64,000 nucleotides of DNA, taken from the IMG/VR virus record IMGVR_UViG_3300024520_000050, positions 96,001 through 160,000 of that record; one strand, written 5' to 3'. The notes under the pieces were generated by a model, which saw nothing but the letters and a program-made list of their open reading frames with translations, was not told the DNA's origin and searched no databases. This document shows, piece by piece, positions 1-64,000 of the stretch. The translations under genes and the position numbers were made by a program. Source of the stretch: a virus. Numbering within the stretch: the first letter of the stretch is position 1; each line of letters opens with the position of its first letter.

Positions 1-3000
1 TTTGCTTTCTTTAATTGCAGGTAACGCATCTTGCTCCCAACTCCAAGTTTCACTTACTTTCTCATCAATCCATGTAGCAAAATCTTTACCCATAGTATAT
101 TTGATAATATCATCATAAGTTTCAATTAAAAATTCTAATTTTTCGATTGTTTTTAAAAGTGGAATTGCTACTCCAGCTTCAATCTCTCCTTTAGGATCTT
201 CAATCAATACACGAATATCTTCAGTAGTATCTTCTGTTACTTGACCTTTGAGTTCATTTAAATATGTAACAGCTAATCCTTTGAATTGAATCGTTTTCTC
301 AATGAAATCACCCGTATACTCACTATTGGCTTTCTTAAATGTTAATATAAGATTTGTATTTAATGTATTGAATGCTTCAAGTGATGCATCAGCAAATGGT
401 TTCAAATCCTCTTTAGACTTAGCTTTAAATCCTTTTTCTAATCCAGCTTTATGCTCTTTAAAGTCAGCTTTAATAGTTTTAAAGTTACTTGTATTTACAG
501 CTTTAGCTTGTTCATCATACGCATCTAAATCTTCAGCACGTTCCTTAGACATATCATCTAAGAAAGATTGAATTTCATCATCTTTAACTAAAGCGATATT
601 ATCTAAGTATGCATCATGACGTTCACGTATTGTACTATTAGTATCATCCATAAACGTATAAGCTTCAGGAGCAGACCAGAAAGTACCTAAATATCTAGGC
701 TTCTTATAATCCATTAGATATAGATTTAACTTATCAATATCATAATCCGAACCAGCCTTAGCAACCATTTCAGTTGGTACAACAATTGTATCACCTGCAG
801 TTGTTGGTAAGAATCTCTGTACACGCATGAACTCATTTGAGTTTAATGCCTGATTAGGAATACGGAAACCAATAACAGTAATTAATGATTTAACTTTAGT
901 AGCTAACTCATCTAATTCTTCATTAGAACCCTCTAATTCGATACGATCTAACAAAGGATGTAATTCCTCAGCTAAATATTTATTAAGTCCATCTAATCCA
1001 CCTTTACCATTAATTCCAAATTGCTCATCAGCCCAACCAATTAAATCAGCAGGTAATGCTAACATGCAATGTGCAGGTAATGTTATATTATTTGCACCTC
1101 TTTCATAATGACGTAAATCAGGACTAGAAAAATGCATTCCATCTTTACCTTCACGTTTAAACTCAGTACCGTCACTCTTCTCTATTTTTTCAAATAAAGT
1201 AGATGCAACTTGTGGAGAACCTTCACCTTTACGTTTCTCTTTAATAACACGAGAGTTAATAATAGCAAATAATACATTCTCAACTTTCTCTTTAGCTAAT
1301 ACGTGTTCAATATAAGTAGAATCCTCTTCCAAAGAAGCAATTGAATTCTTTACATTATCAGACATATTTCTATCCTTAGCCATTTCTAAAGCTACATTAA
1401 CTAAACTTGTTCTATTACCTATATGATATCCAACAATGTTTCCATTTTCAGTACCGTCGTGAGTAATAGGACTTAATTCAAGTTCCTTAATTAACTTATC
1501 AAAAGGACGTTTGTATAATTCAACTTGTATATCCTGATATTGTTTATATAATCCGTACATTGGAGAAGCTTCATACTGCTGTTCGGGGGTTAAATTATCC
1601 CAATTAGCTTTTACTTCTTCCCAATTATCACGAGCTGCATCTTCAATTTGTTCAATAGGTAATCCTCGATATGCATTCCCTTCTTTCAGTAATTGTATTT
1701 GATTCTCCATGTAATCAACTGGTACACCAGCTTCAATCATATTAGAAAGAATTAACTTTCTAAACTGAGTCGATGCTGTAATCTTACCTTTCATACTTGG
1801 AGATTGATCTAACTGTACACCAAAGTATTGGTATGATGTAGTTTGTGTAAGTACTTCGTCTACATTTAATGCAAATTCACCATTTTCATTATATAATGTA
1901 TTACTCTTTCCATCTTCTTTCAACTTTCTACCAAACTTATTAGCAGTAGTAAACTGAGCTAAAGTAACTCCTTTCTGTTGCATTATGTCATTTAACTTAG
2001 ATAAGTTAGTATCTTTAATCAACTGTGGAATTAATGGAAATACAGAGTGCTTATAACCTGTAGGTACAAATAAATTAGTGTCTTCATTTACTTCAGTTAC
2101 TTTAGAACCACTTGACTGATTAGAACTTTCGTTTAATGCCATAGGTCCTGTGTATTGAGTTTTAAGTACTCTAAATAAGAATAACTCTTTATCAGATAAT
2201 TCTTTACCTTGTATAATTTTATTATATGCTGCTTGATGCTTAGGTTTCCAATCTCCTGCTTTAAGTAGGATTTCTTTATACCCAGCCATTGTAGTATACG
2301 CTTGTGCATCTGCTTCTTCCATTTTTAAATATGGTTTCAAATAAGATGCAACCTTATCTTGTATTTTATCCTTTGATAATCCATCTTCTAAAAATGATTC
2401 AGAGAATGCTTTTCTCAATTTAGATACTTGTGGATAATTAGTAATATTACCAGCTGCATCTTTTTCAATATTGTCTTTGGATGCATCTAATGAGTTTCCA
2501 TCTTTATCTAAATAAGTAATAACACCATTTTTGATTTCAATATCAGCAACTTGATCTTTAGCTAAGTAAGACATTGTCAATACTTCTTCTAATATCATAG
2601 ATTTAAATGTACCATCATAGCGTTCTCCACTTAAAATATAATCTGGATTAAATCCAAGTAGAGGCTGTATTGTAATATCATCAATGTTCTTATCAGCTCC
2701 GATAAGAGCTTGTAATGCATCTCGTCTAGTTTTATCTAATGCTTTTGATAGAACATATTCATTGTTTATTAAAGCTTGTAATTCAGTAATATTTAAACTT
2801 TCAAAGTTAATAGTTCCATTTTCATCTTTAAGCACTACACCATTAGTTTCATTCAATACTTCATCAACTACTTTATCCATAACAGAAATCTTCTTAGTAG
2901 AATTCATCATTGACATTCTCTTAAAGAATGCATCTGAATTCTTATACATAGCAGGATCTCCTACAAATAATTTAGATTGTTCAATGTATGCACCAGTTTG

Positions 3001-6000
3001 AATCATATTGAAATCATATAACATTTCAGTTAATGCTGCTTCATTAAGTGCATCAATATCAACGTTTCCATCTTTATCTGTGAAATATTGAGTTGACTGT
3101 TTATCAATATATTCACCTAATAAATTAGATGGAATACCTGTAAATACCATATGAGAAGCGTTATCTTTAAATACTTCAGAAGGTTTATTTGTAACTTTAT
3201 TCCATTGCTTTTTAGTTTTAAAACTATCAGGAATAAGTCCTAATAAACCTTCTTCTCTAATTGTCTCTTTTACCTTTTTAGCTTTAGCATAAAAGAATTT
3301 ATCAAGACCATCATTAAAGTCATTTATATGTAAATCAAGATGTGCTTTAATATCAGCTAATGATTTACCAGCTTTAACCTTAGCTTTGATAGAACGTTTC
3401 ATATCTTCAGAAATCTTACTATCTGAAAAGAATCTAAAGTCACTACCTTTTTCACTGTTTCTAGAATCCTTACCATAAAATTGTAAATCTTGACCAACAC
3501 CAAGTTCATATTGAACCATGGCATTAATTTCATCTAATAGATAACCATAGTATGCTTTCTTAGCATTATCTCTGGTTCCCGGTCCTGCTTCAGTATAAAG
3601 CTTTTTAACTGCTTTAGTTTTACTATCTCTAAATACAAATGAATTCTCTGTACCACGATCTGCAGCTCTAAAGAATGTATAGTATCCTTGCATAGTTGAA
3701 CTAATCATCATTGACCACTTATCAGGAGAATCTAATTCTTTGTTTACAATACCATCTCTGATACCTTGAGCTATAAGTCCATTAAACATTCCTACTTCAA
3801 TAGTAGTATTACCTTCTTCTAGCCAATTTCTTACTACTGAATTCTTAGTAAATACATTGAATAAATGAGGTACTTCTGTACGAAGATCTTGATTAGGATC
3901 AGCAACAGCACTATTAATTCTATTAGTAGCTATTGATAAGAAATGATTTAAAGTAGCAGCATAAATTGTTTTCCCATCAACACTCATATGTTGATTATCC
4001 ACAACTTGATTAGTTACATCAGCAGTATATTCAGCTAATGATTTCATAGTAGCATCAATAGTTCTATCAGTAAATAAAGAATAGAATGGATCATCTGCAT
4101 TTTTCTCTAATGCTTGAGCTATACTATCTTTATCAAGTAATAATTTAAAGATGCTACTTTGTCCATTCTTTGCCATGATTAAATTATTAATATCAGATAT
4201 ACTATTAACTTTCTTAATCTCAATACCCACCGTAGCTAATGCTGTACGTAAGCGTTTAAATGCTTTTTCCTTAGCTTTATTTTCATTAGGTGCATTATGT
4301 GCTCCAGTATAAATATTTTCTGCATCACTTACAAGTCCAATAAATGCTTTTGCAACAACGGGATCCAAAGCTTTAACATCAATTGTTTTATCTTCTTCAG
4401 TAACAACTGACTTATCAACTAATGCATCATTGAAAGATTCTTCCCATCCACTTAATATTTTATCAGATGTTTTATATCTATTAGCATCAATATATTTAAT
4501 TTTACCTTCTCTATCCATTCTCGCAAGTAAAAACTTAGGAGAGAATTTAGAAAATGTTTGAATAAATTGATTTAATATATTTAATTCATCTAATGTAATG
4601 TCAGTATTTGCACTACCGTCAGCATTCATTATCTTACGTAAGATGCTATCTTTACCAACTAATGAACGTAAAGTAGAACCTGTAGTATATTGACCTTCAG
4701 CTTGCATTACTTCTGTTAAAGCAGACATGATTTTATCTCTATCACCTGGTGTATTAGATAATTTCTTAACTAATAAGTTATAGATATCATTGAATTCATT
4801 AGGTGAGGGTAATCCTAAATAACTAGTTACATTTTCATATACTTCTTTGTTATTTTTAGATTTCTGTTGATTTTTGATTTGATTACTTAAACTAGCAATC
4901 AATAATTTAATTGCAGGCGGAACAGAATCCTTTTGATTACGTTCTGTTGAATTATCAAAGAATGCTTTATCTTTAACTGCATGAATTTCATCATCCATCA
5001 TTGCATCATCAATAGCATCTTCAGAGAATTTAAATCCTAAATTATTTATTTGATTAGTATGCATACGAACAAGTTCATTGAATCTCTGAGCTGTATCTTT
5101 ATCTAAATTACCTTTTGTATTAGTAAGAAAGAAATTATTATACAAATTATTAATAGCTTCTATTTGTGCATCAATATCTGCTTTCTTAGTTTTAGTTCCC
5201 CTTAAATAACGACGGATCATATCTTGTACAACTAAATTCCCTCCAGTTCTATTAGCATATTGCCAGCGTCCTTTTGCAGGTCTACCTTTGCGTTCCCATG
5301 AACCAATTAAATCATGCATTCCTTTTACATACTTATGCATCTTTGTTCTTATACTATTATATATCTCATCGGTCACGAGTTTATTTGCAAAGAATGCATC
5401 TGCATCTTCACTGTTACGGAATAAATCGAATAAAAAATGTGTCATACCTCCCATGATAGATGATAACTCAACTTGTGAGATATCAATACCATTAAAGTGG
5501 TAAGTTGACGTTAACTGCTTATTAACTTTTGACATTTGTTGTTGTTTAGACGGTTTAAAATTATTTTCAATCGTATCAACTAGCATGATCAATGTATCTT
5601 TGTAGCCATCTAATGATGAGTCTATATCGGATTCACTTTGATCAAGTAAATTTTTAATAAATGTATTCTGTCCTTGTTTTAATTCTGTAGGTGTAAGTTG
5701 ACTTACTTCTTTGCCATTGAACATTACATCTATGTGAGTTTCAAAAAGAGGTTCATTTTGTAACTCATCCATAAATTTCATATACTCTGTAGGTGCAAGT
5801 ATTCCAGCTAATAACTGAGAATACTCCTCTTTATTCATATGTGCTTGAGCATCATCTTTACTAATATTTAATTTATCAGTAATAACATAAGTACCCATTA
5901 AACTGTATTGATCATCTTCATCAAATCCTTCTTCAAATTTAGCTTTCAAATCATCAGAACTCATAGATAACATTTCTTTGTATTCAGCATCACTTATTTC

Positions 6001-9000
6001 ACCAGATAATTGATCACTAATACTATCAGTGAATTCATTTGGCTCTGGCCACCAACTTAGAGATTCTAATTTATCCCATAGTTGATCAGTTAATGGTTGA
6101 TTAGGATCGATTTTAACAGCTTTCTTTTCTACTTTGATAGTAGGAGCTACCTCTCCTGGTTTAACTTCATCAGAAGGCGTTATTATAGGTTTAGTAACTA
6201 CTGTAGTAGGTTTACTTGAATATATAACATCTCCTTTAATATCTTGAAGTATACCAACTTTATTCTCACGGAAATGAGCAGCTCCAACCTCAAGTACTTC
6301 TTCAAGTACATTACCTTTAATCAAATCAATATTTAAACTCTTAAGTATATTACTTACGATATCAATAAATTCTTGGAATATATTTTTAATACCACGTTTA
6401 GTTTTCATACCTAATTCTTTAACAGAAACACTGTTTAAGAATGTTTGCCAATCAGTACTATTCATAGTATTAGCAAAGAATTCATTCATTGAGTTCTTTT
6501 CTGTTAAACCTAATGTTGTCATTAACTTATCTACATCTCCACCCGAAGTTTGCAATGCATCTGTAAATTGTCCTTGTGTAGTTGAAGTTGAATTAAACAT
6601 CCAATACGCTAATGAACTAATTGGTTTACCATTAATTTCAGATGTATGATTTAATATAGCATTATCTTTACCTGTTGTAGCTAACCATGTAACTAGTTTA
6701 TTTCTAATATCAGTTAAACGTGCTTTATGACCTTGGAGATCTTTATTACCATCTACATCAATTCTATGAATTAATTCATGTGCAATAATAGGGGCTAATT
6801 TATCAGCAGTTACATTACTACGAATTAAAGCACCTAAAGCAAGTTCAATAGCAGTATCTGCATCATCTCCTGTCTTAGAATTAGCAAGTTTAGCATTACG
6901 CCATAAATGCGGAGTATATTTAATTTTTAATCCAATATCTGATAGTTTTAATACAGACATAATTAACTTTACATGGGTTGGATCTGTAATACTAGCATTT
7001 GGATTTACAGCTTCTCCTGGAATTTGAATTAAACTAGCTATATTAGTATTCTCCGCTGGAGTAAAAGTAAGATTCACATTCGGAGAACCACCTACACTAT
7101 CAGATATTAATGAGAATACATTAGCGTCTTTACTATTTGAGTTTCTTCCAACACTTAAAGTTGTTCCAAACTCTTTAGCATTTCCACTTGTTAAATATGG
7201 TAAATACTTAGTTAAAAACTCAGTATTCATTTTTAAAGTATTGATTGTTTTTTCAATACTTTCTCTATTATCGTCAGTTATTTGAGACTGCATATGAGGA
7301 AATACTATAGTCATATAATCTTGTATACTCTTAATAGTACCACCAAACGTAGCACCTCTACTTTCATTATGTAATGTACTTCCTGAAATAATTTCTGTTT
7401 CGGTACTAATATCAGGGAAGTATTTTTTAGCACTATCTATTTGATCTTCTTCTATTAATGTAAGTTCTCCTTTTTTATTAACTAAGTAAAAGTCAGTATA
7501 TAATATGTCTGCTATTGTCATTTCTTGCATGACTATCATACCTTCTTTTGCTGCGACAGCAGTTATTTGAGTATGCCACTGTAATGGTTTTTTACTTACT
7601 TCTCCTCCTGAAACTGCAGTATCTTCACGATAGTTATTTGCAAATACTATTTTATCACCTGGTTTTAATACAGGAATTTCAGTATTAACTATTTTAGCTA
7701 ATGTAGTTGGTTTTTTTGACGCAACAATAACAGGTTTGACAACATCAAATTTTAAATCACTAATATTATTAGATGTAAGAAGTTCTCCATTAAATGCTAA
7801 GTCACCATCTATTGCAGTAAGTTCACCTTTAATATTACCTCTCATTACTTTCTGTCCAAGTTGAAGAGTTTTACCATTTACCTTTAATACATCAGCTGTA
7901 ATAACTCCACCATTTTCATCTTGTAATGAAGGTTTAAGTGACATGTATTTACCAACTACAGAAGTTTTAACACCTATCTTACTTAATTCATCTGGATTAA
8001 GTACATTAGATTTTAAGATCTGTTTCATGTATTCATTGTAACTATCGTATTTTCTAACTACAATTTCTTTAGTTGTAGCATCAATTTCTGGATGATAATA
8101 TTCATTCTTAGCAACATCTTCTTTAACTAATTGAAAATGAACGTGTTTACGTTTTTCTTTTAACATTTCAATCAATCTAGGTACTCCCCAATTACCATGT
8201 GTATCTGAGATTTTTTGCCCAGCAAGATATTCTACTAATGAACTTATTGGGAAAAAAGGTGCATTTGGAACTCTTCCGTCAGCTTTATCTTTTATATATT
8301 GTTTATCAGCAAAATGGATCTTACCACTTTTGATCCATATCATAAATGGTGTAACTGGATTGTCTTTACTTGGTCCACCCCAATTTAATACTTTATTCAA
8401 CAGACCAATATTTGATAGATCTTTACCATGAGTAACTAAATTCATAGATATTTTCTCAGTAGTCCCAACTACATTGAACTCACCTGTTTTATTAAACTCA
8501 CCTTTTCCTTTTGGAACTATATGTGTGATTAAACGCAATACAGTTTCAATATCACTTGATTTTTTTACACTGCTTTTAGGATCAACATAAGTCAATTTAC
8601 CAGATTGAGTAGGTGTTAAACTACCATCTTTACTCTTAATATAAGGTACACCAGATACAACTGTACGATCAGAACCATTTACTTGAATTATAGCAGTACC
8701 TTTAGAAGTTTCACTTCTTACTACTCCATCAAATGTATCTTCACTAAATAGATGTTCTACTGATCTAAATTCTTTACCATCATCAGGTTTACGTTTAAGC
8801 ATATCACCTTCCGATACATTACCAATTTCAGTAAATGCCTTCTTGCCAGAATTTATATGATCAACTATTAGTTTGCGATAATCTTGCATATCCTGCATGA
8901 TTTGCTCTCTAACAGCCTTTATTAAATCAACAACAGGTTCAGCTGCTTTATCTGTACTATTCGTTGTATGATATACTTTATCACCAAATATAACAGTGTC

Positions 9001-12000
9001 TCCGAATTGACCTAATTTAGTATAACCTTCGTAATTACTTTCTTGTAATTTATTTACAATCATATTCTCACCCATTACTAAACTGAATCCAGATTTAGTA
9101 GAATCATCTTTTCTGATATTAGGTATTGTACTAAATACTAAATTATAATCAACTGCTTTATCTCCTTCAAGCCCATACTTTAAGTCACCGTCTTTATTCA
9201 TATAAACACGCTCGCCTTTATTATTAACAACTACAGCATAAATACCAGGATTATCAATATCAGCTTGTAGTGCTTCTTTATCACCTACATAACTCTTATT
9301 ATGTAATTCTTTCTCTCCTGTTTTTGGATCAATTTGAACTATTGGTAACTTATTCATAGAATCATTCTCATCACGAACTATTCTAGGATCATTTTCTGTA
9401 ACACCAGGTTTACTTAATTGAACATATTCAACTTTGAAATTATTCTTAAGATCTTTCTTATTATCAATATATTTATTCATGAATTCCATATGATGTAAGT
9501 CATGCGGATTCTGTGTCATCAATGGCAAACCATCTGCGGTATATTTTCTAACATTGTTAGTTTTATCATAAGTAATATGGCGAGGTACTGTAGAATAAGG
9601 TGTTATTTTACCTCTAGTCCAACTAGATAATTCTTCAACTTTCTTACCAACATCTCCTTCAATCATGTTGCCATCTAGACCCATTTCTTCATCTAACTTC
9701 TTATATGCAGTTTGTTCTTTGGTATCAGTAGTTTTTTCAGCTTCATCCAATGTAGTACTTAATTCTGGATTATCAAAATTAAATATAGCAGTCACAATCT
9801 CTTTAGAATTCTCTAAACTTTTTTGCGCATCTTCTAGTCTACGTAAATCATTTTCTTGTGCTTCACGAATATCTAAAAGTACACCTAATCGTGAATCTTC
9901 TAATTCTATTATATCAACTTCAGTTAAAGTATCTAAGTCATTTAGATCACTTTCCCACATCTTAGCAACTAAATCTGAATATTGTTCATAACCAGTAAAT
10001 TGCTCAATTATTTTTTTACGTTTTTCAAAAGTTTCAGGAGACATTCCTGGATCTTCAGTTTTTAATGCAGCTATTAATTCCTTCTGTAATTTAATAGACT
10101 TATCTAATTTAGCTAACTCTAATACATTGGTTTCATAATGATTAGTGAATTTTGCTATTTCAGCTTCTATATCTTTAAGTAATTTATTATTACTATTATT
10201 ATCAATACTATCACTAATATAACTGATCATATCATTCATAGTACTTAACTCTGATTCTTGCTGGAACTCATTAGAATTTTCAGCTAGTGCATGTTTATAC
10301 TCATTCAACTCATGTCTTTCAGTTTCTAATTTAGTTATCTCTTCAGCTAAATCATTTAACTTGGTAAATAAGTTATGATGAGTATTCTGGTGATCTGACA
10401 TAATTTTATCAGCATTATCAGATAAAGTAGTTAAATTATTATAATGATCTACTTGATTACCTTTAAGCTTCTTATCTATTCTACTAAGTAAACGAATAGT
10501 ACCATTATGTGTATCTTTTAATTCTTTAACTTTGAATTTAACACTTTGCATTTTTTGCTCAGCATCGCCTAGGAATGCTTTAATTACTTCCTTATCAGCT
10601 TTATCTTTTATAATAGAATCCTTAGTAAATTGAATTGCACTATTGATTTGTTCAAGAGTCATATCACTAGCATAATCCATCTTAGTTAAGACCTTATCAT
10701 TTTGGTCATGTAACTTATTGAATGCGGCCAACTCATCAATCATTATAGATAAATTAATACCCATATCTTGTGATATTGCACCACTTTCGGCCATGTTCTC
10801 GATTATATCAAGTATTGCATCGGCATCAATTTTACCGTCTACATACAGGATGTCAGCTATTTTATCGAGGTATTCTTGAAGTGCGTCGTTATCATTCTTG
10901 AATTTATATTTTCCTATTTGTTCAAGTTTATCCATAATGGCATCACGCAGTTCAGACATATTACTTATATTCCTCTGATATTGCTTACTATTTAATAATC
11001 CAAGAAGTTGTTTCTGTAACTTCTTATTCTCCTTAATATTAGTGTCAACTCTATTTAAATTCTCTTGTTGGGTAGCAATAACATCTTCCCACTTTTCTAT
11101 ATCATTATATAACTGTTGAATAGGTAATCTAAGTTCATTCAACTTAGTATCTACAAAACCAATATCTTCAGTTACATTATCAAGTAATTGTGCATAAGCT
11201 TCATACTTTACTATTTGATTCTCCCAACTATTAATACTTCTATTAATACTACTTCTTAATTTTCTGGCTTTGTTATACTCTTTATTAAGTTTAGTTATTT
11301 GACCTTTGTGATAACCTAATGATCTTTTACTACCTTCACCTTTATTAACTATAGCTTCATGCTTAATTATCTCATCTTTAATCTCTTCAAGTCTTACATC
11401 TAATTTATGACTTTTCCAAGCTTGTTCTTCTACTTGATCACCTAATTTATAAAGTTTATCTTGTAATGCTTTAGTTTCACTATCAACAATTTCTTTTTGA
11501 TCAGATGAAAATTGAGCTATAATAGATTCCATTTGTACAACTAATGGATCTGCAAAATCTGTAGATGCATTAGTCAACTCTTCACCATTTTTAAGTGCTT
11601 CAGCTTGTGCCTGTAAATATGTACGTAATTCTACTAAATCATTAAATGTATCAATGATATCTTTATTACCTTCAATTGCAGCATTACGTTCTTCTATACT
11701 ACCATTAAGTAGTTTAGTTTTCTCTTTATTTAGACTCTTAAGTCTAATCATTTTAGCAATATATGCTTTCATGTAAGTATCTCTAGCTTTAGATACTTCA
11801 TTATCTTGTGGTGTACTAGTCTTAATATTCTTCTGTAAATTATCATAACTTAATACAACAGAAGGTTGAATAGGTGTTTTAGTTGGTTCAATTTGATTAC
11901 CTGTATCAATTGATATTTTCCAACTAGCTTCTCTAAAATTAGCTAATTTTGCATTATCTTTACCTTCAATTTTAGCTACAAATTTACCTTTATATTTAGC

Positions 12001-15000
12001 TGCTTTACCTACAAGAACATAACCTTTACCTTTTTCTTTCCTAGTATATATATTTGTACCTTTTTGTAATTCCCATTTATGAGTAATAGGTACCATTCTA
12101 CCTCCTGGTATCTTCTGATAATAAGAACCAATTGCCATTCGTTCAATTATACCATCATCGCCCTTATCAATTTCATATGTGAGATTACGTTTGACTATAA
12201 TACTATTATCTTTCTTGTTAGTTGTAATATTATACAAGCTCATATCTTGAGGTGGTACAATATTTTTAAGTGAATTAGTTAATACAGTTAATTCACGTTG
12301 TTTTAATTCTTTCTTTTTAGTTAATTTCTCACGTTCTTTCTTGAGTGAATTTAATTTCTTAATTAAATCACGTCTACGTGTTGCTTGTTTACTAAGTAAT
12401 TTAATAGGTGTTTTAATAGAATTATCAATAGGAAGACCTAATATAGTATTAACTTTATTTAATTCTTCTATAGCCTTATTAAATGCTTTTACATCTAAAC
12501 CTTTATCAAATGAATCTTCATCTTCATACTGTTTAAGAGCAGTTGCTCTATCTTCTTTCTTTATAGTACCTAACGCATTAGTATATTTAGTTTCATCTTT
12601 ATCTAACTCATCTAATTGTTTATCAACATTTTTTATAACTTCATTGATAGGATTCATTAAAGTTTCTTGTGAAGCAGTAAAATTCTTTTTATACTGCTTG
12701 AATGCTTCTTGGCTACCCGGCTTTAATTGAGACTTGTAATAATATGAATGAATAGCCATTGATGTAAATTCTTCTTCATGTAAAGCTTCAAATTTATATT
12801 CTCCATTTACTTCATCATATACTATACGACCAGGAACATTATGGAGTCCCCAATGTATTCCACCACCTTCTTCTTGTTTTTCAAGTAAATTATTTATTTG
12901 AAACTGGAACCATCTTCGTTTAAATATTTCAAGTGCTTTATTATATTCAATTTGTCTTAACTTATCTTCACCTTCTTGACTTGCTAATTCATCAAATATA
13001 CGATCTAATTCTTTAGATTTTTCTACTGCTTTAAGCTTCTTATTATATATTTCAGTTTGCTCCTTAGATTTAAGAGGTTTAATTCCTAATGCTTCAATGC
13101 GTTTATCATATGGTACAGCAAGAGCAGCTTCACGATGTTTAACTTCCTTAGCTGCCTTATCAATTTCTTTAATCTTACTTTCTACTTCATCATGGTGTTT
13201 TTTTGCTCCTTCAGTAGTAGCCGTATTTGCTTTACTAGATTTAGTAAGTTCCAGCATTTCTGCTTGTAAACGAGCATGATCTTCTTTTAATGCCTTAAGT
13301 CTTCGATCATAAAGAAGTATTTTATTCTTTTCTTTTTCAATCTTAAATGCTTCATCATACTTAGCTTTAGTAGATACTCCATCTTCATCTATTTCAGTTA
13401 AATCTATATCTTCTGATTGAGCTTGTGTAGCTATTTCTGCATCATGTACTTTCTTAGATTTTTCTTCTAAGTTTTTAATATCTTCAGTCAAAATATCATA
13501 ACTCATTCTATTTTTAAATAAAGCACGAGCAACATTACCAGAACGTTTACTATTGTATTCCATCCAACGATCGTAGTATTCATCTACTTTAGTCATGGCT
13601 TCATCAGCACGTTCTTTATAATTTTCATCATATCCTGCTTCCATAGCTTGTTCAGGAGTAAGATTTTTCATTTCATTTAATTGAGCCATTAAATGATCTT
13701 TAGTATTACTTTCGAATGATTCCATTGCAGTACGAGCTAATGAGAATTCTAATAATTCATCCTGCTTTTTACGAAGTTCTTGTTCGTTCATATTATCGAA
13801 CTGCTCAGAAAGTTCTTTCTTTTTTGTATCTAAAGCTTTTTTACCTGCTTCAGTATCAAGATCAATTCCTCCTGAATTAACCACTTCTAATGCAGCCCAG
13901 CCTGCAACAATACTTTCTTTTTGTTCTTTATTAAGAGTTTCTTTACCATTGTCAATAACATCATTAATATCAGATATAGTTCTACCTATTTGGGCTTGAT
14001 ATTTTGCTGTACCTAATACACGTGCATTCTTTTCTATATTAGACTTGAATGCTTTTAATCTATCGTCTACTTCTTTAAATTCATTTGCTTCAATTTCCTT
14101 TTTAGAATAAACACTTTTTGTCATTACAGGAACAGGATTTCCTTTACTATCAAGTTTAACTTTCTGACGTGCTTCTGCAGGTTGTTTTACTTTTTCTCCT
14201 TTCTCATCTAAAGTTGTAATATTAGATTCAATCATATCTTGAACCATTTCACCATCTTCATTCTCAACCATTACATCTTCTAATTCATATACACCATCTC
14301 CTGCATAATGTTTAACAGTTCCATCAGGATAATACTCCGTACTTTTTTGTTTCTCTTGTACAGCCTTTCCAAAACGTTTAGTTTTACCACCAAATGATTT
14401 TTCCGAACCCAATCTATGAAATAGATCAGTTGCTCCAGTTTGAGCCATACCACCTGCTAATCCTAGTACAGATGCTTCTCTTATATCTTTCCATGTTGCA
14501 TCACCATATACATTACCTGTTAATAAAGGTAATCCACCTTCTATTATTCCTCTAGATTTTCTACCGCTTTCTAATGCTAATGCAGCTTCTCCTTCAGCTT
14601 GCTTTTGTGCAATTAATTCTACATTTTCTTCAGCAACTTCTTGTAATCCTTCTTTTAATCCTGAACCAAGTGTCTTATCTTTTAATGATGGTAAGAATTT
14701 TTCAGGTTTAAATCCTTTTAAATTCTTAGTGCCAGCAAGAAATCTATTAGCAGATGTCATATTCAATATAATATTAGCTCTACTTGCATTTACAGTTGTT
14801 GATGCTGCTTGTGCAGCCACTTGCTTAGCATATTCTTCTCCATAACCCATTCCTTTAGCTTTATCATAAGTACTACCATATACTTCGGTGGCACTCATAA
14901 TTGCAGCAGATTGAGTTAATGCTGTTGATGATACTAAATTACGGCCAAAGTCAGCTGCTTTCATTTCCATTCCAACTTGTGTACCTGTTCGACCCATACC

Positions 15001-15693
15001 ACTCTTAGTTAATCCAGTTGCAGTTTCAACACCTCTACGTGTTAAATCGTCAAGTTTATCAATTTTACGTAAACTCTTCAGCCATTTAATACCTTGCATT
15101 CCTTTTCCAATTGTACTTGCAACTCCACCTCCTTGTGCAACAAAAGATAATGCACTAGATATTAATGATGAACCATTTTCCATCCACCATGAAGCCATTC
15201 CAGGACCTAACATGCCTGCTCCTGCTTTCTGATGTATCTTATATTGATCATTAGTTTCTGCTTTCTTCTCAGCTGCCCACTTAACTACATCAGTTAATAC
15301 TCCACTATTAGGATCATAATAACCTGGTAAATCAACAATAGCAGCTGCACCACCAATAGTGTCAAAAATAGTATTCCAAAAAATTCTATTTCCTGCATTT
15401 TTAGTTTGTTCCCATCCACCTTGTTTCTCCCACAAGTTGTCTTCATTATATATTCCACCTGGAGTATATACAGCCCCTAGTCGATCAGCTTCTTCTTTAG
15501 CATCCCAATCATAAGTTGTTTGTGCAGATTGATCATATAGATTCTTATCTTGATCATATTGGTCACGATAGTAATCAAAATCATTTGTTGCTTTTTGTCT
15601 TTTTTTAACATCCTTTACTAAGGTGTTTTGATATTGTTGTTGAGCACTAGAATTATATAAATTTTCTAAATATGCTTCTTCTTCTGGATTCAT
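1..15693 (-). CDS. Giant virion-packaged multisubunit-type RNA polymerase (Crassvirales vRNAP/ejection protein), partial, 3' end beyond position 1
   Basis: ATG at 15693 (MNPEEEAYLENL). The same frame carries the catalytic GSDYDIDKL at 733-747, GFRIPNQ at ~851-871, FGVQLDQ...STQFRKL at ~1760-1830 and HELIH at 6766-6780, and is still open at positions 1-30 (DALPAIKESK). No minus-strand ORF is listed in 1-15700, consistent with no in-frame stop. Confidence 0.92.
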   Translation of the reverse strand, partial: MNPEEEAYLENLYNSSAQQQYQNTLVKDVKKRQKATNDFDYYRDQYDQDKNLYDQSAQTTYDWDAKEEADRLGAVYTPGGIYNEDNLWEKQGGWEQTKNAGNRIFWNTIFDTIGGAAAIVDLPGYYDPNSGVLTDVVKWAAEKKAETNDQYKIHQKAGAGMLGPGMASWWMENGSSLISSALSFVAQGGGVASTIGKGMQGIKWLKSLRKIDKLDDLTRRGVETATGLTKSGMGRTGTQVGMEMKAADFGRNLVSSTALTQSAAIMSATEVYGSTYDKAKGMGYGEEYAKQVAAQAASTTVNASRANIILNMTSANRFLAGTKNLKGFKPEKFLPSLKDKTLGSGLKEGLQEVAEENVELIAQKQAEGEAALALESGRKSRGIIEGGLPLLTGNVYGDATWKDIREASVLGLAGGMAQTGATDLFHRLGSEKSFGGKTKRFGKAVQEKQKSTEYYPDGTVKHYAGDGVYELEDVMVENEDGEMVQDMIESNITTLDEKGEKVKQPAEARQKVKLDSKGNPVPVMTKSVYSKKEIEANEFKEVDDRLKAFKSNIEKNARVLGTAKYQAQIGRTISDINDVIDNGKETLNKEQKESIVAGWAALEVVNSGGIDLDTEAGKKALDTKKKELSEQFDNMNEQELRKKQDELLEFSLARTAMESFESNTKDHLMAQLNEMKNLTPEQAMEAGYDENYKERADEAMTKVDEYYDRWMEYNSKRSGNVARALFKNRMSYDILTEDIKNLEEKSKKVHDAEIATQAQSEDIDLTEIDEDGVSTKAKYDEAFKIEKEKNKILLYDRRLKALKEDHARLQAEMLELTKSSKANTATTEGAKKHHDEVESKIKEIDKAAKEVKHREAALAVPYDKRIEALGIKPLKSKEQTEIYNKKLKAVEKSKELDRIFDELASQEGEDKLRQIEYNKALEIFKRRWFQFQINNLLEKQEEGGGIHWGLHNVPGRIVYDEVNGEYKFEALHEEEFTSMAIHSYYYKSQLKPGSQEAFKQYKKNFTASQETLMNPINEVIKNVDKQLDELDKDETKYTNALGTIKKEDRATALKQYEDEDSFDKGLDVKAFNKAIEELNKVNTILGLPIDNSIKTPIKLLSKQATRRRDLIKKLNSLKKEREKLTKKKELKQRELTVLTNSLKNIVPPQDMSLYNITTNKKDNSIIVKRNLTYEIDKGDDGIIERMAIGSYYQKIPGGRMVPITHKWELQKGTNIYTRKEKGKGYVLVGKAAKYKGKFVAKIEGKDNAKLANFREASWKISIDTGNQIEPTKTPIQPSVVLSYDNLQKNIKTSTPQDNEVSKARDTYMKAYIAKMIRLKSLNKEKTKLLNGSIEERNAAIEGNKDIIDTFNDLVELRTYLQAQAEALKNGEELTNASTDFADPLVVQMESIIAQFSSDQKEIVDSETKALQDKLYKLGDQVEEQAWKSHKLDVRLEEIKDEIIKHEAIVNKGEGSKRSLGYHKGQITKLNKEYNKARKLRSSINRSINSWENQIVKYEAYAQLLDNVTEDIGFVDTKLNELRLPIQQLYNDIEKWEDVIATQQENLNRVDTNIKENKKLQKQLLGLLNSKQYQRNISNMSELRDAIMDKLEQIGKYKFKNDNDALQEYLDKIADILYVDGKIDADAILDIIENMAESGAISQDMGINLSIMIDELAAFNKLHDQNDKVLTKMDYASDMTLEQINSAIQFTKDSIIKDKADKEVIKAFLGDAEQKMQSVKFKVKELKDTHNGTIRLLSRIDKKLKGNQVDHYNNLTTLSDNADKIMSDHQNTHHNLFTKLNDLAEEITKLETERHELNEYKHALAENSNEFQQESELSTMNDMISYISDSIDNNSNNKLLKDIEAEIAKFTNHYETNVLELAKLDKSIKLQKELIAALKTEDPGMSPETFEKRKKIIEQFTGYEQYSDLVAKMWESDLNDLDTLTEVDIIELEDSRLGVLLDIREAQENDLRRLEDAQKSLENSKEIVTAIFNFDNPELSTTLDEAEKTTDTKEQTAYKKLDEEMGLDGNMIEGDVGKKVEELSSWTRGKITPYSTVPRHITYDKTNNVRKYTADGLPLMTQNPHDLHHMEFMNKYIDNKKDLKNNFKVEYVQLSKPGVTENDPRIVRDENDSMNKLPIVQIDPKTGEKELHNKSYVGDKEALQADIDNPGIYAVVVNNKGERVYMNKDGDLKYGLEGDKAVDYNLVFSTIPNIRKDDSTKSGFSLVMGENMIVNKLQESNYEGYTKLGQFGDTVIFGDKVYHTTNSTDKAAEPVVDLIKAVREQIMQDMQDYRKLIVDHINSGKKAFTEIGNVSEGDMLKRKPDDGKEFRSVEHLFSEDTFDGVVRSETSKGTAIIQVNGSDRTVVSGVPYIKSKDGSLTPTQSGKLTYVDPKSSVKKSSDIETVLRLITHIVPKGKGEFNKTGEFNVVGTTEKISMNLVTHGKDLSNIGLLNKVLNWGGPSKDNPVTPFMIWIKSGKIHFADKQYIKDKADGRVPNAPFFPISSLVEYLAGQKISDTHGNWGVPRLIEMLKEKRKHVHFQLVKEDVAKNEYYHPEIDATTKEIVVRKYDSYNEYMKQILKSNVLNPDELSKIGVKTSVVGKYMSLKPSLQDENGGVITADVLKVNGKTLQLGQKVMRGNIKGELTAIDGDLAFNGELLTSNNISDLKFDVVKPVIVASKKPTTLAKIVNTEIPVLKPGDKIVFANNYREDTAVSGGEVSKKPLQWHTQITAVAAKEGMIVMQEMTIADILYTDFYLVNKKGELTLIEEDQIDSAKKYFPDISTETEIISGSTLHNESRGATFGGTIKSIQDYMTIVFPHMQSQITDDNRESIEKTINTLKMNTEFLTKYLPYLTSGNAKEFGTTLSVGRNSNSKDANVFSLISDSVGGSPNVNLTFTPAENTNIASLIQIPGEAVNPNASITDPTHVKLIMSVLKLSDIGLKIKYTPHLWRNAKLANSKTGDDADTAIELALGALIRSNVTADKLAPIIAHELIHRIDVDGNKDLQGHKARLTDIRNKLVTWLATTGKDNAILNHTSEINGKPISSLAYWMFNSTSTTQGQFTDALQTSGGDVDKLMTTLGLTEKNSMNEFFANTMNSTDWQTFLNSVSVKELGMKTKRGIKNIFQEFIDIVSNILKSLNIDLIKGNVLEEVLEVGAAHFRENKVGILQDIKGDVIYSSKPTTVVTKPIITPSDEVKPGEVAPTIKVEKKAVKIDPNQPLTDQLWDKLESLSWWPEPNEFTDSISDQLSGEISDAEYKEMLSMSSDDLKAKFEEGFDEDDQYSLMGTYVITDKLNISKDDAQAHMNKEEYSQLLAGILAPTEYMKFMDELQNEPLFETHIDVMFNGKEVSQLTPTELKQGQNTFIKNLLDQSESDIDSSLDGYKDTLIMLVDTIENNFKPSKQQQMSKVNKQLTSTYHFNGIDISQVELSSIMGGMTHFLFDLFRNSEDADAFFANKLVTDEIYNSIRTKMHKYVKGMHDLIGSWERKGRPAKGRWQYANRTGGNLVVQDMIRRYLRGTKTKKADIDAQIEAINNLYNNFFLTNTKGNLDKDTAQRFNELVRMHTNQINNLGFKFSEDAIDDAMMDDEIHAVKDKAFFDNSTERNQKDSVPPAIKLLIASLSNQIKNQQKSKNNKEVYENVTSYLGLPSPNEFNDIYNLLVKKLSNTPGDRDKIMSALTEVMQAEGQYTTGSTLRSLVGKDSILRKIMNADGSANTDITLDELNILNQFIQTFSKFSPKFLLARMDREGKIKYIDANRYKTSDKILSGWEESFNDALVDKSVVTEEDKTIDVKALDPVVAKAFIGLVSDAENIYTGAHNAPNENKAKEKAFKRLRTALATVGIEIKKVNSISDINNLIMAKNGQSSIFKLLLDKDSIAQALEKNADDPFYSLFTDRTIDATMKSLAEYTADVTNQVVDNQHMSVDGKTIYAATLNHFLSIATNRINSAVADPNQDLRTEVPHLFNVFTKNSVVRNWLEEGNTTIEVGMFNGLIAQGIRDGIVNKELDSPDKWSMMISSTMQGYYTFFRAADRGTENSFVFRDSKTKAVKKLYTEAGPGTRDNAKKAYYGYLLDEINAMVQYELGVGQDLQFYGKDSRNSEKGSDFRFFSDSKISEDMKRSIKAKVKAGKSLADIKAHLDLHINDFNDGLDKFFYAKAKKVKETIREEGLLGLIPDSFKTKKQWNKVTNKPSEVFKDNASHMVFTGIPSNLLGEYIDKQSTQYFTDKDGNVDIDALNEAALTEMLYDFNMIQTGAYIEQSKLFVGDPAMYKNSDAFFKRMSMMNSTKKISVMDKVVDEVLNETNGVVLKDENGTINFESLNITELQALINNEYVLSKALDKTRRDALQALIGADKNIDDITIQPLLGFNPDYILSGERYDGTFKSMILEEVLTMSYLAKDQVADIEIKNGVITYLDKDGNSLDASKDNIEKDAAGNITNYPQVSKLRKAFSESFLEDGLSKDKIQDKVASYLKPYLKMEEADAQAYTTMAGYKEILLKAGDWKPKHQAAYNKIIQGKELSDKELFLFRVLKTQYTGPMALNESSNQSSGSKVTEVNEDTNLFVPTGYKHSVFPLIPQLIKDTNLSKLNDIMQQKGVTLAQFTTANKFGRKLKEDGKSNTLYNENGEFALNVDEVLTQTTSYQYFGVQLDQSPSMKGKITASTQFRKLILSNMIEAGVPVDYMENQIQLLKEGNAYRGLPIEQIEDAARDNWEEVKANWDNLTPEQQYEASPMYGLYKQYQDIQVELYKRPFDKLIKELELSPITHDGTENGNIVGYHIGNRTSLVNVALEMAKDRNMSDNVKNSIASLEEDSTYIEHVLAKEKVENVLFAIINSRVIKEKRKGEGSPQVASTLFEKIEKSDGTEFKREGKDGMHFSSPDLRHYERGANNITLPAHCMLALPADLIGWADEQFGINGKGGLDGLNKYLAEELHPLLDRIELEGSNEELDELATKVKSLITVIGFRIPNQALNSNEFMRVQRFLPTTAGDTIVVPTEMVAKAGSDYDIDKLNLYLMDYKKPRYLGTFWSAPEAYTFMDDTNSTIRERHDAYLDNIALVKDDEIQSFLDDMSKERAEDLDAYDEQAKAVNTSNFKTIKADFKEHKAGLEKGFKAKSKEDLKPFADASLEAFNTLNTNLILTFKKANSEYTGDFIEKTIQFKGLAVTYLNELKGQVTEDTTEDIRVLIEDPKGEIEAGVAIPLLKTIEKLEFLIETYDDIIKYTMGKDFATWIDEKVSETWSWEQDALPAIKESK

Positions 15694-15720
15694 TAATTAA
15701 TAAATTATATTTTAATTAAA

Positions 15721-18700
15721 TTACGATTTGTCTTTTTGTGAATGATCTATTGTTTCTCCTGCAGGTCTTGACTCAGTTGCCACAGATACATCTATATGCA
15801 ATCCTGTTCCCGCATCGTGATATAATGCATTCATTCCATTTTCTTTTAAAAACATATTCCCCGAATACGTATTAAAAAATCCCCATAATGCTTTCCCTAC
15901 TCTACCTGCTTCACCACTGGTTTTTATATCAACTGAATTACCTCTCATATGAGGACTTCTAGTTAATTCATCTAGTCTATTTCTATAAGCTCTTGTATTA
16001 TCTTGTAATGATCTTAATACACTTGTTAATATCATCTTATCATTAGATGATAAACCTTGGAACATTTTAAAATCAGTAGGTTTCATATTTTGTGGAATAT
16101 TGCCATTAATAATACTACTTAATAAATCATCAGTGTTTTTAATAAAAGTTTGAATTGCAGGTGTAGCTTTCATTTTACTTTGTGATCGGATATTATTTAA
16201 GTTTGTTATATCTACTAAATTCTTTGGATCTGTTAAATATTTATGACCATCAGTATCAGTATACCAAGTTTCATTAACTAACTCCTCATTAAATTTTAAT
16301 CCTAAATTTGCTTGATCTTCAATATTCATATTATCAAATGTCGTCGCATCTATTTGATAAAAACCTGTTTCATTATTTTTTGAAACCACGCCAGTAGTAG
16401 TTAAATCTTCAATTGTAGAACTGGCATTAATCTTTCCCCCAGTTACTGTAGTTCCACCTGTTAATGTTTTTTCTAACATTGAATTTAATGCATTCCTAAC
16501 AGATTGTGGAGTAGGATATTTAGTTTTATCTCGGAATATACTTCCTTTTGGAAATACATATTCTACATCTGCACCATTATCTAATTGAGTTATTTGATTA
16601 ACTAAAGATTCTGATACTTGTCTTTCTCTAGGGTATTTCTTATCTTGATATGCAAAGAAATCATCAACAGTTTCAAAAGCATGTCTACTAATTCCTTCTT
16701 CATTAATACCATAATCTACAGATCCTGCATTAGGATCTTCACCCAATGAATTACCTTTATATAATACATAATATTGTCCATTTTTAACTTGACTTTCACC
16801 TTTGCCTATGTTTGCATTAGCTTTATGTACTCTAGTTTGAGGATGATTTCCATAATTATCTATATCAGCATACAATCGTCTATTCTTTTTCAAACCATCT
16901 TTTAATTGTTTACCTGTTGTATAATATTGCATTGGTACTCCAAAGAATTTAACAGCACTATATTTATCTAATGGAGCATCATGTTCAAAGAACCATTTCT
17001 TATTGTTCTCATCAATATATTCATAATGAGCAACCATTAAGCCACCTAATTCATCTGCTTCATATCTAATTCCTTTATACGCTTTATCTAATTCTGTCTT
17101 TTCGTAATCTTGATACGACATGGTTTTACCGTCTTCTTTTAACGTTTCCCATTGTTTCTCTATCTGATTTTTTAAATGTTGCTCTTGGAAGTTTTCATCT
17201 TTACTATTTCTAAAATTTGCTGCACGTCTAGTTGTACGCTCATCACCCAACATTCCTCGAGAGCCCATTATTTGCTTTTCTTCTTTAGTTTTCTCTGCAT
17301 ATTCTGCATCTTTAGTATTCGCTGTCGAAGTTCTATATAGCGTAACTGAAGTATTTTCAATTATATCATTCATTGATTCTACTGCATCCACAAAACCTTC
17401 AATATCTCCAACTTGAGTATTAAATCTATTACTTAATTCAGTTTTATAAGTTGTTTTATAATTTTTAATAACATCTTCATTCAATATAGCATATCCATTT
17501 TTTATTGAATAACTATGAGGTGTTGCATCTCCGGCGGTACCTCGCTCATAAGGAGGATCGAAAGCTTTTGATTCAACTAAAATACTATGATATAATTTAG
17601 CATGATTTTTAGAATTAAATAAAGGGTTATTGCCTGTATATGTTTGTAAGAATTTAGTTAACTCCGGATCTTTATCAATTTCATCTTTTAATGGTGCGCT
17701 TAAACCATATCTCAATCCTTGATGTTTTCGATCTACCCCAACCTCATGAGGACCTAAATCTGAACTTTTATATTCGCCTTTTACTATTTTTTCTCGATGA
17801 TTAGCCCATATAGTTTTTAATTTAAGTATGTGATTTTTACTTTCCTCTTCAGTAAATAATAAATCACCATTACCATCTTTTGTTAAATTAGCATCATTTT
17901 CGGCAATCATATTATCAATAAGAGAAGTTAAACCGATTACTTCAGATGCTTTTTTAGTAGATTCAATTACGTTAGTTTTAAATTTACTTGATTCTTCCCC
18001 TTCTGTTCCTTCAATTATTTCTTCAACAGTTTCAATACCAAATCCAAATTGTTGACCTATCGCTACAAAATTCTCTTTTAATATTTTAGCATGTTCATTA
18101 TTAAGAAGTACTTTTTTAGTAATACCATCAAATTTGGCTGCTTTGCGTGCTTGTAATTTTTTAGCATTTTCTATTTTAGATTGAATCTTTAATAGCTTAG
18201 CTTCATATAATATTTTAGTTGCTCCACCTGGATTGACGTCAGCTAATTTTTTAGTATACAATTCTTCTAAATTGTATAATAATGGATTAATAGTAATCTC
18301 ACCATCATATCTATTTACACTAAATGTAGATAAACTCTTATCGCCCTTACTTCCATCTCCAGCCACAGTAGCTGACCACGCTAAATCATTTTTCATTACA
18401 TCTTCTAATCCTTCTGATGCTGTTACAAGTTCACTTCTTAAAAATAAATCATCTCCTAATTGCTCTACTAAAGTTTCAGCACTTTTCGTTTCAAATGTAG
18501 GATTGCCATTTTCATCAGGCTCACCAGGAAGTTTAATCATACCATCTTTAGCATCAAAATTTTCATAATTAGCCGTTGTTGTATTCTCCCAACCTTTAGT
18601 TTTATCATTTTTCTTAAAGAATATAACAGCTGAATTAGATTTATAATCTTCTCCTACTGCACCTAAACTTTGTAATTCACCTTCACCTTCAGGAATGTCA

Positions 18701-19926
18701 GCTGTACCACCCCCTTCGCCACGATTAGTAGTACTCATAACAGAATTTACCAATGCATGATTATTATCTATAGTTGTATAAGAAAATCCATCAGTTTGTA
18801 AGTCTGCAGTAACTCCCACTAAATCAGCTTCTGCATGAATATTTCTATATTTATCTATCATATCACTTTCTTGTGATTTTGTACCATCAACTCCATGACT
18901 AGAAATAGAACTAGTATATGTCCTAACAACAGGTGGTCTTGATTCTGTGTCTGTTCCTGCTCCGTTATTTCCACTTTTAGCAGGTCTTTCTGCTTGATCA
19001 GAATTTTGAGCCATTTTTTGTCTAGTAACATCTGTAGTGTGTAAATCAGTTTTTTCAGATTGACCATATGTAAATATAAGATCTTGAGTTTTCTGACGAG
19101 CATAATCTATTGCTTCTTGTTCACTTTTACCTAATTTATACAATGCATGATCTTTTTGAAGTCTATAATATTGACTTCCTTCACTATCTTTAATAAATCC
19201 ATCTAATGCACCTTTAATAATATGATCTACTTGAGTCCAATTATCTGAATCTTTTTTAGAATGTTTTTGCCAATATGCAACCCAATCAGGGACAGAAGTT
19301 CCATCTGCTAATTTCTTATCAGGTAGTTTTGTAAAGTTAGGATCTTTTGCATACCATGACTTACCACTTATTGTTTTACCTATTTCATCGAATAATCTTT
19401 TAGCTGCTTGGGAATGATCCAAAGTTTTTTCCATTCCCCAATTACCAGTAAATTTACGAGCAGAACCATCATCTAAACGTAATGAACCACTTAAAGGATT
19501 ATAAGTTGGATCGCCAAAATAAGATACTGTACCATTTGCTGATTCTATTTTTTGTTTAATCATAATAGCTTCATCTGCATTTCTTTTAGCTTCAGATAAT
19601 ATTCTAAAATCTGTTTTTCCTGCCCATTCAGTTGCTAATGTTTGAAATTGATCTCTATTTATGCTAGAATAATCTCTATCAGCTGCATCAACCATTGATG
19701 ATACATCTGTACTAAAACCTTTTTCTAATTGTTGTGCTAACTCAAAATCATCATTATGATCACGAGTTTGTTTTAACATGGCTGCTTTACTTTTAGCTAT
19801 CATGTCTCTTAGTTCATTAGCGCGAGTATCCCTCGCGACAATGCCCTCTTTCATACTTGTTATGTCTTCGACATATGGAGTTACTTCACTTACTTTAGCT
19901 GATGTTACACCTTTAATTATTGCCAT
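15721..19926 (-). CDS. Large virion ejected/core protein with C-terminal peptidase M15-like domain
   Basis: 1401 aa, directly upstream of the vRNAP. The C-terminus has SPHMRGNSVDI ... GLHIDV, matching the M15 H-x6-D...H pattern. Confidence 0.7.
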   Translation of the reverse strand: MAIIKGVTSAKVSEVTPYVEDITSMKEGIVARDTRANELRDMIAKSKAAMLKQTRDHNDDFELAQQLEKGFSTDVSSMVDAADRDYSSINRDQFQTLATEWAGKTDFRILSEAKRNADEAIMIKQKIESANGTVSYFGDPTYNPLSGSLRLDDGSARKFTGNWGMEKTLDHSQAAKRLFDEIGKTISGKSWYAKDPNFTKLPDKKLADGTSVPDWVAYWQKHSKKDSDNWTQVDHIIKGALDGFIKDSEGSQYYRLQKDHALYKLGKSEQEAIDYARQKTQDLIFTYGQSEKTDLHTTDVTRQKMAQNSDQAERPAKSGNNGAGTDTESRPPVVRTYTSSISSHGVDGTKSQESDMIDKYRNIHAEADLVGVTADLQTDGFSYTTIDNNHALVNSVMSTTNRGEGGGTADIPEGEGELQSLGAVGEDYKSNSAVIFFKKNDKTKGWENTTTANYENFDAKDGMIKLPGEPDENGNPTFETKSAETLVEQLGDDLFLRSELVTASEGLEDVMKNDLAWSATVAGDGSKGDKSLSTFSVNRYDGEITINPLLYNLEELYTKKLADVNPGGATKILYEAKLLKIQSKIENAKKLQARKAAKFDGITKKVLLNNEHAKILKENFVAIGQQFGFGIETVEEIIEGTEGEESSKFKTNVIESTKKASEVIGLTSLIDNMIAENDANLTKDGNGDLLFTEEESKNHILKLKTIWANHREKIVKGEYKSSDLGPHEVGVDRKHQGLRYGLSAPLKDEIDKDPELTKFLQTYTGNNPLFNSKNHAKLYHSILVESKAFDPPYERGTAGDATPHSYSIKNGYAILNEDVIKNYKTTYKTELSNRFNTQVGDIEGFVDAVESMNDIIENTSVTLYRTSTANTKDAEYAEKTKEEKQIMGSRGMLGDERTTRRAANFRNSKDENFQEQHLKNQIEKQWETLKEDGKTMSYQDYEKTELDKAYKGIRYEADELGGLMVAHYEYIDENNKKWFFEHDAPLDKYSAVKFFGVPMQYYTTGKQLKDGLKKNRRLYADIDNYGNHPQTRVHKANANIGKGESQVKNGQYYVLYKGNSLGEDPNAGSVDYGINEEGISRHAFETVDDFFAYQDKKYPRERQVSESLVNQITQLDNGADVEYVFPKGSIFRDKTKYPTPQSVRNALNSMLEKTLTGGTTVTGGKINASSTIEDLTTTGVVSKNNETGFYQIDATTFDNMNIEDQANLGLKFNEELVNETWYTDTDGHKYLTDPKNLVDITNLNNIRSQSKMKATPAIQTFIKNTDDLLSSIINGNIPQNMKPTDFKMFQGLSSNDKMILTSVLRSLQDNTRAYRNRLDELTRSPHMRGNSVDIKTSGEAGRVGKALWGFFNTYSGNMFLKENGMNALYHDAGTGLHIDVSVATESRPAGETIDHSQKDKS

Positions 19927-19986
19927 TATTGTATATTATATAAAAAATAAAGTATTATTTTTGCTTAGTTACTATTTGTAACTTTA

Positions 19987-19994
19987 CAAATATA
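19987..19994 (-). promoter_or_regulatory. Bacteroidota-type -7 promoter element TATATTTG
   Basis: Matches TAnnTTTG in the intergenic gap about 60 nt upstream of the virion operon start. The same ATTATATTTGTAA context recurs at 55313-55325. Confidence 0.6.
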
Positions 19995-20054
19995 ATACTT
20001 TACCTTATAATTATCGAAACAATAGCTTAAAAACGTACGAATCCTTTACTTAGC

Positions 20055-20630
20055 CTAAGTTGACTTAATAATAGGTGTGTTTCGCCTTGTATATTCGCTA
20101 AGAAAGTTTTGTGCAATCTCCACCATTGATGAAGTATGCCTATCTCCTTTAAATTTATTTACTTGATCACATACAACTTGTACGTTGTCCATTGTGTATC
20201 CACCACTTGGAGCTATTTGATCCAATGATGGACTATGTGGATGTACTCGTTTATATTCTGATCTCCGTGAATAAGGTTTAATAAAGAAAGATGTTGTTGT
20301 GATTTCACACATTCCATTCTTTAATTTATTAATTACCCATTCTTCTGTTAAGTCAAAATCATTTCCTCGTGCTTTAGCTCGTGCTTTAGCTCCTGCAATT
20401 AATGTTCTAGCTCTATACTTAATTGGATTTGCTAGAGCCCATATTTCCATCTTCTTACGTCGTTTTTCTCTCTTTTGATCTTGTACTATTAAATCATCTA
20501 CATAACGCTTAATACTAGCTTTAGATCGTCTCCTAAGACCTGCAAAGTTAATAATTTGCTGTATCTCTACGATTGTTGCTGATATGTATGCACTCTTTAT
20601 GATTTCTTTTGTCTTTTTACAATATCTCAT
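20055..20630 (-). CDS. Free-standing HNH/His-Me finger endonuclease
   Basis: C..T...PSLDQI.PSGGYTMDNVQVVCDQVNKFKG pattern. Confidence 0.75.
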   Translation of the reverse strand: MRYCKKTKEIIKSAYISATIVEIQQIINFAGLRRRSKASIKRYVDDLIVQDQKREKRRKKMEIWALANPIKYRARTLIAGAKARAKARGNDFDLTEEWVINKLKNGMCEITTTSFFIKPYSRRSEYKRVHPHSPSLDQIAPSGGYTMDNVQVVCDQVNKFKGDRHTSSMVEIAQNFLSEYTRRNTPIIKST

Positions 20631-20663
20631 ATTATATTTATGAGTTAGACAATATTCGTTATT

Positions 20664-21140
20664 TTATTTTCCTGTACTTCCGAATCCACCTTCACGATCT
20701 GAATTATATTTTAATTCTTCTACTTCTATCCAATCAGTTTGTTCAACTTTAGTTGCAAACACTTGACCTACTCTATCTCCTATTTCATAAGGGAAATCAT
20801 GATATGTCAATTTGTATTCGTCATTTCTTTTTTCATGGAAAGCTTTAATAATTCCACTAGGAATACATGTAAATCTCATTTGATATTCACCAGGATAATC
20901 TGCATCACCTTGGCCTGGACTATTGTTCATAACCCAATTAGTTTTAGTTAAACTACTTCTTGGTACTAATTCTAGTTTATAATCATCAGGTAACTTAGCT
21001 GCAAAACCTAATTTGCAATATACTTTACTTGGTGATTTATATTCTATTTCAGTCACAACCACATCAAAACCACAAGCTAACTTAGTTGCTTTTGTTGGTA
21101 TTTTAAATAGAGGGTGTAATCTTTTAAATTCAATTTTCAT
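20664..21140 (-). CDS. dut: Trimeric dUTPase
   Basis: Motifs ACGFDV, PRSS, SPGQGDADYPGE, GDRVGQ and REGGFGSTG. Confidence 0.95.
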   Translation of the reverse strand: MKIEFKRLHPLFKIPTKATKLACGFDVVVTEIEYKSPSKVYCKLGFAAKLPDDYKLELVPRSSLTKTNWVMNNSPGQGDADYPGEYQMRFTCIPSGIIKAFHEKRNDEYKLTYHDFPYEIGDRVGQVFATKVEQTDWIEVEELKYNSDREGGFGSTGK

Positions 21141-21763
21141 TATTTTGTATTATTATAAAATTCAACTAAAAATTCATCCATATAAGTACTTGGTATTTTC
21201 AATCTATATTTTAGATCGTTACAAGCAACTCTAAAATTATATTTAGTATTACTAACATGCCAATTACCAGGACCTATGTTATTATTAGATAATAGTAGTC
21301 TTGTACCATTATTTTTATTGATTAACAACCATGGAATCCATTTATCTTCTAACATTGCATCGCCAATTAATGTAATAGCTAACTTAACTTTTACTTTATC
21401 CATAGTCTTCAATAAGTCTATAATTTGACGTGAGTATTCACTCATATCTCTACTATTTACATTCTTAAGTAATAAAGCAAATTCATTTGGATTATATATA
21501 TTAGATTGACCTATTTTACGATATTGATTATCTTCTACTGATGTATAAGATTTAGGATAATTAAATATCCCACCCCTCCATGTCTTTGTAATGATTCTAG
21601 TTACATCAGGACTATATTTAATAGTCCATTTCATTTTCAAATCATCTAACATCTTTTTAACAGTAGTCTTATTATATGCTCCTGTAAAAGCACCATGTAA
21701 CCAAATTAATTGATCATCTTCAAACCAATCTTCAGTTAACTTTTGTTTCTGTTTATTTATCAT
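21140..21763 (-). CDS. Hypothetical protein, possible N-terminal BRCT-like domain
   Basis: GAFTG...KKMLDDL...YSPDVTRII loosely resembles the BRCT pattern. Confidence 0.45.
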   Translation of the reverse strand: MINKQKQKLTEDWFEDDQLIWLHGAFTGAYNKTTVKKMLDDLKMKWTIKYSPDVTRIITKTWRGGIFNYPKSYTSVEDNQYRKIGQSNIYNPNEFALLLKNVNSRDMSEYSRQIIDLLKTMDKVKVKLAITLIGDAMLEDKWIPWLLINKNNGTRLLLSNNNIGPGNWHVSNTKYNFRVACNDLKYRLKIPSTYMDEFLVEFYNNTK

Positions 21764-22149
21764 AGTACATTTTGCTCAACTAATAATTCTCGTATTTTTA
21801 TCCAATCAACATAAGGTCTATGATCATCATCTCCTTGTAATAATGGACATCCTAATGCCGCATCATCAATATAAAGACTACCATAACATTTTGGACTCTC
21901 TGTCCACTTCCATTGCATTGGGTTTCGTTGTACTCCACTTAATTTAATATCATTATCTTTAAACCATTGTACTGCATCTTGTAAATACATAATACCATCC
22001 TTATTAGATCGCATTGTAAACAAAAGTAAATGATGTCCTGCTTCTACTAATTCTTGGAGTACTTCAACAGAATTAGGAATAGTTATACTTACTGATAATG
22101 GCTTGGTATGCTTTACACACGTTCCATCCATATCTACACATATATACAT
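21760..22149 (-). CDS. HAD-superfamily phosphatase (BT0820-like)
   Basis: CVDMDGT (DxDxT), LFTMR and YIDD motifs. Confidence 0.85.
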   Translation of the reverse strand: MYICVDMDGTCVKHTKPLSVSITIPNSVEVLQELVEAGHHLLLFTMRSNKDGIMYLQDAVQWFKDNDIKLSGVQRNPMQWKWTESPKCYGSLYIDDAALGCPLLQGDDDHRPYVDWIKIRELLVEQNVL

Positions 22150-22153
22150 ATAT

Positions 22154-22339
22154 TTATTTTAATTTAACTACATATTCGGTTGGTCTAGCTAATATTGTAC
22201 GATTAGCCGTATGTTCTATTCTAAATCCACGAGGTGTGAATGCCTTGACTATTCCTTTTTGTAAACTTCTAATTCTTGGGGCAATAAAAGTAACAGTATC
22301 ACCTATTACTACTTCTTGTCCTATTGCATCTTTATTCAT
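22154..22339 (-). CDS. Small hypothetical protein (SH3/KOW-like)
   Basis: 61 aa with D.IG.EV.IGD.V pattern; packs tightly into the operon. Confidence 0.55.
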   Translation of the reverse strand: MNKDAIGQEVVIGDTVTFIAPRIRSLQKGIVKAFTPRGFRIEHTANRTILARPTEYVVKLK

Positions 22340-22468
22340 TTTCTTTTGTTATTTTTACTATTCCAATACTATCAAAAAATATGTGTGTTGCTTCATCTTT
22401 ATTATCCGCTTCTATTTCAATCCAATATCTATCCTCTCCTACGTAATAATGTACTATAAATGTTTTCA

Positions 22469-23038
22469 TTATCCATAATGTTTATTCCTATCATCAATAC
22501 TACATCCAATAATGTCATTATCTAATAACATCAGTAAACACGATATAGCATGTGCTAGGTGATTTAAATTTGATTCTACATCAATGTCTTCATTCAATAA
22601 ATATCGATTGATATGACGTTGTGCAGCATCGGTATACGTTGTTTTATTTGCTCCTTTTGAGAAGTTATATGCATTGTATTTCTTAGCTCCGTAACTAAAT
22701 ACGTTTGCTACTTCTACAATTGCATTCTGTGGAATTAGAGAAAGACGAGGTTTTTCAACCCCATCTTTACTATATTCTTTCATTGCTTTTTCTTCAGGAG
22801 GATTCTCATCTAGGAATTTACTTAAAGAGTCAGTTGTAATAGTAGTTGTAAAATCATGCGTATTCGCACCAACCTTAAGTATTTGCTCTACGGTTACTTT
22901 TACTTCATCTCCCAAACGATCGAAAGTTAAAGTTCCATACACTTCATCAGTATTTATTACTTCTCCATTCCCGTAAACGGTTTGTACCCATTCTCCTTTT
23001 TTAATAGTGAATTCCTCACCATCTAATCTTATTTTCAT
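22469..23038 (-). CDS. dATP/dGTP diphosphohydrolase-domain protein (DUF5664-like) with extra N-terminal domain
   Basis: KPRLSLIP...VFSYGAKKY..YNF.KG...AAQRH...ESNLNHLAHA. Confidence 0.8.
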   Translation of the reverse strand: MKIRLDGEEFTIKKGEWVQTVYGNGEVINTDEVYGTLTFDRLGDEVKVTVEQILKVGANTHDFTTTITTDSLSKFLDENPPEEKAMKEYSKDGVEKPRLSLIPQNAIVEVANVFSYGAKKYNAYNFSKGANKTTYTDAAQRHINRYLLNEDIDVESNLNHLAHAISCLLMLLDNDIIGCSIDDRNKHYG

Positions 23039-23715
23039 GCTGATATTAATTCATCAGTAAATCTTAATGTTTCTTGTTCGACGTAATACTTACTATCAAA
23101 TTCTTGTCTTGCCATGACATCAATAGTACTACTGTCTGTTATATTAAATTTATCTATAAGTCTATTCAACATCTCATCACTTCTGAGAAGAATATGAATA
23201 GAATCATCAAACTCATCTAATTTTGTTTCAGGATTCCACGCAGTATAAATAGCTTGAACTGTAGAGTTATTAACAATTGACTTACGTTCTTGCTCTTGAT
23301 ACATTTCACTATAATTAGATTCAATCATTTTTATAACCCGTTGTTTAATGGTTACTTTAAATCTAATTACTGCTATATTTGAATTAATATCTTGGTATTG
23401 ATAACAATCGATAAATCGTTTATGATCTCTCAATACGTCTAATTGATATTTAAATCGTGGATTTCTTGTATCACAAGTGATAAAGAATATAAAATTAGGT
23501 TCTTCTTGTTCAACTTCTGCATTGATACTATAATCTTTAATGTTTTCATCATCAACATAAACATTCAACGGTTTAAAAGTTTCAGCCAAATTAGGCTCTA
23601 ACTTCTGAACTGCTTCCTGAATAGCTAATGGAAAATATAAAGACTGTTCAATAAAGAAAATGTACTTTGCAAACTTAGTTAAGTCTACATTTTTAATATC
23701 TGTATTTATTGTCAT
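23035..23715 (-). CDS. Hypothetical protein
   Basis: 226-aa ORF with ATGA overlap to the next gene. Confidence 0.7.
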   Translation of the reverse strand: MTINTDIKNVDLTKFAKYIFFIEQSLYFPLAIQEAVQKLEPNLAETFKPLNVYVDDENIKDYSINAEVEQEEPNFIFFITCDTRNPRFKYQLDVLRDHKRFIDCYQYQDINSNIAVIRFKVTIKQRVIKMIESNYSEMYQEQERKSIVNNSTVQAIYTAWNPETKLDEFDDSIHILLRSDEMLNRLIDKFNITDSSTIDVMARQEFDSKYYVEQETLRFTDELISA

Positions 23716-23721
23716 TAATTC

Positions 23722-24492
23722 TTAGAAATTTAATTCTGAAAACTTTATTGGTTTCGGTGTTACCAAGCTCTCATTATGTGTCAGAATCCAACTCAATCTG
23801 AATCCTTCTTCGAGCTTTTTAATACCTTCTTCAATACCATAACGATCAACAAATAATTGAGTACAGACTTGTTTCATTTCCTCTTCTGTTGTCAAGTTTT
23901 TAAGTACATCATAAGTACTCACATCTCCCATTCCTTCCACTCCTTTGTAGTTCTCTTTCGGACTACCTTTTAACAATTGTGCATACGTTTGGAAATATCC
24001 AGTTGCATGTATTTTATTCTTACTAGTTAATGATATTTTTCCAGGATATCTAATAACTGTTGTTTTATTCGTCTTTATGTTATAATATATTCCTGGTGTA
24101 GCAAGATAGTCTCTATCATTTGCACACATTATAACATTATTTAATCTTGTAGCTAATATAGAAATAACGTCATCATTTTCCACACCCAAATAAGTTGTTG
24201 CTTTAAATGTAGAATTTATCTCACGAAAGCAATCGCTTAGGTAAGGTAAATAACTAGCTATTAATGCTTTCTTTTCAGGTGTACGACGTTGCCCTTTATA
24301 CTCATGACTTACCGCTATATCATTTCTAAAGTTACTATTACTATCCTCTGAGATGAAATTAAATTCATCTGTTTGAAACTGCTTGCATAGACTACCAAGA
24401 TGTTCATAAATAGTCTCTCGGCAATTCTTCTTGTTTCCATGTATAAAAGCCATTGAACTACTATCTATAGCTAATCTTGTTGTCTCTAACAT
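23722..24492 (-). CDS. 5'-3' exonuclease / RNase H (T7 gp6/FEN-like)
   Basis: LAIDS, YKGQR, GVENDDV, NDRD and NYKGVEGMG (H3TH-like). Confidence 0.85.
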   Translation of the reverse strand: MLETTRLAIDSSSMAFIHGNKKNCRETIYEHLGSLCKQFQTDEFNFISEDSNSNFRNDIAVSHEYKGQRRTPEKKALIASYLPYLSDCFREINSTFKATTYLGVENDDVISILATRLNNVIMCANDRDYLATPGIYYNIKTNKTTVIRYPGKISLTSKNKIHATGYFQTYAQLLKGSPKENYKGVEGMGDVSTYDVLKNLTTEEEMKQVCTQLFVDRYGIEEGIKKLEEGFRLSWILTHNESLVTPKPIKFSELNF

Positions 24493-25121
24493 AAAAATTG
24501 TTTTACTGTTGTTACTTTATATTTTAATTTAGAATCACCTTTGGTCCACTTAACCTTTCCGGTTTTGCGGTCCAATGTTGTCTTCTTGTACACACTTTCC
24601 ACGATCATAGACCTTGGTGTGAATGTCTTCAAAAACAGTGTCTCTTTCTTCGGTTTAGTTGCATAAGGTATAACCTTTTGCACATAAATATTGAATCGTT
24701 GACACATTAATGACTGACGATCAGGGAATGTAGCTGAACTAGTAAGTCCGCGCCCAAACGCTCCCTTGACATCAATGTATATAACACCTCTATTGTTATT
24801 ACAATAAAAGAAAGGGCGACCTTCATAGCCGCCCTTCTTATCATGATAGAGTTTCTTATATGCTTTCTTGTTAAACTTAAATATAAAGTCTGGTGTATAA
24901 TTTCGTTTCTTGGTAAGTATAAATCTTTCTTTCTTTTGTTTGGTTTTCAATTGTGCTACACGCGCGGAGCGCACTTCATTAGTAATCAAATATGTTTTCT
25001 TTTCAGACCATATCCAATCTATATAACCTTGGTCATATAATTCAACCAACCAATCATAGAAGTATCTTTCTTCATCAGAATCGAAATTAAAGTTTATTTT
25101 ACTCTGTAATTTATTATTCAT
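24486..25121 (-). CDS. PD-(D/E)XK nuclease, DUF1064/T7 endonuclease I-like resolvase
   Basis: FDSDEE...YTPDF...YIDVKG. Confidence 0.75.
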   Translation of the reverse strand: MNNKLQSKINFNFDSDEERYFYDWLVELYDQGYIDWIWSEKKTYLITNEVRSARVAQLKTKQKKERFILTKKRNYTPDFIFKFNKKAYKKLYHDKKGGYEGRPFFYCNNNRGVIYIDVKGAFGRGLTSSATFPDRQSLMCQRFNIYVQKVIPYATKPKKETLFLKTFTPRSMIVESVYKKTTLDRKTGKVKWTKGDSKLKYKVTTVKQFLC

Positions 25122-26235
25122 AATCTCTTACCGCGATACCAACAGCTTCAAGTGGTACTTTCTTATTTGAAAGTTTACGATACTCAACCGTAATCATTTG
25201 TCCTTTGACTTTGTCATCGAACTCGGCTGCCCATTTTTCACGTTGAGCACTTGTACCTTTCAATTTTACATGGAATTTTTCGCCGTCTTTAGTCTCACAA
25301 ATTAATGTAGACTGTAGAGCCATCTTACCTTTATTCCAGTAATGATCAATACACTTGAATTCATCAGTTACACGTGGTTTTATTTTCTTTTTACCAGATG
25401 TTCTGAAGCCAAAATCATACATAGAATTAGGGTCACAAAAGATAGTCCCTTCAAAACCTAACTCAAGTGATTCTTTATGGAATGCTATCAACTCTGCATG
25501 AGTATTAATAGGTGTTCCAACATCAACTTTAATGTTAGGTAAATTACTTACATCTAATGCAAGTAATAAACTACGACGTTGAGTGAATGTTAATCCGGGG
25601 ATTGCTATATCATAAATATGATACTCCAATTTTTCATTTGGATCATTACTCTTAACCATACTACCAATGTCTTGTAATGCTACTCCATGCAAATACAATT
25701 CACCATCGAATGTTTCATCCAATTGTTTATCATGCATTTCTGTAACAGAATCAAGAATATGTTGTAGATTAAATATTTTACCTTCACGAGATTTGTTTCT
25801 CACGAGGCCATTATAACGTTCAGCAAAGTTTCTACAACCATCATACTTTCTCTGTGCAAATCCAGGTTTAAATGGACCACTAGCTTCTTTATAAGGATTC
25901 AATAACATCGGCATGTCACTCAAATCCTTAAATGTATTGTACGTAGTAGATTTAACATAAGCTAAATTCAACTTATATCCTTTAGCAAACAATTTGGTAT
26001 GACGACTAACAAGCTCTTTCTCAGCTTGTTGCTTTGCTGTTGTAGCATTCTTCCTACCTAAATTCTTTCCTTCTCTAACTACGACTTTACTAGTCTTAGA
26101 ATTAACTTCATTGCCCACTGTTCCTGTTTCAGTGAACATAGTGTATTCATTTATACCCTTTGTCTTACGAGTATACATTTGCACATAGACTTCCTTTCCA
26201 GGTTTAGCCTTTCTATATAATTTTTTTAACTTCAT
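25114..26235 (-). CDS. ATP-dependent DNA ligase with N-terminal WGR-like region
   Basis: QRKYDGCR (KxDG), FDGELY, YHIYD, EGTI and KKIKP motifs. Confidence 0.92.
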   Translation of the reverse strand: MKLKKLYRKAKPGKEVYVQMYTRKTKGINEYTMFTETGTVGNEVNSKTSKVVVREGKNLGRKNATTAKQQAEKELVSRHTKLFAKGYKLNLAYVKSTTYNTFKDLSDMPMLLNPYKEASGPFKPGFAQRKYDGCRNFAERYNGLVRNKSREGKIFNLQHILDSVTEMHDKQLDETFDGELYLHGVALQDIGSMVKSNDPNEKLEYHIYDIAIPGLTFTQRRSLLLALDVSNLPNIKVDVGTPINTHAELIAFHKESLELGFEGTIFCDPNSMYDFGFRTSGKKKIKPRVTDEFKCIDHYWNKGKMALQSTLICETKDGEKFHVKLKGTSAQREKWAAEFDDKVKGQMITVEYRKLSNKKVPLEAVGIAVRDYE

Positions 26236-26252
26236 ATTATATTGTTTTTAAT

Positions 26253-26286
26253 AATAAAAAAGCCGATACAAATTAATGTATCGGCT
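26253..26286 (-). terminator. Intrinsic terminator
   Basis: 10-bp stem AGCCGATACA/TGTATCGGCT followed by a U-run on the minus strand. Confidence 0.75.
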
Positions 26287-26305
26287 ATGTTTCAATTGAG
26301 TTATA

Positions 26306-26590
26306 TTATTCACCCGGTGGATGATTTTCACTCTCTTTAATCTTTACGATTTTCCCAGTACTTACGTCCTTAATAGGATAAACTCTTTCGAATTCTGTAT
26401 CTCCTTCAATTACATATTTATACTCGGATTTTTGTAGAACAATACCTTGAAAGTATTCTCCACTTTGATCTTCTATAACTATTAACCAACGTGAATCACC
26501 TAAATCTTCTTGATATGCTAATTTAAGCACATCTGATTCTCCAGTAATTATTTTATTAATATAGTTATCATTAAGTTCTATCTTATTCAT
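26306..26590 (-). CDS. Hypothetical protein
   Basis: 94-aa ORF in operon. Confidence 0.6.
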   Translation of the reverse strand: MNKIELNDNYINKIITGESDVLKLAYQEDLGDSRWLIVIEDQSGEYFQGIVLQKSEYKYVIEGDTEFERVYPIKDVSTGKIVKIKESENHPPGE

Positions 26591-26898
26591 TACGTTACGA
26601 TTGCTAAAATAGATTCCGCAAGGCTAATAAGTTCAACACGCATTTCTTCTTTCTTTTCATCAGTTAAATTAATCTCTGATTTTAGAATATCGGTAAGAAT
26701 GTCTAATTTTTCTTTCTTCAATCCTATGGCTGCAGCACGAACACGAATTAAACTAAATTCATGATTCATTCTTTCAGCTAATTCTTGCATTGTTGGAAGC
26801 TGTTCTTTTGTTTCCCCTTGTACAGGTCCTTCTACTTCAGGTTGAGGTTGTGCTGTAGTTAACGGCATCTCTTTGATTTTGTCGTCTGACATTTTCAA
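26590..26898 (-). CDS. Hypothetical protein (coiled-coil); start uncertain
   Basis: Overlaps the primase 3' end by ~60 nt. Confidence 0.55.
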   Translation of the reverse strand: MKMSDDKIKEMPLTTAQPQPEVEGPVQGETKEQLPTMQELAERMNHEFSLIRVRAAAIGLKKEKLDILTDILKSEINLTDEKKEEMRVELISLAESILAIVT

Positions 26899-27853
26899 TT
26901 ATTGTTTTGGTATTAATTAGTCCCATTCCTTGACAGAATTCAGCTACATCTTTATAGATCCAGATGTTTTCTGTAGGAAGTATTATATTGTTTATTTGGT
27001 CTTCTTCAGCAAATTTAGTTGACATTTCAATTCCTGTTGGATCATTATCATATAAATAATAGATGTTTCTAAATCTTGATTTTAAATCCTTCATTATATG
27101 CGATGGAATACGAATACTTTCACTCTGAGGAGCTACTGCATTATAACCCATTTCCCACATACATAGCATATCTTTACCACCACTAACTATATACAAATCA
27201 TCACCAAAATGAGGAAGTTGCTTATAACCAAAGATGTTATTAATGCAAGTATTAGATTTCCATTTATTATAATCAGAATATGGTTGATATAATTTAACCT
27301 TATTAGATTTATTAAACGAATACATATAACATGGATCTGTAGATTTATATCTATATTTCAATTTAAAACTAACTGATCCAGCATTAGACATATATGAATT
27401 TACTGGTCTAGCTACTTTACTTACATTTTCAATTGTAATATGATATTGTTTCCAATAGTCAATATCATCTTGATTCCAATTCCTTAGTTTAATTTTAAAA
27501 TTAACACTTGGCTTCTTGTATTTCTTTTTTACTGAAACATCTCTTTGAGGTTTCAATACTTTCGAAACAGCATTTAATACCATATCATTATTAATTCTAA
27601 TCATTGCTTCATAGAAATTACAATCATGAATCCACATGACATATTTGAAACAATCAAAGTTGGCGTCTATTCCTCGGGCTCTATCTACAAAGATGTATTT
27701 TTGTCCATACCATTTAAAGAAACATGTTCCATTTCCATCTTGGCGCATAGGATTTTTATACATTGCTTTATTATCAGTTAGATGTTCACCCCAATAGTGT
27801 TCCATTATCTGCTTTTCTGTCGTTACTGACAGAATATCTTGTTTTAAAATCAT
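26837..27853 (-). CDS. dnaG: DNA primase (DnaG/Toprim type, crAss-like)
   Basis: NPMRQD...C N-terminus, IVSGGKDML..W, APQSE and YDNDPTG (Toprim DxD). Confidence 0.85.
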   Translation of the reverse strand: MILKQDILSVTTEKQIMEHYWGEHLTDNKAMYKNPMRQDGNGTCFFKWYGQKYIFVDRARGIDANFDCFKYVMWIHDCNFYEAMIRINNDMVLNAVSKVLKPQRDVSVKKKYKKPSVNFKIKLRNWNQDDIDYWKQYHITIENVSKVARPVNSYMSNAGSVSFKLKYRYKSTDPCYMYSFNKSNKVKLYQPYSDYNKWKSNTCINNIFGYKQLPHFGDDLYIVSGGKDMLCMWEMGYNAVAPQSESIRIPSHIMKDLKSRFRNIYYLYDNDPTGIEMSTKFAEEDQINNIILPTENIWIYKDVAEFCQGMGLINTKTIIENVRRQNQRDAVNYSTTST

Positions 27854-27969
27854 TCATTCCGTTCTATTATGTCCACACTTTTGATTATCTTAATTCTCTA
27901 CTGAATAGTTTCTCAAGATACAAAAGAAATTATACTACAGTGTAATATAATTTCTTTGCGTCTTTATAC

Positions 27970-28005
27970 AAAACAATGGGATTCCTTTACGTAGTCCCAT
28001 TGTTT
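27970..28005 (-). terminator. Hairpin / probable terminator after SSB
   Basis: 11-bp inverted repeat AAACAATGGGA/TCCCATTGTTT immediately after the stop. Confidence 0.55.
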
Positions 28006-28013
28006 CTTATCAT

Positions 28014-29081
28014 CTAAAATGGTACGTCATCATTTGTTGGCTCCTCAACTTTAGTTTCACCTTCACTTGGAAGATCATCTATTGTTACTTCTTGGAAACT
28101 TAATGAATTACCCCAGAAAGATTTCCATGGATACTCTTCATGAGTCAAGTGCTCTACAGCTTTCTTGCTCAATTTAGATTCTCCCAATTTACTTCCTGCT
28201 ACTATAACATCATCATAGTTATTAGTACGATCAGTTATACGGAATGTTGCTTCAAATCCAACAGGAAATACTGTAAATGGAGCTAAAACATCGTGATAGA
28301 TTTTATCACCATCTTGGTTAGGACGTACTCCTAAGAATAATCCTAATGGGTTGTTGGCTCCATCTTTAGTAAAATACTCTTTACCTTCAAAGTCTTGACC
28401 GCTATCAGCCATTAACATGTTTAATGCAGTATACTCACCGTTGAAAATATTATCGATTACTTCAGTTGGATCTTCGCCCAATACAAAATCATCAAGACGA
28501 GTTGATTTAGCATCATCTTCATCAATGCGGTGTCTGTCCAAAGTAGACATTCTAAATACCAAATCATATAAAGCTACTTCTCCTTGACGAGCAACACGTG
28601 CTGTAGCAGCATTAATACGACGTAGAGGATCTTTTTCTGAATAAGCAGAATCTTCAGCCTGAGCCTTCAATACTTGCTTCTCCATTGATGCTTTACCTGA
28701 TAAAAGGATCCATCCATTTTGATTATGCGCATCGATAATTTGTGTTTTACCAGATGTCTTTCCAACCACTGGACGGTTAGAAATGTAGATTTTATAATCT
28801 ACGAATACTTCATCACTATAAACTGGTTGTTTAAGTTTCAATGTAGTATTTGGGTTAAATTTACAAAGCAATGAAACAACGCGATAGTCATTCTCTTTAA
28901 TTACACGAAGGTAATTAGGTTCTTTAACATCGTATTGTGCAGGGATCTCTTTAATTCTACGCAAGTCATCTGCGTTAGGATTAAACATGATTGGAGTTGC
29001 ATATACTCCACCTGTAAATGTTGCTTTATAATTGATTTGTGCTCTTTCTGAACTTTCTTTAGTTCTGTTAGTTGATCTCAT
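28014..29081 (-). CDS. Putative single-stranded DNA-binding protein (crAss-type)
   Basis: Acidic C-terminal tail ending DDVPF; lies between primase and annealase; FTG...FNP..DDL..EP.Y N-terminus. Confidence 0.6.
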   Translation of the reverse strand: MRSTNRTKESSERAQINYKATFTGGVYATPIMFNPNADDLRRIKEIPAQYDVKEPNYLRVIKENDYRVVSLLCKFNPNTTLKLKQPVYSDEVFVDYKIYISNRPVVGKTSGKTQIIDAHNQNGWILLSGKASMEKQVLKAQAEDSAYSEKDPLRRINAATARVARQGEVALYDLVFRMSTLDRHRIDEDDAKSTRLDDFVLGEDPTEVIDNIFNGEYTALNMLMADSGQDFEGKEYFTKDGANNPLGLFLGVRPNQDGDKIYHDVLAPFTVFPVGFEATFRITDRTNNYDDVIVAGSKLGESKLSKKAVEHLTHEEYPWKSFWGNSLSFQEVTIDDLPSEGETKVEEPTNDDVPF

Positions 29082-29130
29082 TAATATAATTATTATATAT
29101 CAATAATCTTCGTTATTTTTAATTTTATCT

Positions 29131-29646
29131 CTACTGTTGTACAATGTCAACAGTCTCTCCTTTGTTGAATTCTACTTCAACGTCAATTGTATCATCAGTT
29201 GATACGTTAGGCATATGATTCAATACATATGCTCCAGTTAATCCATCAATACCTGTGATATTAAATTCATTTGATTCTGTATTTGATACTTCAAATAAGT
29301 TACAAATTGTATTATGAATATCAGTACTTTTCACACAACGTGTTGCTGTGTGGATTTGATAACTTTTGTGTTGTTTTTTAGGTCCTTTTACTGTAATATC
29401 TTTTACAATACCAATAACTGAATCATATTCAACATCTTCAGTTTGTGAAATGTTGTATTCAGGAAACATAATTAAACGATTAGCAGCATCGCTTACACCT
29501 AAAACTTCCATAGCTTTACGATTAAGTTTAATTGTTGGACGTTTGCCGTCTACAACTGGAAGTGTAGTTAATACAGGTTCGTTCGGATACTTGTCTTGTT
29601 GAACGATAGTTATTGTTTCTGATTTTACTCTAGTTAAATCTAACAT
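29131..29646 (-). CDS. Hypothetical protein
   Basis: 171-aa ORF in replication operon. Confidence 0.65.
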   Translation of the reverse strand: MLDLTRVKSETITIVQQDKYPNEPVLTTLPVVDGKRPTIKLNRKAMEVLGVSDAANRLIMFPEYNISQTEDVEYDSVIGIVKDITVKGPKKQHKSYQIHTATRCVKSTDIHNTICNLFEVSNTESNEFNITGIDGLTGAYVLNHMPNVSTDDTIDVEVEFNKGETVDIVQQ

Positions 29647-29687
29647 TAATGTTTTATTTAAATAATTTATAGTTGTTTGTTATTTTT

Positions 29688-30395
29688 TTAATTAATTGGA
29701 ATAGCATCGTTATTTGCGTCAATATCATACTCAGCTCTAGTAAACTCTACTACTTCATGGGTATCATATAATCCACCAATTACATCTGATGCAACTCCTC
29801 TCGCTCCACGTACTACACATCGTGCATACATCATGAAACGAGGTAATTTCTTCCAATTATCCTTACCTGTCCATTTTGCTTTAACAGCATCTGACCAATA
29901 GAAAGAATAATCTGAAGATATAGTCTTCTGCATATCTTTAAAGTATCTAGAAAATCTTATAGTTGTTACAAATTCAGGATGATCGTTAACTTTAACTTGT
30001 TCATCTTTATACGCAACATTACCTTCTGGATCTTTATAGTATTTGAAAACACCTTCTTCATCCGCTGGTAAGATTTTACCATCTTCTCCTCGTAAATAAG
30101 CAGGAGTTCTCTTCATTACAGGTTCCATATCTTTAATCAATTCAACTCCAATTCCTGCTTTTGCAAGAAGTCCTGGAATAACTGATGATTTTAAAGCTAC
30201 ATTGCCTTGAATTAAATGCATAGAGTTAACTGCTGTTAAAGGATCCATACCTAACTGGGCACCTTTATTTACAATTACTACTACGTCTTCTGCTTTTTTA
30301 ATACCAGCTGGTATTAAATTCTTGTCAATCATTATTTGTGCGCGTTGGAACATGTCGTCCGTATCGATTACAATTAATTGCTTGTCTTTATTCAC
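29688..30395 (-). CDS. RecT/Red-beta-like single-strand annealing protein
   Basis: G.QLGMDPL.A...MHLIQG and NWKKLPRFMMYAR...R....DVIGGLY..HE. Confidence 0.8.
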   Translation of the reverse strand: MNKDKQLIVIDTDDMFQRAQIMIDKNLIPAGIKKAEDVVVIVNKGAQLGMDPLTAVNSMHLIQGNVALKSSVIPGLLAKAGIGVELIKDMEPVMKRTPAYLRGEDGKILPADEEGVFKYYKDPEGNVAYKDEQVKVNDHPEFVTTIRFSRYFKDMQKTISSDYSFYWSDAVKAKWTGKDNWKKLPRFMMYARCVVRGARGVASDVIGGLYDTHEVVEFTRAEYDIDANNDAIPIN

Positions 30396-30427
30396 TTAAT
30401 TTAATTTATCATAGTGATAAATATTCG

Positions 30428-31267
30428 TTATTTTTTAATACATCTTCCTGTATTCTTAAACTGATCGCAATAATCTTCAAATTCAACTAAATCAATTTCG
30501 ACAAAGTCAAAATACTTTAAGTTATTTAACATCGGTATAATTTGATCTGGTATTCCTTCTCTATTCTTCACTATATGCCAGTATATGAAGTCAATATCTT
30601 CACCCTTGTGTTCCAATCTAATTGGAAAGTTGTGGTCTGTATAGGACTTTAAATTCAATTTGCTGGGCATGTGAGTGAACATTATATAATCTGAATACTG
30701 CTCCATACTTGAAGCACCAAATAAATCACTTGAATTAGGATATTGCATACTTGGAATTTGTATTCTTTCTGGTTTTTTAATCTCTCTATTCATTTGAGAA
30801 AGTAAAATGAAAAATACACTTCCTCCTTCATATGAAATCTTCTTCTTCACACCATTTAATGTTGCCATTAATTGATCAATCTTATCTTTTTGATTATCAC
30901 CTTTAATAATAACAGCATGATCAATTTCTACAACTAAGTACTCACCGTCCTTACATAATTCTTTCCAATAATAATATACAGTTTCACCAATAACTTTGTG
31001 AGTTTGTGGTTCTTCTACATATAATAAAGGATAATCAAATAATTGACTATGAAACTTATTGAATACATATTCCATCCTACTTGCCGCTAACGGATGTTCA
31101 CTTGAATACAGTTCTTGTAATGTGATTTTACTCATATTAGCAATCTCTCTACCAATTGTTTTTTGCGCTAACATTTCAAAGTTAAAACTTAATCCTATGC
31201 TCTTTTGACCAGCATCTATTAAATTCTTATGAATACTATTTGATATTCTTTTACTCAATGTTGATTT
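30428..31267 (-). CDS. dnaB: DnaB-like replicative helicase, exon 2
   Basis: Begins KSTL (end of Walker A), then VEIDH, LSQMNRE, DLFGASSMEQYSD and HIVKNREG. Confidence 0.9.
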   Translation of the reverse strand, partial: KSTLSKRISNSIHKNLIDAGQKSIGLSFNFEMLAQKTIGREIANMSKITLQELYSSEHPLAASRMEYVFNKFHSQLFDYPLLYVEEPQTHKVIGETVYYYWKELCKDGEYLVVEIDHAVIIKGDNQKDKIDQLMATLNGVKKKISYEGGSVFFILLSQMNREIKKPERIQIPSMQYPNSSDLFGASSMEQYSDYIMFTHMPSKLNLKSYTDHNFPIRLEHKGEDIDFIYWHIVKNREGIPDQIIPMLNNLKYFDFVEIDLVEFEDYCDQFKNTGRCIKK

Positions 31268-32383
31268 CAAATTGTTATTATCTATGAGCTTTTTATCTCA
31301 TACTCTGGAAGTTTCCCTCATTTTCATCAGTTGGTCAATTCCAACTCAGTTTAGCGTACATTTTCATCTACTAGAGATGGTGGATACTCTTGGATCTATT
31401 ATATTCTGTTTCCAGTTTCAAGACCTACGCGTTACGGTACTTAATAGTTGTTAATCTATTAAGTTACCACGGTATTAGGATGCTAAACCCTTCACCGTAT
31501 TTACCCACTAATAATTTGGAAAATCGCTTTTCCAAGCGGCAAATCCATTTTGTTTAAATATTTTATACCTTATTAATTTTCTTTCTAAATAAACAGTAGA
31601 ATGATCATACATTAATCCTAGTAGCTTTGCAGCTTTAATACCAGACCAACGAACCATTTCTACATCAGTTCCTTTCTTTTTTGAATAATTTCTTTTTTCA
31701 TTAAGAAAATTACATATTGCGTCTAACATATACTTATTAGAAACTATATTAATTACAAGAGATCGTTTCCCTTCTTTATTTGTATTACCAAAAGTGATAC
31801 AACCATCCCCATCAAAATAACCTCTAATAAAATCTATTTTAAGATTCTTAGGTATGTTCGGAATAGAATTAATTGACCATGTCTTATTAGGGACACAACC
31901 CAAAGAAATTAAATCTTGACTTATCTGCTTACATCTTATACTAAGTCTGTAAGCATTTAATTTAGATCTATATGTAATCTTACAATCACTACCTAAGAAT
32001 TTTTTAAAATTTTCAATATGTGTTTTATCAGATTCTTTTAAGGTTAGATTAATTTTATTCCCTGTTGGACTTACGTAACCATCAGCATATAAAAATCCTA
32101 ACCAATAAGCTTTTTCTTCAGTATCAATTTTTGAAAAGATATTCTTTTTTAATCCTAATTGTTGATTTTGTTTATTTATAACAACTATACCATTCTTTTT
32201 TAAGTATTTTGATATAGTTGCGCGGCTAACAGGATATTGCTTACTAAGTGAGGAGCAACTCTCACCGTCTTCATATCCTTTAATTATAGCTTTTCCAATT
32301 TTTAATTCATTTATTTTTCCCATAATTTAATATAGGTATAATATTTAAACAGAACGTTACAATCATTTATTAATTGTACCATT
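31268..32383 (-). mobile_element. Group I intron in helicase Walker A (1116 nt)
   Basis: Exon 1 ends in U (GGU) and the intron ends in G (31268). Splicing restores SGLSGAG-KSTL. P7 is GCGUA/UACGC, the S-like element is AUGAAAAUGUACGCU, and AAAUACGGUGAAGG...CUAAUACCGUG is P4/P5-like. Confidence 0.9.
31508..32323 (-). CDS. Intron-encoded LAGLIDADG homing endonuclease
   Basis: Two motifs, AYWLGFLYADG and FIRGYFDGDG. Confidence 0.92.
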   Translation of the reverse strand: MGKINELKIGKAIIKGYEDGESCSSLSKQYPVSRATISKYLKKNGIVVINKQNQQLGLKKNIFSKIDTEEKAYWLGFLYADGYVSPTGNKINLTLKESDKTHIENFKKFLGSDCKITYRSKLNAYRLSIRCKQISQDLISLGCVPNKTWSINSIPNIPKNLKIDFIRGYFDGDGCITFGNTNKEGKRSLVINIVSNKYMLDAICNFLNEKRNYSKKKGTDVEMVRWSGIKAAKLLGLMYDHSTVYLERKLIRYKIFKQNGFAAWKSDFPNY

Positions 32384-32614
32384 ACCCGCACCAGATAAAC
32401 CACTTAGGGTCAGTATGGTGTTAGGTTCTAACATTAAAGCTTTATTCAATCGTTCATAACATGTATTAAGGAAGACTATTTCACCATTAGCTCTCTTACG
32501 TATATACTCTTTATTCTGCATTACTGCTTGAGCTTGAGTCATTATACGTGGTAACCCTAAAGGTTTATTCTTAAGAGAGTTTAATTTTTCTTTTAGTTCC
32601 TTGTGTGTCCCCAT
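32384..32614 (-). CDS. dnaB: DnaB-like replicative helicase, exon 1
   Basis: Ends ...TLSGLSGAG. The spliced product is 356 aa from the listed start; the unspliced frame stops 6 codons into the intron. Confidence 0.88.
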
Positions 32615-33143
32615 TATTATGAATATTCATTGCTATCTTATATTCGTTTGATTCCATACTTCTTTCAATCATTGCATCAACGTTAGAAGTATTATTTAAC
32701 CAGGCTTCTAAACCCTGCATGAATTCTAATTTATTGTCACTTACTTGTGAAGCTTTAACTCTAAACCAGACTTCGTATCTTACTGCGTTTTGTACAGCTT
32801 CCATATTGTACGATTCCTCTATCAATGTTTGGATACGTTTCTTTATTCTTGTCTTATTACCACTTCTAAGATTACGTCCATCTATACTTAGATGTGCTCC
32901 TGCATTAGTAGGAAATTCAACTCGAATAAGATCGTACCATTCCTCAAGACTTTTACTCTTGTTCTCTGTAATTGATATTGATTCAGCTGTAGTATTTAAA
33001 TCACAATTAATTGTAATTGGATAACACTCACCTATCAAGTTTGCTTTTGTATACAATATGAATTTATTATCACCTTGAGGTTCTATTATAGATTGTTTTA
33101 CCAATTCATTCAGAAACTCTTCAGTACATACTAATTTACTCAA
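32571..33143 (-). CDS. Putative replication initiator / helicase loader
   Basis: W...FP....LR...K.R...L.FMQGLEAWLNN pattern directly upstream of the helicase. Confidence 0.5.
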   Translation of the reverse strand: MSKLVCTEEFLNELVKQSIIEPQGDNKFILYTKANLIGECYPITINCDLNTTAESISITENKSKSLEEWYDLIRVEFPTNAGAHLSIDGRNLRSGNKTRIKKRIQTLIEESYNMEAVQNAVRYEVWFRVKASQVSDNKLEFMQGLEAWLNNTSNVDAMIERSMESNEYKIAMNIHNNGDTQGTKRKIKLS

Positions 33144-33263
33144 TTTATTAAATTTATTGTTTATATTATTAGTTTGTTTGATTGCGTTTCAGTAACTTAA
33201 TATACGCAATTTTATTGAGTTTGGCCTACTAAGATAGTTAATCTTGTAATCATAACTCATTGA

Positions 33264-33560
33264 TTATGAATATTTTTTCCAAAGCTGCTCAAAATCTTTA
33301 TGATTTCTTATGATTCTAAGCATACCCCATTCTTCAAATTCACTTAACGCAAATATAGCTTCATTTCCTGCATTGTCAGATGTCTTATATTCCTTACAAA
33401 AAGGCCATCTCAATTCCATATACATATAAAATTTAACATCAAGTAAACTATACTTAGCTCTCATTAATTGAAACCCTAATTTATAGTGTTTGTTATCAAT
33501 GAGATGCTTCAAGTTTTCTCGTTCACTTAGTGTGAACTTCTTTAATTGTGGATATATCAT
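33264..33560 (-). CDS. Hypothetical protein
   Basis: 98-aa ORF. Confidence 0.6.
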   Translation of the reverse strand: MIYPQLKKFTLSERENLKHLIDNKHYKLGFQLMRAKYSLLDVKFYMYMELRWPFCKEYKTSDNAGNEAIFALSEFEEWGMLRIIRNHKDFEQLWKKYS

Positions 33561-33572
33561 AATCTTTTGTTT

Positions 33573-33929
33573 TTATTTCCCGTCCAATATCCATTTATAT
33601 GTTTGTTCATATGCATAAGTCATACCTTTACGTCTAGCTTTTGTTATAGTAAAACTATTAATAAACGAATAAAAATTACTAAATTTACGTTTACCTTTAA
33701 AATATTTCTCACAAAAATACTGAGGTTCATCGCAATCAAACCAACTACTCTTATACTTCTTAAACTGAACATACATCCATTCTTCAGCAGTAGTTCGACC
33801 AACACCATGTATACTTCTTAACAGTTTAAAAGCAATATGCCAATTAACTGGATCATTAGTATTTATGAATGTCAATAACTTTTGTTCTACATCTTTAGTT
33901 ATTGGACTAAAATCGAATCCTTGTTTCAT
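33573..33929 (-). CDS. Hypothetical protein
   Basis: 118-aa ORF. Confidence 0.6.
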   Translation of the reverse strand: MKQGFDFSPITKDVEQKLLTFINTNDPVNWHIAFKLLRSIHGVGRTTAEEWMYVQFKKYKSSWFDCDEPQYFCEKYFKGKRKFSNFYSFINSFTITKARRKGMTYAYEQTYKWILDGK

Positions 33930-33940
33930 TTTTAATTAAT

Positions 33941-34300
33941 TTATGGATCATCACAACAAGGTGCCGTAGGAAACTCTGTAGCTTCTGTATTGCTTACGTA
34001 TTTTTCAATCCATCCGCCATCTCCTTCGTTAAAATAACAAACTCCCCAATAACTGGGTGTATGTGGTAATTCATCAAGCTCATTACTTTCTACAAGTTCT
34101 ACAATTAATTTTTGTAAATCTGGCCAATTATTATGCAATGTACACTTCCAACATAAAGGAGGATGTTTCTTTTTTAACATGTATAAGAGTTGATATTTAT
34201 ACTTTATATCCATTTCAGATACCAAGTTAATTGCTAACTTAGTAAAGATTAAATCATCAGACTTAACCAACTCCATCAGTGATGTTGTTGTTTTATTCAT
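33941..34300 (-). CDS. Hypothetical protein
   Basis: 119-aa ORF. Confidence 0.6.
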   Translation of the reverse strand: MNKTTTSLMELVKSDDLIFTKLAINLVSEMDIKYKYQLLYMLKKKHPPLCWKCTLHNNWPDLQKLIVELVESNELDELPHTPSYWGVCYFNEGDGGWIEKYVSNTEATEFPTAPCCDDP

Positions 34301-34301
34301 A

Positions 34302-36242
34302 TTAAAATAAACTATAGTTAAAATCTACAATAGAATTAATTATCTTATTTGCCTCACGTGTATAATAGTTATAGTTAATATCCCATTCTTCTTGCTCTAC
34401 AAATTTATTTAAAATACTCACTTTGTATGCTCTTCCTTTTTGAGGATTAGCTTCCATTTGAGATTCACTACCACAATCATATCGCTTAACAAAATGACCA
34501 CCAATCTTATTACTAATATAATATCGATTAGTTTTTTGTAAAACTGTTTCAGTAATCACTCCATCTTTTACTTCTTTAAGAAGCATTTTAGGCATTCCTT
34601 TAACTGTTTTCTTAGTCTTTTTTGCTAAACAAAAATCAAATATTCCATGGTTTTTTATCTTACCATAATCTCCTGTAGTTAAATGATTTTCAATCGTTTC
34701 TCTAATAGGAATTCCATCAGTGAAATATCTAGATACAGCAATTGATACTACTCTTTTAGAATGATCTTTATGATATTGTAATTCTCCTTTCATCTCTTTA
34801 TCTATCTCAAAAGTACCTTTATACTTAATCTTACCATTTGTATAGACAGCTGCATAGTTATTTACATCTCTAGTAATTAACTTACTATAATGCGAATCCT
34901 CTAGTTCTAACTTTGTCAAATCCTCCCACCACTTTACAATAGCGTGCATTTCATCTAATTTATCTTTATGAATTTTTATTACAATACCATCTGTATTAGC
35001 TTGTAACACAGTAGCTATGTTTGCAAATTTCTCTGCTAACATCGTCAATAATAATTGTCCATTGATAGTAATTGACATAGTAAATTTAGGATCATATAAA
35101 TAACTATATTGGTCATTACTTTTGCCGTATGTACCATTTAATGCCAATTTTAAACCAGCATCAATAACCTTATCTCCACTCTTCTTAGCCGCTCTCCTTG
35201 TATTATAAATCTCTTCATAAATTTCACAGAATACTTCTCCCAAATGTTCAGGATATAAATTATTTTTAATACTCAAATTAGGGTAATAAGAAGCAACATC
35301 CCAATCAATTAAATGATATTCTTCATCAGCTTCGTAAACTCCAGGTGCACAATTACCATGAATACCACCAAGACCATATACATACTCAAGTCCTTTATGT
35401 ATCACTTTAAGGTCTTTAAATACACCTTTAGTTTCTGTGATTGTTTTATTCTTCAAAAATGATAACAAATCATTGAACTCCTTAGATTCAAATTCAACAT
35501 AGTCAAATATACATTCACCTAAGTCAATTTCTGGACGGTAAGTACGTTGATCTCTCAATTGAGCCCAAGTTAAATTTTGTTTCTCACATATAATCTTAGC
35601 AAATATTTCTGATCCTATCTTAGGATCATTTGCGTTAAGTAGTGATAGTCCATATTGTTTTGATATTTTCTTTCTTAATTCAATTTTACCTATACATTCT
35701 AAATATAACTGGTGAGTAGCTAGTACATCATTAAAGTTATACTCCATTGTAGGTTTAATCTGACCTTCAGTAAGCATGTGGTCATGTGCAAATGGTAAGT
35801 CTTGAATATTCTTCCATCTTATTGCAAACTCACACCATTTCAAACCAACCATCTTAGCACGATTATTAAAATGATTAATTAGAAATAAATCTAACTGTGG
35901 AACTCTAGTATTCTTTGGAGAAATACTACAGAATTCACTTCCGATAATCTTGTTTGCAATTGTCTTAATTATTTTAGCTTTCTCATCTCCAGTTTTATTT
36001 TTAAACTGATATGGTTTAGTTAAAATTTTATGGATGACGGGGTAATCGAATCCAATATTATTGAATCCAATCATCCCTTTCATCTCATCGCTTAATGTGA
36101 ATTTAACAAACTCACTTAAATCATCTTGCCATTCACATACAACAAAATCACGTCTTTCATGTGTATCTATATTATAATAAATACAACTAAAAAAGTTACC
36201 AAAAGTCTCGATATCATATACCCAAACTTTTCTATTGACCAA
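34302..36242 (-). CDS. Family B DNA polymerase (crAss-type)
   Basis: ExoI YDIET, ExoII GFNNIGFDYP, DWDVASYYPN, KLALNGTYGK and QANTDG. Confidence 0.95.
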   Translation of the reverse strand: MVNRKVWVYDIETFGNFFSCIYYNIDTHERRDFVVCEWQDDLSEFVKFTLSDEMKGMIGFNNIGFDYPVIHKILTKPYQFKNKTGDEKAKIIKTIANKIIGSEFCSISPKNTRVPQLDLFLINHFNNRAKMVGLKWCEFAIRWKNIQDLPFAHDHMLTEGQIKPTMEYNFNDVLATHQLYLECIGKIELRKKISKQYGLSLLNANDPKIGSEIFAKIICEKQNLTWAQLRDQRTYRPEIDLGECIFDYVEFESKEFNDLLSFLKNKTITETKGVFKDLKVIHKGLEYVYGLGGIHGNCAPGVYEADEEYHLIDWDVASYYPNLSIKNNLYPEHLGEVFCEIYEEIYNTRRAAKKSGDKVIDAGLKLALNGTYGKSNDQYSYLYDPKFTMSITINGQLLLTMLAEKFANIATVLQANTDGIVIKIHKDKLDEMHAIVKWWEDLTKLELEDSHYSKLITRDVNNYAAVYTNGKIKYKGTFEIDKEMKGELQYHKDHSKRVVSIAVSRYFTDGIPIRETIENHLTTGDYGKIKNHGIFDFCLAKKTKKTVKGMPKMLLKEVKDGVITETVLQKTNRYYISNKIGGHFVKRYDCGSESQMEANPQKGRAYKVSILNKFVEQEEWDINYNYYTREANKIINSIVDFNYSLF

Positions 36243-36651
36243 GACGTGTTAATTTAATACCTTTCATATTTGTTATGCTAATGGTATTTCTAATATCTAC
36301 ACTTTTCCATTGATCATTTTGATCTTGAAATAATAAGTAACCGCTTTCATTTCTGAAATCATTACCACGCTTGTAGTATTCAGTTTTATTTTCTCCTTGG
36401 TGTTGTTTTATTACTCTTGCAATTACTTGAGAATGACCTGGACCATTAATCTCACTTAATTTTAAATCAGCGATTTCATCCATAGCAGTTTGTAGTTGAG
36501 CTAATTCAGTTTCTCGATTGGGTAATTTGTTATATTCAATCTTGACAAATTCTCCAATGTTCAATTGCTCGACAATGTCAAACAAATTTTTATGCGTTGT
36601 ACCATACTCAGTAGTATGATGATTATCTAATACTTGCTTAATTTTATTCAT
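36232..36651 (-). CDS. Hypothetical protein
   Basis: 139-aa ORF with overlapping junctions. Confidence 0.6.
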   Translation of the reverse strand: MNKIKQVLDNHHTTEYGTTHKNLFDIVEQLNIGEFVKIEYNKLPNRETELAQLQTAMDEIADLKLSEINGPGHSQVIARVIKQHQGENKTEYYKRGNDFRNESGYLLFQDQNDQWKSVDIRNTISITNMKGIKLTRLGQ

Positions 36652-37477
36652 CTTCTTTCTTATTTAATCTAGTTAATATAAGTTCATCCATTTCTTTATC
36701 ATTAATGAAAACGGACTCATTTTGTTTTCTTTCTTGTTTTTCTCTATACTTTCTTTTATGAGTAATCCTATCATACTGTCTTGACGACATACTATCATAT
36801 GTAGTAAACTCAACTAATTGAGATCTACGCATACTTTCCGAAGGATTTAAACATTTAAGGACTCTAATATTTCGCATTGTAGTCCAATTTGTTTCCCACC
36901 CAAAACCATCTGTTATGAATCTAACTTTCCATCGTTCATAAGAGAATATACTTGGTCGCCAGATTCCTCTGTCCTGTTGTACAAATCTAATAATATAATA
37001 ATCATCATATTCATTTAATACAGTACCAATTCTCTTTATAGAATTTTGATGCTTCTTACGATATTTAGCGAGGACTTTTACCATTTTTCCAAATTCATTC
37101 AATTCATCTTTTCTTAATTTAATAAGATCTCGATATAATCTTCTACAATAAATACTTGGCTTCTTGGTTTTTGTACCTTTAAAGAAATTAATTAATCTAT
37201 TATATTTAATTATACGTTGTTTAGATTCTTCATTATATTCCTTCTCATCTTCTGGTTTAAGTTTCTCATCATAAAGATAATACGAATCGCCACTTCTAAT
37301 CTTTTCAAGTAGAATAGCTTCTCCTTCATAGTCTACTTCTTCCTGATAATCAGTATAAATATCAACATGATTATTCTTTGTTAGAGTTGTGTTTATTTTT
37401 ACTTTTCTTCTCATACTTCTTGTCAAGTCCGTGAAAATGCTGCATTGACTCATTGCATTGTTGTTGATACTTGCCAA
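36644..37477 (-). CDS. Hypothetical basic protein; start uncertain
   Basis: 277-aa ORF overlapping the upstream ORF. Confidence 0.6.
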   Translation of the reverse strand: MASINNNAMSQCSIFTDLTRSMRRKVKINTTLTKNNHVDIYTDYQEEVDYEGEAILLEKIRSGDSYYLYDEKLKPEDEKEYNEESKQRIIKYNRLINFFKGTKTKKPSIYCRRLYRDLIKLRKDELNEFGKMVKVLAKYRKKHQNSIKRIGTVLNEYDDYYIIRFVQQDRGIWRPSIFSYERWKVRFITDGFGWETNWTTMRNIRVLKCLNPSESMRRSQLVEFTTYDSMSSRQYDRITHKRKYREKQERKQNESVFINDKEMDELILTRLNKKEDE

Positions 37478-37877
37478 TTAGTATACTTCCCCACAACTTG
37501 TAGAAATTAATATCTAATAGGTGTTGTCCTAATGTTCGAGCTGTTTTCTTAGGAATCTTGTCAAATGAACGTTCATTCATCATAGCACAAATCAATGCGT
37601 CAGTAGCACTTTCTTCCATACTCCTTACAACATCATTATAACTACCTACATTTCCTATATGTAATGGATATTTAATCATTACCCCTTTCATTAAACACTC
37701 TTCCCCTGTAATCGTTAGCATTAATTCACCTTTGATATTTGGTTTAAATTGTATTAACTCGAGGGATAACAAACTGTCAACTACTTTTTTCCAATTGTCG
37801 GTCAATTCATAGTCTTTCCCGGCTCGAACAATTAACAAGCATGCTTGCTGCATATCCGATAATTCAAAATTATTCAT
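37371..37877 (-). CDS. Hypothetical protein, possible winged-helix N-terminus
   Basis: VDSLLSLELIQF...LTITGEECL. Confidence 0.5.
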   Translation of the reverse strand: MNNFELSDMQQACLLIVRAGKDYELTDNWKKVVDSLLSLELIQFKPNIKGELMLTITGEECLMKGVMIKYPLHIGNVGSYNDVVRSMEESATDALICAMMNERSFDKIPKKTARTLGQHLLDINFYKLWGSILIGKYQQQCNESMQHFHGLDKKYEKKSKNKHNSNKE

Positions 37878-38607
37878 TATTTTCTGATATTAAGTTAATT
37901 AATCCTGGACTAAGCTTAATATGATCGTTATTTCTCATCCATTTAATATATCTACTTTCATTAATAATTAAATCAGTAATGGTACGACCCATGTGCTTTC
38001 CAAATTTCATTGTGTATTCTGGATTACTTATTGTTGCTCCAGATAGATCATCATATGACAAAATATAATCTTGCCACGGATATCTTTGCTTATTTAATAA
38101 TTTAAGTATATCAACACATGCTATAACATCATTCTTTGCATCATGTGCATTTAAATCCTTTCCAATTAAATATTTATGTACACATTCTAATGTAAGTCGA
38201 TCTAATGATTTAAGTATTTCACTTGGTATTACATTTTTAATAATGTAAAATAAGTCAATAAACTTTGTATTCTTTAAATTCAAATTGACATTATTTCGTG
38301 TAAATAAACTAAGCATCAACGGTACATCATATTTGCAAATATTATATCCACATAAATATTCACTTTGTTCGAATAAGTTAGTTACAGGTTTAACAAGATT
38401 GAGAAAGATTGGTTTATCTTCTACATCTTCTTTTGATATACCATGTACATTACTTGCTGCTTCTGGGATGACCATTTGAGGATTAATCAAACTATCAATT
38501 GTACGCTTTTTCTTATAGTTAACTGCATAAATAGATACAATACCAATAGTATCTATTTTTAATCCAGTTGTTTCTAAATCGAAATACGTTATGTTTTCTT
38601 TTTTCAT
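37870..38607 (-). CDS. DEDDh 3'-5' exonuclease (DnaQ/ExoX-like)
   Basis: FDLETTG, GYNICKYD and AHDAKND; C-terminal MKFGKHMG...YIKWM. Confidence 0.9.
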   Translation of the reverse strand: MKKENITYFDLETTGLKIDTIGIVSIYAVNYKKKRTIDSLINPQMVIPEAASNVHGISKEDVEDKPIFLNLVKPVTNLFEQSEYLCGYNICKYDVPLMLSLFTRNNVNLNLKNTKFIDLFYIIKNVIPSEILKSLDRLTLECVHKYLIGKDLNAHDAKNDVIACVDILKLLNKQRYPWQDYILSYDDLSGATISNPEYTMKFGKHMGRTITDLIINESRYIKWMRNNDHIKLSPGLINLISENNE

Positions 38608-39311
38608 ATTTTATATGTTTTAGGTATTTCAAAATCCTTTAAATTATGTTTTTTTGGTGGAGTTTTCTCTGCAACATATCCATCATTTTCATCACGAACA
38701 ATTTGTAGTTCGGCTGAACCAAATCCTGCAATAAAACTATCACAAGCTTCTAAATTAGTAATATTGCGATTATATGACTCTTCTCCAAGTTTTAATCTAA
38801 TTAAATTATTACGTACATATTTATATGCTGTACCTAAATTTTTAAATCGATAAATTCTATTAGTCATATCAGGATCAGTACTACCTTGAAAACTGTAACA
38901 TATTGAATGTCCTATTTCCTTGCCATCATCTTTAATATACTTGCAATTCCAAAACTTAACTTCATTTTCTTCATTTGCAATTACATGTCCTTGATGGCCA
39001 TTTTCTAGAAAGTTAACATCTTCCCTTAATAACAAACGTAATTCATATAAACAATGTTGTTTTCTTTTAAACAACTGTAACTGTTCACGACTTGTAGTCT
39101 GTTCTTTAGTTAAAGTAAGTACATGAGTTGTATTCCGTCTATCCCATATTAATTTCAATTCAGTATTGAAATCTGGAGCACGACCAACCTTCAGTGTATC
39201 CTTTATAATTTGTAAATAGGTTTCTAATGTAGCTCTAATAATAACTTCATCATAACCTTCTGCGTAATAAACTTTTCCATTGTACTCATACCTATAAATC
39301 TTAGGTCTCAT
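38604..39311 (-). CDS. Hypothetical protein
   Basis: 235-aa ORF. Confidence 0.65.
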   Translation of the reverse strand: MRPKIYRYEYNGKVYYAEGYDEVIIRATLETYLQIIKDTLKVGRAPDFNTELKLIWDRRNTTHVLTLTKEQTTSREQLQLFKRKQHCLYELRLLLREDVNFLENGHQGHVIANEENEVKFWNCKYIKDDGKEIGHSICYSFQGSTDPDMTNRIYRFKNLGTAYKYVRNNLIRLKLGEESYNRNITNLEACDSFIAGFGSAELQIVRDENDGYVAEKTPPKKHNLKDFEIPKTYKI

Positions 39312-39363
39312 ATTATAAATTTTTAGTTAAAAATCGGTGAATATCACCTTCTTCAATTTTAAT

Positions 39364-39699
39364 TTAACTAACTTTATAATCTGCAATGAAATAAATATAA
39401 TCATCTGCATCTGGTCTACGATGGCTTTTGCTTTTTTCACTTAATCTAAATGGAATTGTTAAACCTACAATGAGTTCATCATTACCAATTATTGTACGTT
39501 CTCGACAAACATCAACTTTAACATCAGTTAAGGAATTAACTAAATCAGCTACACTTTGATATCCAATACTCGAATTAATATTTTCTGCACTTTGTACAAG
39601 TTTAATAAATTGATTCTTAGATATTGTTTTCTTATTATAAATACCATCACTAAACATATTAGCACTATTTATTAGTACTATCTTTTTGTAAATCTTCAT
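39364..39699 (-). CDS. DUF1874 / STIV B116 / AcrIII-1-like protein (His47->Tyr variant)
   Basis: I.NS...S.G.Y...I N-terminus, SSIGYQSVADLVNSL, CRER and FRLSE; colinear with AcrIII-1 family members as recalled. Confidence 0.75.
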   Translation of the reverse strand: MKIYKKIVLINSANMFSDGIYNKKTISKNQFIKLVQSAENINSSIGYQSVADLVNSLTDVKVDVCRERTIIGNDELIVGLTIPFRLSEKSKSHRRPDADDYIYFIADYKVS

Positions 39700-40018
39700 A
39701 TATCTCCTCTAGTTCGTTATAAAAATTATTTGTATCCTCAACATGCTTCTCCTTCAATCCTTCGGCTATTTTAAGAGATAAATCAAGATAACTACTTTTA
39801 ATCTTACGTAAATTATAAAATTCTATGTCAGATTGTTCATCTTGTTTAGCAAAAAAATAATCACCTGATTTGATTATAGGTAACCACATATTAATACGTT
39901 TTGATGGTACGTTTTCTCCCCAAAGCATGCATCGTGTACTTCCACCATCTCTAAATCTATATAACCAATGACTACCAAATAACTGATCTAACCGACTTCT
40001 TCTTTCTTTCTCTGTCAT
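39665..40018 (-). CDS. Hypothetical protein
   Basis: 117-aa ORF. Confidence 0.55.
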   Translation of the reverse strand: MTEKERRSRLDQLFGSHWLYRFRDGGSTRCMLWGENVPSKRINMWLPIIKSGDYFFAKQDEQSDIEFYNLRKIKSSYLDLSLKIAEGLKEKHVEDTNNFYNELEEIYEDLQKDSTNK

Positions 40019-40332
40019 AATTCTTTTAATTTTTTAAGTACATCATCCATTACACATTCTAATTCCAAACCTCTAAACATTTGTCTACCCAATTCAGGAT
40101 ATGATTTTTTAATTTGCATTAAGTTATTAATTGCATCTGCAGTACATGTTTCTTTTGGTAATGCAAATATTCGATTATATTCAAATAAACTAATTAACGT
40201 ACGTTGTGCTTTTTGAAAACTATAATGTCTATTATCATATATATGATAATACATTAATGGCTTCTTTACTCCATGATAACTAAAGAAGGTGTACTTATCC
40301 AGTACACCTTCTAATATTTCTAATTCATCCAT
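40015..40332 (-). CDS. Hypothetical protein
   Basis: 105-aa ORF. Confidence 0.55.
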   Translation of the reverse strand: MDELEILEGVLDKYTFFSYHGVKKPLMYYHIYDNRHYSFQKAQRTLISLFEYNRIFALPKETCTADAINNLMQIKKSYPELGRQMFRGLELECVMDDVLKKLKEL

Positions 40333-40336
40333 TTAA

Positions 40337-41599
40337 TTACATTCTATTTAAAAGTAATTTACCAATTTCTATATCAGCCATAATACCATGTAATTGAATT
40401 TTATCTGTTGCCATTATTTCTAGTCCCATATCTAAACGAAGATCATTAGGAATACCAGAAGTTTTCAAGAAAGCTTTCATGTTATTCATTTGTTTCTTAG
40501 ACAATTTACCATTCAATTCATCTGTACAGTAATATAATAAACGAGTGGTAATAACATTTAAAATATCAACTCTAAGATTACTACCTGTTGCAAAAGGAGT
40601 TATCACTTTCCTTTTAATAAATGCAGGAAAATCTTCAGCATTCAATAACTCTTCTGGTGTTACTAATTTAACTAAGTCATTATTAATAAATGTGGCAAAT
40701 TGAGTTGCTGTAATTTTATCCAACACTCCTTCACCCATAATATTAACCATACCTAAATTCTCTTTTAAATCAGAAAATATACGAATTGTATTTGCAAAAT
40801 ATTCAATTGATCTAGGAGTAGTAAGTTCGCCTGTTTTAATCGTCTCTGGGTTAGCTAATACAAAATTAACCACACGTTCATCGATATCATGATTTAATGC
40901 CCATTTAGCCCATAATTTAGCTTCAAACTCCATAGACATATGAAACATGCGAGTTAATTGTGCATCATCTAATTCAGTGATAGAATAATTTCCTCCACCA
41001 GGATTCGCTGTTAAAATAATACTCCATTTTGGTGGCAATGTCCATGAATCTAATCCACCATCTTGAAGTAATTGCATAATACCATTAATAATACGTTTAC
41101 CCGCACGATTAAAATCATCAATTACAAAGAACCCTTCTTCGGGATCACCTAAATCTACATTAGGTACAAATTGTGGTGGAGATACAATCATTTGATTAGC
41201 TTTATGCATATCTCTTTCCCAACCATTATTGAGATAAGATCCTACAAGATCCTTATCAACTAACTTACTCTTGATAACTTCACCTGATTCATTCTTCAAA
41301 TTAACCCAAGCACCTGTACCTGGCATTCCAAGTAAGTCACCCATTTCTTCAAATTGTGCTGGAGCAATTGACTTAAATCCAATTCCTTTTTCCTTTGCAA
41401 TTTGTTCTGGGATACTTGTCTTACCAATACCGTGTTTTCCCCAAATACATATTGATACTTTCTTTCCACTCTTGGAAGTCTCTGTTACTAAATTAGAAGT
41501 ATGAACATGCTCCATTACATCTTTAATCATATCTGCTGGTAACATCATACCATGATAATCATAATTAATCTGCTTTCCTTTTTTTGCTGTATCAGCCAT
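40337..41599 (-). CDS. MoxR-type AAA+ ATPase
   Basis: GKHGIGKT, E.GDLLGMP, FVIDDFNRA and IILTANP. Confidence 0.88.
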   Translation of the reverse strand: MADTAKKGKQINYDYHGMMLPADMIKDVMEHVHTSNLVTETSKSGKKVSICIWGKHGIGKTSIPEQIAKEKGIGFKSIAPAQFEEMGDLLGMPGTGAWVNLKNESGEVIKSKLVDKDLVGSYLNNGWERDMHKANQMIVSPPQFVPNVDLGDPEEGFFVIDDFNRAGKRIINGIMQLLQDGGLDSWTLPPKWSIILTANPGGGNYSITELDDAQLTRMFHMSMEFEAKLWAKWALNHDIDERVVNFVLANPETIKTGELTTPRSIEYFANTIRIFSDLKENLGMVNIMGEGVLDKITATQFATFINNDLVKLVTPEELLNAEDFPAFIKRKVITPFATGSNLRVDILNVITTRLLYYCTDELNGKLSKKQMNNMKAFLKTSGIPNDLRLDMGLEIMATDKIQLHGIMADIEIGKLLLNRM

Positions 41600-41633
41600 T
41601 TTATTTATTTATTTATATTAATTCTTATAATAA

Positions 41634-43097
41634 TTAAAAATCCATTTTAATTTTAATTCCTTGAAAATCTTCCATGTCCTCTGCAGAACGTCCTTGATTC
41701 TTACTAATTAACCACATAATTGGACAATTACATTTAGGTGGTTGAGGTGCTTCACCATCAGTAAAATATATTAAGCAATCAGGTTTATATATTTCATTAG
41801 CATAATTAATAGGTGGATCAAATGATGTTCCTCCTCTTCCTGTTACTTCTCCTGGAAACTTACCTTTATAATCCCATATTTTACCAACATCATAATCACA
41901 TTCTATAATTTGCACCTCTGCTTCTGATTTATGTATCCAGTGGATCTCACTAAAGAATTCAGCTAATGATTCATTATCCACAGAACCTGATGTATCAATT
42001 GCAACTAGAACCTTACATTCTGTCTTAATCTTTGTACCAGGAAATGTACCGAATCGTTTACTTCTTCTCTTCAATGTAGTTTCAATAAATGATTTCTCAC
42101 CATTGGCAGCAAACTGTCTCAATTGTCTTTTCCAATTAACACTTGGTCTTAAACTTGCAATTAAATCATCAAGATATTGTAATAATCCAGCAGGCATTTT
42201 ACCTCTCCAGTTACTATTACTTTTAGTTTGTGATCGATCTAATTTCTTAACAACCTCACTAACAGTACTATCTACCCATGAATTAGCAAATTCCTTTTGA
42301 CCTTTATTCAATTTAGAAATATCTCCCCATGTTGAATGCATTGTTCGATTATTTTCTTGAGACATAAACTTAGCTAAGTTCTTCTGTGAACTATTCAACT
42401 TACCCCAATTTGGATTATTTTCTAATCCATTTCCTTCATTGCCACCTTGTTGATTACCTTGCTGACCATCTTGTTGATCGCTTTGTTGATTACCTTGCTG
42501 ATTTTGATTACCAGAACCACTTTTTGATTTATCACTTTTTCCACCTTTGGGATTAAGTGTTTGTCTAATCTTTTCTGATTCCTTAATCAATACTGAATAG
42601 TAATAATCAGTTGTTTGATGATTATCAGATCCTGTCCATTCAGGAGTAATGTTAGGAAAGAAATGTGGATAATTCTCTAATAAGGCTAATGTTGGGCGCA
42701 TCTTCTCAGGTATCTTATTCAATAGAATACATTGATGTACAACAAAATCTACTGCTGCATTTGCAAGAGTTTTATTACCATATTTACCCCAATTAAAAAT
42801 GTGCTTAAATAGAATATGTAATATCTCATGTTTTATTACCCAATATTTTGCATTTAAATAATCCTCTGATTTTAAACCTTTATCTCCTCTAATCGTTTCA
42901 GTCCAGAATTTATTATTTACTGCTAAACTCAGCAGATTAGTAGTTGGATTCATACAAATAGCTGCAGTTTGTACAGCATGTTCTCCATCAGTAACTTCTC
43001 TATTTAAATGATTAAAGAAATGCCCATAAAATGATTCTTTAATAATCAATTGTATAGCCGTCTTTTGAATATCCTCTAATACTTCATAATTTGTCAT
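41634..43097 (-). CDS. DUF2201-type putative metallopeptidase + VWA domain protein
   Basis: KHEILH (HExxH), Q/N/G-rich linker, VAIDTSGSV (MIDAS) and YFTDG. Confidence 0.88.
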   Translation of the reverse strand: MTNYEVLEDIQKTAIQLIIKESFYGHFFNHLNREVTDGEHAVQTAAICMNPTTNLLSLAVNNKFWTETIRGDKGLKSEDYLNAKYWVIKHEILHILFKHIFNWGKYGNKTLANAAVDFVVHQCILLNKIPEKMRPTLALLENYPHFFPNITPEWTGSDNHQTTDYYYSVLIKESEKIRQTLNPKGGKSDKSKSGSGNQNQQGNQQSDQQDGQQGNQQGGNEGNGLENNPNWGKLNSSQKNLAKFMSQENNRTMHSTWGDISKLNKGQKEFANSWVDSTVSEVVKKLDRSQTKSNSNWRGKMPAGLLQYLDDLIASLRPSVNWKRQLRQFAANGEKSFIETTLKRRSKRFGTFPGTKIKTECKVLVAIDTSGSVDNESLAEFFSEIHWIHKSEAEVQIIECDYDVGKIWDYKGKFPGEVTGRGGTSFDPPINYANEIYKPDCLIYFTDGEAPQPPKCNCPIMWLISKNQGRSAEDMEDFQGIKIKMDF

Positions 43098-43125
43098 TTA
43101 CTTCTTTTGTTTAATTAATTATATT

Positions 43126-43155
43126 AAAAAAGGTGTACCGCAATGGCACACCTTT
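43126..43155 (-). terminator. Intrinsic terminator
   Basis: AAAGGTGTGCC/GGTACACCTTT stem followed by a U-run. Confidence 0.75.
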
Positions 43156-43158
43156 AAT

Positions 43159-43800
43159 TTATACATTTTTCAATTTTTCATGTCGGTAGAATCGATGTCT
43201 ACGTTTTGTATAAAAATTACACATTGAATGACATCCTCTGTCAGGAGGGTTTTTAAATGATTCAAAATATAAAACATCATTAGGAAGTTTATATTTATCA
43301 TCAATGTATCCTACATTACATGCATAGGCAATATCATATAGCTCTCGATCTTTTGGGTCATCCCAATTGAAATACTGCTTTAATTTGCCTGATTTTAATA
43401 ATTTTATAGATCGTGAGTTATTAAGTGAAGGGGTGTTATAATACTTCCGCCAACTACACTTTTTATGTCTGAATCTATTGTACATTGTTTGAATTACAAA
43501 GTAAACATCCGCCTTAGAATTTTCACTTGTTAAAGTAGATGATTGTGTTTTAATATATTTTATAAAACTAATCATGTTCCTCATGTTACCTAATCCATAA
43601 TCTAATGTAGGTATTTCGACACCTACTGCGATTGGTAACATTACTTCAATTGTTCCTATTAATTCACGCGTTATCGGTTCTGATGAAAGTGTTCCACCTT
43701 GAGGAAGCGATGTAAACGACATGACAAATAATAAAAAGAAGTTTCTCATTTTTGCTGTTTTCGTTAACAATATTATTTGGTTGAAACCATAAAGATCCAA
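43159..43800 (-). CDS. SleB/Hydrolase_2-like cell-wall hydrolase with N-terminal hydrophobic segment; likely start MRNFF at 43749
   Basis: SE....V..V.QTMYNR, VLYF and RHRFY. Confidence 0.55.
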   Translation of the reverse strand: MDLYGFNQIILLTKTAKMRNFFLLFVMSFTSLPQGGTLSSEPITRELIGTIEVMLPIAVGVEIPTLDYGLGNMRNMISFIKYIKTQSSTLTSENSKADVYFVIQTMYNRFRHKKCSWRKYYNTPSLNNSRSIKLLKSGKLKQYFNWDDPKDRELYDIAYACNVGYIDDKYKLPNDVLYFESFKNPPDRGCHSMCNFYTKRRHRFYRHEKLKNV

Positions 43801-43822
43801 CTAAATATTTTATACGACGTAT

Positions 43823-44854
43823 CTATGAAGGTAATTGTTCAACATAATATTTATCACCTTTATCCGCAACTCTAATATTGAGTATGTCTTCGAATGGTTG
43901 TAAATCAAGTTCTTGACCACTTTTTTTAATATTTTTAAATAAATACTCTACATTATCTCGTAAATGCCACGATCTACTATTGTATGCATCTCTTCTATCA
44001 ATACAAGCTCTTAAATCTGGTTTGCGTACAAATATTTTATCATACATAGCTATTCTAGTCTCTGCAGCTATGGAAGTATCATAAAAACATGCTACTAATT
44101 TAGATAACATAGATTCTACATTACCTTTTTTAATCATCATAATTCCAAGATTCCAAGTAGTTTCTCCGCATAACAATCGATATAAATTATCCCAATCATA
44201 TACAGCTAAATCATCACGTACATCTTCTTTAACTTCCCAATCATATACAACTTGTTGTAAATCAATTTCATTGATTAAGGTCATACTTCTATCCTTCAAT
44301 GCATTTAATTCATTTTCTTCTATTTGAGAATGATTACATTTAACTTGATAATCAGCTTCCCAATGATTCGTTAGTCGTTTTTTTATTGCTTTTTCTTCAT
44401 GCGACATCATATGATCATACTCATCTCTAGCATAATATGTTTGAAACATAAATGATACCATCTGGGGATCACGATACATTTGATCTTGAACAAATGTATA
44501 TGCAACTTCATTTTTTCGTTCACTAAAGTATTCTCCTGCAGGTACCGTCCACCATTTAATTATTTCAAATGGACTACGTGCATTATCATAACGATTTGTA
44601 GTTATTCCTTGTTTAATTATTAAACAATTAGCTTCTTCTGCTTTAAATACTTGTGTTGCTCCTACATCTTTAATCCATTTTCTTAATGGAAGTTTCTTAA
44701 TTCTACAATTTGGAAATACATAAATTTTACTACTAGCATTTATATTAGAAATATCTACAATAGATTTACCTTTATGTTTTGGGTTCTTATCTTGTAGTCT
44801 ATCACTATAAATACCAAGTAAATATGTAACATCCGTTTCTTCTATTTTTATCAT
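43823..44854 (-). CDS. Hypothetical protein, possible BRCT-like N-terminus
   Basis: KIYVFP...KLPLRKW....A...F..EEANCLII. Confidence 0.55.
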   Translation of the reverse strand: MIKIEETDVTYLLGIYSDRLQDKNPKHKGKSIVDISNINASSKIYVFPNCRIKKLPLRKWIKDVGATQVFKAEEANCLIIKQGITTNRYDNARSPFEIIKWWTVPAGEYFSERKNEVAYTFVQDQMYRDPQMVSFMFQTYYARDEYDHMMSHEEKAIKKRLTNHWEADYQVKCNHSQIEENELNALKDRSMTLINEIDLQQVVYDWEVKEDVRDDLAVYDWDNLYRLLCGETTWNLGIMMIKKGNVESMLSKLVACFYDTSIAAETRIAMYDKIFVRKPDLRACIDRRDAYNSRSWHLRDNVEYLFKNIKKSGQELDLQPFEDILNIRVADKGDKYYVEQLPS

Positions 44855-45735
44855 CTTATAATTTTAAATCCTAATTTCAACAATCCTCGAGTTAAATCTT
44901 CATCATTTTCAGTCTTCATTAATTCAGAAAACAACAATTCTGGTTTTTTTAATTTAATTGCCTGACATTCAACAACATCATAATAAATATTATTATAGTT
45001 AGGCATATGAATAGCATCTTCAAAACCCGCTTCATACATATTAACTTGTGCTACTTTATGATGTTGTGTATCATCTGACAATAACCTACTTAAAAATAAA
45101 TTATATATTGCATCATAGTTTACATATTCAGGTATTAATTTTGCAATATTATCCATTAATGGCATAGCATCTGAATTAAACACTTTAGATATAAACTTAT
45201 GTTGTAGGAATTTATCTTTCAATCCTTCCCATGTATTCAACATCAATACATTTCCATCCCTGGTTTGAGTATCATTTAATATCAAAAAGTCACGAAAGTA
45301 ATGTGTAGTTCTACCATTTGGCTCAATGCATGTAATATTATCTAATGTATACGAACTATCTTCTTCCTGTTTTAACTTTTGATATCTATTATAACTCATT
45401 GCATATGGATTACGTTTAATTGTATTAAATCCAAATAATTTTACAATACTTTCAGTCAATGTAATAAAGAATTCTTCACGTACTTCATCCATGATTGTTT
45501 GATCTTCCCATATTTCTAAGTTCAATAAAGAAGCTAAACATTGTGTATATGCTATTTTCTCTAGAAATCTTGTTGTTGGAATACTTAAATAGTGTTCTTT
45601 AAACATTATAAACTTAAGATTCTCAGCTTCTAAATCAAACAATTCATGAAATGGGATACTTAAATCTATTTCAATATCATTATGAAGTGGTATCCCATCA
45701 TTTAAATCCACTTCGCTTATTTTAATCTTCTTCAT
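44851..45735 (-). CDS. Hypothetical protein
   Basis: 294-aa ORF. Confidence 0.65.
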   Translation of the reverse strand: MKKIKISEVDLNDGIPLHNDIEIDLSIPFHELFDLEAENLKFIMFKEHYLSIPTTRFLEKIAYTQCLASLLNLEIWEDQTIMDEVREEFFITLTESIVKLFGFNTIKRNPYAMSYNRYQKLKQEEDSSYTLDNITCIEPNGRTTHYFRDFLILNDTQTRDGNVLMLNTWEGLKDKFLQHKFISKVFNSDAMPLMDNIAKLIPEYVNYDAIYNLFLSRLLSDDTQHHKVAQVNMYEAGFEDAIHMPNYNNIYYDVVECQAIKLKKPELLFSELMKTENDEDLTRGLLKLGFKIIR

Positions 45736-46057
45736 TTTCTATAATTTTATAAGGTATTCCTTTAGGTATTTCTATATGACAACCAATCATTTCAACATAG
45801 TCAATATCATCAAGCAATATCATAGTATTTTTAAAATAATAAATGAGTAGTACTCTATTTTTAATTTCGAAGAAAACATCGTATTTATTACATTTAATAA
45901 AATGATCAGTTACTTGATTATCAGCACTGTTAGTTGCTAATATCTTTACTACAAGATCTGCAGAATTATTTTCAACAATTTCCAAATCATCGACTGTAAC
46001 ATCAATTTCAATGGAATCAAAATACTCTTTATTTAATGTCTTTATTGTCTCTATCAT
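45722..46057 (-). CDS. Hypothetical protein
   Basis: 111-aa ORF. Confidence 0.55.
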   Translation of the reverse strand: MIETIKTLNKEYFDSIEIDVTVDDLEIVENNSADLVVKILATNSADNQVTDHFIKCNKYDVFFEIKNRVLLIYYFKNTMILLDDIDYVEMIGCHIEIPKGIPYKIIENEED

Positions 46058-46062
46058 TCATC

Positions 46063-46578
46063 TTATTCTAATTCTTCATCGTTAATTAAATATACATTTG
46101 CTGTGTCACCTACGCGCCCAGCTAAGTATTGATATTCGTGTTCTCCTCCTTCAAAGGAAATAATTTCAATTCTATCACCTTCATTAAAAGGATGACTTAC
46201 ACCAAGATCCCAACCACCTACAGTAACTATATTTCCTAATTCATATCTCCAACATTGTCCTGGTATATCATCAGAATGTAATTGATGTGAATCTTTACTA
46301 TCATAAGTAGCTAGATAAATTTCTTCATCAGTTTTGTGATCTGGTACCATAGCTAATTCAACTAATTTATTATGAGTAGTTAAAGCAAATGCTGGATCTA
46401 CACTTAGAGTATCAAAGAATCTTAAGAAGTTATTCTCATACTCTTCTTTGAGATCAATTAACTGTTCAATTCTTTCATTGACTAACTGACCATTAGAAGC
46501 CATTTTCATAATCTTTTCAATTTCTTCCTCAATATTTAAATAAGTTTGAAAGTCTAATAATTCAAATTTAATCTGCAT
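46063..46578 (-). CDS. Hypothetical protein
   Basis: 171-aa ORF. Confidence 0.6.
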   Translation of the reverse strand: MQIKFELLDFQTYLNIEEEIEKIMKMASNGQLVNERIEQLIDLKEEYENNFLRFFDTLSVDPAFALTTHNKLVELAMVPDHKTDEEIYLATYDSKDSHQLHSDDIPGQCWRYELGNIVTVGGWDLGVSHPFNEGDRIEIISFEGGEHEYQYLAGRVGDTANVYLINDEELE

Positions 46579-46894
46579 GTGTAATTTTTCTTTTTTCGTT
46601 TTGAAAATATTTTATCTTCTTATTGCATTCACTTAGGAAATGCACAATACATTCTACTTCTGTATCAAATACTTCTAGAGATTCCCATTGCCAACTATCA
46701 TAAGGCCTCATAGAAATTCCTGTAGCATAAGGAGTACCATCCTTTTTTAATTTGTAAAATTGCTGGCTACTATATCTACCTTTAATCTTTTGAAATACAC
46801 CTTCAGTAGGATACATTACTCGTTTATTCCAATCAGTACAACAAACCCAATACGTTTGTGTTTGATCATTTTCATTATAAAATTCTATTTTCAT
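46568..46894 (-). CDS. Hypothetical protein
   Basis: 108-aa ORF. Confidence 0.55.
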   Translation of the reverse strand: MKIEFYNENDQTQTYWVCCTDWNKRVMYPTEGVFQKIKGRYSSQQFYKLKKDGTPYATGISMRPYDSWQWESLEVFDTEVECIVHFLSECNKKIKYFQNEKRKITHAD

Positions 46895-46914
46895 TTTGTC
46901 ATTATTTTATTGTT

Positions 46915-47178
46915 TTAAAGGATCTTCTTTTCATAAGTGATACTTCCATTAGACCAATGTATTTTCATGCCTTGTGGCGTCATAGGACCAAGTTTAACTG
47001 CTGTTACTTTTTTAATTCTGTCTGTATTATATGCTGGAAGTCCTTTGAAGAGACTGATAACTTCTTGTTTGAATCCTTCTTTGGTTTGGATTTCTTCTTT
47101 TTCTTCGTCTTTCCAGATTTTCCAGAGTTTGTCGAATTGTTTATTCTTTCGCTTAAATCGTTTTCTTCCAGGATACAT
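46915..47178 (-). CDS. Hypothetical protein
   Basis: 87 aa, protein-like composition; overlapped by the AAA tail. Confidence 0.5.
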   Translation of the reverse strand: MYPGRKRFKRKNKQFDKLWKIWKDEEKEEIQTKEGFKQEVISLFKGLPAYNTDRIKKVTAVKLGPMTPQGMKIHWSNGSITYEKKIL

Positions 47179-48323
47179 GGTTCAGTTTTTAATATGTTAA
47201 GTACACCATTAACATCACGAAGGTGTTTAATACACCATTGTTCTAATTGAGCCATGGATTTAGGCATACATTTAATTTCAGGAAGTACAATTTTAATATC
47301 ATAAAATCTAGTTAAGAATGTAATTACCATATCTCTTGTTGGTGCTTTAAATTCACATTTCAAGTCAACTCTACCTGCACGAATAAGTGCTGGATCTAAG
47401 CTTTCTATGTGATTAGTAGTTAATATAATCATAACATCATTCTTAGCTAATACACCACTTAAGAAGTTAATAAATGCATCAAATTTAACACCTGACTTGT
47501 TAATTCTCTTACGTCCTTTAAATACCAAATCAATATCTTCAATTAATATCATTGAATTTGGTTCTACACAATCAAATGCATTCTTTAAATCATCAAGATC
47601 TGAAATATCACTTAAATCTAAATAATAAATATTCATTCCATATTTATACGCAATAGATGCTGATATTGATGATTTACCTGTACCTGGAAGACCATAATAT
47701 AAATGAGTTAAACTTGTAGATATTTTCTTATCTTTTAATAACGCATTATCATCTTTCCAGGTATCAATTGAGTTTAAAATACTTTCTTTAATGTCTTTAT
47801 TCAATACAATATCCTCAATATTTTTTGGATAATACTTTTTATGTTCTTTCCAATAATGAGTCCAAGTATGAATAATTAACTTATCTTCTTCGGACTTATC
47901 TGATACATATGATTCTCCTACAGTTCTAAGTAAATCATTAATAATAGTCTTATTAACTACTGTTTTTAATGTATAAGTACCTTGTTCTCTTGTGCTATAA
48001 TTATCATCTGATGCTTCTACACTCTTACTTATATGTATTGGATGGCTTTCAAACCAAATAAAAAATGAATCATTTCGTGGTTCATATTTAGGTTCATCGT
48101 CATCATAATGTGCATACGATACTCCTACATTTTGAAACTTATCATGATGATTATTAAGCAACCATTCATTAAATTGATTATAAATTAATTTATTATCTTT
48201 CAATGTAACTTCATAAATTGCTTTATTCTTTGAAGCATTAAACAAAGCTTTGCCAGCCCATAATGTTAATACAGGTGCTTGAGCTTTCAACTGCTTCCCA
48301 ATAAATTCTAGTATTTTACTCAT
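47004..48323 (-). CDS. BCS1-like AAA ATPase
   Basis: YGLPGTGKSS, ILIEDID and LTTNHIESLDPALIRAGRVD. Confidence 0.88.
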   Translation of the reverse strand: MSKILEFIGKQLKAQAPVLTLWAGKALFNASKNKAIYEVTLKDNKLIYNQFNEWLLNNHHDKFQNVGVSYAHYDDDEPKYEPRNDSFFIWFESHPIHISKSVEASDDNYSTREQGTYTLKTVVNKTIINDLLRTVGESYVSDKSEEDKLIIHTWTHYWKEHKKYYPKNIEDIVLNKDIKESILNSIDTWKDDNALLKDKKISTSLTHLYYGLPGTGKSSISASIAYKYGMNIYYLDLSDISDLDDLKNAFDCVEPNSMILIEDIDLVFKGRKRINKSGVKFDAFINFLSGVLAKNDVMIILTTNHIESLDPALIRAGRVDLKCEFKAPTRDMVITFLTRFYDIKIVLPEIKCMPKSMAQLEQWCIKHLRDVNGVLNILKTEPCILEENDLSERINNSTNSGKSGKTKKKKKSKPKKDSNKKLSVSSKDFQHIIQTELKK

Positions 48324-48352
48324 TGTATATTTTTAAATATTAATAATTAGTT

Positions 48353-49027
48353 TTAAAGATCAATAAACCTAGGAATGAATCCACCTTGAATACATCCTAC
48401 GATAGGTACCATTTGATCTCCTGCTTGATCTGCACCAAGACTCATTAAAGATTGATACCATGTTTTACGATTATTAGCTAAACTAGGTTCAACCATCACA
48501 TGATATCCACCTCTAGTTTCAATTACTGTTAATGCCTCCTTCCCGACAACATCTACACATTGTCCAATAAGTTCATCATTCTTGAAATCAAAATCAAAAT
48601 CTACATAAACTGTACGACTTTTACTCCTTTGAATACAAGATAATACTTCTGCATGTGGATTGAATCCTTTATTATTCGTTTTCAACATGTGTGCTAACTT
48701 TCCAATACTATCAAATGTAGCTGAACGTATATCACGTGGATTAGGATTAATATATGTAACTAAAGCTTGCTGAGGAACTTGTTGTCTTCCTTTGAGGAAG
48801 TAATTTCCTTCTTTAACTTCTAATGCATATAACTTCTGTAACAATCTCTCTTTATTACTAGTAAACCGTTTTAATTGTGTTTTATCATTACTTTTTACAA
48901 GTTCCGGACAATATTTCTTCCTGGCGAACAAGGAGCAATAAAACTTTTCATTATCTTCTAATTCAGGTAACCATTCAATGAATCTCTCTAATTGAGGTCC
49001 ATCGGCTACAATTGTATATGTGCTCAT
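48353..49027 (-). CDS. Putative archaeo-eukaryotic primase (AEP) superfamily protein
   Basis: YVDFDFD (DxD), ETRGGYHV (sxH) and GDQMVPIVG. Confidence 0.55.
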   Translation of the reverse strand: MSTYTIVADGPQLERFIEWLPELEDNEKFYCSLFARKKYCPELVKSNDKTQLKRFTSNKERLLQKLYALEVKEGNYFLKGRQQVPQQALVTYINPNPRDIRSATFDSIGKLAHMLKTNNKGFNPHAEVLSCIQRSKSRTVYVDFDFDFKNDELIGQCVDVVGKEALTVIETRGGYHVMVEPSLANNRKTWYQSLMSLGADQAGDQMVPIVGCIQGGFIPRFIDL

Positions 49028-49914
49028 TTTTCATTCTTTATTATTTGTTTTTGAATATGTTCCATCCATTGTTCTTTAGATTCCCATTTATTCTCACACC
49101 ATTCACTTAGTATCTCATTCAATATTTCAGTATCTGTAAATACTCTTGGTTTAGGATCCATCTTCTCTGACTCTTCATAAGTAACTGATTCAATACTTTC
49201 TACCCAATATAATCGATCTCCACGATCTTGCTTAGAACTATCTATTTCAGCATTTATAGTAACATCATAATATTTATTACCAATCTTCACATAAACACTA
49301 GCTTCTTCCTGGGCAAATCCTTGACCGCATTCAAAGTAATCATAACCAACATCTTTAAAGTATTCTTCAATTTGTTCTGGATGTTTTAACATGTCTTCAT
49401 CTTCAAATAAATCCCAATCATCAAATAAATATTGCTCAGTAGGAGTATCTACATAATTATCTTTAATTTCTTGCGCTATACGTTGTTCGCGATCGTATTC
49501 AATCTTCAACTTATCATGAATTATTTGCACTTCTTCTAATGTTTTATTACCTAAAGATCTAGTATCCATATAACTATAGCTACCAGATGGTTTCTTATCT
49601 GAATATCTATCATCATATTTGATAATATTAACTAATAATTCACTTCTTGAATCTTTTCTATCTTTATGAATAGCTCCAATATCTGTTGCTCCTTTATCAA
49701 TAAAATATTGGCCACATGATTGACACAAATGTGCATTTACTTGACCTTCTATTGATGCAAATGCAATATCTGTATCATTAGTATCTTCATATTTAATTTT
49801 ACAGTTTTTACATTTTGTATCTTTTACTTTAGAACCTCGTATTCTTAACCACGCTTCTTTTGTTGTAAAGTTTAATTTAACTGTCTTTACATTATATTTA
49901 TCTAATTTATTCAT
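49024..49914 (-). CDS. Hypothetical protein with N-terminal Zn-finger
   Basis: CKNC...CQSC. Confidence 0.6.
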   Translation of the reverse strand: MNKLDKYNVKTVKLNFTTKEAWLRIRGSKVKDTKCKNCKIKYEDTNDTDIAFASIEGQVNAHLCQSCGQYFIDKGATDIGAIHKDRKDSRSELLVNIIKYDDRYSDKKPSGSYSYMDTRSLGNKTLEEVQIIHDKLKIEYDREQRIAQEIKDNYVDTPTEQYLFDDWDLFEDEDMLKHPEQIEEYFKDVGYDYFECGQGFAQEEASVYVKIGNKYYDVTINAEIDSSKQDRGDRLYWVESIESVTYEESEKMDPKPRVFTDTEILNEILSEWCENKWESKEQWMEHIQKQIIKNEK

Positions 49915-49917
49915 TCT

Positions 49918-50313
49918 TTATACATTTGTATAACATCTATATTTGTTGCCTTGTTCATCATAATATATTAAATCAACACCTGCCAGTGTACATTTAAATT
50001 GGAAATCACATTGTGGATCTTGAGGAGCATTTTCATACCATGATAATAAATAATGATCTTCTCCATACTCTTCTAATATTTTATCATAAATATTATCCTC
50101 ATCAAAATCTCTTTCCAACCAAGGAGCTAGTTTTCTATACTTATCTAATTCTGCTTTAATTATATCCCAATTATCCATATAATTATATGCATTTACTCCA
50201 GGTATAGATTCTCTTTCAAAGTGTTGTGTATCAGCATCTCCACCCATATATTCAACATCTAAAAAGAATTTACCTGAGTTAGATTCTTCTACTTTTTCAA
50301 ATTTCTTATTCAT
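49918..50313 (-). CDS. Hypothetical acidic protein
   Basis: 131-aa ORF. Confidence 0.6.
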   Translation of the reverse strand: MNKKFEKVEESNSGKFFLDVEYMGGDADTQHFERESIPGVNAYNYMDNWDIIKAELDKYRKLAPWLERDFDEDNIYDKILEEYGEDHYLLSWYENAPQDPQCDFQFKCTLAGVDLIYYDEQGNKYRCYTNV

Positions 50314-50537
50314 TAATAATCTATATCGATTAATACTTCTTCATTTTCTTCTGCTCCTAATTCAAATAATCTTACAGCAATTTCATCAATATCGTATTTT
50401 GAATTATCAAAATATTCTTTTGAGTTTGCTTCCCATGGTATATAACAACCACATCCTACTTCTCGAGTAATCTCTTTATATAATTCTTCATTAAAATCAC
50501 TACATGCTGAAAATACTTTTCTTGTAATTATCCTCAC
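50313..50537 (-). CDS. Hypothetical protein
   Basis: 74 aa with TAATG/ATGA overlaps. Confidence 0.55.
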   Translation of the reverse strand: MRIITRKVFSACSDFNEELYKEITREVGCGCYIPWEANSKEYFDNSKYDIDEIAVRLFELGAEENEEVLIDIDY

Positions 50538-50824
50538 TTTATTTTTATTTTCTGTGCCTTAACAGCTTGCATTTCCTTTTTAATAGATTTACATCTATCT
50601 TCAAAACCTTTTACTAAGTCTGTCATTGGTGTTGGTTCGTTTTCTTCTCTGTTAGCATCTGCATCAAATACAAAATCAGAACCAAAAGTTATAAATCCAC
50701 GTCCTTGGATTGGTGTACTTTCAGTTCTGATTTCATTAAACAGATTGTATTCTTCTTCAGTGATAGGGCATACTATCTTACCACCGTAGTAGAACTTATC
50801 TTTTACTCTTGTAATAATTATCAT
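50534..50824 (-). CDS. Hypothetical protein
   Basis: 96-aa ORF. Confidence 0.55.
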   Translation of the reverse strand: MIIITRVKDKFYYGGKIVCPITEEEYNLFNEIRTESTPIQGRGFITFGSDFVFDADANREENEPTPMTDLVKGFEDRCKSIKKEMQAVKAQKIKIK

Positions 50825-51287
50825 CGTTTCCTTTTGCGAATATTAATTCTAATACGTGTTTCTTTGGTATATAACATAATGATTTATGTTTCCTTGAACT
50901 AGAATGCGTACCACAATAACCTTCCTCAGATATGTATTTATTTAAATGTGAAAGATTTTTTGATTTTAACATGCCTTCAAGATCATTAAATGCCTTCCCT
51001 CCGTCATCTGTATAAAATGCAATTTCATACATCTCATCATCTTCACTAGCATGGAGCTTTGAATTATGACCTTCATAAAACATAGTACAGTTGATAGTAT
51101 TAAATACACCATTTATTTTCATACCATGTGAAAAGTATCTTGCATGACCATCAGCACCAGGATTTTGATCATGTCTTAAATCATCTAAATCTAAATCTAA
51201 TACTTTAATACCTTGACCTTCCATTAACTTAAAACATAAGTCTTGTTGATCATTAAGATATAACATTTCTAAATTTTCTTTCATCAT
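50796..51287 (-). CDS. Hypothetical protein
   Basis: 163-aa ORF. Confidence 0.6.
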   Translation of the reverse strand: MMKENLEMLYLNDQQDLCFKLMEGQGIKVLDLDLDDLRHDQNPGADGHARYFSHGMKINGVFNTINCTMFYEGHNSKLHASEDDEMYEIAFYTDDGGKAFNDLEGMLKSKNLSHLNKYISEEGYCGTHSSSRKHKSLCYIPKKHVLELIFAKGNDDNYYKSKR

Positions 51288-51988
51288 ATTTCAATTACGT
51301 GTTTACCTAATCCATCATAATAATTTAATGTCTTAGATTCTAAATATTTATCAAGTACGCCATCAATATGAGTATGACCCACATGTTGTGTATAACCTTC
51401 AATTTGATACTTATCAAGTTGACTAGGCCTTACCCAGAATATACCTGAATAAGGATCGTGTCCACCGTTAATCTTACCAATGTAATATAACTCATCCATT
51501 TGAGTACCATTGAGCAATTCACTCAATTCCATATTACCATCAAGTACATCTTGATATGCATCAGGATACCTCTCATTTAAAGCATCTGTAATAAATGTAG
51601 TTACACCAGCATGGGTAAATAAATGCACCTCATTGGTATCAGGATTTGTATATTGCCATGCATTTACATACATATCTTTGTGATGTTTCATCATTACATT
51701 AATACGTACAAAATATTCACTACTGAATCCACTACATTTTAATTTACTAACCCAATCGTTATAAAGATATTGCACATCATGATTTCCAAGTATTAATTCA
51801 ATCTTATCACCATATTTCTCTTTAATCTTAATGATCTTTTGAAATATACGAATTTGTGTTGATGGATGAATTGTGAATGAATCCCAATAATCGCCCCCAA
51901 ACACAACTTTATCGACTGCTTCTATTTCTTCATCCGTTGGAATGTAATTTGATTGCCCATGAGGGTCGAATATTGTTAGTATTTTCAT
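51284..51988 (-). CDS. Calcineurin-like metallophosphoesterase
   Basis: DPHG, GGDYWD, LGNHD, FTHAG and VGHT. Confidence 0.9.
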   Translation of the reverse strand: MKILTIFDPHGQSNYIPTDEEIEAVDKVVFGGDYWDSFTIHPSTQIRIFQKIIKIKEKYGDKIELILGNHDVQYLYNDWVSKLKCSGFSSEYFVRINVMMKHHKDMYVNAWQYTNPDTNEVHLFTHAGVTTFITDALNERYPDAYQDVLDGNMELSELLNGTQMDELYYIGKINGGHDPYSGIFWVRPSQLDKYQIEGYTQHVGHTHIDGVLDKYLESKTLNYYDGLGKHVIEI

Positions 51989-51992
51989 TGTT

Positions 51993-52403
51993 CTATTTTA
52001 AATTATACCATTTAATAAATTCAACTACACAGTAATAAACTGCTTCAAGTTTACTATTCATCTGTTTTGTGTATGTTTTTGTTGCCTCTGGACGATGCGG
52101 AAGATTCATAGATTCAGTGACTGTTTTACAACTTTCAATTAAATGTCGATCTCCAGAAGCATTTTGAACATTAATACCAGCGTATGTTTTCATCATTGAA
52201 AAAAAATGAACACATTCCATTGATTCAATTTTTTCAACTACTGGCATTATCCAATTCCATGAATTATGAAAGAATGTTTCTTCCAAATTTAATAACTCCG
52301 CTTCAACTTCCATTAAATCAGAATAATGAGTCTTCCAAACGTATTGTAAGTCTCCCATAAACTTAGCAATAAGTAAATTACTATCTTTTATTTCATCTTT
52401 CAT
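51993..52403 (-). CDS. Hypothetical protein (Bacteroidota-phage type)
   Basis: LIAKFMG...FHNSWNWIMPVVEKIE...VVEFIKWYN. Confidence 0.65.
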   Translation of the reverse strand: MKDEIKDSNLLIAKFMGDLQYVWKTHYSDLMEVEAELLNLEETFFHNSWNWIMPVVEKIESMECVHFFSMMKTYAGINVQNASGDRHLIESCKTVTESMNLPHRPEATKTYTKQMNSKLEAVYYCVVEFIKWYNLK

Positions 52404-52804
52404 TACTCTTCTATTTTTAAAATTTCTTCAATTTGTTCTTGAGATAACTCACCATCACCAAAATCTTCACAAGGTATAGCTGATGTACATGTTAATTTAC
52501 CATCAACCAACTCAATAATTATTCGTGTTGGATCTTGCCAATCTCCTCCTGCATCAAATTCAATTAGATCATCAGTTAGTCGAATGAATTCAACATTTTC
52601 CAAATCTACATCTTCTAAATTACCACCATGTTCTACTTCAGGCCAATTGTCCATACCATTAGTATTTTCTTCTAACCAGTCACATAATAATTGACTTGGC
52701 GTATCTTCTTCAGGATCATACGGATACCAACCCCAAGTACGCTCATTGATTTCTTTATCATTATTCATCCTTACAAGAATATAACTCTTAATTAATTCTA
52801 TCAT
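52403..52804 (-). CDS. Hypothetical acidic protein
   Basis: 133-aa ORF. Confidence 0.6.
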   Translation of the reverse strand: MIELIKSYILVRMNNDKEINERTWGWYPYDPEEDTPSQLLCDWLEENTNGMDNWPEVEHGGNLEDVDLENVEFIRLTDDLIEFDAGGDWQDPTRIIIELVDGKLTCTSAIPCEDFGDGELSQEQIEEILKIEE

Positions 52805-52813
52805 AATATTTAT

Positions 52814-53065
52814 TTATGTTGCTAATATTGCAAATCGTCCATGTTTTTTAATCTCTTCACCATAAGTCTCAACTAACCATTTATTGGTTTTTGTCCATGA
52901 TTCATCGCCATATTCAATCCATGCTATGGAATGACTATAATGAGTAGTTACATCATGTTCTTGCATTTCTTGTTCTACATCTTCATTCCAATCACATGCA
53001 TCAAGAAGTACTATAAATTCTATTTCTTGTTTTTTACCTTTACTCATCTTATTCACTTTTACCAA
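52814..53065 (-). CDS. Hypothetical protein
   Basis: 83-aa ORF. Confidence 0.55.
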   Translation of the reverse strand: MVKVNKMSKGKKQEIEFIVLLDACDWNEDVEQEMQEHDVTTHYSHSIAWIEYGDESWTKTNKWLVETYGEEIKKHGRFAILAT

Positions 53066-53276
53066 CCCAATCAGGTGGACATATAACTTCTAATTGTTCT
53101 ATTTTACCTTGTATAATATCATCAATACGATCTTGCATTTCTCTATACTTATTATACTCGTCCCACATAGGATCATTTGGTTGTGCTGCTTCCATATTCA
53201 TGTTAGCTCTCATAAACCCTAAAGCTTTTGATGTAGTGAATAACTCCTGTAATGGAGTGTTTTCATTAATTGTCAT
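53049..53276 (-). CDS. Hypothetical protein
   Basis: 75-aa ORF. Confidence 0.55.
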   Translation of the reverse strand: MTINENTPLQELFTTSKALGFMRANMNMEAAQPNDPMWDEYNKYREMQDRIDDIIQGKIEQLEVICPPDWVGKSE

Positions 53277-53521
53277 TTGTATTCTTTACTTACTTTTGCT
53301 AAAATTTGTTTTATTCCAAGTAACTTAAATGCAGTTACTCTATGTCTTCCATCTTTAATCATATAAACTCCATTCTCATTCAACTTAACTCGAATTGGAG
53401 GTAATCCTTCAATTCCATGTTCTCTAATAAAATCAATTAAAGATAATGTAGATGGATTCAATGGATATCTATCCACTTTAATATTACCAATATTAATTAA
53501 CTTTTCAATCGTTTTCATCAA
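53273..53521 (-). CDS. Stand-alone ParB/Sulfiredoxin-like domain protein
   Basis: LPPIRV....Y.IKDGRHRV.A..LLG...I. Confidence 0.75.
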   Translation of the reverse strand: MMKTIEKLINIGNIKVDRYPLNPSTLSLIDFIREHGIEGLPPIRVKLNENGVYMIKDGRHRVTAFKLLGIKQILAKVSKEYK

Positions 53522-53786
53522 TTAAATGATCTGATAATTTCTTCTTTTTATTTCTTCTCTTGTCATTCTTTATCTCCAACATTTCCCAAAAAACAGTAAA
53601 TCCTACAGCTATATTACTATATCCTATATGTATCCATTTTTCTAAGATCATCAGAATATGATGATTCACCACATCATAGTACATGCAAATATCCATTGCA
53701 CATACTACTATTACCATAAAGAATAACATGAAAATTATCAAAGAGAAAAGGTTTAAAAAAATTAAGTTAGGTAAATCAATACTCAA
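53505..53786 (-). CDS. Putative membrane protein
   Basis: Two hydrophobic stretches and a basic C-terminus. Confidence 0.5.
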   Translation of the reverse strand: MSIDLPNLIFLNLFSLIIFMLFFMVIVVCAMDICMYYDVVNHHILMILEKWIHIGYSNIAVGFTVFWEMLEIKNDKRRNKKKKLSDHLIDEND

Positions 53787-54099
53787 CTATCATCTTATCG
53801 CAATAGTCATTACACCATGCAATAAATTGTTTACGAGGATAACTATCCTCATTTCCTTCTGTAAAAGGAATAAGTGTTATATTATAAGATGGATTCTTTT
53901 GTGCACGATGTGTGCTAATTCCACGACCTTTCTTCTTTCTAAATTGGTCTGCTAGACTACACGCTGCAATACCAATATGGACTACATTATTCTCATGTAG
54001 TATTCCTGTAATTGATACTCTACGTTGTTCTTCATTCCCTTTATGGTTTACAAAAGTCTTGTGTCCATAAAAATGAAATTTTTCATCATTGTTTGACAT
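53776..54099 (-). CDS. Hypothetical phage protein
   Basis: GIAACS..DQF.KKKGR.IS..RA pattern. Confidence 0.65.
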   Translation of the reverse strand: MSNNDEKFHFYGHKTFVNHKGNEEQRRVSITGILHENNVVHIGIAACSLADQFRKKKGRGISTHRAQKNPSYNITLIPFTEGNEDSYPRKQFIAWCNDYCDKMIVEY

Positions 54100-54119
54100 G
54101 ATTTTATATTTAATGTTTA

Positions 54120-54155
54120 AAAAATAAAAGAGCGATAGAATTAACTATCACTCTT
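54120..54155 (-). terminator. Intrinsic terminator after tRNA-Met
   Basis: AAGAGUGAUAG/CUAUCGCUCUU stem followed by UUUUAUUUU. Confidence 0.7.
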
Positions 54156-54164
54156 ATTGTATTG

Positions 54165-54237
54165 TCGCAGGAGAGAGACTCGAACTCTCGATTTTCGGCT
54201 TATGAAACCGGCGATTTAACCACTAATCTATCCTGCA
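54165..54237 (-). tRNA. tRNA-Met(CAT), initiator-like
   Basis: Cloverleaf with loop UUCAUAA, U1.G72, A11-U24 and G29-C41/G30-C40/U31.G39. Confidence 0.85.
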
Positions 54238-54249
54238 AGATCCGTAAAT

Positions 54250-54394
54250 AAGGAGAGTTTTAATAGAAACAACTATGGTGTGTTCCGCACTGTGCTCACC
54301 TTCTCAGGGTAATACTTATTTACTAGCTTAATTTATACCTCTAAGCGGACTATTGTACTTATTACTTAGACTTTTAGTTTAAACAAATCTCCTT
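54250..54394 (-). ncRNA. Unclassified structured RNA candidate
   Basis: Closing stem AAGGAGA/UCUCCUU enclosing hairpins UCUAAG/CUUAGA, GGUA/UACC and GGUG/CACC; fills the inter-tRNA gap. Confidence 0.4.
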
Positions 54395-54411
54395 TGATAA
54401 ATTAAACTTTG

Positions 54412-54487
54412 TCGTAAAGGTTGGACTCAAACCAACAATCTCATCCATTATGTTGAGGATGTGCCTTTTCCAGCAGACTACTTTACA
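54412..54487 (-). tRNA. tRNA-like gene with 10-nt anticodon loop (possible pseudo-tRNA-Met)
   Basis: Intact acceptor, D, anticodon (CAUCC/GGAUG) and T stems; loop UCAACAUAAU; T-loop UUUGAGU. Confidence 0.65.
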
Positions 54488-54494
54488 ATTTCAG

Positions 54495-54568
54495 GGTGCT
54501 CATTGAGAATTGAACTCAAATTTCATGAACCACAATCATGTGTCCTAGCCATTTGGACGATGAGTACC
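54495..54568 (-). tRNA. tRNA-His(GTG) with encoded G-1
   Basis: CAUGA-UUGUGGU-UCAUG; G-1 opposite C73. Confidence 0.9.
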
Positions 54569-54588
54569 ATTTAAACTTTTGTATTATA

Positions 54589-55311
54589 TTATAATTTAGA
54601 ATTTAATCCTAAAGTTTTTATCCATTTTCTAATTGCATTGTCAGAAACATTATATAGTTTACCAGTTTTAACATAACCAAGTGCTTTAATTTGATTAATT
54701 AATGTTATTGGATCAGGCAAGCTTTTAATGTACTCTTGTCTTTTAAACGTCACACTACAGGGTTTGCATCTTCTTGATGATCTATAAATTTCTATATTGC
54801 AATCTATACATCCCCTAGTGATCTTTTTAATCTTCTTTTTGATTTTTGTATTCTTATGATTTTTACCACAGTAACTATCAGTTTGAGCATGACAATTAGC
54901 GCAAAGTATTTGAAGATTCTCTATTCGATTATCATTATTAACTCCATTAATATGATGTAATTCTAAAGGAGCTGGTTTTCCAAACCACTCACTTAAATTA
55001 CAGTTTTCGCATTGTTTTTGTTTGAAATCTTCTTTAAACAATCTCCTTTTTAAATTTGTTCTAGAACAAGTACTATTTTTAACAAGATATACTTCTATTG
55101 GCTTCTTAATAGAGTTAGTGTTCGTGCCTCCCTTATTCCAACTTTGACCTTTAAAATGAGAAGTATTTAAACTATGTTCTTTAATTTTGTTATGAATTAG
55201 CTCATAACTACTTCCACTGAGTGTCATTCCTAATATCCTACACACTTGAGCAAGTGATATACTATTACTAATTGCGTTTTCAATTTCTTTTTTTGTAAAT
55301 TTATATTTCAT
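54589..55311 (-). CDS. Free-standing HNH homing endonuclease in tRNA array
   Basis: CENC...LELHHINGVNNDNRIENLQILCANCH. Confidence 0.9.
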   Translation of the reverse strand: MKYKFTKKEIENAISNSISLAQVCRILGMTLSGSSYELIHNKIKEHSLNTSHFKGQSWNKGGTNTNSIKKPIEVYLVKNSTCSRTNLKRRLFKEDFKQKQCENCNLSEWFGKPAPLELHHINGVNNDNRIENLQILCANCHAQTDSYCGKNHKNTKIKKKIKKITRGCIDCNIEIYRSSRRCKPCSVTFKRQEYIKSLPDPITLINQIKALGYVKTGKLYNVSDNAIRKWIKTLGLNSKL

Positions 55312-55316
55312 AATTA

Positions 55317-55324
55317 CAAATATA
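55317..55324 (-). promoter_or_regulatory. Bacteroidota-type -7 promoter element TATATTTG of the HNH gene
   Basis: TAnnTTTG ending 5 nt before the ATG at 55311. Confidence 0.55.
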
Positions 55325-55338
55325 ATGAATATAAATTA

Positions 55339-55384
55339 AAAAGGTAGAGTAATGAATACAAACTTGCAATCAACTCTACCTTTT
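55339..55384 (-). terminator. Hairpin/terminator after tRNA-Leu(TAG)
   Basis: 12-bp inverted repeat AAAAGGTAGAGT/ACTCTACCTTTT. Confidence 0.6.
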
Positions 55385-55385
55385 G

Positions 55386-55459
55386 TATCTCTAGTAAGAT
55401 TCGAACTTACACTGAATATGGTCTAAACATATTGCCTCTACCAATTGGGCTATAGAGAT
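55386..55459 (-). tRNA. tRNA-Leu(TAG), short variable region
   Basis: AUAUG-UUUAGAC-CAUAU; A73; 5-nt variable loop. Confidence 0.85.
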
Positions 55460-55477
55460 ATTCCTACCATTATAAGA

Positions 55478-55885
55478 TTACTTATCTTCTATGTCAAGTG
55501 AATAAATACCACTTAATTTATTTGGATCTAATGTCCAATTAGTACTAACTGATGTACTATTCATTATAGCTTTGCCATCTGTAATGTCATGAGAAACAAG
55601 ATTATCGCTACTATTAATAATATGAGTAGCTGGACTTCCAAAATTAAAATCACTATAATCATTACCATAATTAGTATAACCTGGAGAACCATACCACCAT
55701 CTATCCCAATTATGTGGAACATAAAATGGTCGTGTCCAATTAACTTTTTTAATCTTTGTATTAGGTAATAATTCCCAATCTTTCCAATCTGGTAGAATGC
55801 GTTTTATAGTTTTAATAAACATTGCTAAATTGCAAGCTTCGGGTAATAAGATTGTATTATTATCATAATCTAATTGTATTTTCAT
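55478..55885 (-). CDS. Hypothetical protein
   Basis: MKIQLD..N.TI...L.DWK.W pattern. Confidence 0.65.
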   Translation of the reverse strand: MKIQLDYDNNTILLPEACNLAMFIKTIKRILPDWKDWELLPNTKIKKVNWTRPFYVPHNWDRWWYGSPGYTNYGNDYSDFNFGSPATHIINSSDNLVSHDITDGKAIMNSTSVSTNWTLDPNKLSGIYSLDIEDK

Positions 55886-55906
55886 TTGTTAGTTGTTAGG
55901 TATTAA

Positions 55907-55986
55907 AATGATTGTAGACCGGTGACACTTGGTTAAAACTTTAGTAAGTCTGTGGGCGGTATTATTCCCATCTTATAACAATCATT
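55907..55986 (-). ncRNA. Unclassified three-way-junction RNA candidate
   Basis: 9-bp closing stem AAUGAUUGU/ACAAUCAUU with inner UGGG/CCCA and AGAC/GUCU stems. Confidence 0.45.
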
Positions 55987-56004
55987 GTATTTTAATTATA
56001 TTAG

Positions 56005-56077
56005 AGCCTCCGGAGGAATTTGAATCCACAACTTTTACCTTACAAGGGTAACGCTCTACCAGTTGAGCTACGGAGGC
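56005..56077 (-). tRNA. tRNA-Thr(TGT)
   Basis: UUACC-CUUGUAA-GGUAA; GCCUCCG/CGGAGGC. Confidence 0.92.
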
Positions 56078-56253
56078 TTTTATTATTAAGTTTAAAAAAG
56101 GGATAAACTCCCCACAACTCTTTTTTATATGTCTTGTTGTAAACAAGTGCAGACATCTCATACTTCGTGCAAAACGCTTCGCTTTAAAGATAAGACATAA
56201 AATTAAGTAACATGTAACAAAAACTTTATTAGTCTTTATTACATGTTTGTATA

Positions 56254-57102
56254 TTATAGTAATGAATTAATGATCTCTGATCTAGAAAATATAGGAGTTT
56301 CCACAACTTCCCACTTACTTCTAATTTTTACTACATCCTTAAAGTACACAGTTGTAGGATTAACTTGCCAATCTCCATTCTCTAATTGAAAAGCTTCATT
56401 ATTCACCTTATCATCCACATATTGATTCTTTACAATCAAACTACCTCTCTTCTTAGAAAAATGCAAGTCATTCCAATTATGTCCTTTCTGAAAACACATT
56501 TCTTGCATATCAGAACCATTCTTTAAATGTAATTCTTTATGTGAATATAATGATTGTGCTAACATAGCAATACTGTTCTTCTCTGCATCACGTTGACGTG
56601 CTACAAAATAGTTATTTATATCACTTTGTGGTATTGAAAATGCACGTGAATCGAAGTTCGCTAATTTTGGTAAATATGTTTGTTGAACTAATGAAGTTTG
56701 AAGTTCAATGATTTCTGGTTCTTCAGCAAAGCATTTTAAAAACCTCAACTGATTAAATATACCAGTAGCTAAACTAGCACTTACACTAGTCATCTTCTGA
56801 ACATTATAATTAAACCATGCTTCAGTAGTTAACTTATCATAATCAGTAATTAAAATACTAATTTCATCTGATTGTGTATAAGCAGCTTTAGCTCCTTGAA
56901 TGTTTTCACATAAATAAATAGCGGTTTTCTGCATATCTTCAATTAAACCCTCATCAAAAGGTTTATTTAATCCTTTAGTATAAGAACTAAATTTTTTTCC
57001 ATCAATACGACAGATAACTGGAACATGTCTAGATAAATAATAACGATTTCTATTTTCGTAATATTCTTTCATTCTAGTCATTATAGGGCATTTTCTACTC
57101 AT
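56254..57102 (-). CDS. Thg1-like 3'-5' nucleotidyltransferase (TLP)
   Basis: ICRIDGKKF, AYTQSDEIS, QKMTSVSAS, FDSRAF and RQRDAEKNS. Confidence 0.95.
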   Translation of the reverse strand: MSRKCPIMTRMKEYYENRNRYYLSRHVPVICRIDGKKFSSYTKGLNKPFDEGLIEDMQKTAIYLCENIQGAKAAYTQSDEISILITDYDKLTTEAWFNYNVQKMTSVSASLATGIFNQLRFLKCFAEEPEIIELQTSLVQQTYLPKLANFDSRAFSIPQSDINNYFVARQRDAEKNSIAMLAQSLYSHKELHLKNGSDMQEMCFQKGHNWNDLHFSKKRGSLIVKNQYVDDKVNNEAFQLENGDWQVNPTTVYFKDVVKIRSKWEVVETPIFSRSEIINSLL

Positions 57103-57107
57103 AATAA

Positions 57108-58043
57108 TTATTTTTTAAATTTCCAAATAAAATTTTTATATTTCTTTCTTTCTCCTCTACAACATTTTGATATTGCAGATGCATTAAAATTTAACTGTTT
57201 CTTAATTTCTTGTCCACTGTTCCATGTTTTTATTAAATTATTATTAAGATCGTACTGACATATTACTTTCTTCATATCCTTCGGAATGTATAAATTTGAT
57301 TTCCTTAGATGATTCTTAATAGAATTTATAGCAACATTATATTTTTTAAATAATGCATATGCAGATTCCCCATTAACATAGTCTTGTTGTATTATTGTAA
57401 ATAATTTTTCAGATGTAAATACAGGTTGCTTATTTATATAAGGTGAATAATCCCATTTATACGCATAACAACTTGGATAATTATTTCCAATATATTCTAA
57501 AAATGTTTTAGATTCTCTTTTACGTATTCTAATATAAGGTAGATTATTCTCATTATAATTAATTCTAGCTTTGAATTGAATAAGTTGATTACATAAAAAT
57601 TGATTATCATTTACAGTAAAGCAATAAGTTGCTAATTTTATATCTTCACTTCTTTTATTTCTAGAATTTCTTAGTAAACAACCATCCCCAATATACCAAT
57701 ATAAGCAATGTATTTTATTTAATACTAGACATAATGGTATTATTTTTATTCTATTAATATACCACAAGTGGTATATTTTTGTAAATTCAGGAAGAGATCT
57801 TGTTCGGAATACATAACTAGTGTAAGTTTTATTAGTTCTTTTATCGTACACTTTTCTTTTTAAAGGTCCAAGTTCATATACTGTTCCTTTTGCAAATTCT
57901 AAAAAATTAGAACTAACAAATTCACAATGTTCTTTTTGAGATGAAGTGTAAGAAAAGTATGCATTTTTAGCTTTCTTAGCTTTGATAATACAACCATCTC
58001 CCAATAAACATCCTTCTAGTATCTCTTTTTGTTTTTGATTCAT
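57108..58043 (-). CDS. Free-standing LAGLIDADG homing endonuclease with C-terminal NUMOD1 DNA-binding domain
   Basis: GCLLGDG and YWYIGDG; C-terminal QYDL.NNLIK.W.S...ISKCCRG..K.YKNFIW. Confidence 0.88.
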   Translation of the reverse strand: MNQKQKEILEGCLLGDGCIIKAKKAKNAYFSYTSSQKEHCEFVSSNFLEFAKGTVYELGPLKRKVYDKRTNKTYTSYVFRTRSLPEFTKIYHLWYINRIKIIPLCLVLNKIHCLYWYIGDGCLLRNSRNKRSEDIKLATYCFTVNDNQFLCNQLIQFKARINYNENNLPYIRIRKRESKTFLEYIGNNYPSCYAYKWDYSPYINKQPVFTSEKLFTIIQQDYVNGESAYALFKKYNVAINSIKNHLRKSNLYIPKDMKKVICQYDLNNNLIKTWNSGQEIKKQLNFNASAISKCCRGERKKYKNFIWKFKK

Positions 58044-58124
58044 TTTAATATGTATAATTAGTATAGTATGAATGACTTTCCATAAATATACACATTATAT
58101 ATTAATTATACGAATCAAACAATA

Positions 58125-58175
58125 TTAATCATAGTTCTCTTTCATGCGTTGCATGATTGGACAATTCTTACTCAT
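58125..58175 (-). pseudogene. 16-codon remnant duplicate of the Thg1 N-terminus
   Basis: MSKNCPIMQRMKENYD* versus Thg1 MSRKCPIMTRMKEYYE (11/16 identical); its ATG overlaps the radical SAM stop. Confidence 0.8.
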
Positions 58176-59058
58176 GATTTATTGATTTAAAATATTCACT
58201 AATCGTATAATCATTCCAGTTATACTTTTCTTTACTTCTACTTGATCTACTAAATGTTTGTTCTACAGCATTAATATAAAATGAATGTTCTCCTTGATAG
58301 AATTTATTCCAATTATCATCAGAAAATAATCTACGTAGCTTTAGTTGTTCTAATGCTAAGTTATCAAAACTAGTAATATCAAATGTTTTAATGCAGTGAT
58401 TTATCCACCACTTCCATTGTTGATGATTTAAACTATCAATGTCTACTTGTCCGGTATTGGCGCCGAAGTCTTTTTCTCCGAGTATGAGTAACTTTTTTAC
58501 TCCTTTGTTGTGTAATTCAATTACATCATTGATAGTATCAATGCCCATAATTACATGAAATACAGTGTTCTCATAGTTAAGTATTTCATTAGGTACATTC
58601 CAAGTTAAACTACTACGATATGATATACCTAATCCTTTGATTAAATCCATATCGATACATTTTAATATGTCAAATATATCACGTTTAATATGACCTTGAT
58701 TAACTGTAAGATTGCATATGAAACCTTTAATTTTACACCAAAATAAAAAGAACATTAAATTATGAGTTAATTTATTACATCCAATAGCTAATTCAATACC
58801 TGGTGGAATACCCTTTAATTTAGCTTTCAACGCAGTGTAATCACATTCTAATCCATTCACCTTAGCCGACTCATGACAGAAGCTACATAGCACATAGGAA
58901 CCGTTATCTCGTTGCCCAAATGAACATTGATTAGATACTCGTATGTCGATATTTAAAGGATGATCTAATTTCATAGAACCTTCAAATTCTATAATTCGTG
59001 TACCAACATTATCAATTGTAATAGAACAATTTCCATTATTATATTTAACTAATTGCAT
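58168..59058 (-). CDS. Radical SAM-like protein with expanded CX12CX2C motif
   Basis: IDIRVSNQC-SFGQRDNGSYVL-CSFCHE; later SYRS, FHVIMGI and SFDNLALEQL. Confidence 0.75.
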   Translation of the reverse strand: MQLVKYNNGNCSITIDNVGTRIIEFEGSMKLDHPLNIDIRVSNQCSFGQRDNGSYVLCSFCHESAKVNGLECDYTALKAKLKGIPPGIELAIGCNKLTHNLMFFLFWCKIKGFICNLTVNQGHIKRDIFDILKCIDMDLIKGLGISYRSSLTWNVPNEILNYENTVFHVIMGIDTINDVIELHNKGVKKLLILGEKDFGANTGQVDIDSLNHQQWKWWINHCIKTFDITSFDNLALEQLKLRRLFSDDNWNKFYQGEHSFYINAVEQTFSRSSRSKEKYNWNDYTISEYFKSINHE

Positions 59059-59068
59059 AGTTTAAAGT

Positions 59069-59569
59069 TTAATGATTATCATTATCTGTTTCTAATACTG
59101 AATTACTTGAGAATAAGAATGCTTTTACTAACTCTTTATCTTCAAATATATGATGAAGTTCTTCTCCGTCAACTGAACCATGATCTATTCCACCAGATTC
59201 CCATCCATAACTTTTATAAGTAACTGTCTTACCATTGTGTTCATATGATTTCATTTCATAGTTCATCATATCTTCTATATAAACAACAGATTTACATTGA
59301 GTAACTTCTTTGATACATTCTTCTAATGTACGAAAATGATCTTCTTCTTTATCATTAGACCAATCACGACAATAGATAGCTAAGTATGATGCTTTAGTGT
59401 CAAAATCATAATGATGATCTTGTTCCCACCCAAAATCTTGTGGATAAATGTTAATATCACCATTCTCATCAGGAGTTGGTATATTATTTAATGTATCATT
59501 TTCACTGATACTTATACTATGACAACTACTCGAGTTTGTCTCAAATACTCTTTTTCTTACTACTTTCAT
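59069..59569 (-). CDS. Conserved hypothetical FETNSSS-motif protein
   Basis: RKRVFETNSSSCHS, IDHGS and C-terminal DNDN. Confidence 0.75.
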   Translation of the reverse strand: MKVVRKRVFETNSSSCHSISISENDTLNNIPTPDENGDINIYPQDFGWEQDHHYDFDTKASYLAIYCRDWSNDKEEDHFRTLEECIKEVTQCKSVVYIEDMMNYEMKSYEHNGKTVTYKSYGWESGGIDHGSVDGEELHHIFEDKELVKAFLFSSNSVLETDNDNH

Positions 59570-59595
59570 TAGTTAGTTTTATTTATTTTAGTTAG

Positions 59596-59988
59596 TTAAT
59601 TTAAACATAAATCAAGTATAAACCTTCTTTTTCGCTTATTCATATCAGTATTCGTTAATTGATAACTCAACGATCCAACTAAATGGGCATTTCTAATAGT
59701 AATTATACAACTATCTATTCCATAAACAACTATAAATAAACCATTTCTAGATAGTGATTCTACGCGATCTACTTTACGTTTTCCTAATTGTACATCACTA
59801 TCTGAAAGAATCATTAAAAACTGTTCATTCGATAAACAAGCATATAATGGATCATTAAAAATACCATAATTATTCTGCATTAGAGTAGTTACATTTAACA
59901 ATTCACGTGCTAGTTTTAAATGACCAGCATTTAAGAATTGTAATACTTTTTCATAGTAATTATCTACTTTTGCTTGATCTATATTCAT
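59596..59988 (-). CDS. Hypothetical protein
   Basis: 130-aa ORF. Confidence 0.55.
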   Translation of the reverse strand: MNIDQAKVDNYYEKVLQFLNAGHLKLARELLNVTTLMQNNYGIFNDPLYACLSNEQFLMILSDSDVQLGKRKVDRVESLSRNGLFIVVYGIDSCIITIRNAHLVGSLSYQLTNTDMNKRKRRFILDLCLN

Positions 59989-60033
59989 ATTGTTTTAGTT
60001 TAATTAGTTATATATAACTTGTTGATAATCAAG

Positions 60034-60338
60034 TACATCTGGAGGGACTCGAACCCTCACGGCCATTACGGCCAATGGATTTTCATACCACTATAGCTTT
60101 CACTACCAATTTAATGTTTTGTGGTCTGGACTATACCTCAATCTTATTAATGATTAATCATTAACTTAGACTACTCCCGTCTAGTCTCTACACCTTCAAT
60201 ATCTAATGATAAAGCTTGGCTCGGTATTGCCATTTAACAGGTTTCACCGAATTTGAGAGTATGCGCAATATTAAATTTCTTTAATAAGGCTCAAATTATC
60301 CATAAGTCCATCGCGTCTACCAGTTCCGCCACAGATGC
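60034..60338 (-). tRNA. tRNA-Leu(TAA) interrupted by a group I intron
   Basis: 5' half GCAUCUGUGGCGGAACUGGUAGACGCGAUGGACUU (60304-60338) plus 3' half AAAAUCCAUU...CCAGAUGUA (60034-60083). The spliced loop is CUUAAAA and a long variable arm is present. Confidence 0.93.
60084..60303 (-). mobile_element. ORF-less group I intron (220 nt, trnL(UAA)/IC3-like)
   Basis: Inserted after U34 and ends in G. P-like CAAAUUCGGUGAAA, Q-like AAUACCGAGC, R GUAGAGACUA and S GGUAUAGUCC (P7 GACUA/UAGUC). Confidence 0.92.
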
Positions 60339-60341
60339 ATA

Positions 60342-60722
60342 TTATTTATCTCCAAAAAGTCGACCAAGTCTATTATATTCCACTCTTAATTGATTTAACT
60401 TTATAGCTTCTTGTTCTTCTTTCCATTCTTTTTGTTGAATCTTGCGTTTTTCAAACTCTTCATCAGTTTCTTCTTGATTATAGTATGCTATCATTTCAAG
60501 ATCTTCAAGTCCATCAATATCCCATGCATAAAATCGTATGTTAGTGCAACCTTTTTCTCTTGCTAATTTCAAGTAATCTAATAACATAGTGATATCAATT
60601 TCATCTTCGCAATCAATATCTAAACATCCTAATGGATTCTTTTCAAATGTTTTCTTTATCATAATATTTAATTTATTAAAAATGATATAATCGTTTTGTA
60701 AATTGTTGTATTTTGAACACAT
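60342..60722 (-). CDS. Hypothetical protein; likely start MIKK at 60662
   Basis: EETDEEFEKR coiled-coil C-terminus. Confidence 0.6.
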   Translation of the reverse strand: MCSKYNNLQNDYIIFNKLNIMIKKTFEKNPLGCLDIDCEDEIDITMLLDYLKLAREKGCTNIRFYAWDIDGLEDLEMIAYYNQEETDEEFEKRKIQQKEWKEEQEAIKLNQLRVEYNRLGRLFGDK

Positions 60723-60808
60723 GTCATCTCAACAACTCGGTTCCCGTGGCGGGATAACAACTTCACAAACTTCTGTCTGTGGTAATAAATTATATCTAAG
60801 CATGCTTG

Positions 60809-60882
60809 TATTCCTGGTAAGATTCGAACTTACGACCTTCTCATCCGTAATGAGATGCTCTATCCAGCTGAGCTACAGAAAT
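60809..60882 (-). tRNA. tRNA-Arg(ACG)
   Basis: UCUCA-UUACGGA-UGAGA. Confidence 0.92.
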
Positions 60883-60887
60883 ATCCT

Positions 60888-61169
60888 TTAAATAAGAAAG
60901 TTCTTCTTTCTATTCTTTTTCTTTCTTGCTACATTATCTTTTATAATCATTTCACCATAATCTTCTGTTTTACAGACAACTTCATGAGGATATATTCTAC
61001 CTCTTGTCCATAAACTTATATAAGGGTTCATTCTTGGAAAGTAATTTTTCCATACTCCACCTTTCATTCTTCTATACCATACGAACTTTTCAAACATAAG
61101 GAAGAAGAATATCCATTTAAGTGGTACAATAATAAAATAATATAATAATTTAATTTTTATGTTCTTCAT
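60888..61169 (-). CDS. Hypothetical protein
   Basis: 93 aa with hydrophobic N-terminus. Confidence 0.5.
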   Translation of the reverse strand: MKNIKIKLLYYFIIVPLKWIFFFLMFEKFVWYRRMKGGVWKNYFPRMNPYISLWTRGRIYPHEVVCKTEDYGEMIIKDNVARKKKNRKKNFLI

Positions 61170-61230
61170 TTTAATTTTTAACTTATTAGTGTTAGATTAT
61201 CATAATTAATTGATAATCAGTATGTTACTG

Positions 61231-61303
61231 CACGCAATGAAAGACTCGAACTTCCAACCTGCAGTTTTGGAGACTGCTGCTCTACCAATTGAGCTAATCA
61301 CGT
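61231..61303 (-). tRNA. tRNA-Trp(CCA)
   Basis: GCAGU-CUCCAAA-ACUGC; G73. Confidence 0.92.
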
Positions 61304-61305
61304 AT

Positions 61306-61361
61306 AAATAGGTAGAGAGTCATTAAGACCCTCTTTCAGTTGCCGAAGCTTATACCTATTT
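61306..61361 (-). ncRNA. Compact structured RNA candidate filling the Ile-Trp spacer
   Basis: 9-bp closing stem AAAUAGGUA/UACCUAUUU, GC-UUCG-GC, and 8-bp AGAGGGUC/GACUCUCU sharing one base with the closing stem. Confidence 0.55.
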
Positions 61362-61362
61362 G

Positions 61363-61436
61363 TAGCCCTACCTGGACTCGAACCAGGGACCTTTCGCGTA
61401 TCAGGCGAACGCTCTAACCAACTGAGCTATAAGACT
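61363..61436 (-). tRNA. tRNA-Ile(GAT)
   Basis: UUCGC-CUGAUAC-GCGAA. Confidence 0.92.
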
Positions 61437-61441
61437 ATCTA

Positions 61442-61735
61442 TTAAAATTCTGTAAATTGACAATGACCGTAGTAACCAAATATTTTATTAATTACATCAC
61501 ATTCATTCTCATTAATTTCTGTAATCCTAATATCTCTTAGTAACTCTTTACCATTTTCATATTCTACTTCTTCATTAGTACCAACACTAAATTCAAATGA
61601 TTCTTCATGTTTTTCTAATCTATTCTTATATTGAATCCAGTTCTCTTCATTCATTGTTGTAAAACCTATAAAATCTGCTTCATCTGCCCAATTACCTTCC
61701 CATTTAACTAGGAAGTATTTCTCTTCTTTACTCAT
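61442..61735 (-). CDS. Hypothetical protein
   Basis: WADE...GTNE pattern, 97 aa. Confidence 0.65.
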   Translation of the reverse strand: MSKEEKYFLVKWEGNWADEADFIGFTTMNEENWIQYKNRLEKHEESFEFSVGTNEEVEYENGKELLRDIRITEINENECDVINKIFGYYGHCQFTEF

Positions 61736-62262
61736 TTCTTCTTTTTCTTTTTACCTATTATAATAGCAGTCCATGTGTTTCCACCTAATTTAGGAAATGA
61801 TGTGAATTCTGCTTGCCAAGTTAAATCTTGTTCATTAATACTATTAACAAATGATTTAATAATACCTGCTCCAGTTTCTTTACCTCTAGCCATATTACGT
61901 CCACCTTTGATTAATAAACTAATCTTTACTTGATTCTTCTTGTCAATAAACTTAGTTGCATTTTTAACTCGATAACTTATATCATTATCACTTATGTCTA
62001 AACCTAATTGAATTGTTTTCAATTTAGTTTTTGATTTAGGTTTGTTATCTTTCTGTCGCTTTTTAGCTTCAAACTTCTTCTTTTTGATGTCATAAATTTT
62101 GCAAATCGGCATATCTAGATCACCATTCATAAGAACTAAATCTAAATTTCTTTCTTTTGCATAATTCAACGCATATTGTGAACCACAAGGTTCAGTAAAA
62201 TCAAGTGTATCCACAATTAGGACCATATGATATAATTGTACTACTTCTTCGTTAATCTTCAA
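61732..62262 (-). CDS. infC: Translation initiation factor IF3 homolog
   Basis: KINEE, AL..A....LDLV...P.CKI.D..K.KFE.KK.QK, K.I.L...I..ND..Y..K.A.KF....NQVK and P.L.G. Confidence 0.88.
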   Translation of the reverse strand: MKINEEVVQLYHMVLIVDTLDFTEPCGSQYALNYAKERNLDLVLMNGDLDMPICKIYDIKKKKFEAKKRQKDNKPKSKTKLKTIQLGLDISDNDISYRVKNATKFIDKKNQVKISLLIKGGRNMARGKETGAGIIKSFVNSINEQDLTWQAEFTSFPKLGGNTWTAIIIGKKKKKK

Positions 62263-62459
62263 TCTTTTAATTCTTTTAAGTATTTATCTAAATGTGTATA
62301 ATATAATTCTAATGCTTTTTCTCTATTCTTAAATCCTGATCTTTCACTATTTACTTCAATAGTAAATCCTGTTTTCCAACATTGTAATTTAATACTGTTT
62401 GTTGGATCAGGTCTAAAGGAAGACCATTCTAATTCTTTTCTGTATTCTTCTTTTGTCAT
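62259..62459 (-). CDS. Minimal class-1 release-factor (RF-1 domain)-like protein lacking the GGQ loop
   Basis: ELEWSSFR-PDPT-NSIKLQCWKTGFTIEVNSERSGFKNREKALEL aligns by eye with RF1 [53 protein letters not shown]. Confidence 0.7.
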   Translation of the reverse strand: MTKEEYRKELEWSSFRPDPTNSIKLQCWKTGFTIEVNSERSGFKNREKALELYYTHLDKYLKELKD

Positions 62460-62809
62460 ATTTCATATATTAACTCTTTATTATTCTCCCAAAAGTTACA
62501 TTTTTTATCATTCAATATTCTTTCATAATGAGAACAATATTCAATGGTTTTTAACTTCTGTTCTTCTTCATCAAAAACTTCTTTAGTTTTATAAATAGAT
62601 TTCATGCAGTATACATATTCTTCTGTTTTATCACACCATACTTGAGTATGAACTGTATCGATATGACTATGAAATGTGACAAATCCTTTGTTAGAGTTAC
62701 TTTTAACTTTAAATTCTTTGGTTATTGTTGTCCATTCTTCTCCATTATGAAGAAAGAATGGAAACTTACCTTTGCTTGTTCTTTTCATAATTATTATTTC
62801 TGATGGCAC
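62456..62809 (-). CDS. Hypothetical protein; likely start MKRT at 62788
   Basis: 117-aa ORF. Confidence 0.55.
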   Translation of the reverse strand: MPSEIIIMKRTSKGKFPFFLHNGEEWTTITKEFKVKSNSNKGFVTFHSHIDTVHTQVWCDKTEEYVYCMKSIYKTKEVFDEEEQKLKTIEYCSHYERILNDKKCNFWENNKELIYEI

Positions 62810-62810
62810 A

Positions 62811-62925
62811 TCTACCCACCTAACTTATACTGGTTAAGAAAAGTTATTGATGGGGTAGAACAGGTAAAGCCACTAACATTCACCCTGTGTTGTAGCATTA
62901 CAGTAAGCCTAGCGGAACTTAACCA
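62811..62925 (-). ncRNA. Pseudoknotted structured RNA candidate
   Basis: UGGUUAAG/CUUAACCA stem crossed by UCUACCC/GGGUAGA; inner CAGGGUGAA/UUUACCUG and UGUA/UACA hairpins. Confidence 0.45.
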
Positions 62926-62964
62926 TAGTTCATAATACTTATTCACATGCTCATAATTTAATAG

Positions 62965-63047
62965 TGGGACCGGTAGGATTCGAACCTACGTACTCCAAGA
63001 AGACTGGATTTACAGTCCAGCGCTTTTAACCACTCAGCCACGTTCCC
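62965..63047 (-). tRNA. tRNA-Tyr(GTA)
   Basis: CUGGA-CUGUAAA-UCCAG with long variable arm. Confidence 0.93.
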
Positions 63048-63065
63048 AATTTGTTTATTTAATAG

Positions 63066-63150
63066 CGGAAGATGAGAGATTCGAACTCCCGGTGAGTTAC
63101 CCCACGCTGGTTTTCAAGACCAGTGCATTAAACCACTCTGCCAATCTTCC
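63066..63150 (-). tRNA. tRNA-Ser(TGA)
   Basis: CUGGU-CUUGAAA-ACCAG, long arm, G73. Confidence 0.93.
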
Positions 63151-63160
63151 TATTTAATAG

Positions 63161-63247
63161 CGGAAAGTAGTAGATTCGAACTACTGGTGCAATTACTCAC
63201 ACGCCGGTTTAGCAAACCGGTACCTTAAGCCACTCAGCCAACTTTCC
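63161..63247 (-). tRNA. tRNA-Ser(GCT)
   Basis: CCGGU-UUGCUAA-ACCGG, long arm, G73. Confidence 0.93.
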
Positions 63248-63255
63248 TATTAAAG

Positions 63256-63339
63256 AGTACATAATCGGATTCGAACCGACGTGAGCTATTAACTAATGGT
63301 TTTGCAGACCATCCTATTCGGCCACTCTAGCATATGTAC
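63256..63339 (-). tRNA. tRNA-Cys(GCA) with long variable arm
   Basis: AUGGU-CUGCAAA-ACCAU; U73; ~15-nt variable region. Confidence 0.85.
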
Positions 63340-63586
63340 TATGTAAAAAATTTATCCATTTCCAAGTGGAATACTTAGTAGAGCATCGAACATCTCCACA
63401 CCCTATTTAATACTAATTGATTGTCCGAGGTCGACTCTTCTTTATCAATTCTATATGTTTTAAGTATCTTACAATAAATATCATTCTCTTGGCAGAATTC
63501 TGAATCCCCTGCTTCCCTTTAACGTCTTCGGATGACATTGCTAGTTTGGTTCATTATTTATCTTCAGTAAATTTATATCTTAATAA

Positions 63587-63784
63587 TTACTTATCTCTAA
63601 GTTCATATTCAAAATCATCTTTTGAAACTGTTTCGTTCCAATAATTAGATGTTCCATTACAGTGACCAATAGTAACTGTATTAGTAGTTTCTGCTTCAAT
63701 TTGAACTGTACATTTATCAGTTCCTGGTTGACTACAGTCAGTGATTACATATTCACCAACATCATCTTTAATGTCTTTACTCAT
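63587..63784 (-). CDS. Hypothetical protein
   Basis: 65-aa ORF between tRNAs. Confidence 0.5.
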   Translation of the reverse strand: MSKDIKDDVGEYVITDCSQPGTDKCTVQIEAETTNTVTIGHCNGTSNYWNETVSKDDFEYELRDK

Positions 63785-63812
63785 AATTCATATTTAATTT
63801 AGTTAATAAAAG

Positions 63813-63885
63813 AGCGGGCATTCGGCCTCGAACCGAAAACCTTTGACTTGGAAGGACAATGCTCTACCAATTGAGCTATACCCGC
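63813..63885 (-). tRNA. tRNA-Gly(TCC)
   Basis: UUGUC-CUUCCAA-GUCAA; GCGGGUA/UGCCCGC; U73. Confidence 0.9.
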
Positions 63886-63894
63886 TTTAAAAAG

Positions 63895-63968
63895 CCGTCC
63901 ATGAGAGACTCGAACTCTCGATCCCCGCCGTGACAGGGCGGTATCCACTCCATCTGGACCGATGGACG
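63895..63968 (-). tRNA. tRNA-Asp(GTC)
   Basis: CCGCC-CUGUCAC-GGCGG; G73; C at position 8. Confidence 0.9.
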
Positions 63969-64000
63969 GTTTTATTTTGTTGTATGTAATTTATCCCATT

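Follow-up and report, generated by a model that had tools for sequence, protein, structure and literature searches.

A tyrosine-type branch of the DUF1874 (AcrIII-1) family represented by a gene of a distant crAss-like phage

The window analysed here, a stretch of 64,000 nucleotides that forms part of a 178.4-kb IMG/VR virus record, encodes a small protein of the DUF1874 family in which tyrosine (Tyr47) occupies the position of the catalytic histidine of AcrIII-1, the reference viral enzyme against cyclic-oligoadenylate signalling, which degrades cA4, the alarm molecule of type III CRISPR. Tyr47 is not a lone substitution but the trait of a whole clade, and this Tyr-type branch of DUF1874 is apparently undescribed; we found no mention of it in the papers searched that name DUF1874 or AcrIII-1. 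Taking together the readings in which these proteins cleave a signal and those in which they bind one, some role in cyclic-oligoadenylate or related nucleotide signalling is fairly probable. The explanation that we prefer, counter-defence by cyclic-oligoadenylate cleavage with a Tyr/Lys chemistry, is suggested by sequence comparison, the predicted fold and genomic context and is held tentatively, at somewhat less than even confidence.

The gene lies on the minus strand of the window (39364..39699) and consists of 111 codons and a stop; its codons were checked by hand on the window DNA (Table 1). The first-pass annotation had singled out residues S44-I45-G46-Y47, R66, R85 and E88 in this ORF, which codon reading confirmed, and had given H47, R66, R85 and E88 as the corresponding residues of SIRV1 gp29. 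This is accurate, as gp29 (AJ414696, ORF114) carries all four under the same numbers; for E88, however, the correspondence is one of numbering only, because the hhalign alignment ends before it, at L86, and the lid loop is displaced in the MAFFT alignment. Translation from M1 involves a 35-nt overlap with the upstream ORF. This start is supported, because residues 1-14, which include strand 1, N11 and S12, are kept in homologues. The public 97-aa gene calls of this protein and of a homologue (P0002 and P0005) begin at Met15 and lose the first strand with N11 and S12 (window 39657-39699).

Table 1. Positions of the features discussed (window coordinates unless a contig is named) and representatives of the HTH fusions
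Feature	Position or representatives	Strand	Remark
N11 codon	39667..39669	-	equivalent of the gp29 cA4-contact residue Asn8
Y47 codon (TAT)	39559..39561	-	position of the gp29 general-acid His47
R66 codon	39502..39504	-	gp29 cA4-contact residue
R85 codon	39445..39447	-	gp29 lid-loop 'lock' arginine
E88 codon	39436-39438	-	hand-read on the sequence
K91 codon	39427..39429	-	lid-loop Lys peculiar to the Tyr-type clade
MoxR/CobS-like AAA+ ATPase	40337-41599	-	PHROG ATPase and CobS-like matches
DUF2201 metallopeptidase-VWA protein	41634-43097	-	Pfam DUF2201
DnaQ-like exonuclease	37870-38607	-	downstream replication module
Family A DNA polymerase	34302-36242	-	downstream replication module
MoxR/VWA neighbourhoods	window 40337-43097; L032:4092-6536; L007:7010-9636; L008:1-1622; L050:3181-3732		
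N-terminal HTH fusion, Tyr-type	P0078, P0115, P0030		
C-terminal HTH fusion, Tyr-type	P0038, P0107, P0110		
N-terminal HTH fusion, His-type	P0093, P0159		

The Pfam family PF08960 (DUF1874) matches residues 8-88 of the product with an E-value of 1.2e-7 and 32.3 bits; the gathering cut-off is 26, and the match is therefore not due to chance. PHROG 5063 (function unknown) also matches the ORF, and no Pfam family besides PF08960 was found with the query at E 1 or below. An AF2 model made from a 116-sequence alignment reached a pLDDT of 87.5 and a pTM of 0.81. The top Foldseek ranks for this model were taken by Csx1-Crn2 with cA4, AcrIII-1 with cA4, STIV B116 and AFV3-109 (probability 1.0, TM 0.67-0.76), and VIA-align returned Z scores of 13.8 (8y7g), 13.3 (6scf), 13.0 (2j6b) and 11.5 (2j85) over 94-106 residues, with a Z of 2.7 for the best unrelated chain. 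Membership in DUF1874 by sequence and fold is thus secure: the case that would have spoken against it, a lack of any DUF1874 match or fold, was not borne out, and the product is predicted to have the AcrIII-1-type fold that had been expected of it. The placement of a tyrosine at the catalytic-histidine position also holds. HMMER against PDB chains sets SSIGYQS of the query over SAIGHQA of AFV3-109; a profile of the close homologues sets IGY over IGH of Csx1-Crn2, AFV3-109, gp29 and STIV B116 (and over IGA of 8y7g, an H495A mutant); and hhalign of the clade alignment against gp29 gives a match of 95% probability in which Y47 falls on H47.

Among 15 close homologues (52-79% identity), which come mostly from large phage contigs, G46-Y47 is invariant, and the majority have Pro in place of E88. 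When 1.84 billion representative proteins were searched with a profile, 428 matched at E 1e-3 or below; the best 150 of these, taken with the close homologues, comprise 160 rows with Y at column 47, 5 with H and 1 with W. We then inferred a tree from 181 rows, including 20 added classical His-type sequences (gp29, SIRV2, STIV, SMV4 and others), with column 47 omitted. A branch with an SH-aLRT of 93 divides 160 Tyr-clade rows from 21 classical His rows. Within the 160-row clade column 47 holds 156 Y, 3 H, 1 W and no F, and the trait requires 5 changes on the tree as against 23.9 when the labels are shuffled. The query scored 99.3 bits against a Tyr-type HMM from which its own subclade had been left out and 42.0 bits against a classical His-type HMM, whereas gp29 scored 37.1 and 171.3 bits, respectively. 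PF08960 matches 115 of 116 Tyr-type clade members, and no other Pfam family was found in these 116 proteins at E 0.01 or below. The initial description of the protein as one that matches AcrIII-1 at the key positions except residue 47 consequently needs revision: there was no single swap, since Tyr is fixed across a large, old clade in which the pocket is altered too, and E88, which had been named among the conserved residues, is replaced by Pro in 67% of that clade.

The Tyr-type clade is so far essentially metagenomic. We found no match by tblastn with P0001 and P0034 against 50,697 deposited phage genomes, or with P0069 against 72,556 plasmids, in searches where single-sequence tblastn is weak (about 30% identity over 100 residues), and none by megablast of the locus against deposited phages. 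DUF1874 as a family is rare in sampled cellular genomes, being present in 2 of 401 from Bacteroidota (1 Tyr-type), 8 of 401 from Nitrospirota (2 Tyr-type), 2 of 401 from Chloroflexota (both Tyr-type) and 3 of 93 from Caldisericota (2 Tyr-type).

The two clades have in common N11 (N8 of gp29; 93% of Tyr-type and 100% of classical rows), G46, R66 (95% and 100%) and R85 (99% and 100%). Confined to the Tyr-type are G19 (97%), Y21 (97%), P16 (89%), K/R81 (79%), P88 (67%), K91 (96%) and D100 (86%), and to the classical type S11 (90%), N13 (81%), S49 (81%), T50 (90%), G89 (100%) and L92 (100%); the column of K91 is an invariant Leu in classical His-type proteins. In gp29 the side chains of N8, S11, N13, S49, T50, R66, Q81 and R85 touch cA4, and R85 is the 'lock' arginine of the lid loop (bioRxiv 10.1101/778746). 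Three of these eight contacts are clade-wide in the Tyr-type. Subject to an uncertain alignment of the N-terminal part and the lid loop, the query keeps N11 (=N8), S49, R66 and R85 and has S11 changed to N14, N13 to F16, T50 to V and Q81 to T; in the clade consensus S11 becomes M, N13 becomes P, Q81 becomes K/R and S49 is variable. The lid loop of the query reads R-L-S-E-K-S-K and that of the clade consensus R-V-x-P-x-x-K-G; the classical R85-L-E-E-G-K-(V/I)-L, which shuts over bound cA4, is absent, and the query also lacks G89 and L92, which are invariant in classical rows. Because several of the gp29 contacts to cA4 are unconserved and the lid loop is rebuilt, the ligand may differ from cA4.

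According to the explanation that we prefer, a dimer with the DUF1874 fold would, during infection, remove a cyclic-oligoadenylate alarm, most likely the cA4 of type III CRISPR, which would keep CARF effectors (Csx1, Can2/Card1, Cam1) switched off. The ligand would sit between the two subunits, as it does in AcrIII-1, and Tyr47, perhaps with Lys91 of the lid loop, would take the place of His47 in giving a proton to the 5'-O leaving group. Cleavage would be metal-independent and would produce linear A2>P. Poxins and like metal-independent nucleases use sets of His, Tyr and Lys. The hydroxyl of the tyrosine, and not just its aromatic ring, appears to matter, because column 47 holds only residues with a donor group and never Phe. 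Features of the pocket also count in favour of this explanation: the anion-binding N11, R66 and R85 have been kept, and K91 and K/R81 gained. The rebuilding of the pocket and lid as a whole counts against cleavage. The lost histidine may equally mean lost catalysis, because the H47A substitution lowers the activity of gp29 more than 2500-fold, as reported in the founding AcrIII-1 paper, where His47 was called absolutely conserved (10.1101/778746).

Genomic context bears on this question. Only two of about 13 independent Tyr-type contexts are linked to CRISPR loci, a count that speaks against the preferred explanation. These two cases are the most informative result of the analysis. On the Nitrospirota contig L033 the Tyr-type gene (3989-4312, minus strand; its protein scores 89.8 bits against the Tyr-type and 50.2 against the classical HMM) belongs to a four-gene operon (325-4312) divergent from cas1, cas2 and cas6. 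Four nucleotides past it lies the gene for a 589-aa protein in which a Cas_NE0113 CARF domain is fused to a sigma54-type AAA+, a combination that suggests transcription controlled by cyclic oligoadenylate. The next gene encodes a 324-aa Can2/Card1 homologue (Pfam CARF_Card1 and Card1 endonuclease; PDB 7bdv, E 1.8e-25), and the fourth a 301-aa CARF protein. No CRISPR repeats were found on this 12-kb contig, and the only Cas10 signal was a sub-threshold Cas10 palm match elsewhere in the MAG, so that the CRISPR type is read from the CARF effectors and not from Cas10. A 1000-aa ORF of L033 had no relative in the PDB, and at BLAST level neither the window and its genome nor the other Tyr-type loci contained relatives of the CRISPR proteins of this contig. 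The second case is P0095, which carries the Tyr-type clade motifs and is encoded between csm5 (RAMP; PDB 6mur, E 4e-17) and an overlapping gene for 398 aa with a weak Csx1-like/CRISPR-associated match (8y75, E 7e-4). These two gene positions are those occupied by Crn2 and other ring nucleases, and an off-switch enzyme would be expected in such host loci. The overall distribution mirrors the split between His-type Crn2 and AcrIII-1: the CRISPR loci of hosts contain a few copies, and viruses and other mobile elements carry many. Can2 and Card1 are cA4-activated nucleases, and the members found in CRISPR loci beside CARF effectors make a role in cyclic-oligoadenylate signalling more likely than one in CBASS.

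Binding without cleavage, which we judge unlikely but the strongest of the alternatives, would make the protein a sponge for cA4 or another cyclic oligonucleotide (maybe cA3, cA6 or a CBASS signal), with Tyr47 forming hydrogen bonds or stacking. It is consistent with the absence of the proven general acid, with the remodelled lid loop and contact residues and with the Trp at column 47 of one clade member, and sponges are common among phage strategies. Fusions of DUF1874 to HTH domains (XRE-type or other), found by clustering extensions in at least six Tyr-type and two His-type representatives and phage-encoded in contig L032, point the same way; we found no description of them in the papers searched. 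Their architecture is the usual one of a ligand-sensing domain linked to a DNA-binding output, as in CARF-HTH regulators, and argues that in both clades the DUF1874 domain serves to bind small molecules. They are possibly one-component regulators sensing cyclic oligoadenylate, and for a domain used as a sensor binding would be needed and cleavage would not. Sister HTH-fused proteins differ at column 47 (Y in P0078, H in P0159 and P0093), a swap which suggests that the two residues have equivalent roles and which we count in favour of cleavage. Stacking alone, however, cannot explain a column without a single Phe in 160 rows; the genes in host CRISPR loci are easier to explain as signal-degrading off-switches; and stoichiometric sequestration by a small protein with a single site per dimer would be costly.

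Among the other longer forms, one fused protein of 236 aa has no second Pfam domain, and Pfam searches of ten longer representatives found no informative partner besides likely read-through gene calls. P0152 (241 aa) carries the His-type DUF1874 domain twice in tandem, and the two copies share 57% identity. It is possibly a pseudo-dimer within one chain, which by analogy hints, indirectly, at a homodimer that binds its ligand between the subunits.

The phage that carries the gene is, judging from its marker proteins, a distant crAss-like phage, as the first-pass annotation had proposed: the only matches of its large terminase are to Crassvirales and phages of Bacteroidota (27-28% identity), and portal and major-head PHROGs are present in the genome. 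A giant ORF of 6557 aa (5231 in the window; window 1-15693, genome 92020-111693) is followed by a 1401-aa ORF without a PHROG match (window 15721-19926, genome 111721-115926), and by analogy the two look like the giant virion proteins that are usual in crAss-like phages. ARAGORN identified 13 minus-strand tRNA genes at window 54164-63968 (Met, His, Leu, Thr, Arg, Trp, Ile, Tyr, Ser x2, Cys, Gly and Asp). A GroEL-like chaperonin (L022:6063-7622, genome 49063-50625; phrog_5725, E 1.8e-104) is encoded between the portal and major head genes. The window also holds an ATP-dependent DNA ligase (25114-26235; phrog_114, E 1.2e-59) and a second AAA+ ATPase (47004-48323; phrog_7485).

The DUF1874 gene itself sits within a replication module. 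Read along the coding strand, DUF2201-VWA comes first, then the MoxR/CobS-like ATPase, two small ORFs, DUF1874, a 235-aa ORF, the exonuclease and later the DNA polymerase, so that the MoxR-VWA pair is two small ORFs upstream of the DUF1874 gene; this order is syntenic in two related phage contigs (L005 and L006). Most Tyr-type members elsewhere are also found on viruses, on integrative elements and, in one case, on a conjugative element. They include a phage-like contig (L002), a head-tail virus that was placed in a bin with Thermosphaera (L007) and a relative of it (L008), three Saprospiraceae MAG loci in which a tyrosine integrase adjoins the gene (two loci) or is two genes away (one), an element with relaxase, NikA and ArdC, and a Caldisericota contig with small co-oriented genes. 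AAA_5/MoxR-like ATPases, often with a VWA partner, recur at distances of up to about 3 kb from Tyr-type genes in three unrelated virus lineages, of which that of the window is one. On the L032 phage a bpMoxR and a weak VWA protein lie about 3 kb upstream of the HTH-DUF1874 fusion; in L007 and L008 an AAA_5 ATPase, one or two genes off, is accompanied by a 602-aa partner, with differing gene order; and L050 has a weak VWA_CoxE match. This recurrence could reflect a functional module or merely a shared early-gene location.

Such neighbours, together with the syntenic position inside the replication module, are what would be expected if the protein had a role outside defence signalling, as an accessory of replication or of the MoxR-VWA pair, or as an inhibitor of a host protein. 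A precedent for the last is SIRV2 gp37, a DUF1874 protein which acts through a host protein by inhibiting a lysine methyltransferase and is perhaps no Acr in native infection (bioRxiv 10.1101/2023.01.10.523387). We consider a role of this kind less likely again than binding without cleavage. The most conserved residues are those of the pocket common to the cA4-binding relatives; a replication role does not easily account for the HTH fusions or for the two members in CRISPR loci; and the MoxR link is seen in only about 4 of 13 contexts, for which a shared early-gene location could account.

We give similarly little weight to a further reading, in which the Tyr-type would be a separate functional class rather than a slower AcrIII-1: a dimer whose Tyr/Lys pocket would recognise some other nucleotide signal or would sense cyclic oligoadenylate and leave it intact. 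Its members would act as a sponge when borne by a mobile element and as a sensor of the host's alarm when fused to HTH in a phage, and in several viruses they might work in company with the MoxR-VWA module. Finally, the absence of the catalytic His might mark an inactive relic of an AcrIII-1 gene, but this is very improbable and is contradicted by the conservation pattern, given the invariance of G46-Y47 across the close homologues, the fixation of Tyr in a deep clade (156 of 160 rows) that has other invariant residues of its own, the intact frame and the confident model.

The Tyr-type clade, which comprises at least about 160 sequence clusters (50% identity) and in which Tyr is fixed and the lid loop rebuilt, makes up a large part of DUF1874 that cannot be annotated as AcrIII-1 ring nuclease on homology alone. 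This part spans crAss-like phages, archaeal and bacterial viruses, integrative and conjugative elements and some CRISPR loci. If Tyr-type proteins cleave cA4, the fold would have given rise to two different catalytic solutions, and the reach of counter-defence against type III CRISPR would be widened into Bacteroidota phages; if they only bind, or bind another signal, they would form a new family of sponges or sensors. The CRISPR-linked members supply natural partner effectors (Can2/Card1 and Csx1-like).

Several known systems invite comparison. Csx16 (VVA1548 family) is a small CRISPR-associated cA4 ring nuclease whose fold is weakly like that of AFV3-109 (bioRxiv 10.1101/2024.09.24.614671); identity with it was rejected, as its profile (PF09652) matched neither the query (E 1 or below) nor the 116 Tyr-type proteins (E 0.01 or below). 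The sponges Tad1, Tad2, Acb2 and Acb4 would be functional analogues should the Tyr-type bind without cleaving, but their folds and families are unrelated; the query matches only PF08960, and Acb4 is PF13876, so that membership in the known sponge families was also rejected. YddF of the Bacillus subtilis element ICEBs1 is a DUF1874 protein on a conjugative element, and Tyr-type genes are likewise found beside integrases and on the relaxase/ArdC element. YddF was within the alignment from which His47 was called absolutely conserved (10.1101/778746), and a B. subtilis control genome matches PF08960.

The best match among solved chains, by sequence and by structure, is Crn2 in the Marinitoga Csx1-Crn2 fusion (PDB 8Y6Z, 8Y7F and 8Y7G; E 1.6e-6, Z 13.8). 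Some Tyr-type members resemble Crn2 in being encoded in CRISPR loci beside CARF effectors; Crn2, however, keeps the catalytic His (H495 in the fusion), whereas the window protein is standalone, phage-borne and has Tyr. AcrIII-1 (SIRV1 gp29; PDB 2X4I and 6SCF), STIV B116 and AFV3-109 share with it the Pfam family, the fold (Z 11.5-13.3), a similar size and carriage by viruses. At a sequence identity of about 20% to AcrIII-1, the query has N8, G46, R66 and R85 at equivalent positions, but His47 is replaced by Tyr. The Tyr-type lacks S11 and N13 of AcrIII-1 and has gained G19, Y21, K91 and D100, and in place of the classical motifs AIGH-x-ST and QRLEEGK(V/I)L it carries S-x-IGY and R-x-x-(P/E)-x-x-K.

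Follow-up and report, generated by a model that had tools for sequence, protein, structure and literature searches.

The thg1 gene of this phage was probably invaded by a LAGLIDADG homing endonuclease gene (HEG) of the free-standing type, a cassette that would have entered the resident gene by double-strand-break repair, i.e. by intronless homing; we put the probability of this reading at about 0.8. The window (the whole stretch of DNA analyzed, 64,000 nucleotides) lies in the genome of a 178.4-kb phage, and the locus on its minus strand is comprised of an Fe-S-type gene, a 16-codon mini-ORF, 81 nucleotides, the LAGLIDADG HEG, 5 nucleotides, and an intact thg1. The original prediction that an HEG entered thg1 and brought with it a divergent replacement 5' end, with no intron involved, is backed by independent comparison of linkage, scars, and empty sites, and its coordinates and sequences for the locus all proved correct.

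The intact thg1 (positions 56254–57102, minus strand) begins MSRKCPIMTRMKEYYEN and encodes a tRNA-His guanylyltransferase-like protein of 282 amino acids, which matches PF04446 (E 1.7e-26) and PHROG 4717 (E 3.2e-76). The catalytic Asp-34 and the residues Ser-78, Asp-79, and Glu-80, all of them invariant columns, are present, as expected for a member of the Thg1 class. As read from the sequence, the stop codon of the HEG and the start codon of thg1 are 5 nucleotides apart (ttatt; 57103–57107, minus strand); across the family this spacing ranges from an overlap to 6 nucleotides in most loci examined and is about 27 nucleotides in L024. The HEG itself (57108–58043, minus strand) encodes 311 amino acids and matches PF03161 (E 3.9e-25) as well as PHROG 11023, 20162, and 7140. 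Its product contains a double-motif nuclease core (residues 7–181, PF03161), followed by a C-terminal NUMOD/I-HmuI-like tail that is predicted to bind DNA. Both motifs (Gly-15, Asp-16, Gly-17 and Gly-119, Asp-120, Gly-121) are invariant in 16 homologues, and two motifs with a catalytic acidic residue on one chain identify the protein as a LAGLIDADG enzyme. The ORF is intact and occurs as a single copy in the genome; it is a separate reading frame with its own start and stop, and no intron was detected around it by Rfam. The upstream resident gene (58168–59058, minus strand; an ORF of 296 amino acids) resembles an Fe-S oxidoreductase, its sole match being PHROG 16999 "Fe-S oxidoreductase" (E 1.7e-27). 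A Pfam search of this gene returned zero matches even at E ≤ 5, and the label "radical SAM" previously attached to it stays a guess.

The mini-ORF (58125–58175, minus strand) consists of the 16 codons MSKNCPIMQRMKENYD followed by TAA, and it matches the start of thg1. Its ATG overlaps the stop codon of the Fe-S gene as ATGAGTAA, as read directly. Compared with the start of the intact thg1, 11 of 16 residues and 32 of 48 bases are identical (67% at the DNA level), with six codons differing synonymously and five non-synonymously; the residue match is as first described and the synonymous differences are exactly the six then listed. Local alignment of the Thg1 N terminus to the 500 nucleotides upstream of the HEG gave a score of 62, which none of 200 shuffled sequences reached. 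The mini-ORF equals the consensus N terminus of the 118 closest Thg1 homologues at 15 of 15 positions, so that the allele typical of the clade is found in the remnant and the deviant one in the intact copy. These comparisons support the mini-ORF as a scar of HEG invasion, in which the 5' end of the resident thg1 was left stranded. Both copies of the start had been described as recoded, and the codon differences on which that description was based are real. The simplest reading is that they reflect normal sequence divergence in an allele acquired from a foreign donor rather than deliberate recoding.

The deviation of the intact copy is confined to its 5' part. Thg1 residues 17–45 show an identity of 0.58 to the 30 nearest homologues, which share 0.81 among themselves in this segment, whereas from residue 46 onward the corresponding values are 0.62 and 0.63. 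Strongly conserved positions deviate at 6 of 22 sites in the tract versus 12 of 137 elsewhere (p 0.02). From this drop in identity, and by analogy with L028 described below, the foreign tract probably runs from the start to about codon 41 (56980–57102, minus strand).

The geometry of such an insertion can be seen directly in two scar lineages for which HEG-less relatives exist, L028 (relatives L226 and L229) and L023 (relative L205). When L028 is compared with L226/L229, the left flank is 97–99% identical up to the break, after which follows an insert made up of a 17-nucleotide leader, the HEG, and approximately 34 divergent thg1 codons, with 27 mismatches and a 6-nucleotide indel in 90 nucleotides. 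Past this foreign tract the identity jumps back to ≥97%. A 20-nucleotide block of thg1 (the L-G-D-R-M-K codons) is found on both sides of the insert. L023 and L205 show the same geometry. Both comparisons thus display presence or absence of the HEG together with co-conversion of the adjacent target, and they support a resident origin of the remnant and a foreign origin of the intact 5' end in the lineages that have HEG-less relatives. We infer by analogy that the same event took place in the present phage, which has no close relative of its own. The closest relatives among 5.8 billion proteins are 66% identical for Thg1 and 61% for the HEG, no close relative was found in an annotated phage collection, and no HEG-less sibling was present in any collection searched. 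Relatives in which the upstream gene is joined directly to thg1, which the original prediction had named as a check, were not among the Fe-S gene relatives L001–L005 (55–59% identity); in these, different genes follow the Fe-S gene and thg1 is absent from the entire record, and the closest relative of the Fe-S gene, at 59% identity, likewise comes from genomes that lack thg1.

A mechanism consistent with these data would start from an ancestral state in which thg1 followed the Fe-S gene directly, the thg1 ATG overlapping the Fe-S stop codon. On co-infection, the endonuclease of a donor phage would have cut the resident thg1, probably within codons ~31–41 near the catalytic aspartate. Repair would then have copied the leader, the HEG, and the 5' end of the donor thg1 (from the start to approximately codon 41), and an in-frame join to the resident body would have left thg1 whole and read from 5 nucleotides behind the HEG. 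The left end of the break would have been chewed back and joined at about codon 16, so that the first 16 resident codons would persist as a non-functional mini-ORF that retains its coupling to the Fe-S gene.

An improbable variant of this scheme is that the whole HEG–thg1 module, or a long conversion tract, was imported and that the resident thg1 survives only as its first 16 codons. The right-hand boundary in this phage has no close relative against which it could be mapped, and since the C-P-I-M start typical of the clade is retained in the intact copy, the donor would have belonged to the same Thg1 clade, which would make a long tract difficult to recognize. Against such a long import, however, residues 46 onward are ordinary and only residues 17–45 are aberrant, and the sole tract that can be mapped, that of L028, is short; its end at codon ~34 is the analogy by which a short tract is favored here.

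The distribution of the family provides further support for homing into thg1. HEG relatives were gathered by HEG similarity alone, with no thg1 criterion applied. In the HEG tree, approximately 20 of the 23 members of the clade of this enzyme that have enough flanking sequence adjoin the 5' end of thg1, and among homologues of at least 35% identity all do so except five (L036, L038, L041, L086, and L101). This HEG is present at only 3 of 92 thg1 loci, so empty sites are plentiful, and the Thg1 tree requires at least 14 gains or losses of the HEG. An upstream remnant of the thg1 5' end occurs in at least four other lineages (L023/L080, L028, L093, and L100), and the same slot at thg1, with the same scar, is also taken by endonucleases of the GIY-YIG and HNH families. 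The left junction varies by lineage, falling at codon 8, 12, or 16; illegitimate joining, crossover with an older remnant of the donor, and later deletion are candidate origins of these positions. A truly split thg1 was considered for L088, L087, and L032 and was dropped, as thg1 begins after the HEG in all three; L088 carries a frameshift.

These data also bear on a second alternative, which we regard as very unlikely, namely that the HEG has long resided between the genes and that the mini-ORF derives from a local duplication or rearrangement of the thg1 start unconnected with HEG invasion. In its favor, several members of the clade, such as L020 and L022, lie between thg1 and an unrelated gene with no remnant at all. 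A local duplication, however, is hard to reconcile with two thg1 starts that are just 67% identical in DNA, with the clade-typical allele residing in the remnant while the intact copy deviates, with remnants lying beside the HEG in the other LAGLIDADG lineages and in the GIY-YIG and HNH cassettes, and with the filled and empty pairs, in which remnant and HEG come in one event.

The weakest alternative, a group I or other intron that carries the HEG and whose exon 1 is the mini-ORF spliced to thg1, may draw on the frequent intron location of HEGs of this Pfam family and on a mini-ORF that begins like thg1 and shows translational coupling to the upstream gene, but we give it almost no weight because the non-coding DNA amounts to only 81 plus 5 nucleotides, the downstream thg1 has a complete start of its own that repeats the putative exon rather than continuing it, and the empty-site comparison of L028 with L226 gives a 20-nucleotide duplication instead of a clean intron insertion. 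The hallmarks of a group I intron, a ribozyme core and joinable exons, were not found, and an Rfam scan of 55500–59500 at E ≤ 1 returned no intron match, in line with the earlier argument that there is no room for an intron core; the scan gave only a tRNA gene and two weak sub-threshold matches. The tRNA gene in this interval is a tRNA-Thr according to ARAGORN.

For the invading endonuclease, the recognition or cleavage region is likely to be thg1 codons ~31–41 (R-I/L-D-G-K-A-F-H) and not the junction at codon 16, a placement that we infer from correlation. Codon 16, at which the element had been proposed to insert, thus stands as the left junction, with the probable target lying instead at codons 31–41. 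In HEG-less genes the DNA of this region is nearly invariant, and the motif D-G-x-x-F-H is kept in 74 of 79 HEG-less alleles. It is altered in 13 of 25 alleles linked to a LAGLIDADG gene, and in all 10 of the subclade to which the present phage belongs (p 5.9e-10); a sign test on phylogenetically independent pairs gave a median p of 0.031 for the alteration. In the present phage the corresponding segment reads C-R-I-D-G-K-K-F-S-S-Y (56980–57012, minus strand), compared with R-I/L-D-G-K-A-F-H-T-Y in HEG-less alleles. The pair P0091/P0096 is 89% identical, and the first 110 residues differ almost solely by a change of KAFHT to KKFSQ. The foreign tract of L028 also ends at the codons of the putative target. 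The H-type motif is retained in some HEG-linked alleles (L034, L100, and L130), and in L028 the resident D-G-K-S-F-H codons persist to the right of the junction, so that enzymes of the L028 subfamily may cleave a few bases closer to the 5' end. Changes that would plausibly confer immunity lie in the K-A-F-H codons, here K-K-F-S, and with K-K-F-S in the new allele and a remnant that lacks the target, the occupied locus presumably escapes recutting. The replacement of Asn by Phe or Tyr before the invariant Y-E was rejected as a mark of immunity, as FYE, NYE, and YYE are about equally frequent among HEG-less alleles.

The AT-rich spacer and HEG leader (58044–58124, minus strand; 81 nucleotides, read from the sequence) contains a conserved cassette motif, TGTGTATATTTATGGAAAG (58076–58094, minus strand), the core of which is invariant in 8 divergent HEG loci. 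This motif finds its best match at one fixed place in 46 of 68 HEG-less thg1 genes, which none of 300 shuffled motifs does, and sequence matching thus identifies it as a putative mimic of thg1 codons ~31–37. The first ~30 nucleotides of the spacer do not align to thg1, 34 nucleotides separate the remnant from the motif, and a reading of the 54 nucleotides from the TAA at 58127 through the motif (58074) as decayed thg1 codons 17–38 was discarded, as shuffled sequences aligned equally well (p 0.4–0.6). An annealing arm, an operator, and a promoter are candidate roles for the motif. As a general phage promoter it was rejected, since it occurs once in the 64-kb window, and a short upstream ORF starting from an ATG inside the motif was likewise rejected, this ATG being ATA in L022 and L079. 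I-TevI represses itself at an operator that resembles its homing site. As in I-TevII/sunY, the HEG is bordered by a short stretch similar to the target region; unlike that system, the thg1 cassette has no intron, and the function of the mimic here is putative. Target-like sequences flanking HEG ORFs have been described for I-TevII/sunY by Loizos et al. and form part of the collaborative-homing model of Bonocora and Shub (reviewed in PMC3984707).

The thg1 cassette can be compared with several known systems, among them the mobile ORFs (mORFs) of fungal mitochondria. These form gene hybrids with atp6 in Allomyces macrogynus and with atp6, atp9, cox2, and nad3 in Glomus sp. (PMC3630166), and partial duplications of atp6, cox1, and the atp9 N terminus lie beside free-standing HEGs in fungal mitochondria (PMC7487136). 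In both the mORFs and the thg1 cassette an endonuclease ORF (LAGLIDADG or GIY-YIG in mORFs) sits in a conserved gene that a foreign, divergent terminus carried by the ORF keeps whole, while the native terminus persists as a pseudogene remnant. Close relatives are similar to this native piece but not to the carried terminus (63.5% versus 91% for Glomus atp6, and 67% between the two copies of thg1 here). The mORFs are organellar, mostly replace the 3' end, and often form an in-frame fusion, whereas the thg1 cassette is found in a phage and replaces the 5' end including the start codon; its HEG is a separate gene upstream of the restored one, and expression of thg1 must traverse the HEG or re-initiate after it. 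The ORF within a gene, the foreign terminus, and the displaced native terminus are thus all found here, but the 3' replacement, the in-phase ORF, and the fungal mitochondrial setting are not, and the thg1 cassette works like a mORF without belonging to that organellar group. Intronless homing in which the element carries a gene terminus is known from fungal mitochondria; in phages the thg1 cassette presents its mirror image at the 5' end.

In the classic homing systems of T4 the Seg enzymes are GIY-YIG and the Mob enzymes HNH endonucleases; the enzyme of the thg1 cassette is a LAGLIDADG protein. The free-standing T4 endonucleases SegF, SegG, SegB, and mobE undergo intronless homing (reviewed in PMC3984707 and PMC2988022), with the HEG likewise located beside its target, the break in the HEG-less allele repaired from the donor, and flanking markers co-converted. 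The T4 donor allele is protected by sequence differences, and the thg1 cassette may be likened to it in this presumed immunity. In contrast to the T4 cases, which show synteny on both sides and no duplicated target fragment, one side of the thg1 cassette is joined inside the target and the start is stranded. In ICP1 and other phages with HEG islands, small genes near HEGs are fragments of neighboring essential genes, which have been proposed to act as recombination substrates, and the HEG content of the slot is unstable (Barth et al., PMC10055350). The description of these islands includes neither thg1 nor a defined replacement-terminus architecture with mapped junctions. A literature search returned no paper joining Thg1 with homing endonucleases.

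More tentatively, the 5' end of thg1 could be host to a context-independent mobile element in which a nuclease gene lies between two target 5' segments, the left one a stranded copy or leader mimic and the right one a working, immune copy. Such an element would invade the thg1 of any phage by homology within the gene, would preserve function with neither intron nor intein, and would have been adopted by LAGLIDADG, GIY-YIG, and HNH nucleases, the leader mimic serving as a functional annealing arm or an autoregulatory operator.

The locus shows a route by which an HEG can enter an important protein gene with neither intron nor intein, by bringing a spare and presumably cut-resistant gene start. 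It yields a predicted target of ~20 bp that surrounds the thg1 codons for the catalytic Asp, together with a motif that is a candidate for a role in regulation or recombination. In genome annotation, short "orphan" ORFs that precede HEGs in phages may represent the stranded starts of genes. From the comparisons, thg1 further appears to be a recurrent landing site, in uncultured large phages, for nucleases of three unrelated families. The homology used for spread between unrelated phages appears to be provided by the conserved codons of thg1 rather than by genome synteny, and this would offer a specific means by which short segments of genes are exchanged in a mosaic fashion.

The thg1 cassette of the window is read from the minus strand, behind a gene for a 296-aa Fe-S oxidoreductase-like protein (59058..58168, minus). 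The ATG of the thg1 5′ remnant, the mini-ORF MSKNCPIMQRMKENYD* (58175..58125, minus), overlaps the stop codon of this gene as ATGAGTAA, and the remnant is followed by an 81-nt spacer (58124..58044), the homing endonuclease gene (HEG; 58043..57108), a 5-nt gap (57107..57103) and the intact thg1 (57102..56254), all on the minus strand. The HEG product is a LAGLIDADG_2 protein of 311 aa (E 3.9e-25) with both G-D-G motifs conserved and a NUMOD/I-HmuI-like C-terminal tail, and the 282-aa Thg1 (E 1.7e-26) retains D34 and S78-D79-E80. In the public annotation this protein (P0087, 275 aa) begins only at Met8 (window 57081-57102, minus), but the ATG at 57102 is the probable true start, since homologues conserve MS.xCPIM. 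The original label of the 296-aa gene as radical SAM could not be confirmed, as PHROG 16999 "Fe-S oxidoreductase" was its sole match and Pfam gave none even at E ≤ 5. The stated absence of an intron from the cassette agrees with an Rfam scan at E ≤ 1, which matched no intron, only a tRNA gene (tRNA-Thr by ARAGORN) and two weak sub-threshold hits.

The source virus record is 178.4 kb and complete by CheckV, and the window (its bases 96001–160000) is AT-rich, with ~30% G+C and 13 tRNA genes; a search of an annotated phage collection found no close relative of the phage. The Fe-S-type gene belongs to a conserved two-gene module (window 58168-59569, minus; L001:5510-6900; L002:5010-6894), the other member of which always lies before it and encodes a protein that begins …FETNSS(S/T)CHS; in L002 this partner is tandemly duplicated inside a single ORF. 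A second free-standing nuclease gene, HNH (PF01844/PF13392; 54589-55311, minus), lies ~2 kb from the cassette, between tRNA-His and tRNA-Leu within the phage tRNA cluster. By manual reading, the phage tRNA-His gene (54494-54568, minus) encodes G at −1, with C as discriminator, and Thg1 may therefore be dispensable for G-1 addition to the phage's own tRNA-His and may act elsewhere, e.g. in 5′-end repair.

The resemblance of the mini-ORF to the intact thg1 start holds as predicted, with 11 of 16 residues and 32 of 48 bases identical and six codons differing synonymously; five others differ non-synonymously. None of 200 shuffles of the 500 nt upstream reached the alignment score of the remnant. 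The remnant agrees with the consensus N-terminus of the 118 closest Thg1 homologues, MSKNCPIMQRMKENY, at 15/15 positions and the intact copy deviates from it, so that the remnant resembles a resident allele, and the start of the working thg1 an outsider.

L028, a filled site with the HEG in front of thg1, has two HEG-less relatives in the same sample, L226 and L229. The left flanks are 97–99% identical over ~800 nt, up to L028:3800, a break point inside the codon following R-M-K. In the insert, a leader of 17 nt precedes the HEG, whose stop overlaps the ATG of a thg1 start encoding a new N-terminus (MSNNRDS...). A 20-nt block (L-G-D-R-M-K codons) is found on both sides of the insert; after it, the L028 thg1 shows 27 mismatches and a 6-nt indel in the first ~90 nt, and identity to the empty site returns to at least 97% exactly at the D-G-K-S-F-H codons. 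Read from the sequence, these boundaries of flank, tract and identity indicate that the HEG and ~34 foreign thg1 codons arrived as a single sharply bounded block. At the right junction (L028:4860-4885) a 6-nt insertion carries an in-frame TAG (…IIIRL*LDGKSFH…), and the invasion seems to have broken thg1 there, unless the TAG is read through. L023 has the same geometry relative to the empty allele L205, at lower identity, with a remnant 24/25 identical to that allele and an intact thg1 start heavily diverged from it.

Identity of window Thg1 residues 17–45 to the 30 nearest homologues is 0.58, compared with 0.81 among those homologues, and from residue 46 on the values are 0.62 and 0.63. Of the strongly conserved positions, 6/22 deviate within residues 17–45 and 12/137 elsewhere (p 0.02). 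This pattern is consistent with a putative donor tract in the window that stops near codon 41, like the one in L028.

Remnants upstream of the HEG read MKDELGDR in L023 (= L080), MDKTTLGDRMK plus 2 nt in L028, MNKNDSLGDRMK in L093 and MAVKDELGTRLKEN*E in L100. The L029 and L024 groups possibly hold decayed remnants, and several clade members, including L020 and L022, have none. The left junction varies by lineage, falling at codon 8, 12, 16, or ~16 with a stop. The thg1 of L017 (11180-11921, minus; start MSKHCPIMTRMK…) consists of two ORFs separated by 40 nt; a frameshift, a small insertion or an assembly error may explain the split.

HEG relatives were gathered from IMG/VR and metagenome contigs by HEG similarity alone. 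All homologues of at least 35% identity adjoin the thg1 5′ end, except L036, L038, L041, L086, L101 and a few with short flank. The usual placement is directly upstream of thg1 on the same strand, with a spacing that ranges from overlap of the thg1 start to a gap of 6 nt; a few near thg1 are oriented away from it. The window HEG belongs to a 25-member clade (support 84) in a FastTree tree of 79 representatives, and 20 of the 23 clade members with enough flank abut thg1. L041, L086 and L101, which belong to the thg1-linked HEG clade yet do not lie beside thg1, may have shifted to new targets; L041 retains the leader motif described below. This HEG occurs at only 3/92 phage thg1 loci, and empty sites are therefore the rule; on the Thg1 tree (residues 46 onward) the HEG is gained or lost at least 14 times.

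An insertion ~16 codons into thg1 had been predicted; codon 16 is indeed the left junction, but the likely cut is at codons ~31–41, to which four observations point, all of them correlations. The imported tract of L028 ends at these codons with a small insertion scar. HEG-less alleles read D-G-K-A-F-H here in 74/79 cases, whereas the motif is altered in 13/25 LAGLIDADG-linked alleles (Fisher p 1.9e-6) and in 10/10 of the window's own subclade (p 5.9e-10). The window reads K-K-F-S and the L029 group D-M-R-A-G-H; some HEG-linked alleles retain the H-type motif. A phylogenetically independent-pairs test gave ~6 concordant, ~0 discordant and ~2 non-differing pairs (median p 0.031). P0091 and P0096 are 89% identical, with four differences in the first 110 residues, three of which turn KAFHT into KKFSQ. 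HEG-less thg1 genes share the DNA GAY GGN AAR GCN TTT CAC AC almost without variation, a degree of conservation commonly seen at homing sites (PMC3984707).

Window-type HEGs carry an invariant leader motif, TGTGTATTTATGGAAAAG, 13–15 nt before the ATG. Its single copy in the window (58094..58076, minus) lies farther from the ATG, and the 34 nt between remnant and motif aligned to nothing. Slid along 68 HEG-less thg1 genes, the motif matched best at one fixed place in 46, beginning 8 nt upstream of the codon for the catalytic Asp, and none of 300 shuffled motifs showed fixed-place matching. The motif is therefore read as a mimic of the target. The motif may be a relic of the original left target half kept for annealing, or a putative operator.

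Other nuclease families occupy the same slot. In L176, L189 (2150-3010) and L222 a GIY-YIG/NUMOD1 gene has a remnant on one side and an intact thg1 on the other; L206 has the gene but no remnant, and L224 also has it before thg1. The working thg1 start codon of L189 is within the last codons of the nuclease, giving an N-terminal extension (MDTNGKYSK…) common to L206, L222 and L224. The L189 nuclease follows two partial thg1 starts in a row, which suggests serial invasion. HNH genes are placed likewise in L213 (2155-2980) and L223 (2019-2990), behind the remnants MKDDLGERMK… and MEDDLGKRMK…, and by this gene order are a third nuclease family with the remnant-nuclease-intact thg1 architecture. 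Most remnants at GIY-YIG and HNH sites end directly after the R-M-K codons.

The best reading of the cassette is intronless homing, in which a short thg1 5′ tract would be co-converted with the HEG and the left junction would form within thg1. This junction may have arisen by illegitimate joining after resection, by crossover with a remnant that the donor already carried, or by later deletion of a longer remnant; junctions vary among lineages, and several clade members have no remnant. No literature linking Thg1 with homing endonucleases was found; gene fragments next to phage HEGs have been noted in the HEG islands of ICP1 (PMC10055350). In fungal mitochondria, mORF gene hybrids have an equal design, which the phage thg1 version mirrors to the 5′ end (PMC3630166, PMC7487136), and the cassette would spread by the mechanism of free-standing phage HEGs (PMC3984707).
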